Part shown: positions 1 to 64,000 of the stretch, in pieces
How positions within the stretch are numbered: position 1 is the stretch's first letter
Layout of the letters: the number at the start of each line of letters is the position of its first letter
Assembly (NCBI GenBank): GCA_950097015.1
Contig: CATNEN010000001.1
Location: 3,472,001 to 3,536,000, forward strand
DNA from: Macrostomum hystrix
Lineage: Eukaryota; Animalia; Platyhelminthes
Length of the DNA: 64,000 nt
Direction of reading: 5' to 3'
Translations under genes and position numbers: made by a program
The notes under the pieces: model-generated
Database searches by the model: none
The model's input: the letters and a program-made list of their open reading frames with translations, nothing else
Told to the model about the DNA's origin: nothing

Positions 1-1949
1 TATACTTAATTACTATTGTAGCCCAATTTATAAACTTGAACTGGAGCTTGTGGGCACCTATTGCCGTTTAGGAAAATTCAAGAAACCAGTAATTGGTGCC
101 ACGCTTGGCCTCAACTACATGATTTTCGCACTACAAAGACTATACTTAATTACTATTGTAGCCCGATTTATAAACTTGAACTGGAGCTTGTGGGCACCTA
201 TTGCCGTTTAGGAAAATTCAAGAAACCAACAATTGCAGTGCCACGCTTGGCCTCAACTACATGATTTTCGCACTACAAAGACTATACTTAATTACTATTG
301 TAGCCAGATTTATAAACTTGAACTGGAGCTTGTGGGCACCTATTGCCGTTTAGGAAAATTCAAGAAACCAACAATTGCAGTGCCACGCTTGGCCTCAACT
401 ACATGATTTTCGCACTACAAAGACTATACTTAATTACTATTGTAGCCAGATTTATAAACTTGAACTGGAGCTTGTGGGCACCTATTGCCGTTTAGGAAAA
501 TTCAAGAAACCAACAATTGCAGTGCCACGCTTGGCCTCAACTACATGATTTTCGCACTACAAAGACTATACTTAATTACTATTGTAGCCAGATTTATAAA
601 CTTGAACTGGAGCTTGTGGGCACCTATTGCCGTTTAGGAAAATTCAAGAAACCAACAATTGCAGTGCCACGCTTGGCCTCAACTACATGATTTTCGCACT
701 ACAAAGACTATACTTAATTACTATTGTAGCCAGATTTATAAACTTGAACTGGAGCTTGTGGGCACCTATTGCCGTTTAGGAAAATTCAAGAAACCAACAA
801 TTGCAGTGCCACGCTTGGCCTCAACTACATGATTTTCGCACTACAAAGACTATACTTAATTACTATTGTAGCCAGATTTATAAACTTGAACTGGAGCTTG
901 TGGGCACCTATTGCCGTTTAGGAAAATTCAAGAAACCAACAATTGCAGTGCCACGCTTGGCCTCAACTACATGATTTTCGCACTACAAAGACTATACTTA
1001 ATTACTATTGTAGCCAGATTTATAAACTTGAACTGGAGCTTGTGGGCACCTATTGCCGTTTAGGAAAATTCAAGAAACCAACAATTGCAGTGCCACGCTT
1101 GGCCTCAACTACATGATTTTCGCACTACAAAGACTATACTTAATTACTATTGTAGCCAGATTTATAAACTTGAACTGGAGCTTGTGGGCACCTATTGCCG
1201 TTTAGGAAAATTCAAGAAACCAACAATTGGTGCCACGCTTGGCCTCAACTACATGATTTTCGCACTACAAAGACTATACTTAATTACTATTGTAGCCAGA
1301 TTTATAAACTTGAACTGGAGCTTGTGGGCACCTATTGCCGTTTAGGAAAATTCAAGAAACCAACAATTGGTGCCACGCTTGGCCTCAACTACATGATTTT
1401 CGCACTACAAAGACTATACTTAATTACTATTGTAGCCAGATTTATAAACTTGAACTGGAGCTTGTGGGCACCTATTGCCGTTTAGGAAAATTCAAGAAAC
1501 CAACAATTGCAGTGCCACGCTTGGCCTCAACTACATGATTTTCGCACTACAAAGACTATACTTAATTACTATTGTAGCCAGATTTATAAACTTGAACTGG
1601 AGCTTGTGGGCACCTATTGCCGTTTAGGAAAATTCAAGAAACCAACAATTGCAGTGCCACGCTTGGCCTCAACTACATGATTTTCGCACTACAAAGACTA
1701 TACTTAATTACTATTGTAGCCAGATTTATAAACTTGAACTGGAGCTTGTGGGCACCTATTGCCGTTTAGGAAAATTCAAGAAACCAACAATTGGTGCCAC
1801 GCTTGGCCTCAACTACATGATTTTCGCACTACAAAGACTATACTTAATTACTATTGTAGCCAGATTTATAAACTTGAACTGGAGCTTGTGGGCACCTATT
1901 GCCGTTTAGGAAAATTCAAGAAACCAACAATTGGTGCCACGCTTGGCCT
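1..1949. repeat. 140/142-bp tandem satellite, ~13.7 copies, running off the left edge; degenerate extra copy at ~2060-2140
   Basis: Unit TATACTTAATTACTATTGTAGCCAGATTTATAAACTTGAAC...CACTACAAAGAC recurs at 1, 141, 283, 425 and onward. Two length variants (ATTGCAGTG vs ATTGGTG). The ORFs here are repeat artefacts. Confidence 0.97.
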
Positions 1950-2760
1950 TAAATGCATGCGTTTCGCAGCCAGTTTCCCAGTTTCCCCAGTTTCTCCAGT
2001 TTCCATGGAGAGACCTGGCGTATATTGTTGTTGTTGTTGTTGTTGTTTCGCAGCACACAGACTACGTAATTATTACTATTGTAGCCAGAGTTATAAACTT
2101 TAACTGGGGCTCGAGCTTGTGGGCACCTATTGCCGTTTGCATGCACTTGTCACCACTGTCTGCTGTTGTTTGTGTCTCATGCTTGGTTTGCGTGCGACTG
2201 GGTTGGGCCGTCTGTCTGGGATCCCCCAAATCCCCAGCCCTGCAGATATATAAGATATATAAGATATATACATGTAGCTTGTGGATGCACAGCACGATTT
2301 TGTGAATGTCACACGGATATGACATCCCTCAGAGAAACGGAAATTAAAGGGAACCATTCGTCATGAACATATATATACTCATCTATGAGCAAAATGAGGT
2401 GCTACGAAGCCAATAATGAGGTAAGTCAGAGTTTAACGAACACTGACCATATCAATACAATAAATATGTGTGTGTATCTGGCTTAACCTAGTCAGTACAA
2501 CTACTGTACCGTACTTTATATGTTTGTCAGTAGATGAACCCGAGATATTAATATTAATTAGGCCATATAGTGCAGCTTCGACTACATTTAGCACTGGTGT
2601 CACGGTGTGGCAGCGATGGTTAGAGGAGAGAGTCAGACTGTCATTGGTCCCACTCTGATGGATGCATTTTTCCACCTGGTAGAATCCACCTGGCGGATTC
2701 ACTTATGTATTCAATTTCAAATTCAGTTGCCTCTCCAAATAAAAGAAATGTTGGGGTACA

Positions 2761-3051
2761 CACAGAACACACAGATGTCATATTTTCTAGAATGTGCAAA
2801 CGTCACTTTTGTAGTCTCACAGAACACACAGATGTCATATTTTCTAGAATGTGCAACCGTCACTTTTGTAGTCTCACAGAACACACAGATGTCATATTTT
2901 CTAGAATGTGCAAACGTCACTTTTGCAGTCTCACAGAACACACAGATGTCATATTTTCTAGAATGTGCAAACGTCACTTTTGCAGTCTCACAGAACACAC
3001 AGATGTCATATTTTCTAGAATGTGCAAACGTCACTTTTGTAGTCTCACAGA
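2761..3051. repeat. 57-bp minisatellite, 5 copies
   Basis: CACAGAACACACAGATGTCATATTTTCTAGAATGTGCAAACGTCACTTTTGYAGTCT at 2761, 2818, 2875, 2932, 2989. Confidence 0.95.
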
Positions 3052-3705
3052 AATAAAAGAGAATTTTTTATGAACGAAAGTATACTTTTAATAATTATTG
3101 CAGCATGAAGATTTGTGCTGCTGTTTAAGAAATTAATAACTAGCGATAAACTTTAAAGTTTACTTACAAAATGAGTTGGATTACATAGAAAAGAATTAGC
3201 GTAGTGGTTGAAATGATGACGCAAAAAGCTAGAACACAATTCCACATGATATGACGAAGTACAATGACGCATTAAAAATGAAACATTTTCGCCTTGAAAA
3301 TGACGAAATATCTGCTAAAATTCTAATCGTTTGTGTGATTGTCAGTTTCATTGATGCCAATGAAACCGGTGAATCATTTTCTTAGAAAGCACTTTGAGCT
3401 TTGAAGTATATGAGCCCTATTATGAATGATTTGTAGTAAACAGTTCGATTAAGATTTTGACAGAGTCGTAACCTTTTCTTGGAGTCGTAGCCAGAATCGC
3501 AGCACAGCAGTACAAGAATGAGCACAGAGAAGCAATAATGAGTACAGATAAGCAATAATGAGCACAGAGAAGCAATAATTAGCACAGATTAAGCAGGAGC
3601 ACATACAAAAGCGGGCGCAACAGGAGAAAGATTCAGTCTTGCGAGACAGCTTGCCACCTGTCTCACTGAGGTCAGTCCAGGGTTTGCACTTTCTCAACAC
3701 GCAAG

Positions 3706-4509
3706 TCAGGCGTCGGTGAGGCAGGTCTGCGGATCCGATATCGGCAGCACGGGTGACACCTGGCCCTGCTTCCGTCTGCCGGTGGCGCCACCGCCGCTTC
3801 TGCTGCGACGCCGCCTCCGCCACCGAAGCCGCCAACCCAGGCAGCAGACGTCCAGGCCCATTCGCTTGACCTCCGGTTTCGAGCGCAGCTCCGTGATCAG
3901 GTTGGACTGCAGCAGCTCCTGTAGCAGGTCCTGACGGGACAAGCCTGGAGCTGATGGATTGTCCAAGTTGACAACCAAGTTTGAGAGCCCGTTGATGCGT
4001 CTGATGAAGGCCATACGTGTCGGTAGGCCTGTTTGAGTAGTGCAGGTGAGTACGGGCTTGATGTTTAACAGGTACCATGCCAAGCAGAACAGGTGAACAC
4101 TGTGTCTAACAGAACAGGTGATCACAGGCTCTCTGTCTAACAGGTGACGCTCTCTGTCTAAAAGGTGACGCTCTCTGTCTAACAGGTGACGCTCTTTGTC
4201 TAACAGGTGACGCTCTCTGTCTAACAAGTGACGCTGTCGGCCTAACAAATGACGCTCTTGGTCTAACAGGTATTTCTAACAGAAATGAATTCCACAATGA
4301 CAGATTTAGAATGACAAATGAATTTCAGAATGACTAGTGATGGACAGATTAAAACAGGACTTGATCTTCATTCATATTCACATTAGAAAATGTCAAGTAA
4401 CTTACTGGAAATGCAGGCGCATCACTGATCTAGACCACAGGTCGAAGAGAGGTAGCCACGTGGCTAGTGCACTAGGCAGAATCGCACAACAAGAGTCAGC
4501 AGCTGCCAT
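3706..4509 (-). CDS. Putative 2-exon orphan gene (exons 4509-4406 and 4105-3706), ~167 aa, unknown function
   Basis: ATG at 4509, GTAAGT donor at 4405-4400, TTCTGTTAG acceptor before 4105. Phases match (2+1) and join the 3706 ORF frame. No recognisable domain. Confidence 0.4.
4130..4280. repeat. 21-bp minisatellite (CTCTCTGTCTAACAGGTGACG), ~6-7 copies
   Basis: Direct tandem copies inside the predicted intron of the 3706-4509 model. Confidence 0.85.
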
Positions 4510-4920
4510 CAGACACAAGTTAATCCTGGAATGGTGCAGGCTTTAGCACAACGTATTAATAATGTCAAATCAAAGTGAATGAAGTACTGCGATAAAATGA
4601 CTCCGTGATGGCAAAGGAAAGAAGATTGAAGGCAACACAATTATCCAAAAATAGGCTCCTTTTTATTTGGCGCCGCCGCCATTCTCAAAGTCGGCATCCG
4701 TGAACAGCGAGTTGTGTTGGCGAGTTCTGTTAGACACAAAAATAGACGCTGTCTATCATTCATTTCTGTCATATCTGTCATTACTGCTACAACAATTTCC
4801 AGATTTCCATATCTTAACTTCCTAATCTTATCTTATCTTTCCATAACTTCCATTTCATATCTTCCAGATTCGCATATTTCCAGATCTTAGCCGCCGTAGG
4901 CGCCGCCGTTCAGCAGCGAC

Positions 4921-4921
<1 letters not shown>

Positions 4922-4968
<47 letters not shown>
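4922..4968. repeat. (GGC)n microsatellite
   Basis: Visible run of GGC triplets. Confidence 0.95.
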
Positions 4969-7315
4969 AGCATCCATTCTGCAACAATGCATTAAATGCT
5001 TTAAATGAAATTTAAAATTAGGAGAAAATTTCAATTAGGAAAATAGAATTCCAACTTAGAAGTAGGATTAAATGAATAATTTCGAAAATTAGAATGATGA
5101 TTGGGAGGCAATGAAAGTTAACAGTTTCCCCGAGCGAAAGTTTTTTATAAGTAAGCAATAACAATAATGTGTCCTAAAGCATGCTCTGTAGAAAAGTTGG
5201 CCCATTTAAATGAGCATTGGAAAGTCATAATTCGAATGAGATTTTATACGACCGAGCAACAACAGTTACGTTATGAAACGACTTGCTTTCTAGGAAAGAT
5301 GGTTTCTGCACTGTATGTTATGAGGGACCATTTAAATTAACGTTTCGCGGTCATTTTCTTTGAGAACAAGGGTACGTCAAGTTATAAATAGTTTGTTTCA
5401 CAGTATAAAAGCAAGGCATAATGTGAAAGCGGAGAATATTGAAATTTAGCAGAATACAATACGAAGTAATGTGCAGAGCTGGACAAGTGTTACTGCTAAT
5501 CACAGGCTTGGGGAGGTAGTATGAGTCTGTTGTTTGTTTTATGTTTGACTTGCACATTCAAAGTGTTTAACTCAAACAATATGAATCTACTGCTCTCAAC
5601 CCAGTGCCACTGTCCTAACTTGTCAGCTCGGCTCATAGCTAATATGTGACCTTCTATGATCATCACTAAATGAATGCACCCACATTCCATTTATGTATTA
5701 AAATGTAGACCTCTAAGAGTATAAAGTTTCAGTGTATTATAAATAGTGAGCTATCCAAGCCTTTTTTACATAGGCTACAGAGTTTATGCTTATCTTAACA
5801 AGTCTTAATATTAGAATAAAAACCTGTATATTGGGTCTATTAGTCTATATGCATAGGCCTAGCTTATTGGCTGGCAACTTGTCATAATTGTATGGAAACA
5901 ATGAATTATTCTAAATGAAATTGGGACCCAGGAATATAAATTCTTATTAAGATTTCCAAGCAACTACTGGGATATGGGATCTATGAGCTGGGAGCCTAGG
6001 ATCAAGGACTAGTGTTGCCCCTAAAAAATTCCGCAGGGCTTAATTCTATGATTGAATTGATAATTAGTGGAATATGTAATCCAAAGTAAACTAATTGACT
6101 ATTGTATATCCAATTCCAAAAATGGTATGGTCAGTATGGTATACTTGCCAATTTGCACCCACTTCATAGGTCACAGATTTAAAAGAATGGTGCTTTTAAA
6201 AGAAAGATCTAATAAAATGAGGGGAAGAAATAAGAAAATTGGAACCAAAGTCTAACATCTGTCATCTGTAGGCCTAACTGTCTATGACTGTGTATGACTT
6301 TGTTTTATGAGTGTCATGTAACACGTTAGAACTATTCTAATCATTGACAAATCCATGGATCTTTATTACCTAGATGTAGCACTCTAGGGACTTTTGTGTG
6401 CCCCTAGACCCAATGTATTTCTAATTTGGTTTAAGCTCAGTAGCTTGAGAGAAAATTGCCAGTATTTTATGTAAATATTCATTTTACATGTTGCATTTTA
6501 TAGCAAGAGTATGCCTAGTAAAGATACCTAAGCCCCATGCAAAGAAACAAAAGGAGACTTGAAAAAAATTGCCAAGTGCTAATGCTGATTTAATGTTCTG
6601 TGGTGCCATATGAAGTGCTGTCAAAGTATAGACTACAATTCTGTGTAGGCTAGAAGGATAGGAATATGAGTGAATAGGAATTGGAGGAAGGGAAAAGGAT
6701 CCCTGTGGCCCTGTGGCACTTGGGTGGCGCAGCTCCTCATACAGCAGCTACATGAGTTTAATACTCTGGCACCATCTATTTGCTATTGAGCATAGCTCAC
6801 ACAGATAGGAAACATTGGCAACTAAATAAATTTCTGCTACATCTTTTTAATGCCATCCAAACAAAAATAACTGCCTATGTCCCATAGCTACTGAACTTGA
6901 GCTCTGAGTGAGCATGGACATGGTCAAGTTTATTAAATGTTTTTTAGTGGGATCACATTTTTCACATTGCTTGAATGGGGAGTAGGTTATCTAGGGAATA
7001 TAAGATCTATGGACACTGACCTATTAGGACAGGGTTGGTAACCATTTTTATCTTGTAGGCCAGATAGAGATTTGAGCACATGGGTCATGGCTCATGAACA
7101 CATGGAAGAAGTGGAAGTGTAAGTAGAAGAGTAGAAGCTTAGAGGGTGGAGAGCTAGGGTGGAGTGGAGAGGAGGCTGCATTGGGTGGGGTTGGGGTTGG
7201 GTTTGGTAGATTTGGGCTAGATTTAGTAAGCCATACAAGTAAAGTATGGGGTAGATATCTGATCCTGTCCTGTCTGTCTACCTGTCTGTCTGCCTACCTG
7301 CCTGCCTGCTTGCCT

Positions 7316-7672
7316 GAGGGCACTGGTCCCCTCTATAACATGGGGGCACTGACCCCTCTAGCAGGGAGGGCACTGGCCCCTCTAGCAGGGAGGGCACTGA
7401 TCACTCTAGCAGGGAGGGAACTGGCCCCTCTAGCAGGGAGGGCACTGACCCCTCTCTAGCAGGGAGGGCACTGACCCCTTCTAACAGGGAGGGAACTGGC
7501 CGCTCTAGCAGGGAGGGCACTGATCGCTCTAGCAGGGAGGGAACTGGCCCCTCTAGCAGGGAGGGCACTGACCCCTCTCTAGCAGGGAGGGCACTGATCA
7601 CTCTAGCAGGGAGGGAACTGGCCCCTCTAGCAGGGAGGGCACTGACCCCTCTCTAGCAAGGAGGGCACTGAC
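7316..7672. repeat. 24/26-bp GC-rich minisatellite (GGCACTGRCCCCTCTAGCAGGGAG), ~14 copies
   Basis: Direct tandem repetition; it explains the repetitive short ORFs here. Confidence 0.93.
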
Positions 7673-8677
7673 CACTTTCCAATCCCACGATCCCCTTTCC
7701 AATCCCATGATCTCAATTCTAATCCCATGATCTCAATTCTCTCCTCTCTGCCCCTCACTCCCTCCTGTCTGCCCGAATTAAACAATGAACAATATGAACA
7801 ATCCACAATACGAAAATAGTCAATAATATAGTCAACAAAATTAGCCATTTTTAATAAAAGAAACGAAATAATGATGTTTAGTTGTTCCTTGGTCTTTAAT
7901 AAAGAGGAGAGTTAGGGAGAATGCGATGAGAATATGTTCTTCTCAGAGTTATTCTGTTTTTCTCAATCTCAGATAGTCTTTGCAAATCTCAACGTTATAA
8001 AAATAAAGATGTACTGAAGTTTATTAGATTCGATAAACAATTTTCTTTCTTAATAGAATCAACAAGTCCACTATCTAATGACAAAATAGTTTGAGAGTCG
8101 AGACTGAACGAGCGTCTTTGTTCTGGTCTTTTGTTAAATAGATGGTGTGATATGCAGGACACCATAATAGGCAAGCCAGGAGCCTCAAGACAGAGAGGAC
8201 ACGCGATTATGGGGTTTGGGAAATGGGGTGGGTGTCATTAAATGAATCACAGCGAATCGCACGCGAATATGGGGTTTTGGGAATGGGGTGGGTGTTAAAT
8301 GACTGACAAATATTTTTGGTTTGGAAGGATCGATAAATTAAACGGCCGTTAGTTTGGCTCGGTGTGAGAAGGGTTTAGTCAAAGGACCCCTATATAACAG
8401 CATCTGCACTGGAAGCTAAACGGAAAAGTTAAGTTAGTAGTCAAAATTAGTAGTTATTTGCAAGGACTACTAGAGTAGAAGGTCGCGACACTTAAAGACT
8501 GTAAATTTTATTAAAGGCCACTTTTCTAAGCGATGTCTTTTTTAAACGGATGCACATAGAAATTTACTTTTTTCGCTGGGACCTTCGAAATTCATTGCCC
8601 TTGAAGATAAAATACATTTGCGTCTGGATAAACATATTTTTTAAACTCGCTAATCTGATGGCCCCTGCTACCCCTGA

Positions 8678-8900
8678 TGTGGGATAACTGCTGAAGTGGG
8701 ATAACTGCTGCACTGGGAAAACTGCAGAAGTTGAATTACTGGATGAAGTTAGATAACTGCTGAAGTAAGATAACAGGTTAAGTGGGATTACTCCTGAAGT
8801 GGGCTATCTGATGAAATGGGATTTCTGCCGATATGGGATAACTGTAGATGGGGGATAACTGGTGAAAGGGGATAGCTGCTTAAGGGGATATCTGATGAAG
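8678..8900. repeat. Degenerate ~18-bp repeat (TGAAGTGGGATAACTGC), with related copies at ~9425-9515
   Basis: Recurrent GGGATAACTG core. Confidence 0.65.
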
Positions 8901-9774
8901 TGACGAATTTAGTTAGTGACGAATTTTTTAATAACTGAATAATTCGGGGCGGCTTAATTGCTATTCACATTCTAAAATTAAAATTTGGACTGGAAGCGGA
9001 GCTGATATCTTCCTTTTTTCTAAGACTTGTGGCCAATAAAATTGCCCGATTTACACAGGGGCGGGGCAGATAGACAGAAAATAGCGTATTTATTTTTTGG
9101 CTGGACCGACTTTTCCAAATTTTTGCTTCCCCAGAACTCACCAAAAAGCGATGCCGCCGCCTCCTGGCGGCCCGCCCGGGCCCCAATGCCAGGGCGGCAT
9201 GAAACCGATATTTCTGCAAAATACAAGGCCTTCTGGCAATTGAATTGATTCCATCGTTAGCTGTGAATCTGACAAAAAATTTACTCACCCTCGGCAATAG
9301 GCAGATAAACTTCTGAGCTTTACCTGCTCCATCAGGAGCAGGTAGGCTCGCACGCTGTCTCTCTGCAAATTTTTAAAAGAAAAAATATAGAGCAAGGACG
9401 AAGGACGGTTGTTAGTACAATCCTGTATAACTGAGTAACGGGGATAACTCATGAAATAGGATAACTAATGAACGGGGATGATTGCATGATAAAGTCAATA
9501 ACTGAAGAAGTGGGAATTTGGAGAAGGCTTTGTGGATCAGAGAAGGGCTTGGGATCTGGGATTAAAGCTGTAAATCCCAAAACCCCGAATCAACGAATAA
9601 ATGCATATTTCTGCTATTGACTGCACTGAAGAATTAATTTATAGAGTTAGGAGGGTCTTTGTCAACAGCACTATTTAAAGGCACAGAAACTCACATTCGT
9701 CTTCCAGTTCCGCCATTTGCGGCCTCCCCGATGACGAGGGCGGCCGCGGCGGCTGTGCTGCTGGGGATTGGGGG

Positions 9775-10125
9775 GAGGGTGGGCTGGGCCTGGGTTGGGT
9801 TGGGGAGGGTTGGGACGGGCTGGACGGGGGGGTTGGCCGACTGGGGCAGGGGTGGTAAGGGTGGGTTGTGGGCCTGGGTTGGGTTGAGGAGGGATGGGGC
9901 GGGCTGGACGGGGCGGTTGGCCGACTGGGGCAGGGGTGGTGAGGGTGGGTTGTGGGCCTGGGTTGGGTTGAGGAGGGATGGGGCGGGCTGGACGGGGCGG
10001 TTGGCCGACTGGGGCAGGGGTGGTGAGGGTGGGTTGTGGGCCTGGGTTGGGTTGAGGAGGGATGGGGCGGGCTGGAAGGTTGGGTTGGGCGGGGAGAAGA
10101 GGGCGGACTGGGGCAGGGGCAGGCT
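9775..10125. repeat. 84-bp G-rich minisatellite, ~3.5 copies
   Basis: GGCCGACTGGGGCAGGGGTGGT recurs at 9835, 9919, 10003; many G3+ runs. Confidence 0.9.
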
Positions 10126-12185
10126 GGGTCGGGATCAGGGGGGGAGCACCGGCCACCCGGGCATATGAAGCCCTGGTGGCCGGCCTGGAAGGTGGCGGCG
10201 ATGGCGGAGGCGTTGGCGGGGGGCGGGGCGGGGGGCGTGGCGGGGCCCGCAAGGGCCGGGCGTCGGCCCGACCCTTCTTTCGGCCGGCCGACTTTTTCTT
10301 TGATGCCTGAAATTATGTATTGCCAAACTCGTTAATCACGCAAATTATGTTTCTTGGAAATTAACAAACATGATTCAAGGAAGTGTTGTACCAGTAAACT
10401 AACGGTGAGGTAGCTATAGCAGTATATGTAAGTTATAGGTGAGTTTGTCAGTTCAAATATTACCTGGCCTCTTTGGACACATGAAAGAGTTTTTCTTTTC
10501 TAAGAAAATACCAAAACTTTGCCACTTAATAGCTTTATTGTTTAAGATAATCATACTTGATTTTCTTCATCAAATTCTTAAATTTTTTCTTTGACTTTAC
10601 TAAGTTTAATTTTACTCTAAAAGTTGGGTAAAGTTTAGCACTTTAATATACCAATGATCTAATATCATGCATAGAAGGACAAATAATTTGGTTTCTGCAT
10701 TAAAAAATTCGAATTTTTATATAAAAAATTAGATAGAAAGTCAGATACAACAAACAGTAGTACTAATGTAGGATCACATATATCATTTGTGTGAATTATC
10801 TATGTGAGTTTCTTGTAAACATTTGCTATAGCATAGCTATAGCTATGCCCTATGCGAATCTTTAAAAAATTAAAGTCTCTTTTGAAGAGGACAGAACAGA
10901 AGTAGCTAGTCCTATATGAAGATACTAATTTCTTAGCCTAAATTTAGCTATTATATGTTTTTATTGGAATAAATGTTACAGTTACAACCCTATTTGGCTA
11001 GAGGAATTCCTTCAGTTTAAGGATGGAATAAATATTTATATTTAGACATAACTAGCTATGCCTATAATCAGTGCTGCTCTTATTTTCATAGACCAAATTT
11101 AATAATTTAATAACTAAAAATTTCCTCTCCTTGCTATCTAATTATATCTATGTTATCTATGTTATCTATCTAATTATATCTATGTTATAACTAGGCATAA
11201 ATTCAAAATTATGGCTTTTTAGTCTAAAAATGAGAACTATACACTCAATATAGTTGCCCAGGGTTTGAAAAAGAGTTTAATATTTTTTTCAAGTTTTGTA
11301 TTCCTTGAATGAACTTATTTAGTCTCCAAAAAGACAAAGTCTTGAGTAGACCTTCTAGTCAAACAAAAACTTTTCAATTGTTTCAGAATTCAAGTAAATG
11401 TCTTGTAACCCTTTTATTATGCAAGATAATTTCATGAATTTTGTCCACATGAAGATAACATGAATGAAATTAGAAATATCAAATAAAAAGCAAGTAGAAC
11501 ATGATTCAAAAGGGAAAAATAATGGCTCTAGGAATATAGTCAGGCTATAACATTGCTTTGTAGGCCTATCAATTTTTCTTATGTGTATATTGAACTAGCA
11601 AAGTGAAATAATAATTTAAGATCAAATAGTAGAGTAGACTATATAGCTACTTGTTTAGAAAGGGAAGCAAATAATTATTTTGTATATGTTGGTATATGTA
11701 AAACATAATATATATTGGTAATTTTTAACTGGAATTGGCTCTCTATTGTAAACATTTTTATAATGCTAGAATACAAGGTTATCACCTTGTATAGTAGCAA
11801 AATAACTGTATACAAAAGATTATCAGGCACACCAGATGGCAAATATGGATCTCAGATTTAAATAGTGAGTTGACAGCTGACCCTACCTATATTTTTATCC
11901 ATTTTTGCCAAGCGAGAAGGTTTCCAGAAGTGCCCATAGATTTAGAGTGCAAGGTATTCAGAGCTTTGGTCAATTTTTAAGACTTTAGCTTCACAGCACT
12001 ATGTTAAATGCAAGTGGTTAAAATGAATACAGCACAATAGCTATATCAATCTACATTAAAAAGCTTTCTACTGAGGCTTACAGCACTTCTAAAGAGTGCA
12101 ATGTACATTATCCTCATTGATTTTAATAGCACATCTATAAAGTGCAATATACTGAACTGTTTTATTTAACAATTTGCAGTCTAGT

Positions 12186-13738
12186 CTATCTAGGAAAAAG
12201 ATGGACTGTCCTACTGTTTGGCTGTTGTGAGATAACATGTTCTTCAGCAGCACTTTGCTGTGTCATATGTGACAGGCTTGGTAATGAAAATTGTAAAGGT
12301 ACCTGAGGAGGTACTTGAGACTCAGATATCTGTATTTCCTGTGGCAATAACATACCTGGGTAATAATTCTGCGAAAACTGAGCAAGACCTAGGTGACTAT
12401 GTATTACTTGATTTTGAGAACTTCTAAGTTGCTGCAAATGAATGTCTTCTAAATAAGCGTCTGGATTTTGGAATAAATTTTCAATACTATTGATATTTGA
12501 AGTAGTATTGTTGAGACTGGTAATATCATTGACATTACTTTGTGATGCTTCTGCACTTTGACTACATTCTTCATTGAGGCTTATCTCAGCCTCAGCAGCA
12601 TAGTCATTTTGCTGTGTAGCCACTATTGCAGAATCATTACCATTTGCACTAGTACCTTGCATGCCAACAAGCAATGCTTCATTTTGGTTTGCCAGAGTAC
12701 CTTCAGTGCTAATTGTAGGTGCTACATTTCTCTCATTCCATTCTGAATGAGACCAAAATTTTACTTCACCATGATCAGAAATTGCCTGAAATTGTGCAAC
12801 ACATTGCTGTTGGTTAAGATTATGGGGTGAAGAGAAGTTGGGAATAAAACGTCCTGGCCCTTTCTTCTGACCTGTAGCTAAATCAGAAGCTATAAGTGCC
12901 CATTGAATTGCACCAGAGTTGCCTGCCCTTTCATAAGCGTCCTTAGCTATTTTACTAAGCTCTTTGCGCATGTAGACAACACCCTTTTTAATAATTTCTT
13001 CAAACTTTCCTTCTGTTTGAGGAAGCTGCTGCAAATTTTGAAGCCTGTGTTGCGCTTGCTTATCTGCTCTTATAAAATCAACAATAGAACTACATGCTTC
13101 TTGGACCTGTCCACTCAAAGTGCCAGTGACATCTTTAGAACAGTGATAAATGGCTCTGTCATGTTCAGTAATTCTAATAACAATGTAAGTTTCTTTATGT
13201 TTGTCCAAGTCCTGAATGATTCTTTTAATTGGGCGAGGTCGATTTTTAGCAGCTTTTCTTAGTCGTTATTTTTTTGCTATACTTAGACCCCTATACTTCT
13301 CTAGCAATGCTGAAGTCCAAGCTGAAATGAAGAAGTATATGATATTAAAAATATTTAAACGAGATTTCCACTAAACTAGGCTTTTGTCCAGAACTGCAAG
13401 AATTAAAAGTGAGGCCATGCTTAAGGTAATCTCCCCTTGACCTCAGGGGAGAGAACAACACCATTACTGAATTAACTGTTTAAATATAAAATGAAAAATT
13501 AACACCCAAACCAGCATTATGCATGAAAGCATATTTACCAAGTTTTTAAGGCAGTCACCCATTTTTTAGAAACTAAGAAAGCTGCCCTTTTCCTTTTTCC
13601 AGTCAGCTGTACAATTCTGAACAAAAACCAAGTTAGTAGGTGCAGAAATGCCCAATTCCTTTAAATCTTACTGTATATAAAACACTTACTAGCACAGCCC
13701 TTCTTTCGAAGAAATTCATTGCCGCTAGTAGGTCCCAT
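12186..13738 (-). pseudogene. 3' exons (13738-13690 and 13321-12186) of a degraded gene with a weakly HMG-box-like segment and a Q/S/N-rich tail
   Basis: The 340-aa ORF extends upstream in frame to a TTTCAG acceptor but is interrupted by TAA at 13268-13266. The preceding 49-nt exon has TTTTAG/GTAAGT borders in compatible phase (..PTSGNEFLRKKGCATWTSALLEKYRGLSIAKK*RLRK..). Confidence 0.5.
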
Positions 13739-13786
13739 CTAAAATTAAGTTTTTAGCAATATGTAAATCAAATGTCTGTCACATAC

Positions 13787-16121
13787 TGATGTGGAGTGTG
13801 CTGCGGGAATCGAGTGGGAATGTGAGCCAGCATAATTTTTCGAATTTTTAAGTAACTAATAATTGCGACCCACATAGCAGCTGGTCACAAAACAAGATCA
13901 TTAATCTTAGGGCCGGGTTTGAGGCGGCGGTGAATCAAGTAGCTGCCGAATCCTCTCTCTCCGGAGTTGTCTAGACTCCCCGTAGGAATGACTGATCGCG
14001 GCCATAATGTTACTGTATGAACTAGTCTAGGTCATAATTCCCCTCCAAACCGCGATCAGATATAGGGGCTCACTCACGCGTTATGAGTGATCGTAAAATT
14101 CTTCATGTCCTCGCTTCTTTACCGTATTCGAGTCCAGCTCGACTTTTATGACCTCCTTCCTTTAGATACATGTAAATATCACTGTAGGCAGGTCGGCGCC
14201 TGCGCTTCCATTGTCCCGGCGGAGTAACAATCGCTGGCTGACTGCCGACGGCTGTTCGCGCAGAACATCTGTCGTTTCCCGCCGCCGGTTCATTGGGAAA
14301 TTGGGGCGGCAGTCGCCGCTTCAATCCCTCGATGACAGGCTGGCGCGAATGTGGGTTGCTTTGATGGATGTCGGGGTTGGCGTGCTGCAAGGCCTATTTA
14401 AGCAAGCGCGCGGCGCTGCTCCCTCAAAAAAACCTTTTTGCTTCGGACCCTCTTTCTCCCACCGGCTCTTCCCTTTCTCCCCTGCCGGACTTACTTTTGC
14501 CGGGCCGGACTCCCACCGGGCCCAGGACTTATCCCCCAGACCCATTTAGGGCATAGACCCTCGAGCTTATAGCTCCGCAGTTAGCGCAGGCCAATTGCCT
14601 GTTCCCATCCCTTAAGCGCAAGCCACCTCTTTAGGTGAGCTGTTAAATTGAGCCTTGAGCTCCAAGCGTGTTGGCCCCTTGCCGACTCGCAGCATCTTTC
14701 CCTTCCCGGCTTTTGCTATTTTACCCCATCCCCTTCCCCGAGATCGACGGGATTGCAGCACGCGGCTGGAGCATCCAGATAAGTAATCCGCGCAGCGGTT
14801 TGCAATTATTGCTCCTAAGGGGCTTTCTATTAGTTAGGCGGCATTTAGTGGGAGGAAGCTAGGAACTTTTTTCGCCTAATAAACTATCTAATCTAAGCAT
14901 TTTTACTTATTGGGCTTAACTTTATAACAACTTAATTTCTTTTATTATGTCTCCTTTTCACCTTTATTTTAACCTTAGACAGCCCTCTACCATGAGTGGC
15001 TAATCTATTAGGGGAATGGGCTCTGGCACAGCCGAGCTGAAAGCTGCGGCAGGAAGGCAATTGTAAGCGCGCATGAGAGTAATATGGAGCTAGGGATTTG
15101 CAAGTAAAATGCGGAGTGTAGCACGTGTTTTCTTTCTGCCCAGGGGTGGGGAATTCCCTGGCGGGTTTTCCTCGTTTCCTAGCGGAACTGGGAGTGCGTG
15201 TCAGGCTCCCCTGCCAATTGAGTTTCCCTTCCGTTCCCCCTCCCGCTTCCACCGCCAGGGAAGCGGGGGGTGATGATCTTTTAATCTTACGCTCGCATAA
15301 TCACTCAGCCAGTGTTCAGCTTAATCTCTCCTGCCTCTGTTTTCCTCAACTCACACAGACCGGATTTGCTAGTTATCTAATGTGTAGGCTGCAGTCTAAT
15401 GTACCGAATGTGTCTGATGTTTCATGAGTAGGACTCTGGCTAGGGATTTCGCTTTCAGGTTCGGAGTACCACCTCTCTAGACCACTGTAGCGCAAATTCA
15501 GGAATGCCCTGGTGAGGCGTGTCTCGATCCATTCTGGGGTCTTCACCCTAGTCTAAAACGGAAGTTACAGAAGGCTCTATTTTTTCGGCTTGTCTAAGAT
15601 CTGTGTGACAAACTAGGAGCCGCGAGCTCCGGGGACCCAAGTTCCCAAATGTCTGCGGTGGCCACGTAGGCGCATTGGGTGGTGGCGCTACCTTAGATCA
15701 TTTTCCGCTTTGCCGATAGCCTTTCCGCATTTCTAAGACAAGAGCCTAGGCCGAGTCGACCACTGCTACCGAGTTTAGGGGTCAGTTACGAACATGCTAC
15801 TGATGACAGTAGGCTGCATAGCCCTGTCCTATCCGTCTGCGGGTAGTCCGACATCTATTTAGACTTTTAGCCGGTTTCGAGCACTGCTTGGGGTAGGCAC
15901 GGCAGTCATGCCTGTGGCCTATGGGTTGAGTGGGACTGGCCAGCCTGAGGCCGAGAGGACCACTCCCTGCATCCACTGTCTCTCCCTTCATCTCTCCCTT
16001 CATCCCTCTTTCCGCGGCAACTCGCGAACCTTTGCGGTATGACTTCCGACTCTATCGCCATCCCCACACTCCTTTCCTTCACGAGGACAGATCATCGGAT
16101 TGCAAACCCGCAGCTATTTCA
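13787..16121 (+). repeat. 5' LTR (2335 bp)
   Basis: TGATGTGG...GCTATTTCA. The ORF translations inside it match those of the 3' copy. TATTTAA at ~14395 and AATAAA at ~14878. Confidence 0.96.
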
Positions 16122-16122
16122 A

Positions 16123-16142
16123 TGGTGGCATCGAGGTGGGAT
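16123..16142 (+). promoter_or_regulatory. Primer binding site, tRNA-Leu-like
   Basis: TGGTGGCATCGAGGTGGGAT begins 1 nt after the LTR and resembles the Leu-tRNA PBS TGGTGGCAGCGGTGGGAT. Confidence 0.8.
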
Positions 16143-16508
16143 CTAGAAAGGGCGCGAAACGAACCTGAATTTATTTCAATTGTTAGTTAAGCGCCGCAGA
16201 TTTCTGTGGCGGTTAGCCGTAAGGGCTTCTTCTAGATTTCATTATCCGTATGCCGGAATCTTATCTCTGGAGACTGGACTTCAGTTCCGAGTAACTGTCA
16301 ATTAATTCTCTTCGAACAGTTTCAATTTGATTCGGACTTTAATGTAAGGTTTTGTTAGAGTTTCTAAAAATTCTGATTAGTGACTTTCTACTATGAGTAG
16401 GCTGTGTGAGTGGACTTCATGCTAGAGTGTCTTCGGGTTATGTGGCTACTGCAGGAGTCGGGGACTGTCTGCGGGGTTTTCCTGCGTGATTGTTCTAGGC
16501 GAGGGTAA

Positions 16509-17037
16509 TCTAAACGGAGTAACCGGGCTCTAAGCCACGGACCCCTAAGCCGAAGCGAGGCTCCAGATGTAAAATACCTGGACTTCCCAGCCTTGTAAAT
16601 CGCAGAGGCGAAGCCCCTGGCCACCCCCCCCAGGAAGGGCCCTCTGAGCGAATCGGGGATTAGCTTTTCCTTGGGCGTCGCGCAAGGCCCGTTCTCATGT
16701 TCCTGATTCTGAAGGTGCCACGTAGCTTTGACTAAGTCTAACTTATGGGCGGAATAGTTAAGGGTCGGGACCCTGAGGGAGTCTAAGGACGCCCGTGCCC
16801 GCGCCCTGAAACTGCCGACCTTGGGGATAGGCTAGAAATCGGTCGGCATGTCCTTTTCTAAGAAGCTCTCTGAAGGGTGGTCTAAACGCAGTAACCGGGC
16901 TTTTGCCCTACGGACTCCTAAGCCGAAGCGAGGCTCCAGATGTAAAATACCTGGACTTCCCAGCCTTGTGAATCGCAGAGGCGAAGCCCCTGGCCACCCC
17001 CCCCAGGAAGGGCCCTCTGAGCGAATCGGGGATTAGC
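16509..17037 (+). repeat. Duplicated ~156-nt structured segment in the 5' leader (16509-16664 and 16881-17037)
   Basis: Near-identical direct copies containing nested inverted repeats. Confidence 0.9.
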
Positions 17038-17485
17038 CTTCTTTGAGTAACTTATTGAAGTCGTGTACTTTCCAAGGTAGGGCGATAGGCTGCTGCAGGC
17101 GCAGGCTGGCAGTAGTACTGGCCCCGCCGTACCTATAGTGTAACAGTCCGCTATAGGGTTGCTGAATGAGTGCTAAGTTAAAACCTAGACTCCTATGTCC
17201 CAAGTTCGAGTGCGCGCAAGCAGTTGTCGGAAGCCAAGGCTGGAAGTAGAGCTAGCCAGGGCCCCGGGCCCTTTCTCTCTCCCATCAGTTTTTCATTTAT
17301 CGCTTTATCGGCCGCTGCATCGCAGTCTTTGTTCGCTAGGGCCGGTTTTTTTTTCAATTGCTTATTCTCCGCGGCCACTGCCGTGTGCAGCACCCCGCTT
17401 AGCCCATTTTTTTCTCATCCCCAGTGTGGCTTTAGCGACAAACTCCCTCTTAACTCGCAAAATCCTCATTTCCTCTGTGGCCAAC

Positions 17486-18559
17486 ATGTCTGACCAGGAG
17501 GATGAGGTGGTGGAGGCTGTTGGCAGTGCCCGCCCACCGAGAGGCCGCGCTGCAGCTGCAGCGCGAGCCGAACCCCCAGCAACTGCGGCAGCCCAGCCGG
17601 CAGACCCAGTGGAGCGCCTAGCCTCCCTGATGGAGCGTTTAGAGCCGCGGCGGGCTAGGACCCACCGAGTAAAAATTGCTTTAGAACCGTTCGAGTCGGC
17701 GAAGGACTCTTTTCCCCGCTGGCTGCGCAGGTTTAATTTGAAGGTCGAGGCCGAGGGTCTTGAGACGGAGGAGGAGAAAATCCTCACCCTCCTGGCTCAC
17801 TTAGGGGGCGAACCCTTGACCCAGGCCATGAGCCTACCGCGCCGAGTGACCTACCCGCGGTTTGTGCAAGATCTGACCGAGGCCCTCAGCGGCGCCTGCA
17901 CACCCTATGCCCGGCTCCTTAGCGGGCGCAACCTTAAGCAGGACAGAGGCGAGTCATACGCCTCGTTCGCTGACCGCCTGCGATCTGTGGCCACCCAGGT
18001 CAACCCCAATGGCCGCGGCCCACCCTTTGAACAAGCCCTCCTGGCCTCCTTCCTAGAAGGTATCACGGCCCCCCCGGAGGTGTTGGCGCCCATGATGCGG
18101 ATGGAATTCGCCACGGTAGAGGCGGCTGCCGCTGAGCTGCGCGCCGCCACCCAGGCATTCGAGATGGCCGCTGAGCGCGACCCCCGTCGCCGAGTGCGCC
18201 AGGTCAGGGCCGGGCTAGCAGAGGAGCAAGAACCCCCCGGCGAGATTCAAGCCGTCCGCCGTGAGCAGCAGCACTTGGCCCAGGAACTGGCCAAAGTTTC
18301 CCAGCAGCTCGCGGAAGTCACGCGGCAGCTGCGCGAATCACAGCCAACCCCGGCCCGCCCGCCTCATCCGCACCCGTCCGGGCACCAGTGGTACCCCAGG
18401 GTAGCAATAGGGCCGCGCAGGAAGCACCGTGGAAACTACGCCGCGGGAAACGGGAGTGGGGCCGCCGACTGGAGGCAGCCCGATTATCCGGAGGCGCCTC
18501 AGGCAGCTCGGGCGATCGAGGCCCCCCCGTTGATGCCTCCCCCATCAAAGTCCGAGTGA
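17486..18559 (+). CDS. gag: Gag polyprotein (357 aa), Ty3/gypsy capsid-like
   Basis: ATG in CCAACATG context. Motifs FPRWLRRF...LLAHLGG and LKQDRGESYASFADRLRS (major-homology-region-like), plus a coiled coil. Confidence 0.88.
   Translation: MSDQEDEVVEAVGSARPPRGRAAAAARAEPPATAAAQPADPVERLASLMERLEPRRARTHRVKIALEPFESAKDSFPRWLRRFNLKVEAEGLETEEEKILTLLAHLGGEPLTQAMSLPRRVTYPRFVQDLTEALSGACTPYARLLSGRNLKQDRGESYASFADRLRSVATQVNPNGRGPPFEQALLASFLEGITAPPEVLAPMMRMEFATVEAAAAELRAATQAFEMAAERDPRRRVRQVRAGLAEEQEPPGEIQAVRREQQHLAQELAKVSQQLAEVTRQLRESQPTPARPPHPHPSGHQWYPRVAIGPRRKHRGNYAAGNGSGAADWRQPDYPEAPQAARAIEAPPLMPPPSKSE
18445..18500 (+). promoter_or_regulatory. -1 programmed ribosomal frameshift signal (G GGA AAC plus downstream stem/pseudoknot)
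   Basis: The heptamer is in the correct gag phase and a -1 shift enters the protease frame (GKREWGRRLE...). A GGGCCGCC/GGCAGCCC stem lies ~6 nt downstream. Confidence 0.75.
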
Positions 18560-18990
18560 ATTCACTCGGCCGAGTCCCCACCCGAGTGCGCACCCGCCCC
18601 AACCGCTCTGAGAAGCTCAGTGAGGTGTGGGTCGCCTTGGAGTTGGACGGGGCACCCCTTGACCTTCTGATCGACACTGGGTCTATGGTCAATGTGCTTC
18701 CGGGCTCGTTGTCATCCATCATCTCCCATTATCATTTCGACCCCCCTCAATTTTCTTTATTCGCATATAATGGCACCCCTATAATTGCACAGGCGCAAGT
18801 CAAAGTCAAATTGCAGGTTGGCGCCGAAGCGTTGGACACGCTATTCTTAGTGGTCGAGGGCGACTGCTCTCCCCTTCTAGGCGCCTCCTGGTTGGCTCAT
18901 CACCACGCCATCCTCGATTTTGACTCGCGCCAACTAATCATTTACAACCAGTCTATTCCCTTCTCGCTCAGGCGGAAGCCTGCCTTTTAG
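18445..18990 (+). CDS. pro: Retroviral-type aspartic protease in the -1 frame, ending at a stop with no RT following
   Basis: LLIDTGS active site and SPLLGASWL motif. Confidence 0.9.
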   Translation, partial: GKREWGRRLEAARLSGGASGSSGDRGPPVDASPIKVRVNSLGRVPTRVRTRPNRSEKLSEVWVALELDGAPLDLLIDTGSMVNVLPGSLSSIISHYHFDPPQFSLFAYNGTPIIAQAQVKVKLQVGAEALDTLFLVVEGDCSPLLGASWLAHHHAILDFDSRQLIIYNQSIPFSLRRKPAF

Positions 18991-19121
18991 GGCTGAGGAA
19001 CTCCCCTCCCCTTTCCTTCCCCCCCTCTCCCCCCCTTGGGGATATTTAGACTGGAGGTTAGTGGAGGAGCCGGGAAGTCTAGAAGGGACGCAGTCAGTTC
19101 AGTTTAACAAGGATTGTCGAC

Positions 19122-19691
19122 ATGGCTGGCCTGAGCATCACTGTGGCCTGGTGGCTGGAGACGGTCGCCACCGACTATCGGCGAGAGTTGGCCGGCAAGA
19201 ATACCTGGATTATGGTCCGCCTGTGGCTACTCCCTGCGTTGGGCCGTGCGGCACAGGCCGGAATCGATCTCGCCCTGGCATGCAGGCTAGCCGAAGCCCG
19301 GTGGTTGGCGCAGGCATGGGTCGAGGAACGGGACCCGAGCCCGCCAAGAGGTGAGGACGAGGAGACCCTGCCTTGGAATGTCCGGTGGCCGCATTACTGT
19401 CCGCCAGAAGACTGGGGCATGGCGGTGCCCGAAGCCCTCATGTCCTGGCTGCAGGCTACCCGGATACCTGGCAGGTGGGATCTCGAGCACCAGCTGGTGG
19501 GAGAGCTGGTTGGTGAAGCCGTCTGGAGGCAATCTTCCGGACTAGCCTCTACACCATGGCATAGCTGGGCAGTGGACGCGTCAACCATCGAGGAGACGCC
19601 ACCAGGCGACAGCACGCTCGGCCGCATGGTGAGACAGATTGAAGGTGATAGTGGGGACATAGCGGAGAGTACGCCCATTAAGGAAGAATAG
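19122..19691 (+). CDS. Orphan Trp-rich ORF3 of the LTR element (189 aa)
   Basis: GACATGG start context and a long GC-rich open frame at the position normally held by pol/env; no known domain recognised. Confidence 0.55.
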   Translation: MAGLSITVAWWLETVATDYRRELAGKNTWIMVRLWLLPALGRAAQAGIDLALACRLAEARWLAQAWVEERDPSPPRGEDEETLPWNVRWPHYCPPEDWGMAVPEALMSWLQATRIPGRWDLEHQLVGELVGEAVWRQSSGLASTPWHSWAVDASTIEETPPGDSTLGRMVRQIEGDSGDIAESTPIKEE

Positions 19692-20764
19692 GAGGATGGG
19701 ATCTTAGAATCCGAATGGAGCATGATAATGCGCGAGGATACCTATGGTAAGCCCTACCCGCCAAATCTTTCCCTTGTTCTCCCCATCCTTTTGCCCTTTA
19801 TTAACAGCTCGCACCGCGCACCTTTTGTTTTTCTTCCTACAGTGCATGCTTTTCCCTCCTCTCATTTAAAAGCCGTCTTGGCACAAAATTTATTCTAAAA
19901 ACTCTTATAATTTTTAGTCAAAAACCCAAAAACATACATATTGGGGCGAAACTCCCCTGGTAAACTTTTCGCTTGAGATAATTTCTAACTGCAGCAGTCT
20001 AGGGCGCGCACCCTTCTTTTCTCAAACATTTAAAATGACTCGCACCACATTGTGAATGGCACCCTCTATATCGCTTTGTTTCGGGTGGGCCGTGGAGTTG
20101 GTTCATCTGGGGACAGATTTCTATATTAGGAGGGATACCAACCCGCCAAAGTGAGCGGGGTGGTATGATGGGCACTCTAAGTTTGGGATGGGGTGGGTGT
20201 TTGAACCGGGAACTGGCAGGCTTTTAGCTCAGGTTGAGGGGAGTTTTCGTATTGGTTTAGAAGGCAGTGGGCATTTCAATGGTGGCTCCTTTTCTAAGGG
20301 AGGTGAGAAGTGACTGTGAGGCACCGCGAAAAGGACAGGGTTGTTTACGTAGATGGATCAACTGGATTGCGGGCACCTAAGCAAGCCTCTCTGTTGTAAC
20401 TTTTCGATTAGTTCCATGTCCACCTTATTATTATTGAGGGGGCTCGCTTTAGATGTAAACTGGGAATGACGCGTTGTTCTTTAGAATTCTCTAAGCATGA
20501 ATAGCACCGATCTGTTAAATCAAGGAAACCAGCCAGAAATCATGTAATCAGCACACGCCACCACTTCTCCTTCGGAATGGGTGTATTATTAAGAACGTAT
20601 TTACGCATTTTTGGTCGAAACCAAATGGTGAGCAAGACATGCATCAAAAAAAATAAGCAATAGGGGCGGGGGAAATAAGCATTGGGATTATGTACTGTGG
20701 CTCTGGGGTCAATGTCTTTGTAAAAAAAACCCCAGAGCCCGTCCTTTCCGGCCTCCCGTCGCCT

Positions 20765-21477
20765 TCAGCGGCGCTGGCGGAGGTAGGCGGCCATCAAGGC
20801 CCCCGCGACGGCCAAGAGGCCGGCCGCAGCGATTGGGCCGATTATTCCTGTCAGGACAGTTTCCCCAATGTCGCGCACGGCCTGCACGAGATGGCCGGGC
20901 GCCACGTCAATATCTGTGGAAGATGGAATGGGTTGTTTTATGAAGAAGTGGGTAGTTGAGCAGCTGCGGCTGGGGGTGAATGCAGGGATTCAGTGATTCC
21001 GTTCGAATAATATTTCACTGGTGGCTAATTCAGGATGAGAGGCAAGGTTGGATTACGGCGACTTACTAATAGCGAATTCTACGCGCGCAGGTGGCTGCGG
21101 TCCGACATCTCTGGAAGTAGGAGGGCAGGACGGTGGTAATCAATCACGGTGAGAGCAAATTCGCGAAATTTTTTATACAAATTAAACTCGATCTAATGCT
21201 AATTTAGGATTTCACTGGGATTTCTCAACTTAGCGGGCCGAGGGATCTGGGTTCGGGTTAAGATCAGTCATAGATAAGAATCGGGTTGGGGGTGCCGGGA
21301 ACTGCTATAATTACCCTAGTTAGTCTAATTATTATTCAATCATTTTAATCGCCCCTCAATAACCGGCCTTGGGAGGCCGAGTAGAAGCAATATAACTCAC
21401 CTTTCTTCTCCAGGCAGCTGCAGGGCCGGGGCTGGCACCTCCGCAAGCGGAATGATGGCGGAGCTTGTTATGCGCAT
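20765..21477 (-). CDS. Antisense 3-exon gene (21477-21401, 21110-21067, 20913-20765) encoding an 89-aa protein with a C-terminal transmembrane helix
   Basis: AAAAATG start; GTGAGT and GTAAGT donors; pyrimidine-rich CCAG/ACAG acceptors; all phases compatible; ends VLTGIIGPIAAAGLLAVAGALMAAYLRQRR*. Minus-strand TATAAATA at 21909-21902. Confidence 0.7.
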
Positions 21478-22052
21478 TTTTACTGCAGCACCGATGGAAC
21501 CGCGCGCAACGCCTCGGCAACCAGCCCGGCGAACATTCTCGGGCACGGCCAGCCGTGAACACCTGGCGCGCGGCAAATCAGAGGCCACCAAGGCCCGGCA
21601 GCAGGATCGGCCAGGGCGCAAATGGGCTGAACAACCTGGACCCACCTGGAGAGAGCACGGCCGGACCCCTCGGACTCAAGGCAAGACGGCCGGGGCCTCC
21701 CAGGATTGCGCAACCGAGACCAAGCCGGGCAAGGAGGACTGGGACGAGCGGCAACCGCCTGGAGAGGAAAGCGAGCCGGGACGAGGCACCCCCTGGGCAA
21801 CGAGAACAACATCGCCGCGACCGGAATGCGCACCCACCTCCCCTCAGGACTCTATCCCTTAGTCGCTAGGGGCGCCGACCGTTTTGACTCTCGCACCAAT
21901 CTATTTATAGCCGTACGTACGTACGCATTAGGGTTTCTTCTCTAGCGGAATTCTTCCTAGGGTTCTCTACGGTATGTTGTAGGTTTTTTTTGTCCCCTCG
22001 ATTCTCGAGACACCCCGCTACTACTGTCAGTAGGCACGTAAGTGTCTTACGT

Positions 22053-22072
22053 GAAAGTGAGCGAAGGTGGAG
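22053..22072 (+). promoter_or_regulatory. Polypurine tract
   Basis: GAAAGTGAGCGAAGGTGGAG abuts the 3' LTR. Confidence 0.75.
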
Positions 22073-24407
22073 TGATGTGGAGTGTGCTGCGGGAATCGAG
22101 TGGGAATGTGAGCCAGCATAATTTTTCGAATTTTTAAGTAACTAATAATTGCGACCCACATAGCAGCTGGTCACAAAACAAGATCATTAATCTTAGGGCC
22201 GGGTTTGAGGCGGCGGTGAATCAAGTAGCTGCCGAATCCTCTCTCTCCGGAGTTGTCTAGACTCCCCGTAGGAATGACTGATCGCGGCCATAATGTTACT
22301 GTATGAACTAGTCTAGGTCATAATTCCCCTCCAAACCGCGATCAGATATAGGGGCTCACTCACGCGTTATGAGTGATCGTAAAATTCTTCATGTCCTCGC
22401 TTCTTTACCGTATTCGAGTCCAGCTCGACTTTTATGACCTCCTTCCTTTAGATACATGTAAATATCACTGTAGGCAGGTCGGCGCCTGCGCTTCCATTGT
22501 CCCGGCGGAGTAACAATCGCTGGCTGACTGCCGACGGCTGTTCGCGCAGAACATCTGTCGTTTCCCGCCGCCGGTTCATTGGGAAATTGGGGCGGCAGTC
22601 GCCGCTTCAATCCCTCGATGACAGGCTGGCGCGAATGTGGGTTGCTTTGATGGATGTCGGGGTTGGCGTGCTGCAAGGCCTATTTAAGCAAGCGCGCGGC
22701 GCTGCTCCCTCAAAAAAACCTTTTTGCTTCGGACCCTCTTTCTCCCACCGGCTCTTCCCTTTCTCCCCTGCCGGACTTACTTTTGCCGGGCCGGACTCCC
22801 ACCGGGCCCAGGACTTATCCCCCAGACCCATTTAGGGCATAGACCCTCGAGCTTATAGCTCCGCAGTTAGCGCAGGCCAATTGCCTGTTCCCATCCCTTA
22901 AGCGCAAGCCACCTCTTTAGGTGAGCTGTTAAATTGAGCCTTGAGCTCCAAGCGTGTTGGCCCCTTGCCGACTCGCAGCATCTTTCCCTTCCCGGCTTTT
23001 GCTATTTTACCCCATCCCCTTCCCCGAGATCGACGGGATTGCAGCACGCGGCTGGAGCATCCAGATAAGTAATCCGCGCAGCGGTTTGCAATTATTGCTC
23101 CTAAGGGGCTTTCTATTAGTTAGGCGGCATTTAGTGGGAGGAAGCTAGGAACTTTTTTCGCCTAATAAACTATCTAATCTAAGCATTTTTACTTATTGGG
23201 CTTAACTTTATAACAACTTAATTTCTTTTATTATGTCTCCTTTTCACCTTTATTTTAACCTTAGACAGCCCTCTACCATGAGTGGCTAATCTATTAGGGG
23301 AATGGGCTCTGGCACAGCCGAGCTGAAAGCTGCGGCAGGAAGGCAATTGTAAGCGCGCATGAGAGTAATATGGAGCTAGGGATTTGCAAGTAAAATGCGG
23401 AGTGTAGCACGTGTTTTCTTTCTGCCCAGGGGTGGGGAATTCCCTGGCGGGTTTTCCTCGTTTCCTAGCGGAACTGGGAGTGCGTGTCAGGCTCCCCTGC
23501 CAATTGAGTTTCCCTTCCGTTCCCCCTCCCGCTTCCACCGCCAGGGAAGCGGGGGGTGATGATCTTTTAATCTTACGCTCGCATAATCACTCAGCCAGTG
23601 TTCAGCTTAATCTCTCCTGCCTCTGTTTTCCTCAACTCACACAGACCGGATTTGCTAGTTATCTAATGTGTAGGCTGCAGTCTAATGTACCGAATGTGTC
23701 TGATGTTTCATGAGTAGGACTCTGGCTAGGGATTTCGCTTTCAGGTTCGGAGTACCACCTCTCTAGACCACTGTAGCGCAAATTCAGGAATGCCCTGGTG
23801 AGGCGTGTCTCGATCCATTCTGGGGTCTTCACCCTAGTCTAAAACGGAAGTTACAGAAGGCTCTATTTTTTCGGCTTGTCTAAGATCTGTGTGACAAACT
23901 AGGAGCCGCGAGCTCCGGGGACCCAAGTTCCCAAATGTCTGCGGTGGCCACGTAGGCGCATTGGGTGGTGGCGCTACCTTAGATCATTTTCCGCTTTGCC
24001 GATAGCCTTTCCGCATTTCTAAGACAAGAGCCTAGGCCGAGTCGACCACTGCTACCGAGTTTAGGGGTCAGTTACGAACATGCTACTGATGACAGTAGGC
24101 TGCATAGCCCTGTCCTATCCGTCTGCGGGTAGTCCGACATCTATTTAGACTTTTAGCCGGTTTCGAGCACTGCTTGGGGTAGGCACGGCAGTCATGCCTG
24201 TGGCCTATGGGTTGAGTGGGACTGGCCAGCCTGAGGCCGAGAGGACCACTCCCTGCATCCACTGTCTCTCCCTTCATCTCTCCCTTCATCCCTCTTTCCG
24301 CGGCAACTCGCGAACCTTTGCGGTATGACTTCCGACTCTATCGCCATCCCCACACTCCTTTCCTTCACGAGGACAGATCATCGGATTGCAAACCCGCAGC
24401 TATTTCA
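22073..24407 (+). repeat. 3' LTR (2335 bp)
   Basis: Copy of 13787-16121, followed by TSD ATAC. Confidence 0.96.
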
Positions 24408-24599
24408 ATACTCACATGAACTATTTACCTACACTTCATTGGCAAACTATATATTTTTGGAGTCTATAGGCATGTCAAGTAATACCATATTATAGGGCCA
24501 CAAAATGGTCAAGTTAGAAAATCCAAAACTGTAACATGTCACCATTGCTATTAATAGGAAAAAGCATAAAAAATTCATGAAATACAATTTCGAATTCTT

Positions 24600-25600
24600 A
24601 ACTTGAAAATTAGTTCTACTTTGAAACTTTTTCTTCAGGAATTATTTAGCATGGGCATGGTAAATTTTTTGGTCTTGGAACAGCTATTTAAGTATTCTAT
24701 AGCTAACAGTTGGACTGATATATTCATTCCCTTGAAGGTACTCTTAACAGGCCCTAGTCAAAACACATGCTGCACACATTTCACAAGCTTTGAGTTTTTT
24801 CAACTTTTAAAGAGGTAATCACAGTTTAATCATGGTTTTCAGTTTTTGCACTAAATATTGATACTAATACATTTTCCTCAAACATTTCCAGCCTGCCTTG
24901 CTTGCTGCCTGACTGTTCGCTTGTCAACATTATGGACTCTAATGGACGACTAGGTCTATGCTGTCAAACTGCCATTGTCTGGTTCTAGGCAAGCCTCAAG
25001 TTACTGCAATACTTTTGCTCTCAGAGCTAGCTACTATCAGCCTGCAGCTCGACTCTTTGGACGAGCGTGTGAGTTAATATGTATAAAAATATTGATTGCT
25101 TTTGTGAAAGTTACAGTTCAATGTGAATTCAAATGCAATGGCCCTCATTTTTTATAAACATGTGTTTTGGTCCTATATGGTCCTATTCTATTAATGCTAC
25201 ATGCTAATACCAATAATTAAACGAGGACTCGATTCCATGTGATTCTCAGATTCTCCTCTCTACATCAGCCTCGAGGAGACATGCCCGCTATGGTCAGGCA
25301 TTTTCCTTATATTTAACACACTGACTTTGACAAATAGAGGCTGTTCCTGTTTCTAACTTTCAATTACATTCAAATTCTGCCGCTTTCCACCGTGCTTTTT
25401 TCATCTGCTCTCTCTCCCGATCTCTCCGTCATTCCCCTTTTCTCCTGCGCCAGATGCAGAGTAAGAACGGCTAACAGTTGATACTACTCCTCATCTAGTA
25501 GTCTGTGTCGCAACTTTTATGTATTGGTTTGACTGAAATATTCACTTCCTTGAAGGCACTCTTAACAGGTCATAGTCACAGGCCACAGGGCATGTTACAT
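24600..25600 (-). pseudogene. Decayed coding remnants containing two related segments (~24713-24760 and ~25530-25578)
   Basis: Both segments translate on the minus strand as PVKS(T/A)FK.(M/V)NISV with nearby in-frame TGA stops. Confidence 0.35.
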
Positions 25601-25810
25601 ATTTCTCCGGGCTGCAGGTGTGGGTGCACTGATTAAGAGTTGGACTATCTAAGATTTGACACCTTGATCTGAATGGCGTAGGCGAGGGGGCCTTGACTTA
25701 CTTGACTTAGCGGCAGGGGGCCTCCATGACGGACGCAGCGAGGAGGCGGCTGTTGCCGCCCATATCGCTAACCCCTGGCAGCCAGACGGCCTCCAGCGAG
25801 GCGGTGCCGC

Positions 25811-28800
25811 TCAGGGTGGTCCGTCGGTCGGTTCCGCCGCGCGATCTTCCTCGCCATAGGCTGGGAAGAAATCAGCTCGGCCGGTATCCCGGAGGAAGTG
25901 GGCGAGCTGAGGGATGTTCTCGGGCGAGCAGGCTTCGGCAAGAGTCGGTGCCGGCCCGAGGTGTTTTAGCCTAGCCCGGGTGAAGGCCGGGCAGTGGCAA
26001 ATGAAATGCTCGGCGTTTTCACGGCCGGAGCAGCAGAAAGGACACGTTTCCTCAGGCACGTGGCCTTGGAGGTAGCGGTGTCTGGTGAAGCAGCCATGTC
26101 CCGAAAGGGCCATGGTGACTGCTCTCAGGTCTCTGCGGTTTAGCCTGAGTAAGGCCTTACGCAGGTTACTAGAGGGGGTTGGCACCGCAGCCCTGGACTG
26201 GCGACAGTTCAGGGTGCTGGACCACCTCCTCCGGTGCTGGGTCTCCATCCAGTGGTTGATGCTGGAGTTGACAACGGAGGCGGGGATCGGGGATTCCGGG
26301 CCCGGGCCCATCAGGGAGCTGGCTGCTCCAGCCTTTGCAAGCTCGTCCGCCATCTCATTCCCTGTGAGCCCGGCGTGCCCAGGGATCCACATCAGCTCCA
26401 CCTTGTTAGACTGCGCCAAACCGTTTAACTGGGTGTTGCAGTCCAAGGTGGTTCTGGAGCGAGAGGTGCAGCGACTGAGGGCCTTGAGGGCTGCTTGACT
26501 GTCGGAGTGAAAAAAGATCCTCCGACCAGCCAGCTGCCTCTGGCGCAGCTCAGCCGCACAGAAGCTGATGGCGAGCATTTCGTTTTGGAAAACGCTTGAG
26601 CTCTTGCCACAGTGTTGGGAGTGGGTCCAGAGGACCTCGCCACCCGAGGCGACGCACACCCCGAATCCCGATTTACCGTTCATCAGGGAGCCGTCAGTGT
26701 AACAGTGGACTGCGGGGTCATCCCAGCAGTCCTTTACCTCATTACGAGGGAAGATGCTGACTTTGTACCTGTGGCTCCGGAGTAAAGTGGCCGGGGCCCC
26801 GTCCGAAAGGATGGTGAGCCCTCCGCACTCGCCCAGAGTTTTCAGGCAGAGGTCAGAGTGGGGCAGAAGGGAACGCTTCGAGAAGGCTCGCGAATTCTGG
26901 AAGGATACACCCGCATCAAGGAGACGACGGGTGGACTTTGCCGCTTCCCCCTTAACAAAAATGTCAATGGGTGTAGCGTTGAGGAAAGCGTTCATGCCTT
27001 CAAAGGGAGTGGAGGGTGGGGCGCCCAGCGTCATGCGACAGGCTCTGCCCTGCACCCTATAAAGCGCCTCCAGGTTTTTCTGGATGCTCATGGCACTGGC
27101 CCAGATGAGGCCAGCGTAAGCGACTGACGGTCTAATGATCGCCGTGTAAATCCACCAAAGGTTTTTGGGGGTTAGCCCCCAAGTGGTGCCCACGGCTCGC
27201 CTGACTTGCGCCAGAATGGCCAGGGCCCTCTTGGCCTTTGTGGTAATGTGCGGGGTCCAGTTAAGCCTATGGTCTAGCAGGATACCAAGGCACCGGACCT
27301 GCTTTTCCATGGCAATATTCTTGCCATAGAGAGTCAGAGGCTCAATGGTCCAGCGCAGCCTGCTGGTAAACATAACCGCAACGGTCTTGGACTCAGAGAG
27401 TCGGAGCCCGCATTGGTCCGCCCAGCGCACCGCCCTGTTGATAAAGCCCTGAATGAGGTCCCTGGTGGTTTCCGCCGAGGGGCCCGCGCAGATGGCGGTC
27501 ACATCGTCGGCATATCCCACCTTCAGGACTGGGTCAGGCCGAGTGCTTTTTAGCAGCTCATCCATGACGAGATTCCACAGCAGTGGGGTGAGGACGCCAC
27601 CTTGGGGCCCTCCTTTTAGGACAGGTGCCGAGAGCACCCTGCCTTCGAGGTGGGCCACCACGTGGCGATTCCGGATCATGTACATGACCCAACGGACGAG
27701 GTGGGGGTGAGTGGCCCTGGAAACCAGGGCCTTCTCAAAGGCTTCGAAAATAACGTTATCGAAGGCCCCCTCAATATCAAGGAAAACAGCCAGGGCAAAA
27801 CCGCTGCCCAGCACTGCCTTCTCGAGAGTCTCCACAATGCAGTGGAGGGCGCTCTCCGTGGACCGGCCCGCCCGAAAGGCGTGCTGGTTTGGTGAGAGCG
27901 GGGCCCGCCCTAGCTCTACAGTAAGAAGGCGCCAGAGCACCAGTCTTTCCATGAGCTTGAGGCAGGTGGAAGTCAAGCTTATCGGGCGATAAGACTTGAC
28001 CGAGCGATAGTCGCCTTTGGCGGGCTTCGGGATGAAGACGACCCGGGCTTCATGCCACCGCGCTGGTACGTAGCCCAGCACGATGCAGGCCCGTAGAAGT
28101 CTGCAGAGGAGATGGAGGAAGCGGCCATTTTTAACCGCTTCATGCAGAAAGGCCGGATATATACCATCTGGCCCAGGTGCTTTAAAAGGATTGAATGACT
28201 TAGCCGCGCGAACGATGCGGTCATTCGTAACGAGTGACTGAGCCAGGCCCTGACCTCCACGCGAGTGGTCGTCTGGGCCGAAGTGCGCCGGTACACTCGG
28301 GAAGAAATGCCCTAGCATAAGCTCGAGCGTTTCCTCCGGGCGCTCAGTGATCGAGCCGTCCGGCTTTTTAATCGATGAGAGCTTGGAGAAGCGGTCGTTG
28401 GTGAGCGCCTTTACCACGCGGGCCGTGGGCCGCGAGCCCTCAAGCCCTTCGCAGTATTGTCGCCACTTGTCCGCTTTTGCCCTTCTGACCCGGCCCTTAA
28501 ACTCATGGATGGCGCGAGTATAGGCCTCTTTGTCATCAGGGTCGTGCGAGGTTTTCAGCTTCCTCTGGAGAGCCTTAGCTCGGCGTCTTAGGACTCCGAG
28601 CTCGGGGTTCCACCAGGGGGCCGATTTTTTGCCTTTGTAGGCTTTGAGCGGGCAAGCCATTTCGTAGGCCTCTGTGATGGCGCCGCCCAGCAGGGCAGCC
28701 ACTCCATCCAGGTCCTGCGTGGTTTCCATGGCCATGGAGGGGTCAGAATCCCGAAGGCCCTCATGCAGCTTTTGGCTGAACGCGGGCCAGTCGGTATTTC

Positions 28801-29515
28801 TGACATTACGCCTCCAAATAGGCTTTTGCTTCTTATCGGGGGTGCCGATGTTGAAACGGATGAAACGGTGGTCCGAGAGCGAGCTTTCGGTCTCCCACAC
28901 CTCCCACCCCAGCACCCTTGGGAGGATGCCGGGTGAGGCCAGGGTGACGTCAAGCACCTCAGCCCACCGCCCATTGTCGAAAGTGGGCGTGTTGCCCACA
29001 TTGCAGAAGTTTAGAGGCGTGCCGCTGACGAAGGCCAGGAGCTCTTCGCCGCGGTCATTGATTTTTGAGCTACCCCAGTGGGTGTGATGCGAGTTTACAT
29101 CTCCCGCGAGGAGCAGCTCGAAGTTTCGTGCCCTGGCGAATTCACAGAGGGCGACGAGGGTATCGCTAACCACGGGGGCGTCGCCTGCCAGGTAGGCGGA
29201 TGCCACGAGGGTCAACTTGTTAGGCACAATGTGTGCAGATTGGATGACGCAGATGTCCCCGTTAGAGAGATCGGGTCTCATCCACGCATTTAAGGCTTTT
29301 GCGGCATAGATCAGTGATCTAGGGCGGACAGAGTCTGCCATGCAGAAGCAGTCATAGCCAGCAGGAATGTTGCTTGGCTTGTTCTTTGATAGCCAGGGCT
29401 CCTGCACAAGTACAAGGCCCGGCATCATGCGCTCTGTCGTGCGCATCAGATTGACTGATGCTGCCACGCAGTGCTGGGTGTTAACTTGCAGACATGATAT
29501 TCCGGGGATCATCAT
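25811..29515 (-). CDS. LINE ORF2: AP endonuclease, reverse transcriptase, RNase H and CCHC finger (1234 aa)
   Basis: APE motifs LVQEPW, GDVN, SDH; RT motifs YRPISL, PQGGVL, YADD; RNase H motifs YTDGS, SDSQAAL, WIPGH...GNEMAD; finger CPFC-x8-H-x4-C. Confidence 0.97.
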
Positions 29516-29527
29516 GCAGGCAGAGGT

Positions 29528-31075
29528 CTACTTGGAGGGGGACCCAGCCAGAAGGCGGTCCTCCTCCTCCGGGTCGATGTCGGTAGCCATGGGCTCCTCC
29601 GTGCCCAGGCCCCGAGCCGGAGACGGGAACTCGACGGCGTCAGCCGCCCAGTCCCCGCCCCCGGCCCCGAGCCCAGGCCCAGAGTCGCCCTCAACTGGAG
29701 CCGACACCGCTCCCTGGGCCGTGGGAGGGGCGCTCGAAGGGCCCTGCTCGATGGAGCTGGGCACCTCTGAGGCCTCCCCCGTAGCCCTTGGTTGCGGCGC
29801 CTGCCCCGGTGGGCCACCGCGCATCTCAGCGCGCAGCTGGGCCATCTTGGCGGTTCGCACCACCTCGGAGGCCCGCTGGAGAAGGCCCCGGCGCTTTGTG
29901 ACACGCGCGGGGCGACGCTCAGAGCTGCCAGCGATGGCACGCTCTGGCCTTTTTTGGCGGGACGACTGGGCCCTGCCCCCAGTCCCAGCCTTGGGGTCCG
30001 AGGACCCTTCATTGGCCGGTACGGTGGTGGGCCCGGTCTGACCTCGGGTTTTATCCGCCTCGAAGGCGAAGATTTTGGTCTTCCACAGACCAATGCAAAT
30101 GTTGGCGCCATCTGGGTAGCGGCGTGTCCATTGCTCGGACAGGCCCAGAATGGCGGTGAAACCGGTGCCGTCGGGGCGCAGGATCGTGCGGTGCACGATC
30201 AGGCCCGCTGTCGGCAGCTCCCGGTTCATCGCGATGAGGCCCCTGCGGAGGTCCTCAGCGCTGGTGACGACACTTTTCGCCGGGACGAAGATACGGTGTC
30301 GCTTGGTCTTTGGTGGCTCGTTCTCCCGTAGGAACTCGAGGCCAGCCGCCCAGCTCTGCGTGGGCAGCAACTCGAGGAGCCGCCGCCCCGATTCCGCATC
30401 GCCGGGCCAGACGACGAAGCACGATTCCCTGGTAGCGCTTGCGCCGACCGCCAGGGGCTCGCCCTTCAGTTGAAGTTGCCACAACATAGCATCTATGTTG
30501 CGGCAAATGTCGCTGAGCTGTTCGCTGCTCAGCCTTTTCCCGTCTCTGCCGGTGATGATGACGGCAGGTTGCCTACGTGCGATGGCGGCGTAGGTAGCTT
30601 GTGGTCCCGGGCCCTGTCCGGTGGCGTCCCCACCCTCGGGATCTGCGTCGGCGGTGGGCACAGGGCCCTCCGCCTCCGCTTCTCCTTCGGGCCGGGCAGC
30701 CGTCCGGATGGGCGCCGGGCCCTCCTTGGCCCGCGACCCTGGCCTCGGGGCGTCGTGGGCTCCGCCCCGTGCAGGAGCCTGGGCAGGAGGCACAAGGCCC
30801 CCCGCCCCAGCCCCCGCCCTAGGCAGAGCCCCTTCGGCCCCTCTGGCCTGGGCCTGGTCCTTGGTCAATGGAGCCGACGTGCCGTGGGCCAGCATGCGCC
30901 TACGGCGTTTTGCCGCTCCAGAGGTGGTGGAGCGCTTAGCGCCCCGGTCATCGCGCGAGTTGGGCAGCGCGGCATTTGTGGCGGTCGCGGGGCCAGCTAG
31001 CCCGGGCGCCGCAGCGTGTATGGCCTCAGGCACCATGGTGTCCTCGGCCGGAGCAGTTGAAGGGCTAGAAGCCAT
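29528..31075 (-). CDS. LINE ORF1 (~515 aa; disordered ends, central DUF4780-like globular region, no CCHC knuckles)
   Basis: Long ORF ending 12 nt before the ORF2 ATG; first ATG at 31075. The DUF4780 likeness is from memory of LOA-clade ORF1s and was not searched. Confidence 0.85.
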   Translation of the reverse strand: MASSPSTAPAEDTMVPEAIHAAAPGLAGPATATNAALPNSRDDRGAKRSTTSGAAKRRRRMLAHGTSAPLTKDQAQARGAEGALPRAGAGAGGLVPPAQAPARGGAHDAPRPGSRAKEGPAPIRTAARPEGEAEAEGPVPTADADPEGGDATGQGPGPQATYAAIARRQPAVIITGRDGKRLSSEQLSDICRNIDAMLWQLQLKGEPLAVGASATRESCFVVWPGDAESGRRLLELLPTQSWAAGLEFLRENEPPKTKRHRIFVPAKSVVTSAEDLRRGLIAMNRELPTAGLIVHRTILRPDGTGFTAILGLSEQWTRRYPDGANICIGLWKTKIFAFEADKTRGQTGPTTVPANEGSSDPKAGTGGRAQSSRQKRPERAIAGSSERRPARVTKRRGLLQRASEVVRTAKMAQLRAEMRGGPPGQAPQPRATGEASEVPSSIEQGPSSAPPTAQGAVSAPVEGDSGPGLGAGGGDWAADAVEFPSPARGLGTEEPMATDIDPEEEDRLLAGSPSK

Positions 31076-31517
31076 TGAAAGCTGCAATGAAGAGAGGGGC
31101 TTCCTGTAGACACAGGCAGGAATAACCCGCTCAGCCGCGATCCCAAAACTGAGCGGGGGCAGCCAAAAAAGACAAGTTACAACCCGGGGTGGGATGCCAG
31201 GACCACCGGGAGGAACCGTAAGAGACCAGACTACTCCCTGGCCAAGCGTCCATCAGCACGGTCAACACTGGGACATTGGAGGGTGCCATTGAGCCGGCGC
31301 CGAGGCCTGCGGGCTGGCCGCAAACCCTGTTAAGGTCAAAGGGTGACACCTGTCCCTCAGGGCCGTAGCCAGAGGTACCTGATCACGCACAGGTGCACGA
31401 AAATTGCGGACAAGCCACATACCCTGTTAAGGTCAAAGGGTGACACCTTTCCCTCCAGCCGGGGCTAGAGGTACCCAGTTTGGCCGGAGGCCCTGGATGG
31501 GTCATCCAGCGCTGTTG

Positions 31518-31744
31518 CCCATTCTGTCCGGCTGCCCTAGGGTCAGCCTTGAACACTCGCGGGACGTGTACCCATGGGTCAGCTGACGGGACAGCGTTGG
31601 AGGGATTCCTGCACCCGAAGGTACAGGTCTCCTTCCTGCCAGGCCTGCTCAAAAAACGGCTGCAGGTGTGAGGCATCGCAGACCAAAGCCCGTGGGCCTG
31701 GACTGACTCATACCTCACAGGCACTGTGTCCCGCCGGTGCGAGC
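31518..31744 (-). ncRNA. HDV-like self-cleaving ribozyme at the LINE 5' end
   Basis: P1 GCUCGC/GCGAGU (G1.U wobble), P2 CCCAU/AUGGG, P3 GGG/CCC, L3 UACACGU, P1.1 AC/GU, P4 GGCUG/CAGCC, J4/2 CAGA (catalytic C at 31526). G1 is the first base after the TSD. Confidence 0.85.
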
Positions 31745-32167
31745 TAGGCGAGGGGGTCATACTAGCTACTAGTAGCCGAACACTAGTAGTATGGGTTACC
31801 AGAAATCTGCCTAACACAGGGGAAATAGGAGAGCGTGCATTTGAATGGGAGAGGGTGGCCTATCCTCTGCATATAGGATAGGTGACGCTGTGACGATCTA
31901 TGTGGCTGAGGGGTTGGAGCCCCATTAGAATTACTCAACAGAATTCTGAGCACCAAAAATTAGCGAAAATTATCAGCATGAGCTTGCCGTGACACCCGAG
32001 ACAGTAATGACCCCTGGAATGGATTTCTAGGCTATGTATGCCACTGTTTAGATCTGCATGAAAAGCTTGTTTAGCAGGCAGCATTAATGAGCTATTACTA
32101 CTATAAATATTGATAGTAATATTTATAATACCAGCAATTTCCAACTATGTAGATTATTATACAGCAG

Positions 32168-32337
32168 TAACAAATATGGATTGATTTTGACATGCCACAA
32201 ACTCTTACAATACATTATTACAAATACGAAAATATTAAACTGACATGGGTCAAATAACAAATATGGATTGATTTTGACATGCCACAAACTCTTACAATAC
32301 ATTATTACAAATAGGAAAATATTAAACCGACATGGGC
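32168..32337. repeat. 87-bp tandem duplication
   Basis: TAACAAATATGGATTGATTTTGACATGCC... at 32168 and 32255. Confidence 0.9.
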
Positions 32338-32801
32338 ACCTAAACTTGGCTTACCTGTCAGTTCTTATTTGAGCTAATAAAAAAGGTTTCTATTTAACAA
32401 TTCTAGCTAGTATAGGATATAGAATTAGATTTAAAGTTTTGACTCGACGAGCTCTTTACTATTCGAGTTTTGGTGGGAAGAGGAAAAACAGCTCGTTCCC
32501 CTTTGTCCCCCGCTCAAATAGGGATGTATGGCACCATCGTCTAGTTCGTTCCCAAGTTCGCGTAAACAACCCCTCCCAGCCAACCACGCTTCATCATGGG
32601 GTTCCCACGCTTCACGTTCCCACAGGGAGCTCATGAGCTGCACTCGTCTAGCCGGACTCATGGCACGGTGAGGTGACCTGGGCTAGCCGTCTAATTTTTA
32701 CCGTGAGCTGAGGCCGGCTAGTCCACGGCCGTTAGGTGGCCTCGGATATGGGATAGGAAGGTGACGGGGGGGGAAGGAGGAGGGGGAGAGGTTGCCCATG
32801 A

Positions 32802-33000
32802 GGGCGGATAGCTCAGTCAGTAAGGTGTCGGACTCTGGATCAGATGGTCCTGGGTTCGACTCCCGACCTAGTCTAGAACTATTCGTGCAGCCCTTGGCAA
32901 GCTGCTTTGCCCTGATGTGCACAGAGTCTACTCAGCTGCAGATGAGTACCGACATTTCGTCGGGTAATAATAATTCCGGCTGGCGTGGAATAAAGCAGTT
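32802..33000 (+). mobile_element. tRNA-derived SINE with CORE-like and Nin/Deu-like central motifs
   Basis: A box TAGCTCAGTCAG and B box GGTTCGACTCC, followed by CCCTTGGCAAG and ACTCAGCTGCAGATGAGTACC. The acceptor stem is imperfect, so this is not a tRNA gene. The 3' end is uncertain. Confidence 0.7.
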
Positions 33001-33078
33001 CTGTGCGGCAATTCTGTGGGGTTCGGATGCTGCCGATATGTTTGGAAAAATAAATTCTTTAAGAGTTTTCTTAATTTA

Positions 33079-34012
33079 AGAGTTTTTCAAAACATATAGG
33101 CTATCCTACTGTATGTGATTCCTTTGGTGCTTCGAGTGTACTGTATAGTGCTGATATTTATGTAAATCAGCGTAAAACCGCTTTTTTTCTTACTCAGCCA
33201 GATTAAGAAATGAGTAGGCTTATATGATGTTCTTGTTGTTCTGCAAAACATATAATCATTAATTTAAATAAAAAATGAGTCGAACCAACGACCCGCAGTT
33301 GTCAGGCTGACGTGCTACCAGTTTCACCACTTGACATTGCCCATATGCAACGAAGAATTACTATTTATTAGTATATTATTTCGTTCGAATACTTTTTCAG
33401 AGTTTTTCAAAACATATAGGCTATCCTACTGTATGTGATTCCTTTGGTGCTTCGAGTGTACTGTATAGTGCTGATATTTATGTAAATCAGCGTAAAACCG
33501 CTTTTTTTCTTACTCAGCCGGATTAAGAAATGAGTAGGCTTATATGATGTTCTTGTTGTTCTGCAAAACATAATCATTAATTTAAAAAAAAAATGAGTCG
33601 AACCAACGACCCGCAGTTGTCAGGCTGACGTGCTACCAGTTTCACCACTTGACATTGCCCATATGCAACGAAGAATTACTATTTATTAGTATATTCTTTC
33701 GTTCGAATACTTTTTCAGAGTTTTTCAAAACATATAGGCTATCCTACTGTATGTGATTCCTTTGGTGCTTCGAGTGTACTGTATAGTGCTGATATTTATG
33801 TAAATCAGCGTAAAACCGCTTTTTTTTCTTACTCAGCCAGATTAAGAAATGAGTAGGCTTATATGATGTTCTTGTTGTTCTGCAAAACATATAATCATTA
33901 ATTTAAATAAAAAATGAGTCGAACCAACGACCCGCAGTTGTCAGGCTGACGTGCTACCAGTTTCACCACATGACATTGCCCATATACAACGAAGAATTAC
34001 AATTTATTAGTA
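33079..34012. repeat. ~319-bp tandem repeat x3, each unit carrying a minus-strand tRNA-like Pol III segment
   Basis: AGTTTTTCAAAACATATAGG at 33081, 33401, 33719. Minus strand reads GTGGTGAAACTGGT...GGTTCGACTCATTTTTT. Confidence 0.9.
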
Positions 34013-34954
34013 ATTTGGCTTACTAATTAGTAATTTATTACTTTTTTGGCTGCAGGCTGCAGCTTGTGCTTACTTATTTTAAGCAATGGCCATCGTAGCG
34101 ATCAAATTCGCAACGCAATATTAGCAACGCAAGCAAATATATCGCGAGCTAGCGAATCGCTCCATTATCTAACGACGGGTCCAGCAGGTCCCCAAATTTT
34201 ATCTGCAAAGCTTCAAAAACCAAAAGGGTGAACGTCAATATTACAAATACTCAGCAAAAGTCAAAATTATTAGCACCCGTAACGAAAGTCATCGATTTAT
34301 CGTTGCACCAAACATTCTACTTATTTTTGTCATTGCATGTAATCCATAAAGTTTTAAATAAAGACCAGCAGGCCCTGTCTCAAAGCTTAGACGACAATTT
34401 ATGAAATAAAAAAGAGGTGAAGGAAGCGATAGTTTTTTTTAATCTAAATTGTTTATTACCCGGTGGGACATTACTATACGCCCCCTCTGTACGCCCCACC
34501 CTGCGCCTCCCGCCGGGCGCTGTGCGCCCGGGCGTATAGAATGTCCGCGCGCCCGCGACAGCGCCCCGCCCGGCGCCGGGCGCAGGGTAGGTGGAGGGGG
34601 GTGGGGGTGCAGTGTAAATAAAATTCGGCGCATATCCTCAAAGTCTACTGTTAGTAGGCTGTGCAGTATTTTTGAGCGCCGTAAAAAGCCTAGCTTTTTA
34701 AAAGGTCCGCTCCTACCCAGCAGCTCCGCTACTGCCCCAGCAGCTCCGCTCGCCACGCTGCCCCCTCCCTCCTGACCATGTACTTTTCATACGTATGTTT
34801 CATTTTTTTGTATGCATGCCGTATATATAAAGCTTTACTTTGAATTTAAAGTCACTTTAAATAAATAAAATTGAACATGCTCATGTAATTTTTCTATTCG
34901 TCACCGCTATAAATGGTTTACGAATATGTTCATTCTAGTCTCATTAAATACTTT

Positions 34955-35405
34955 TGACGCTGCTAAAGGTACAAATTTATTATCAATTTCAAAGCGAATA
35001 TGCAAGCCATGATTGAAAAGAAAAGTAAAGAATGTTTTACAGTATCATCAAGCAAAGACAGTACGGTATAAGTGATTCAAAGTACAAAAATTAGTCCACA
35101 TTTTGTCCCTGCCATGCCAGCTCTGCCAATCCTCCCTGTCAAGCCCTGCACTGCGCGATTTTGTTAATCTTATAATTATAATGTTATAATTAAATTCTTA
35201 CTGACGCAGCTAAAGGTACAAATTTATTATAAATTTCAAAGCGAATATGCAAGCCATGATTGAAAAGAAGAGTAAAGAATGTTTTACAGTATCATCAAGC
35301 GAAGACAGTACGGTTTAAGTAAATACAAAGCACGAAAATTAGTCCACATTTTGTCCCTGCCATGCCAGCTCTGCCAATCCTCCCTGTCAAGCCCTGCACT
35401 GCGCG
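34955..35405. repeat. ~200-bp direct duplication (34955-35157 and 35202-35405)
   Basis: TGACGC.GCTAAAGGTACAAATTTATT...GCCCTGCACTGCGCG occurs twice. Confidence 0.85.
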
Positions 35406-36327
35406 CCAGTCAGTCGTCCTCGTTGTGCCACCTCTGCGAGTCGTCCGTGCCACGCCACCTCCGCCAGTCGACCATGTCGTCCCGTAACCGGCTGACTGGT
35501 TTTCTGGAGAAATTGGAAAGTATCCACGATTTATTTGTGTGTGCAAGGTTTACTGTAAAATTACTTGTTTACATACACTGTACAGCAATGCAGATAATAG
35601 AGATCCAGTGAGATAGAATCCAGATGTATATGGAATGAGGTACACGACATTTAAGATTGTAAACGAGATGAAGCAAAGATTCTTAATAAGCGGAAATATT
35701 AGAATAAGATCAGACATGAGATTCAGAATGAGATGAAGTACAAGATCGAGCATAAGATTAACCATAAAAAACTTAAATTTTAAACGCTACTTATCTTTTA
35801 TAGCAAGTCAACCAGGTCCCGCAACTGGTAGACGTCCGGCACCATGGTAGAACTGGAAAGAAATATTCATTATGTAATTCATGCAAAAAAACTAGTGCTT
35901 CTGTAAACTTAGTTCTAAATAAAAAAATTCACTGTGCTTTTTGTACTGCTAATAGTAGAATGTACAAATAATTTTTTGTGTGTTTGTTCAATTATTAGAT
36001 ACGATAAGCAATTGAGTTGCAGACTTGAGTAAGAGCTGCAGGCATGTAAATAGCGAATTTTAGTGTTTTTGATTACAGGATGCGATGAGCAAGAGTTGCA
36101 GGCACGAACAAGATGTCCGGGTATAAAGACGACGTGTAGGCATGTAGATAGTAATTTTTTGTGTTTTTCATCGACTATACGACGAGCAAGAGTTGCAGAA
36201 ATAAGCAGTGCAAATTCCTAGTACTTGTACTCGTAGTAGGCAGTAAAGATATTTAAAAGCCACTTATCTTTCCTGTTCCGCCGGAAGCCTTGTCATATAG
36301 GAGCACTCGGTCGGATCTCTACCGAGT

Positions 36328-38798
36328 TTAATCCTCCTCAGTCATCTCGCTCATCAGGCCATCAGCGTCCTCATCGGAGCACTCCAGCAGCTCTGCTCGA
36401 CTGTGATGCGGCTGCAAAGAATGCCTTTTTCGCGAGGCATGGCTGACCAGCTGCGAGCCAGGTCTCTTAGCGCCGGCTGGCGAAGGTGTGGCAGATGCTC
36501 CTGATGCACCAGAGGCTGACAGGCGTCGATGCGGTCTGCTCGTTTGACGGTCCTTGCCTCGATGGAGCATGTCGCATAATCGGCTACCGACGTACGTGGC
36601 GGTCAATTGTTGTTCGGTTGTCGTGCCGTATATGCTGGTGGCGGCATCTAGATTAGAGGTAGAGTGAGAGGTAGGTAAATTGAGAAGTACAGGTAAAGTT
36701 TGTCCGATAGGAAATGTGAAAGTACCAATCAGATTCCTGAACATTTCGTACCTTGGACGTGTCGCAATAAAACGGCCTTGAAGCCAAGGCATGCGTCGGA
36801 AAACTGCGTTTCGACACCGTCCTGGATGCATTTCTGGCGTAGGCCTGCACCGCTATAATTCACCTTCGTCTGCATCTCAGGTGTCAAGCAGGTGTCCAAC
36901 CACACCCGGATGGTGGCTCCGACAGTCGCCATTTTTCTGTTGGGCAGGGCTTGTTTCAACTGGTACGTCCACTCTGCAGGCGTGTTCTCCGCGTAGTGGA
37001 CATACCTCTGCCAGGAGTCGATGGGCCAGAATTGGAGCTGTTGCACTGGTTGCTGGTCCTTCGTTAATGACAGGCGCAGTTGCTGCACTTCCTCCTTAAC
37101 AGAGGCCAGCTCGGTGGCTAGTTTCTGCTGTGTTGCTTCCATCTTCTTGAACAATCGGGTACTCTCGCGTACTGCGAACAGGGCGACGTAGAGAATGCCG
37201 CGATTGCTTTCTAATGGGAAATCCACCCCCGACTGTATTTGCTGCTCCAGTCGTCCGATGGAGATGCCCTGGAAGCTTCGGAAACCTGCTGATGTCAGTC
37301 CGGTATCCTCTGCATCTGCCTCTGCTTCAGCTGCTGCCTCTGCTTCCGCTGCTGCCTCTGCTTCCGCTGCTGCCTCTGCTTCCGCTGCTGCCTCTGCTTC
37401 CGCTGCTGCCTCTGCTTCCGCTGCTGCCTCTGCTTCCGCTGCTGCTTCTGCTGCCGCTGCTGCCGCTGCTGCCGCAGCTGCTGCTTTTGCAGCTGCCGCC
37501 TTAGCTGCCGCGGCTTTTGCAGCTTCTGTGGCCGCAGACTTCGGAATCGTTGATGGCAGTGGCACCAGTTTTGCTAAAGTCAGCGGCACGTCTACGCAGG
37601 GCAGCTTTAGTAGCTGCGCTTCGGATTCCGCTTGCTCCTCCGGACAGACGAAAAAATCGTCCGTGTCGGACGCAGAACCAGTCGAGATGTTCTGTTAGGT
37701 CGGATAAGTTAGGGGATAAGTAAGTGAGGAAAATGTTGGGGTTACTAGCATTGGATAACAGTGATTGATTATCGATTCGAATGATTGACATTGAATAACA
37801 GTGATTGATTATCGATTCGAATGATTGACATTGAATAACAGTGATTGATTATCGATTCGAATGATTGACATTGAATAACAGTGATTGATTATCGATTCGG
37901 ATGATTGACATTGAATAACAGTGATTGATTATCGATTCGGATGATTGACATTGGATAACAGTGATTGATTATCGATTCGGATGATTGACATTAGATAACA
38001 GTGATTGATTATCGATTCGGATGATTGACATTGGATAACAGTGATTGATTATCGATTCGAATGATTGACATTGAATAACAGTGATTGATTATCGATTCGG
38101 ATGATTGACATTGAATAACAGTGATTGATTATCGATTCGGATGATTGACATTGGATAACAGTAATTGATTATCGAAAATGTTGATAAACATTCGATAATA
38201 TATTTTTGATGGACAATCGTTGTTAGTGATTGATAATTGATGATGTTGACTGATAATTTACTGAGGTGATTAATTGTACTGAGATATCTAAATGTGTGTG
38301 CGTGAGAGAGAGAGATATAGAGTGGACAGACAAACAGATTGTAACTTACACCACACTGAAACTTGCGTCGCGCCTGCCGCATATCTTCAGCGCAGAGAAC
38401 CCTCGGTTTCAATTGCCGAATTATATCGACAATTGACCGTCTTTTTTCGATCATGTTGCGGACGAAGCGTAGGCTGGGCGGCTCCAGAGAGTCATCCAGG
38501 TATACCTAAATTGGTCATTTTTAGAAAAGATCTTGTAGAGAAAGAATTGAACCAAATTGTCAGACAAACTGACTTAACTGACAGACATTTTTCTCACTCC
38601 ACCTCACTCCACCTCTCACTCCACCTCGCACTACCTCTCACTCCACGTCTCACTACCTTTCACTCCACCTCTCACTCTGCCATACACTCCACCTGTCACT
38701 GACATATATATGCGGCATATATCGTAAAAAAAGCAAAAATGTGCATTAGATCTCACCTGGAGGACTTCAGCTGCGTAGACTCTGCACTCTGCCTGCAT
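36328..38798 (-). CDS. 4-exon gene (38798-38757, 38505-38350, 37691-36752, 36647-36328), ~485 aa: Ala/Glu repeat, coiled coil and DUF4806/BEN-like domain
   Basis: All GT-AG borders are phase-compatible (0,0,1). The C-terminal pattern WPIDS...IRVWLD...KVNYSG...K...F...LHRGKDR matches my recollection of DUF4806. Confidence 0.72.
37750..38175. repeat. 40-bp intronic minisatellite, ~10.5 copies
   Basis: ATTGRATAACAGTGATTGATTATCGATTCGRATGATTGAC in tandem. Confidence 0.95.
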
Positions 38799-39925
38799 AT
38801 TTGGCCGTGCAGCGCCACCTCTCTTCACTGTCCTTTAACAGTGACAATTCAGAAACTGTCCGATTTTTTAACTCACATTCACCTACATCACTCTCATTAG
38901 CTTCAATAACCTGCCTGTCGGCTTCAAATACGACTAAAAACTTCATGTCTGCAGAAGTTTATGACAATTGAGAGGAACACGAGAAATACTTTTCTCGTGT
39001 TTTCTCATATTGCCCATGCATGACGTATCATCTGTAATTAAACCTTGATTTTGAAGACATTTAATTAAGACAGACTGTTTCCTATAAAAGTATGAGATAA
39101 CTACAAGTACTTATAAATGTTATATAAATGCTACTTATAAATACTATAAATAAACTAATTGTTGCTGCACATTATTTCATAAACTAAAACAAACAAAACA
39201 AAAAGATTATTCAACCTTGTTGTGAGCGCAGCCGTGGAACTCCATTGACATGACATGGAGTACGTGAAGGTCGCTGTCGTTATCCACTATACTAAAAATG
39301 AAATGCTTGGTTGGTTGGTTGGTTGGTTGGTTGGTTGGTTGGTTGGTTGTAATTGATTTTCTCCCGAACGGCTCAACCGATTTTCACCATTTCTTCACCA
39401 AAAGATGCTAAATATGGGGACAATTTTACACGTATTTTTATTAAGCTGAACTTCATTGCTAAGGGGATTAAATATTCGAAAAACATGATTTTTTAAAGGT
39501 CAAACCATCTTGGCCTATTGAGAATTTCACTGACAGCCACTGAATTAGAATTGCATCGTCAAATTGCGCAACAACCCCTAGCTGATTGAATTTGAAGCCT
39601 GCACTCTGGAGACAAATTTGAAATAAATGTACACAACCAACTGCGAGACTGAGTGTACTCTATTTTCTTACTTCATTGTACAAAGCCAGAACTTTGAGAA
39701 TTCATTTTATAAGGCTGATTTTTGCACCCACTAACCAACAGTCGGAATAGCCGATGTGTAGGCACTAGGAATAGGTTAGGCTAGGCTAGGGTTCGATTCT
39801 GCACTGCGTCAAATCATTTAGACTAACTTTCAGCCAGTAGTGATTGAAGATTATTTTAATTTATATTTTTTCATTTCGTAAATAAAATATCATAAATCAT
39901 AGCAAAGCTGAGTTTGTCATAGAAA

Positions 39926-40658
39926 ACCTGAGTTTGAATCATGGCTAAACCATAGTCTGAATCATGGCTAAACCAGAGTTTGAATCATGGCTAAACCAGA
40001 GTTTGAATCATGGCTAAAGCAGAGTTTGAATCATGGCTAAACCAGAGTCCGAATCATGGCTAAACCAGAGTTTGAATCATGGCAAAACTGGAGTTTGAAT
40101 CATGGCTAAACCAGAGTTTGAATCATGGCTAAACTAGAGTTTGAATCATGGCAAAACTGGAGTTTGAATCATGGCTAAACCAGAGTTTGAATCATGGCTA
40201 AACCAGAGCTTGAATCATGGCTAAACCAGAGTTTGAATCATGGCTAAACCAGAGTCTGAATCATGGCTAAACCAGAGTTTGAATCATGGCTAAACCAGAG
40301 CTTGAATCATGGCTAAACCAGCGTCTGAATCATGGCTAAACCAGAGTTTGAATCATGGCTAAACCAGAGCTTGAATCATGGCTAAACCAGAGCTTGAATC
40401 ATGGCTAAACCAGAGCTTGAATCATGGCTAAACCAGAGTTTGAATCATGGCTAAACCAGAGCTTGAATCATGGCTAAACCAGAGCTTGAATCATGGCTAA
40501 ACCAGAGCTTGAATCATGGCTAAACCAGAGTTTGAATCATGGCTAAACAAGAGTTTGAATCATGGCTAAACCAGAGTTTCAATCATGGCTAAACCAGAGC
40601 TTGAATCATAGCCAACCAGAGTTTGAATCATAGCCAACCAGAGTTTGAATAATGGCAA
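39926..40658. repeat. 23-bp minisatellite array A (CCAGAGTTTGAATCATGGCTAAA)
   Basis: About 31 tandem copies upstream of RepHel; an inverted degenerate copy lies in intron 4 (~44636-44740). Confidence 0.96.
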
Positions 40659-41143
40659 AAGCAGTTTTCCAAAGCCAGTTTTGTTAAAAGTGATACTGAT
40701 TATCACTGATATTGATGATATCACTGATATCAGTGATACTGGTTATAACACTGATAAGAATTGCAGTGTGTCAAATGTAGATAACTAGATAACTGTGTTA
40801 ACCCCACTGGCGAGACACATCACAGCTTTTCTCACTGGCTGGCGCAGACCAGTATACATTGTGAGCCCTCTGCCCCGGAATGTGGACACACGGGCCTGGA
40901 GAGCCCACACGCCAAATCATAGGTTTTTTGATTTAGACCCCTATTTCTTTATCGATTTTTCAGTTTTACCCTGCGTCTTAAGATAAGCTCCAATTCAGCC
41001 CACTGGATGATAAAAAGCCTGCAAATTAGTTTGGCTAAAGGGCGCCTTATCTGATTCTTCAGACATCCAAATCCACAAACTTTCATCTTTCAAACCATAT
41101 CATTCTTTCTCAACTATTTCATTTCGCTTCTCATTTCTCAATC

Positions 41144-44100
41144 ATGGTTCGACGCGGCGCCAGCAGTTTAAAGAAGAGCCGCGATGCCAAGCGACGGCGA
41201 CAGGCAGAATCCGAGGCAGAGCGGGCTGCCCGACTGGAAGAACAGCGGCAGCGGAATGCTCAGTGCAGACATGCTGAGACTGAGGCAGAGCGGGCTGCCC
41301 GACTGGAAGAACAGCGGCAGCGGAATGCTCAGTGCAGACATGCTGAGACTGAGGCAGAGCGGGCTGCCCGACTGGAAGAACAGCGGCAGCGGAATGCTCA
41401 GTGCAGACATGCTGAGACTGAGGCAGAGCGGGCTGCCCGACTGGAAGAACAGCGGCAGCGGAATGCTCAGTGCAGACATGCTGAGACTGAGGCAGAGCGG
41501 GCTGCCCGACTGGAAGAACAGCGGCAGCGGAATGCTCAGTGCAGACATGCTGAGACTGAGGCAGAGCGGGCTGCCCGACTGGAAGAACAGCGGCAGCGGA
41601 ATGCTCAGTGCAGACATGCTGAGACTGAGGCAGAGCGGGCTGCCCGACTGGAAGAACAGCGGCAGCGGAATGCTCAGTGCAGACATGCTGAGACTGAGGC
41701 AGAGCGGGCTGCCCGACTGGAAGAACAGCGGCAGCGGAATGCTCAGTGCAGACATGCTGAGACTGAGGCAGAGCGGGCTGCCCGACTGGAAGAACAGCGG
41801 CAGCGGAATGCTCAGTGCAGACATGCTGAGACTGAGGCAGAGCGGGCTGCCCGACTGGAAGAACAGCGGCAGCGGAATGCTCAGTGCAGACATGCTGAGA
41901 CTGAGGCAGAGCGGGCTGCCCGACTGGAAGAACAGCGGCAGCGGAATGCTCAGTGCAGACATGCTGAGACTGAGGCAGAGCGGGCTGCCCGACTGGAAGA
42001 ACAGCGGCAGCGGAATGCTCAGTGCAGACATGCTGAGACTGAGGCAGAGCGGGCTGCCTGACTGGAAGAACAGCGGCAGCGGGATGCTCAGCGCAGACAT
42101 GCTGAGACTGAGGCAGAGCAGGCTGCCCGATTGGAAGCCGATCGCATTCGTCGCCGTGGAGCTGTGGTTTCTATGTGAGTTTTATGGCCGTTTTATAACA
42201 AGTCTTTATTTTTGTTTTTTCTGACTTGCCTTGAAGGGGATAATTTGTAGTATCCATTTTATTCTGTATAAATTAAGCGGACAACGATTTTTGAGGAATG
42301 AATTGTCTTAAAAAGCCAATTAAGGCTGCTGTGCTTACGTTCACCCATTGCCCCTTAGGTCGGACACACAGCAGCAAGGTACAGAAGCTATTGTACCCTT
42401 TGAGCATTTGCAGGTAATCCCCATTGTTGGTGATGGCAATTGCTTTTTTTATGCTGTGTGTGATCAGCTGCGTGGAACCCCGCTGGAAACTGACGCAGCC
42501 TCCCTGCGGCAGGACTTGTCTTGCCGTGTTGCAGAACTCATGCCACAGCTGATTGCAGATGGCCTCATTGCACCTGAGAGTGCTGATGAGATCGTGAATT
42601 CCTCTTTTCAAGCAGGAATTTATGTTTCAGATGAAGTTGCCTCTTTGTTGAGCCGCTGCTTTGATGTGGATCTGGTCATTTACCAGGCCAATGGTAATGT
42701 GATGCAATATTTCAGGGCTAATTTGCGCCCTCCTAATGCCATTGTGCGTGTGCTTTTGCGCCATGAACATTACGAGTCACTGAGACTTCGAGAGCCTTTG
42801 CAAGCCTTTACAGATGCTGAGTTCCCAAGCCTGGCAGCAAGCAGAACTCCTGCCAAGAAGACCAAAAAGGCCAAGGGCCCCAGCGCGATGCCGGCGGAAC
42901 ATGAGACTGCGGGCCGCGCTGAAGACGGACCCGCTACTGCAAGGTAAACTGACACACAATTAACAGTTACATTTACATTTAACAGTTACTAAGAGATACA
43001 TTCCATTTTTTATCAGGCCTGAGACGATGGCGAGGCCAGAAGCTCCAGCCCATGACTGCGGGCCAATGGACTGGGCATGCAACCATTGCGGTGCCAAGCT
43101 GTTCCGCATGGAGACAGGCAATTTCTGCTGTGCTGGCGGCAAGGTGAAGCTGCCCACCCGGACTGTGCCACAGCTGCTGGCTGACCTGTACATGGGCCGG
43201 CATGGCATGAGCTCAGAGTTCCTGACCAACATCCGGAGCTATAACTCTGTGCTGCACCTGACCTCGCTGAGTGCCAAGCCGCGGTTGGTGCCAGGCTGGA
43301 ATCCCAGCTACATCATCAGCGGTCAGCTGCACCACACTGCTATGCCGCTGTTTGCTGAAGCGTCTGCTGTTCCTCGCGGCTGGCAGGTGTACTTCACTGA
43401 CCGCGAACTCGAAAGCCAGCAGAGTCTGAGCGATAGGGTGAAGCCAGAGCTACAGGAGCTGCTACAGACGTTGCTTCACGAGTGCAACCTTTACGTTCGG
43501 AGCCTGAAGGCTGCAGCACAGCGGATCATGGAGGATCCGGAGCTTGTGGATGCGCGAATCGTGATTCACCCGGACCGGAGGCCTTCTGGGGAACACATTC
43601 GGTGAGCTAACAATAACTGAAAAGGGATTCGAACACATTTTAAAACCTGTATTTTAAAGCTTTGTGCCTGTGTACACAGAAATGTTTACCGTTGTAAAGA
43701 GTTTTGTTAAAAGCATTTGTTACTACCGTTCAAAATCAGGCGCTACAATTTGCCCACGGCAAACGAGATCGGCATCCTCATTGTTAAGGACACTGAGGAC
43801 ACTGAGGCCCCTGAAGACGGTGATGAGCCAGCAACTAGCCGAGATGTTGTCATTCAACTGCGGGGTGGCGGCTACAAGAGGATTAGCAAAACACACCGAT
43901 CGTATGATGCACTGGAGTACGTGTTGCTGTTCCCCCATGGCGAGGACGGCTGGCACCCGGAGCTGCGCATGGGCAATGGCCGCAAGCTGACGCCGATGAA
44001 GTACTATGCCAGCGAAATCATGGTGCGAGCGGGCCAGAGCAGCCTGCTGCACCACGGACGGCGGCTGTTCCAGCAGTACCTGGTGGACATGTGCGCCAAG

Positions 44101-47100
44101 ATTGAGTCAGAGAGGCTGCTCTATCTGCGGACCCATCAGAGCGATCTGCGCAGTGAGACGTACAGCGGTCTGCGAGACGCTCTATTCGCTGCTGATGGCA
44201 GGTCGACCGACACAAATCCGACTGATATTGGCAAGCCTGCGCACGTGTTCCTGTCCTCCAGCTTCGTTGGCGGGCCAAGGTACCTGATGGAGAGGCTGCA
44301 AGACGCCATGACCTATGTACAAAAGTTTGGCAAGCCGGACCTGTTTGTCACGGCGACGTGCAACCCTAAGTGGCAGGAAATCAGTGCACAGCTGCTGCCT
44401 GGACAGCGACCTGAGGACCGGCCGGATATTGTCACGCGTGTTTTCGAGCTGAAGAAGAAGGCTCTGCTTGCCGAGCTGAGGAAGCGCTTTGGAAAGGAGG
44501 CCGCGCATGTTTGCTCTCTGGAATATCAGAAGCGCGGTAAGTTAGCAAATTGCGCTTTCAGTTTTCATTCTGTAATTGCATTCCAGGTTTAGCAATCCAT
44601 ATTTTTATGCAAGGGGTCATTGCAAACCGGAATTAAGCTCTGGTTTAGCCATGATTCAAACTCCAGTTTCTCCATGATTCAAACTCCAGTTTCTCCATGA
44701 TTCAAACTCCGCTTTCTCTACGATGCAAACGCTGGTTTAGAATTTTAATTAATTTACATGACTAAATTGTGATCACTCATACGTCGCTTTGAATCACTTA
44801 TTTGTTTATGTCTTCCACAGGTCTCCCCCATGTGCACTTTCTGCTCTGGCTGGTCAGTGGACAGAGAGTGACTCCGGACCGCTACGACAAAATCGTGTCC
44901 GCTGAGATCCCGGACCCACAGCAGCAGCCGAGGCTGCACGAGCTGGTGAAGACTCACATGATCCATGGCCCCTGCGGCGTGGTAAATCCAGCCTGCCCGT
45001 GCATGGTGGACGGCCAGTGCAGCAAGGGCTTCCCGAAGGAGTTCCAGCAGGCGACCCTAACCAGCGATACTGGCTACCCATTGTATCGCAGGCTGTCCCC
45101 TGAGATGGGCGGATTTACGGTGGACAAACTATTCAAAGGCCGCAGCATTCGCATGGACAACAGGTGAGTGAGGAGGTGTTGGTGTTTTTTCAGACTTGAT
45201 TGAAAGGTTGATTCTTTAATACGAAAGCAAAGTACTTAGTTTAGCCTTGTGTTTAGTTTATTTATATTGCTAAATTGTTTATTTACTGTAAGTTTAATTT
45301 AAAATTGCTAGAATACATAAATCATTAATTAGCAATTCTTTTCCTGGCACAAATACAGGTGGGTTGTACCATACAACCCGGGCCTGCTGCTCCTTTTCGA
45401 ATGCCACATGAACTTTGAAGTTTGTGCCACCGTCAAGTCGGTCAAGTACGTGATCAAGTACTTGCTAAAAGGCGGCGACATGGCGTCGTTCAAGTTCGAG
45501 GCAAACAAGAAGCCGAGCGGGCCAGGAGAGCAGGCTGCGGATGGCGAACGACAGGAAGGTTCAGCTAGCAAGGCTCCGACTCAAGCCAAGAAGGAGGGGC
45601 GAAATGAGATCAAGGAGTATCTGCTGGCGCGCTACATAGGCCCAATGGAAGCCGTGAATACCATCTTGGGCTTTGAAGTAAGTCATAGATGTTTGCAAGG
45701 CAGTGCTAGGAGCAAAGAATGGGAAAATAATGATATGGTTTTTAAACTAAAACACAACAGGTGCACAACAGATTTCCGGCTGTGATCCGATTGTGCGTGC
45801 ACAAGTCTAACGAGCAGCTCGTGTATTTCAACGAGCAAAATGCGAGCACAAAGGCCAGGGCGCCCAGAGATTCGACGCTGACGGCTTTCTTCAAGCTGTG
45901 CCGCACTGATGAATTCGCTAGAGGCCTGGTGTACACCGAGGTGCCGTCCTACTTCGTGTGGCACCACAGCGAGAGGGAGTGGCGCCGCGCCAAGAAGGGT
46001 TCGAGAGTTGAGGGCCACCCTGGTGTTGTGCACAACACGAACATTGCCCGAATGTACACGGTGAGTCCGAGAGCAGGGGATCTGTTTTATATGCGAATGC
46101 TCCTCCTGCAGGTTAGAGGGCCAACCAGCTTCGAGGCGCTGCACACTGTGGACGGAGTGCTGTGTCCCAGCGCCAAGGCTGCTTGCACGGCCCTGGGTCT
46201 GCTGCAACGAGACGACCACTGGCGGCGCTGCCTAGCCGAGGCAGAGCAGTCGCGAATGCCGAGAGCTCTCAGGCACCTGCTGGCTGTCATTCTGATTTGG
46301 GGCAACCCTGAGGATGGCAGCGATCTGTGGTGCACATTCGCCGAGGATCTGTGCGAGGACCTGCGGTTTCACCACCGAGATCTGAGCGCTGAGGAAATCA
46401 CCGACCTGGCGCTGCGCGAGCTGCAGAGCATGCTGACCTCCATGGGCGGTCACAGCCTGCCCGAGTACGGCTTGCCTGCGGCCTCCGTGCCGCCTCAAGT
46501 TGGACCGATGCAGTTCGACCCGGTTGAACAGGCCGAGATCCGGGAAGCGAGACTGTCAATGCTGACGGAGGAGCAGATTGCGGTGTACGAGTCGGTGACT
46601 GCGGATCTTGTGGCCGGCTCGGGCGGTTTGCACTTCCTGGACGCGCCCGCTGGCACTGGCAAGACCTTCCTGCTGGAGGTTTTGCTGGCCTTTGTGCGCA
46701 GCCGCGGTGAACTCGCCCTGGCAGTTGCGGCGTCTGGAATCGCAGCGACTCTGCTGCCAGGCGGACAGACTGCGCATTCCACGTAAGTTTTTTAGATTAG
46801 GGGAATGCTTCTGAATTTTATAGAGTCGCCTTTCTAATCGATTCTACCTATGACAACTTCACTCTAGGTTCAAGATCCCAGTCCGGCTGCTCCGATCCAA
46901 CAAGGATGTCTGCGCTGTTGGCGCGCAGTCCAAGCAAGCGGAAGTGTTTCGTAGAGTTCGGCTGATTGTCTGGGACGAGATCTCCATGACCAATCGAAAG
47001 GATCTGGAATCCGTGGACAGGTGTCTGCGAGACGTTCGGAAGCAGGACAAGCCATTTGGAGGAGTCACTCTGGTGTGTTCCGGTGACTTCCGCCAGCTCC

Positions 47101-48115
47101 TGCCTGTCGTAGTGAATGGAACCCGCGCCAACAGCGTCATGGCGTGTGTCTGCAGATCTTCGCTGTGGAAACTTTTCAAGCGACAACGCTTGACGAGAAA
47201 CATTCGTCTGCTGTGCAGCTCCGAGCCAGCGATATACCAGAAGTTCACGGAGCTACTCATGCAGGTGAGAATGGGGTGTAAAAATCCTTTTTTCTCGCGA
47301 ATCATTGCGAATATTTTTTTTTCATGTTTTTATTGCTTTTCTTTTCACAGATCGGAACCGGGACAATCGAGCAGGATGCTGAGGAGAAGGTGTCCCTTCC
47401 CGCTGAGATGGTGATTTCTGCAGAGGCTCCGCTGAATGACCTGATCAAGTTCGTGTACCCGTCGTTTGAAGAATCAGCGGAGCGGGACGACTATTTTGCA
47501 AGTCGAGCGATACTGGCGCCGTACAACGACTCTGTTGATGCCATCAACGAGACGTGTCTGGGCATTTTCCCGGGTTGCCTGCGAGAGTATCGCTCTGTAG
47601 ACAGCCTGGCTGATGAGGAGGCCGCTACGCATTTCCCGACGGAGTTGCTAAACCAGCTGGATGCCCCGAATTTTTCAACTTATCTGCTCAGGATCAAGGT
47701 GGGCATGCCGCTGGTGCTTCTTCGGAATATCAACCCGCCGCGGCTGTGCAACGGTACACGGCTCATCGTTCTCACGATGGGCGATAATGTGCTGCGCTGC
47801 AAGATTGCCGCCGGTCAGTTCACCGGAGACGAGATCCTGCTGCCGCGAATTCCGCTGATTCCAAACAATGCGGATCTACCAGTGAGTTTCAAGCGGCTGC
47901 AGTTTCCGGTGAAGCCGAGCTTCTGCCTTACAATACACAAAGCACAAGGACAATCCCTGGAGACCGTTGGAGTTGACCTGGCTGTCGGTTGCTTCACTCA
48001 TGGTCAGCTGTACACGGCGCTGTCACGGGCGAAGAACGCCGCGAATGTTCGCGTCCGGATCTGTGGCACCAAGACCAGAAACGTGGTGTATCCAGAAGTG
48101 CTCACTGGAGATTAG
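41144..48115 (+). CDS. RepHel: Helitron RepHel, 9 exons (41144-42174, 42359-42943, 43017-43601, 43740-44536, 44821-45163, 45359-45677, 45761-46782, 46868-47264, 47351-48115), 1947 codons with one premature TGA at 42059
   Basis: Exons sum to 5844 nt and are all phase-compatible. OTU GDGNC...HY; Zn finger CNHCGA...CC; Rep motifs FVTATCNP, EYQKRGLPHVH, KYVIKY; PIF1 motifs DAPAGTGKT, WDEISM, GDFRQL, TIHKAQGQSL, YTALSR. Confidence 0.93.
41207..42136 (+). repeat. 69-bp coding repeat (23-aa STPR-like ETEAERAARLEEQRQRNAQCRHA), ~13.5 copies
   Basis: Period of 69 bp (41221 to 41290), almost perfectly homogenised. Confidence 0.95.
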
Positions 48116-48418
48116 GCGATTTCCAGGCGTCATTGAAGTGAGTATTACTTGTGTCATTTTGTCTGTGAGTGTCGCATTGGTATCTGTGTTTAATAGTGAT
48201 CACAAGTAGTTTATCCTGATATGTAAATGGCCCGCTGAGACATATCAGGCAAATCCTGCTTTATTCACCTAATAAATTCAAATGAGATGGGATCATAATG
48301 GAATTGAGATCAGGGATTACCTAGGCAAAATGATTAGCTAAATTGTGTTCATTGCATAACAGAACTGAGATTGTTGCTTAGCTAAATTGTGTTTGTGGCA
48401 TAACAGAACTGAGCATAA

Positions 48419-50541
48419 CAGATCCCAATCCTAAACTCACAGAATCTCTTAGATCCCAATGCTAAATTCAGAGAATCTCTTAGATCCCAATCCTAAATTC
48501 ACAGAATCTCTTAGATCCCAATCCTAAATTCATAGAATCTCTTAGATCCCAATGCTAAATTCATAGAATCTCTTAGATCCCAATCCTAAATTCACAGAGT
48601 CTCTTAGATCCCAATGCTAAATTCACAGAATCTCTTAGATCCCAATCCTAAATTCATAGAATCTCTTAGATCCCAATCCTAAACTCACAGAATCTCTTAG
48701 ATCCCAATGCTAAATTCAGAGAATCTCTTAGATCCCAATCCTAAATTCACAGAATCTCTTAGATCCCAATCCTAAATTCATAGAATCTCTTAGATCCCAA
48801 TGCTAAATTCATAGAATCTCTTAGATCCCAATCCTAAATTCACAGAGTCTCTTAGATCCCAATGCTAAATTCACAGAATCTCTTAGATCCCAATCCTAAA
48901 TTCATAGAATAGCTTATATCCCGATCCTAAATTCATAGAATCTCTTAGATCCCAATCCAAAATTCTTTAGATCTCTTAGATCCCAATCCTAAATTCACAG
49001 AATCTCTTAGATCCCAATCCTAAATTCATAGAATCTCTTATATCCCAATCCTAAATTCATAGAATCTCTTGAATCCCAATCCTAAATTCATAGAATCTCT
49101 TAGATCCCAATCCTAAATTCATAGAATAGCTTATATCCCGATCCTAAATTCATAGAATCTCTTAGATCCCAATCCAAAATTCTTTAGATCTCTTAGATCC
49201 CAATCCTAAATTCACAGAATCTCTTAGATCCCAATCCTAAATTCACAGAATCTCTTAGATCCCAATCCTAAATTCATAGAATCTCTTATATCCCAATCCT
49301 AAATTCATAGAATCTCTTATATCCCAATCCTAAATTCACAGAATCTCTTAGATCCCAATCCTAAATTCATAGAATCTCTTATATCCCAATTCTAAATTCA
49401 TTGAATCTCTTAGATCCCAATCCTAAAATCATTGAATCTCTTAGATCCCAATCCTAAATTCACAGAATCTCTTAGATCCCAATCGTAAATTCACAGAATC
49501 TCTTAGATCCCAATCCTAAATTCACAGAATCTCTTATATCCCAATCCTAAATTCATTGAATCTCTATATCCCAATCCTAAATTCATTGAATCTCTAAGAT
49601 CCCAATCCTAAATTCATAGAATCTCTTAGATCCCAATCCTAAATTCAAACAATCTCTTAGATCCCAATCCTAAATTCACAGAATCTCTTAGATCCCAATC
49701 CTAAATTCATAGAATCTCTTAGATCCCCATGCTAAATTCATAGAATCTCTTAGATCCCAATCCTAAATTCACAGAATCTCTTAGATCCCAATGCTAAATT
49801 CACAAAATCTCTTAGATTCCAATCCTAAATTCATAGAATCTCTTATATACCAATGCTAAATTCATAGAATCTCCTAGATCCCAATCCTAAATTCATAGAA
49901 TCTCTTAGATCCTAATCCTAAATTCATAGAATCTCTTAGATCCCAATCCTAAATTCATGGGATCTCTTAGATTCCAATCCTAAATTCACAGAATCTCTTG
50001 GATCCCAATCCTAAATTCACAGAATCTCTTAGATCCCAATCCTAAATTCATAGAATCTCTTCGATCCCAATCCTAAATTCACAGAATCTCTTAGATCCCA
50101 ATCCTAAATTCACAGAATCTCTTATATCCCAATTCTTAATTCACAGAATCTTTTAGATCCCAATGCTAAATTCAGAGAATCTCTTAGATCCCAATCCTAA
50201 ATTCATAGAATCTCTTATATCCCAATCCTAAATTCATAGAATCTCTTAGATCCCAATCCTAAATTCATAGAATCTCCTATATCCCAATCCTAAATTCATA
50301 GAATCTCTTATATCCCAATCCTAAATTCATAGAATCTCTTAGATCCCAATCCTAAATTCATAGAATCTCTTATATCCCAATCATAAATTTATAGAATCTC
50401 TTATATCCCAATCCTAAATTCATAGAATCTCTTAGATCCCAATCCTAAATTCATAGAATCTCTTATATCCCAATCCTAAATTCATAGAATCTCTTAGATC
50501 CCAATCCTAAATTCACAGAATCTTATATATCAATCCTAAAT
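48419..50541. repeat. 31-bp minisatellite array (GATCCCAATCCTAAATTCAYAGAATCTCTTA), flanked by 44-bp repeats
   Basis: About 68 tandem copies downstream of RepHel. Confidence 0.96.
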
Positions 50542-52718
50542 CATTGCTTAGCTAAATTGTGTTTGTGGCGTAACAGAAGTGAGATCATTGCTTAGCCTAA
50601 TTGGGTTCATTGCATAACAGAACTAAGATCATTGCTTAGCGTAATTGGGATCATTTGGCATAACTAAGTTGGGATCCTTGCATACTAAATTGGGATCATA
50701 GCAAACCAGAATTGGAATTATCGCATAATGAAATTGGGCTCATGGCATGATATGAATGGGATCATTGAAGAATGGAAAATTGGATTCATTGTTTACCAGA
50801 ATTATGATTAGTAAGAGGGGCGTTCGTAAGGTAATGAAAATTTTCTGCTACGAGTTGGGATCAAGGCAAACCAGAATAGGATCGGATTGGGTTCCCAATA
50901 GCCAATTGGGTTCCCAACCCAATAGCTAAATTGGGTTCATAGCATAACAGAACTGAGATCATTGCTTAGCTAAATTGTGTTTGTGGCGTAACAGAACTGA
51001 GATCATTGCTTAGCTAAATTGGGTTCATTGCATAGTAGAACTGAGATCATTGCTTAGCTAAATTGTGTTTGTGGCGTAACAGAACTGAGATCATTGCTTA
51101 GCTAAATTGGGATCTTTTGGCGTAACTAAAATGGGATTATTGCATAACTAAATTGAGATCCTTTCATAACTAGATTGAGATCATTGCATAACTAGATTGG
51201 GATCAAGGCAAACCAGAATAGGATTGGATACAATCGGATCCCAATTTAGTTGTGCCATGAAAGTTAATAAGTAATAGTGAAATTAATGTAGGTAAATATT
51301 AGGTGAATATATAGCAGGTTGGCTGTATATCAATGGGCCTTGAGATTGTGGTTGAAATATCGTGTTTGCTGCTTTATTCACGATTCAGAGGTTCTTCCAC
51401 TCTAAAACTGAGGGTATGCAGCCATGAGAGAGAGGTTTGAAGCAGCTTCAGCAAACCTAGAGACTTGTGATAGCTAAGCTTTTTGTGTGACGTTGAGTGC
51501 GTGAACTTAACTTGCCCCAGTGAATGCCTCTGACCAGCAGTGCAGAGTAAAGCAAGCCAACAAGCAGTAGGATTGACACCATTATTCTTGCAGTCAAATG
51601 CAATGAACTGTGCAATGATACTGTCTTGTTGGCGGAGCCTTCTGCAAGTGCATCATGTTTACTGTTTGTGGGTAATATTTTTAGGTGCAATGCAATTTTT
51701 CCTTTTTTCATTGAACTGAATTCTCTACATTTGGAGTTTGTTTTCTTATAATGTCATAATGATATGTATTTGTATAATAATAATTTTGCCAGATGCTCAC
51801 TCAATTGTTGTTGTTTTGTTGTTTTCAATGTGTTTTGCAATTGTAGAAATACAAATAAATGTTTTAGTGGACAATGACCAGTCCCATGATTCATGAATCT
51901 GCACACCTGGTACCTGCCTTATTCTATTTTAAAAGATAAATTGTCAGGCATGCATTTATAATGAAGAATGATACAAAATGGATTACTAAGAAAAGAGGTC
52001 AGATGAGAAATAGGATCTGATCAGAACTGGAATCATTAAGAAAAAGAGAGGAGATTAGAAATTGATCCATTGATCAATTGATTGAAACTGAACACTAATA
52101 AATTCAAATTAGATGGGATCATAATGGAATTGGGATCAGGGATTACCTAGGCAAAATCATTAGCTAAATTGGGTTCATTGCGTAACAGAACTGAGATTGT
52201 TGCTTAGCTAAATTGTGTTTGTGGCATAACAGAACTGAGCATAACAGATCCCAATCCAAAATTCACAGAATCTCTTAGATCCCAATGCTAAATTCAGAGA
52301 ATCTCTTAGATCCCAATGCTAAATTCAGAGAATGCAATTCTTGCAGTCACATGCAATGAACTGTGCAATGATACTGTATTGTAGGCGGAGCAATCTGCGA
52401 ATTCATCATCTCTACTGTCTTTGTAAGTAAGTATTCACAAAGCAATTCTTAAACTCATCAGTTGTCATTGAATTCCCTTATTTATAATATGTTTTTTTGC
52501 ATACTTTCATGTGGATGTTTGTTTAGTTAAAAACTTTCAATTAAGCTCCAAAACTTCATTTTAGGTTCTAAATTGATCATAGCAATGAGCTGTGTCAGTT
52601 AAGTTTCTTATTTTCATTTAGGAGTAAGAAAAAGCAACACGAAACACTTATTTATCCAGTAAACAGAAATATTTATTTTATTTATTTAGAATAAACAGAT
52701 TCCACAAACAGATTGAAT

Positions 52719-53063
<345 letters not shown>

Positions 53064-53787
53064 GGTTGTGGGGCTATTCAATGTTGTACGTCATATAAAT
53101 ACACTCCGCCGTAAGGGCTGGATTTTAACCTAACCAGTGCTCAAAACCCTGCAGATTAGCTTGGTCCATTCTGATTGGCTTACAGCTGTTAGGCAGTCCA
53201 AAGTTGTCTCATCCAGTTTGCTTCTTGAAGTTTTTTTGTATCGTCTAGACGTTACGTTGTAGTTGAGGTAGGACAGCTTAATGCTGTGTGATTTGACATT
53301 GGTGTATACAGTGGGTGGTGTTCTGCCATTTTGACTGGCTTAGCCTTATCAGTTCATTAGGGTTTGGTTAATATCAAAGCTGTTTCTGATTGGTCAGCAG
53401 CTTTTGGGCCCACTCCTCACTTATGTTATTGGGGGTGGTGGATTTGAGGGGTCTGGAAGCCGGAGGAGGTTGCCACACCCAATTGAAAGTGGCGTGAGTC
53501 ATCGCACTTTTAAGTGCACGGTGGGTTGTTATTTTGAAATGAATATAGAGATACTAGCTTTTTTTGCCCGTTGTTTTTAGGGGCAGAAATTTAAAGCAAA
53601 GCAGTAAGCAATTCACGTCTCTGTATTAACTTTATAGTGAAGGTCACCATTTATTTATTTACTGCATTAATGAAAAGTGAAGAGTTTGTTTAAGGGCGTT
53701 TTAAGTAAAAAATAAGTGAAAAGTTTGTCCAAACAGCCCCCTCTTGATTACTTCTTTAGAAACATGTCTCTTAGCCGCTCTTAGATA

Positions 53788-54941
53788 AACCAGAGTTTGA
53801 ATCATGGCAAAACCAGCGTTTGAATCATGGCTAAACCAGATTATGAATCATGGCTAAACCATCGTTTGAATCATGGCTAAACCAGAGTTTGAATCATGGC
53901 TAAACCAGAGTCTGAATCATGGCTAAACCATCGTTTGAATCATGGCTAAACCATCGTTTGAATCATGGCTAAACCATCGTTTAAATCATGGCTAAACCAT
54001 CGTTTGAATCATGGCTAAACCAGAGTCTGAATCATGGCTAAACCATCGTTTGAATCATGGCAAAACCAGAGTTTGAATCATGGCTAAACCATCGTTTGAA
54101 TCATGGCAAAACCAGAGTTTGAATCATGGCTAAACCAGAGTTTGAATCATGGCTAAACCAGAGTCTGAATCATGGCTAAAACATAGCTTGAATCATGGCT
54201 AAACCATCGTTTAAATCATTGCTAAACCAGAGTTTAAAATCATGGCTAAACCAGAGTTTGAATCATGGCTAAACCAGAGTCTTAATCATGGCTAAACCAG
54301 ATCTTGAATCATGGCTAAACCAGAGCTTGAATCATGGCTAAAACAGAGCTTGAATCATGGCTAAACCAGAGTCTGAATCATGGCTAAAACATAGCTTGAA
54401 TCATGGCTAAACCATCGTTTGAATCATTGCTAAACCAGAGTTTAAAATCATGGCAAAACCAGAGGTTGAATCATGGCCAACCAGAGTTTGAATCATGGCT
54501 AAACCAGAGTTTGAATCATGGCTAAACCAGCGTTTGAATCATAGCTAAACCAGCGTCTGAATCATGGCAAAACCAGAGTTTGAATCATGGCTAAACCAGA
54601 GTTTGAATCATGGCTAAACCAGAGTTTGAATCATGGCTAAACCAGCGTTTGAATCATGGCTAAACCAGAGTTTGAATCATGGCTAAACCAGAGATTGAAT
54701 CATGGCTAAACCAGAGTCTGAATCATGGCTAAACCAGAGTTTGAATCATGGCTAAACCAGAGATTGAATCATGGCTAAACCAGAGTTTGAATCATGGCTA
54801 AACCAGAGATTGAATCATAGCTAAACCAGAGTTTGAATCATAGCTAAACAAGCGTCTGAATCATGGCCAACCAGAGTTTGAATCATGGCTAAACCAGAGT
54901 TTGAATCATGGCAAAAACAGCGTCTGAATCATGGCTAAACC
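53788..54941. repeat. 23-bp minisatellite array B (same unit as array A)
   Basis: About 50 copies between the divergent Zn-knuckle and RPA-like genes. Confidence 0.96.
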
Positions 54942-55493
54942 ATGATTCGCACTAGGTAAAGTCGCACTAGGTTGGGGCTTGCACTGGCAGTTTAATGAAA
55001 TCACTTTAGTTGAATACAAAGTTTACTGCTATTGGCTGACTTGAAACCCTCTATTTTTAGCCACGTTAGCCACACGCCGCACTGGCTTCCCAATTACAGT
55101 GTACATTTGAGATCTTTTTTGTGTCCTATTATTGAAGTGTGTCGAAAACAGATTGCATAACAAGTCGCACCACACTCGACTCTGACACCCCACACAGTGT
55201 ACATAAAGAAAGAACGTAAAAGCTAAGGCAATCACCAGCCAATCCACAACAAGTAGCCCAGTGGGTGGATTAAAACAAAACTCTCTCTGATTGGTTAGCC
55301 AGATCTAAATTGATCTTTACATGGCACCCTCTATTGGCATGAGTCATCACAGTTAGGGTTGTCCGAAACGAAATGCTGCAATATAAACTGGCACAATTGG
55401 CCTTGATGCTAAAACTATCAAACCACAAACCGTAAAGACCTTACCAGTGAAATTTTTATAATCCATATTTTTGGCAACTATCAATCGAGCAAT

Positions 55494-56902
55494 ATGGAGT
55501 CAACCGAAGGAGCCAAGAAAAGCAAAGCGTGTATCTCTGCTCTGCTTCCGGGCCTGATGCACGCTGCAATCGTTGGCCTCGTAATGAGGCTGTCCAAAAT
55601 CACGGACTTTGAAGGCAAAAGAGGACCAGGCCAAGTGTTTTCCTTTATCCTCTGTGACGACACCGGCGATATACGTGTAAGCGTGTTCGGAAAGGATCTT
55701 AAGCCTTTCCTGGAGGTGTGTCGTGAGGGCGTCGCCGTCCGCATATCCGGCGGCTGGGTGAAGAAGGCGGATCCCAAATACAGCTCTACGGACAATGAGC
55801 ACGAGCTAACAGTTTCAATTGACCAAAGTGGAACCATTGTGAGGACCCTCGAGACCGTCACTCGACGTGCACCAATCTATAAGAAGATAAAGGAGATTTC
55901 GGACTGTGAAATGAAAATGTAAGTTAACTTGTTGCAATTGTTAAAAATAAAATGGAAAGGATTTGGAATATATATTCCCACTAAATGTTAGGTTAGCCAA
56001 TTATTTCTAGGGAAACTTATTTAAATCAGTCAGTGAAGTTGCTTAGTGAATGAGTTAATGCATTCTTGTAAGTTCACCCTTTGCCTCACATATCTCAGGA
56101 ATGTTAACGTCTATGGCACGATTTCTGCTGTCCAGAAACCAACGGAAGTTAAAACCGGTTCCGGAAAACTTGTCAACCTGGCGAAAGTGACGCTTGTTGA
56201 TCAGTCTGGGTCCTCCGTGTCGTGCACATTTTGGGCCAGCTCTACTGCCCAAGTTAATGACTGGTCTGTGGGCGACGTTCTAGCGATTCATGGTGCTCAA
56301 GTCCAGGAATATTCCCAGACAATCAGTCTCGGATGTTCAAAAGCGGAAATTCAGCATTGGCCAGAAGACTCTGCTGATGTCTCCGACATTACCCAGTGGT
56401 ACAAGGATGCGCTTTCTAGCCAACAGTGCTTCGAGGAGCTACGCGTGACGCAAAGCTCCCAGCGGGAGAAATATGCTAACCGTGACGACGAAATGGTATT
56501 ACAGTACCCAGAGCGAAAGTTCGACCAATTCGATGAGGTGCGAAGAATTAAAGTGCGATTTGGGGACAAAGAGGTAAGTTGATTTTACGAGTACTACGTG
56601 TGGGTTAAATAGAAACATGGAGTCAGAGAACGTACTAAAGAAGCAATAAGTGATTGACTGCTTAGATTCATTATTAACTTGTTCAATGAGGCCTCTTATC
56701 TCTAAAGATTAGGTTTATTCATTCATTCAAGAGTAATATGAATATAAAAAATTTATTAAATTCATATATAAATTTCATTTCACAGGTGACATTTTCCCGA
56801 GATCATATCAACAGAAGTCAGCAGATCCCCGCTATGTCAACCCCTAAGGCTCCCAATGTGTCCGAGAAGCCTGGGCCATCACATGATTTCATGGACGAGT
56901 AG
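55494..56902 (+). CDS. RPA70-like two-OB-fold ssDNA-binding protein, 3 exons (55494-55918, 56099-56573, 56786-56902), ~338 aa
   Basis: GQVFSFILCDDTGDIRVSVF (DBD-A-like) and VTLVDQSGSSVSCTFW (DBD-B-like). Phases 2/0 match. TATAAA at ~55382, CCAAT boxes, AATAAA at ~56917. Confidence 0.85.
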
Positions 56903-57296
56903 GACTTGAAAGACTAATAAAGATGCAATTAACGTAAGTAATGCTTGAGTGCATTTTTGTCTGCCAGTAGCGCATCTGAGTTCGATAGCCATCACAAGTA
57001 GTTTAACCTGATATGTATAATATGGCCCGATGAGACATATCAGGTAAATCCTGCTTTATTCACCTAATAAATTAAAATTAGATGGGATCATAATGGAATT
57101 GGGATCAGGGATTAGCTAAGCAAAATGATTAGCTAAATTGTGTTCATTGCATAACAGAACTGAGATCATTGCTTAGCGAAATTGGGTTCATTGCATAACA
57201 GAACTGAGATCATTGCTTAGTTAAATTGGGTTTATGGCATTACAGAACTGAGAGCATTGCTTAGCTAAATTGGGTTCATTGCTTGCTCATTGGGTT

Positions 57297-58222
57297 CACA
57301 GAATCTCTTAGATCCCAATCCTAAATTCACAGAATCTCTTAGATCCCAATCCTAAATTCATAGAATCTCTTAGATCCCAATCCTAAATTCATAGAATCTC
57401 TTAGATCCCAATGCTAAATTCACAGAATCTCTTAGATCCCAATCCTAAATTCATGGGATCTCTTAGATCCCAATCCTAAATTCACAGAATCTCTTAGATC
57501 CCAATCCTAAATTCACAGAATCTCTTAGATCCCAATCCTAAATTCATAGAATCTCTTAGATCCCAATCCTAAATTCATAGAATCTCTTAGATCCCAATGC
57601 TAAATTCACAGAATCTCTTAGATCCCAATCCTAAATTCATAGAATCTCTTAGATCTCAATCCTAAATTCACAGAATCTCTTAGATCGCAATCCTAAATTC
57701 ATAGAATCTCTTAGATCCCAATCCTAAATTCATAGAATCTCTTATATTCCAATCCTAAATTCATAGAATCTCTTCGATCCCAATCCTAAATTCATAGAAT
57801 CTCTTAGATCCCAATGCTAAATTCACAGAATCTCTTAGATCCCAATCCTAAATTCATAGAATCTCTTAGATCCCAATCCTAAATTCATAGAATCTCTTAG
57901 ATCCCAATCCTAAATTCACAGAATCTCTTAGATCCCAATCCTAAATTCACAGAATCTCTTAGATCCCAATCCTAAATTCATAGAATCTCTTAGATCCCAA
58001 TTCTTAATTCACAGAATCTTTTAGATCCCAATCCTAAATTCATAGAATCTCTTAGATCCCAATCCTAAATTCATAGAATCTCTTATATCCCAATCCTAAA
58101 TTCATAGAATCTCTTAGATCCCAATCCTAAATTCATAGAATCTCTTAGATCCCAATCCTAAATTCATAGAATCTCTTAGATCCCAATCCTAAATTCACAG
58201 AATCTTATATATCAATCCTAAA
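57297..58222. repeat. Second 31-bp minisatellite array, flanked by 44-bp repeats
   Basis: Same unit as 48419-50541, ~30 copies. Confidence 0.96.
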
Positions 58223-59407
58223 TCATTGCTTAGCTAAATTGTGTTTGTGGCATAACAGAAGTGAGATCATTGCTTAGCTAAATTGTTTTTGTGGCATAAC
58301 AGAACTGAGATCATTGCTTAGCTAAATTGTGTTTGTGGCGTAACAGAAGTGAGATCATTGCTTAGCCTAAGTGGACAAAGACCAGTCCCATGATTCATGA
58401 ATCTGCACACCTGGTACCTGCCTTATTCTATTTTAAAAGATAAATTGTCAGGCATGCATTTATAATGAAGAATGATACAAAATGGATTACTAAGAAAAGA
58501 GGTCAGATGAGAAATAGGATCTGATCAGAACTGGAATCATTAAGAAAAAGAAAGGAGATTAGAAATTGATCCATTGATATTTAATTAGCCATTGATATGA
58601 GCTAACCATTTTGAACTATCAAAATGGATCTAATTTGAAATAGACTTTTATGTCATATAGGATTTGATTCAAAATAAGATTTGACAATGTGAATGAGGCA
58701 TATAAGAAAAGAGAAGTCTGCTGAGGAGTGTGACTAGAAGAGAAAGGGGGAATTTAGCATGATAATATATATCATATATCATGCCTATATATAGCCAATG
58801 TTAGCTTTATTAAAAGTGTCAAACCAAAGGTCGAAGGATGTAGCTCCAGTTGCTTTTGCAAAGTCCATTCACAATGAGATAGCTGCATTGAACTGACTCT
58901 TTAAGTCATTTATTATAATAAGAGGGGCCTCATTCAAGGGCAATAGTTGCAATGCTGAGCTACTTATTGTTCGGAACATTGCAGTCGCAGTTAGTACGAT
59001 GAGCAGGGCTAAGAAATTCACTTACAAATGAAGAAAGTAAAAAATTTCTCGGGATGTGTATAAAACTGTAGTACACATGAGCAATACAAGCATCAAGAAC
59101 ATCGGAATAAAGCAAGTCATTTCTCGGAAAGTCGCAATTTCTTGGAATATTATTTAATTTATTTTCAGTAACAACTAAAAAAGTGATCTCAACAGTTTTA
59201 TAAACTAAATAAATAAAATAATTTTTATCAAACACGTTGACATATACAGGGCTCGAAACTAAAAAACTGTAAAAGGTTAGTAGTTTTGTTTTACCCAAAA
59301 TGCGTTATTAACGATCTCCAAAAATTCCTATTTTAAGCTTAAGCTTAAAAAAGACACTTCAAGTACTCCTGCTAAAAGGTATATATTAGACGAATATAAA
59401 TTATTTC

Positions 59408-59437
59408 TGCTCCCCGAAGGGGGGCAAAACTTGCTAG
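59408..59437 (+). terminator. Helitron 3' terminal hairpin plus CTAG
   Basis: 8-bp GC stem ending 11 nt before the CTAG end; the next base is T. Confidence 0.85.
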
Positions 59438-60674
59438 TCTAACCTGCTAAACTCGGCCAGATACAGCTCGCCGGGATGCTGGGCCAACTGCTACTCGACG
59501 CTGAGTAGCTGACTGAATTAGAATAGACACTAATATCAATGTCATCCGCAGCTTCCGTTTCTTGACACGCCTGACCGTGTACCAGGCGTCAGGTGTTCAT
59601 GGAGAACGTCTGGAAAAATATGGAATGTTTCAAAACCAATTTACATATTTATCTTTGTCTATAACGATTGCCTGTAATCAGATAGGAAGCATGCTAATCT
59701 TTTAAGTGAGCTAGCTTAAGGGTCGGAGAGTAAATGTTAGTAGCAGCTTAGTATAAATGTTAGTAGAAATGAAAAAAATGTTCTTTCGCTACGAATTGTA
59801 GCAAAGCAGGCAAGCAAAGCAAGTGAGCAAGTGCAGGAACACGGAGCAAGGAGTGCTCGATAAATATGTTGGTTATCATGCTAAGCTAAAGCTAAGAAGC
59901 TAAACATTTAGGCTGTGCATCAAGCTAATAAATAAATATGAGTGAAATAAAGGAAGACAACAAGCAAAGATGTATTCCAAAATATTCCTAATATAATCCT
60001 TTATATTAGGATTATATGCGTCTGAAATGCGTCCTTTATATAATCCTTTATATTAGGATTATATGCGTCTGAAATGCGTCTGAAATGACGAAGCGGGAGG
60101 TTTCGAGGTGTGTTAGCAGCTTGTTATTGGACAGCATGAATGTGGAGTGAGGGGTTTGTCTTCGTACGCAGTTGCTATCTGCTTCTTTAAATTTGCAGAT
60201 AAACTTGCTATAAAGCTTGGAGGATGGCTCATGCAATTTTCTGGTTAAACACGAACACGACAAGACACGACATATGACATTATGGCTACAATCATATTGA
60301 ATGTGAGTACATTTTGCTACGTTGTAATATTGCATTAGCATTGTAGTGTGACAATCGCATATTGATAAATGGTGCTATAATGGCTAAAAGTAAATATTGT
60401 TTTACCAGAGTCAATGAAAACTTACACCTGCAAAAGGGTATAATTTTACTACTATAGCGCTTATTTAAAGAATTAACGATTAAGGATTAAGAATTAAGGA
60501 ATAAAGGTATCACATATAAGTAGCTTAGACAAACCTCATTTATTTCCTCTGTGAGGGAGGGCACCGGGGCCTCGGCGGCGTGAAATTAGTGGCCGCCCCG
60601 GCCCCTCCCTTCACCTTCCACCACTGGATCTTTTCACCGACCGTCGTGGGCTGCAGCGCCCAAGGGCTGCTGGG

Positions 60675-60779
60675 CTGTTGCTGCTGCTGTTGCTGCAGCT
60701 GTTGCTGCTGCTGTTGCTGCTGCTGTTGCTGCCGCTGTTGCTGCAGCTGTTGCTGCTGCTGCTGCTGATGCTGCTGCTG
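60675..60779. repeat. (CTG/TTG)n tract, possibly a minus-strand polyQ exon (60810-60540)
   Basis: Trinucleotide tract preceded on the minus strand by a TTTCCAG acceptor. Confidence 0.7.
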
Positions 60780-61326
60780 AATGTGATCCATAATTTTAAT
60801 ATAATTCTCTGGAAATTGAAAAGTAAATAAGTAAAGGTAAAGCAAAAGTAGAAGTGAATAAGAGTAAAATAAGTGTATCAAAGGGTGTTTAAAATGTTCA
60901 AATGGGTTTAAGGTAGTTAAAAGGATGGTAAAAGTGTAGAGCTTGGTTTCACTAGCTAGAGAAACCTAGCTTTTAGCTCAATGCTCCTGAGCTGCAGCTC
61001 ATTGCTCATGGATAATGTCAGAGGCATTTCAGCTGAAAGCTTAAAAGAAAAGTGAAATGTGGCTACAAATAATTGAAGAGCCTGAAAGGAATTAAGGATT
61101 CAAGAAAGTGAAAGCAGTTAAAAGGATGGTAAAAACTTAGCAAACTGCAGTGAGGCTTAGTACATCTTAACTGGTCCTTATCACACAAGCTGGAATGGTG
61201 GCTTTGCTTGCTATCTTCAGGCTGGCATCTGAGAACTGGTAAGGCTTGGCTAATCATTTGTTGTAAAGTGTTTGCTAGATACCCAACCCAAAATTGTTGG
61301 TTAGCTCCTGCAAAGCAATAACAATT

Positions 61327-63610
61327 GATCCCAATGTACACTAGAGTTATATAACTTTGCTCTGAAATTTCCTTATAATGACTATTTATTTATCAACTTC
61401 ATTTTACCAGGTCTTTATCACACTGGCTCACTAGCTGGAATTGTGGCATCTGGTTGTCTTCACTCTCATGGTATAGCTAAGGGCATATGAGAACTAATCA
61501 CATAGGATCAAAGGCTATGGTAAGTGCTTAAGTACATAATCATTTTTAGTGTTAGCCCAACCCAGCCCAAGATACCAACACACAATTGCTGGTTGATTGA
61601 GCTCTTAGTTTTGATAATGCATGCACAGTAGTTTGCCTTGAGCTATTGGTTTTGAGACTGCATGAGCAGTAGTTTGCCTTAAAGCTGCTGTTTATCAAAT
61701 TCTCTCCTCTCCTCTTCTCCTCTCCCCCCTCCTCTTCTCCTCCTCTCCCCCCTCCTCTTCTCCTCTCCTCTCCCCCCTCCTCTCCCCCTCTCCCCTCCTT
61801 TCCTCTGCTCTTCTTTCCTCTCCTCTTCTCTCCTGCCTTTATTCTCCTCTTCTTTTCTTGTTTCTATAAGCAATATAAGTGATCCTAGTGTACACTAGAG
61901 TTATTTGGTCTAGTACAGTTATATAACTTTGCTATGAAATTTCTTTATAATGACTATTTATTTATCAACTTTATTTTACCAGGTCTTTATCACACTGGCT
62001 CACTAGCTGGAATTGTGGCATCTGGCTGTCTTCACTCTCATGGCATAGCTAATGGCATATGAGAACTAATCACATGATTAAAGGCTATGGTAAGTGCTTG
62101 AGTACATAATCATTTTTAGTGTTAGCCCAACCCAGCCCAAGATACCCAACACACAATTGCTGGTTGCTTGAGCTCTTAGTTTTGATAATGCATGCACAGT
62201 AGTTTGCCTTCAGCTATTGGTTGTGATACTGCATAAGCAGTTAGTTTGCCTTGAAACTGCTGTTTATGAAATTCTCTCCTCTTCTCCTCTCCCCCCTCCT
62301 CTTCTCCTCTCCTCTCCCCCCTCCTCTCCCCCTCTCCCCTCCTTTCCTCTGCTCTTCTTTCCTCTCTTCTTTCCTCTCCTCTCCCCCCTCCTCTCCCTCT
62401 CTCCCCTCCTTTCCTCTCTTCTTTCCTCTCCTCTTCTCTCCTGCCCTTTTTTCTCCTCTTCTCTACTTGTTTCTTCAAGCAATATAAGTGATCCTAGTGT
62501 ACACTAGAGTTATTTGGTCTGGTACAGGTATATAACTTTGCTCTGAAATTTCCTTATAATGACTATTTATTTATCAACTTTTTTTACCAGGTCTTTATCA
62601 CACTGGCTCACTAGCTGGAATTGTGGCATCTGGTTGTCTTCACTCTCATGGTATACCTAAGGGCATATGAGAACTAATCACATATGATTAAAGGCTATGG
62701 TAAGTGCTTGAGTACATAATCATTTTTAGTGTTAGCCCAACCCAGCCCAAGATACCCAACACACAATTGCTGGTTGCTTGAGCTCTTAGTTTTGATAATG
62801 CATGCACAGTAGTTTGCCTTGAGCTATTGGTTTTGAGACTGCATGAGCAGTAGTTTGCCTTAAAACAGCTGTTTATCAAATTCTCTCCTCTTCTCTTCTC
62901 CTCTCCCCCTCCTCTTCTCCTCTCCTCTCCCCCTCTCCCCTCCTTTCCTCTGCTCTTCTTTCCTCTTTCTTTCCTCTCCTCTCCCTCTCCCCCTCTCCCC
63001 TCCTTTCCTCTGCTCTTCTTTCCTCTCCTCTCCCCCTCTCCCCTCCTTTCCTCTGCTCTTCTTTCCTCTCCTCTTCTCTCCTGCCTTTATTCTCCTCTTC
63101 TCTTCTTGTTTCTACAAGCAATATAAGTGATCCTAGTGTACACTAGAGTTATTTGGTCTGGTACAGGTATATAACTTTGCTCTGAAATTTCCTTATAATG
63201 ACTATTTATTTATCAACTTTATTTTACCAGGTCTTTATCATACTGGCTCACTAGCTGGAATTGTGGCTTCTGGTTGTCTTCACTCTCATGGTATAGCTAA
63301 GGGCATATGAGAACTAATCACATATGATTAAAGGCTATGGTAAGTGCTTGAGTACATAATCATTTCTCAGTGTTAGCCCAACCCAGCCCAAGATACCCAA
63401 CACACAAATTTTTTGCTGGTTGCTTGAGCTCTCAGTTTTGATAATGCACGCACAGCAGATTGCCTTCAGCTATTGGTTTTGATACTGCATGAGCAGTTGT
63501 TTGCCTTGAAACTGCTGTTTATGAAATTCCTCTAGCTAGTGACTATTTATTTATGAACACTATTTTCCCCAGGTCTTTATAACTCTAGCTAGAATTGTGG
63601 CATTGCTAGC
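61327..63610. repeat. ~550-640-bp tandem repeat x~4 with variable CT-rich polypyrimidine tracts
   Basis: GATCC.A.TGTACACTAGAGTTAT at 61327, 61881, 62490, 63129. Confidence 0.92.
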
Positions 63611-64000
63611 TATCTTTACTGAGTTATCTGATGTACTAGAGTGTACACTTGAGCTATCAGATCTTGTACATTTATGCTCAAGCCCCATACACAGTTCATA
63701 CCAGCCCTGTATAATTACCTCAATTGTGGTCCTATTTAACCTAATATAGCTAACAATCCTTTATAAGCTCTTATCAGCCTTCTGCCCCTTCTTGCCTAGC
63801 TATAGATCTAAATACAAACAGCAAACCAACTGTCTCACCTCTCACACCTAACAGGACAAGGAGAGCCTATCTAACAGGACAAGGAGTCCCAAGAATCCTA
63901 GTCTGGTGTTGAAGCTGAATGGCCAACAATCAACAACAGCCTGTTGAGTGCCAACCAAAAAGACATGATTGACTAACTGTGAATAAACTAATCTTGTTCT

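Follow-up and report, generated by a model that had tools for sequence, protein, structure and literature searches.

An LTR retrotransposon of Macrostomum hystrix that appears to lack a reverse transcriptase (RT) of its own probably carries, on its antisense strand, a spliced accessory gene for an 89-aa microprotein with a predicted membrane anchor. That an antisense, intron-bearing gene occupies the slot between pol and the 3' LTR is statistically well supported, and we place the probability that it is a genuine antisense accessory gene at about 0.7; for the full reading, in which such a gene additionally encodes an intracellular tail-anchored protein, the odds appear to us about even. All positions given below refer to the window, the whole 64-kb stretch of DNA that was analysed.

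The element spans positions 13787-24407 (~10.6 kb), with the predicted antisense gene inside it. It is flanked by a 4-bp target-site duplication read from the sequence (ATAC; 13783-13786 and 24408-24411) and bounded by two plus-strand LTRs of 2,335 bp (13787-16121 and 22073-24407) with TG..CA ends, whose identity to each other implies a very young insertion. A sequence resembling a primer-binding site (PBS) begins with TGG one base past the 5' LTR (16123-16141, plus strand) and may resemble tRNA-Leu, and a purine-rich tract resembling a polypurine tract (PPT) adjoins the 3' LTR (22051-22072, plus strand). In the leader between PBS and gag we also observed a 167-bp direct repeat whose copies (16502-16667 and 16874-17040) are 93% identical. 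The language-model features of the gag product (17486-18559, plus strand; frame open from 17195) lie nearest to PNMA/Retrotrans_gag clusters of the Atlas (best score 0.94) and closest to molluscan ones, and a large protein search confirmed none of 7,996 candidate homologues. A retroviral-type aspartic protease is encoded in the -1 frame (18265-18990, plus strand, stop at 18990), which contains a DTGS motif and matches PF13975 with an E value of 4e-4, below the curated cut-off. A G GGA AAC heptamer that conforms to the slippery-site consensus lies in gag phase (18445-18451, plus strand), with a stem-loop behind it, at the site of a predicted -1 frameshift into the protease frame; the phased heptamer and stem-loop together (18445-18520, plus strand) suggest that the Gag-protease frameshift may be intact in an element without RT or integrase.

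The place of RT is occupied by ORF3 (19122-19691, plus strand), a Trp-rich frame of 189 aa whose start is the first ATG to follow the strong acceptor site at 18971; no homologue was found among 517 candidates, and its structure model is poor (pLDDT 39.8). A strong donor/acceptor pair follows ORF3 at 19747/19842, and contigs from public sequencing runs bridge this pair unspliced. Matches to RT, RNase H or integrase families were found neither in the 35 internal stop-to-stop frames nor in gag, protease and ORF3, while a neighbouring LINE did match; the original prediction's description of an RT-less LTR retrotransposon therefore holds, its LTRs and target-site duplication having been verified as well. 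The presence of LTRs, target-site duplication, PBS, PPT, gag and protease and the absence of RT, RNase H and integrase give the element the make-up of a GAG/PROT-only retrotransposon. The non-autonomous TR-GAG/GAG-PROT elements likewise combine LTRs, gag and protease without these three enzymes, as far as the available sections of PMC13570524 go, but were described there in plants, whereas the element analysed here looks animal in its Gag features and has two extra genes. In the run contigs we also encountered a more diverged, deeper related family that matches 17050-17274, 20119-20260, ~21650-21990 and the LTR and may be a helper or sister family.

The LINE just mentioned (25811-31075, minus strand) is apparently intact, with two ORFs and endonuclease, RT and RNase H, with a 52-bp repeat (24709 and 25527) flanking one of its sides. 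Elsewhere in the window lie intron-split frames (41144-48115, plus strand) that we take, from their translations, to be of the Helitron-like Rep/helicase type, with a 69-bp coding repeat in front of them and candidate splice sites resembling those of the antisense gene model. There are also a presumed RPA/OB-fold-like gene (55494-56582, plus strand), again judged by its translation, and tandem satellite arrays of 31-bp and 23-bp units (48264-51500, 39968-40607 and 54038-54816).

Every coordinate of the original gene model could be reproduced, from the promoter motif and start through the introns and exons to the 89-aa product. On the minus strand, a TATA box, TATAAATA (21902-21909), is the candidate internal antisense promoter and precedes a presumed 5' UTR (21478-21870; GC 0.67, without codon periodicity). 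The 77-nt coding part of predicted exon 1 (21401-21477) opens with AAAAATG at 21477 and is followed by predicted intron 1 (21111-21400, 290 nt, GTGAGT...CTTCCAG), predicted exon 2 (21067-21110, 44 nt), predicted intron 2 (20914-21066, 153 nt, GTAAGT...TTCCACAG, with a CACAG end), for which an alternative in-frame acceptor ends at 20970, and predicted exon 3 (20765-20913, 149 nt), which encodes an amphipathic helix, a weakly hydrophobic helix, RQRR and the stop. The nearest minus-strand AATAAA past this stop, a candidate poly(A) signal, lies at 19889-19894, and a second one at 19802. The predicted unit, antisense to gag, fills the gap from ORF3 to the PPT between the 3' LTR and the pol position, where pol consists of protease alone, and its frame, splice sites, TATA box and AATAAA are intact. 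Upstream ATGs at 21812 and 21536, between TATA box and start, open uORFs of 110 and 18 aa, both of which end at a TAA (21482-21480) two bases before the predicted start codon; neither these ATGs nor the overlapping sense-strand intron described below figured in the original prediction. A further strong minus-strand pair, donor 22050 and acceptor 21759, was noticed; a transcript initiated within the 3' LTR could have a 5' UTR intron here, and its splicing (22050-21760) would take out both the TATA box and the 21812 ATG. Directly after the predicted stop codon lies a perfect stem of ~11 bp (arm GGCTCTGGGG; 20693-20740, minus strand).

Strict splice rules (GTRAG donors and acceptors with at least 12 of 14 pyrimidines), whose thresholds were set after the model had been seen, leave this gene model as the sole two-intron chain on both strands of the whole 64-kb window; the minus strand of 13787-22072 offers 10 GTRAG donors and 5 strong acceptors. 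Block shuffling of 19692-22072 produced a two-intron chain in 21 of 800 cases, an ORF of at least 60 aa in three (1/400 and 2/400 in two sets) and an ORF model with a C-terminal helix in none (0/400 in each set), while shuffles of the longer stretch 13787-22072 gave 60 chains, 8 ORF models and again no C-terminal helix in 240 cases. Since the strict thresholds were post hoc, the rules were then relaxed: GTRR/10Y rules yielded two-intron helix models in 20 of 500 shuffles and helix plus basic tail in 9, and the loosest rules (GTR/9Y) yielded 96 and 44 of 500, respectively. In the real sequence, 17 of the 239 two-intron models allowed by the loosest rules end in a helix, all of them in the exon-3 frame; helix-like 19-mers number four in the six frames of 8.3 kb.

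Base composition was considered along with these counts. The coding exons have GC contents of 0.62, 0.57 and 0.67 against 0.43 and 0.48 for introns 1 and 2, and by codon position exon 3 is gag-like (0.77/0.50/0.79; gag 0.73/0.54/0.72). Its coding score under a codon model was matched or beaten in 17 of 2,000 shuffles, and 28 of 656 GC-rich non-coding windows scored as high. The plus-strand mirror frame of exon 3 scores 4.0 against 3.4 for the model frame, so that periodicity cannot fix the strand; the first half of this mirror frame is free of ATG codons, and the frame does not look protein-like. The codon signal of exon 2 is weak or absent (GC3 0.43, score 0.3), and the TATA box taken alone is weak evidence, with TATAAA arising in 572 of 4,000 shuffled flanks. 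A plus-strand ORF at 21452-21862, behind the sense acceptor, was discarded as a real gene on account of its flat codon-position GC (0.66/0.67/0.65) and lack of a Pfam match, some of its windows scoring up to 5.9.

The predicted protein starts with Met-Arg and is rich in Pro and acidic residues over its first 60 residues; ~59-63 residues precede a helix at about residues 60-85, and four residues, RQRR, follow it. Within the part encoded by exon 3, an amphipathic section leads into a Gly/Ala-rich hydrophobic section that forms the only hydropathy peak of the 89-aa product (2.15), and hence its single predicted transmembrane segment, while a hydropathy scan of exon 1 found no 19-mer reaching at least 1.9. 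The helix is marginal, with an unweighted sum of +1.4 on an insertion scale, and exon 3 is modelled as one long helix (residues 5-47, pLDDT 91.5), a score that lone helices attain easily. The tail-anchor topology proposed earlier fits these data, the single helix lying within ~30 residues of the C-terminus. A helix at the extreme C-terminus is expected to insert post-translationally and to leave the N-terminus cytosolic; a tail anchor would thus place the N-terminal 60 residues in the cytosol and not outside the cell. Basic C-tails divert tail-anchored proteins from the ER, and the combination of low hydrophobicity and a basic tail, which the ER insertase refuses, is carried by mitochondrial tail-anchored proteins, according to the sections available of PMC10200711; the product shares with these a low-hydrophobicity C-terminal helix and a short positive tail, a likeness of targeting signal only and not of homology.

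Homology searches with exon 3 returned one candidate, which received no score, and no usable Atlas match. Two matches among 1.84 billion representatives were rejected as repetitive proteins alike in composition, and a Pfam match to Gram_pos_anchor (E 0.31) was set aside as a reflection of the helix and basic tail. Pattern searches for related loci confirmed 0 of 313, 0 of 351 and 0 of 24 matches, and Rfam gave none. Because Gag likewise went unmatched in the large protein search, this blank says little.

To date, antisense extra ORFs between pol and the 3' LTR (aORF-3R) have been described in maize Grande (gene23), rice RIRE2, Silene Retand and Botrytis Boty (brtn), as documented in the available portions of PMC7264820, PMC11963269 and PMC8365987, the last of which names brtn only in its methods and in the title of a reference. 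The predicted gene has both slot and orientation in common with these genes (PMC7264820, same portions) and probably represents the same kind of antisense accessory gene, known so far from plant and fungal elements. Judging from the same partial sources, which do not confirm introns in brtn, gene23 of Grande has upstream of it an antisense promoter of its own, and non-autonomous members occur among the Retand elements. The aORF-3R products described there have a nuclear or DNA-binding-like character (TRP28, SMC) and are mostly encoded by ORFs longer than 600 bp, whereas the candidate here is an 89-aa membrane anchor whose predicted gene is split by two introns, in an element without pol enzymes. 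The antisense accessory genes hbz of HTLV-1 and asp of HIV-1 also lie at the 3' end, hbz being spliced and ASP a membrane protein, but hbz is transcribed from an LTR promoter without a TATA box and its product is a bZIP factor, and ASP has two helices and overlaps env; this is a likeness by description, taken from excerpts of PMC8156140. The accessible text of a paper on Macrostomum LTR elements (PMC12801592) mentions neither antisense genes nor introns. In the literature searched, mostly outside subscription papers, we found no LTR element described as encoding, antisense and in spliced form, a microprotein with a tail anchor. The planarian Burro elements reportedly have an antisense membrane-protein transcript. 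The portions consulted of PMC6431247 and PMC8532177 do not mention it.

Six public runs, none given as RNA, were listed as sharing sequence with the region, two of them with small shares and from other organisms. The four examined come from one study, are of unrecorded kind (RNA or DNA) and possibly include the source of the window itself; they were examined as contigs, which show presence only and leave strand and absence invisible. All four contain a joint that corresponds to a 265-nt GT-AG intron of the sense strand (21149-21413, plus strand) mirroring predicted intron 1; the depth of this skip was 19.2, 11.9, 13.5 and 9.6 in the respective runs, against 16.2, 12.5, 18.7 and 18.9 for the unspliced piece. 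None of the 8 joints listed in the four runs matches a minus-strand intron, which is to be expected if the runs are DNA. Across the splice points predicted for the minus strand the contigs run on unspliced, at 21401 and 20914 in four of four runs and at 21067 and 21110 in three of four, those whose covering piece was listed, and same-family contigs match the predicted exons without a differing letter. Should the runs be RNA, a part of the sense RNA is spliced at 21149-21413, and the contigs have kept no antisense splicing; should they be DNA, 21149-21413 has been precisely lost from some copies, and no antisense junctions would be expected at all. In either case the joint likely stems from splicing on the sense strand.

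The two introns, sense and antisense, mirror each other closely. The minus-strand donor GTGAGT corresponds on the plus strand to ACTCAC, immediately ahead of the polypyrimidine tract there; the plus-strand donor GTGAGA, in turn, appears as TCTCAC when the minus strand is read, 38 nt ahead of that strand's acceptor. We take both hexamers to be branch-point-like, and as the donor of each strand mirrors as such a motif, either intron might be a mere shadow of its counterpart. It is somewhat unlikely, in our estimate, that no antisense protein gene exists, that the signals of intron 1 mirror the real sense intron while intron 2, frame and helix arose by chance in GC-mosaic DNA, and that any antisense RNA is non-coding or regulatory. 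Such an account gains from a joint seen here on the plus strand only, in all four runs, from the mirrored motifs placed before the acceptor signals of the opposite strand, from the upstream ATGs and from the homologues not found. However, when 21105-21420 was held fixed and the flanks were shuffled (n = 4,000), the rest was seldom rebuilt: strict rules gave a two-intron ORF in 104 cases and a helix-ending one in a single case, and loose rules gave a helix with basic tail in 65, or 124 with one-intron models included. Given this rarity, the sense intron by itself leaves intron 2, the frame and the helix unexplained; the gag-like periodicity of exon 3, with a mirror frame that looks unlike protein, also speaks against chance. 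We read the sense intron as a probable side effect of signals that belong to the antisense gene itself. Quite unlikely is the capture of a host gene fragment, backwards and with its introns, as a passenger of no benefit to the element, even if gene transduction is a known source of extra ORFs (PMC7264820, available portions) and the sense skip deprives a considerable fraction of molecules of donor 1, which, were the runs DNA, would show that the gene is not needed in cis. The intact state of the frame and its signals and a unit that fills the gap from ORF3 to the PPT argue against a passenger, as does the want of a cellular homologue, although host proteins seem absent from the searched sets and Gag went unmatched too.

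The original prediction had also raised a non-env route of cell-to-cell transfer, which would be realised if the product were a small fusogen of the sORF2/FAST type, inserted N-out/C-in at the plasma membrane so that Gag particles pass between cells without Env. The sORF2/FAST-like fusogens are proteins of MDG1-group retrotransposons (bioRxiv 10.1101/2025.03.14.642691, available sections, also for the comparison that follows), and the product resembles them in its size (89 aa, within their range of 60-210 aa), its single transmembrane segment by hydropathy, the polybasic patch behind the helix (RQRR, with three Arg, where at least 3 K/R within 15 aa are called for) and the amphipathic motif just ahead of it. 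Unlike theirs, the predicted gene is antisense and spliced. Met-Arg stands where a fusogen would have the MGxxxS/T myristoylation motif, itself missing from 2 of 6 Drosophila sORF2s (10.1101/2025.03.14.642691), ~59-63 residues precede the helix where an ectodomain of 10-50 aa would be looked for, and the four-residue tail has no room for the amphipathic cytoplasmic motif carried by all sORF2s. The post-translational insertion generally expected of so extreme a C-terminal helix would, moreover, leave the N-terminus cytosolic, and we consider a fusogen very unlikely. The earlier proposal of an accessory gene in the env slot is supported in part, by virtue of slot and orientation, the shuffles and its likeness to a known kind, whereas the transfer function attached to it is poorly supported.

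The genuine accessory gene that we favour would be expressed at a low level or conditionally, in a young Gag-protease-only LTR element. Its internal TATA promoter near the 3' LTR would give rise to a minus-strand RNA from which both introns are removed and which receives its poly(A) tail near 19890. The antisense introns would persist because the sense RNA alone is reverse transcribed, by enzymes presumably borrowed from an autonomous partner. Removal of 21149-21413 deletes antisense donor 1, and in a copy derived from spliced sense RNA the frame, as read from the sequence, would be truncated to 22 codons. The helix lies so near the C-terminus that it would have to insert post-translationally, and its low hydrophobicity and basic tail would, by sequence rules, favour mitochondria or peroxisomes over the ER; the 89-aa protein would most likely reside in the mitochondrial outer membrane and act intracellularly, not as a fusogen. 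Its Pro/acid-rich first 60 residues and amphipathic helix could, more speculatively, form a cytosolic arm on which Gag particles or a host factor would dock. Silencing by animal hosts is docked on mitochondria. A bolder scenario, which we regard as unlikely, is that an animal LTR element without copying enzymes has retained an antisense gene, with introns, whose microprotein product is targeted to mitochondria and tethers particles or disarms host silencing, the first intron of the gene being two-way, spliced from both strands, and switching between copies with and without the accessory gene.

Antisense accessory genes of LTR elements are known, and function is settled for none of them; spliced microgenes evade annotation based on ORFs, and an 89-aa product is small enough for direct testing. 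If the minus-strand splice is real, the locus provides a natural case of one stretch of DNA serving as an intron on both strands. A membrane-anchored product kept by an element without RT or integrase would, if the reading is true, suggest that such cargo pays for itself.
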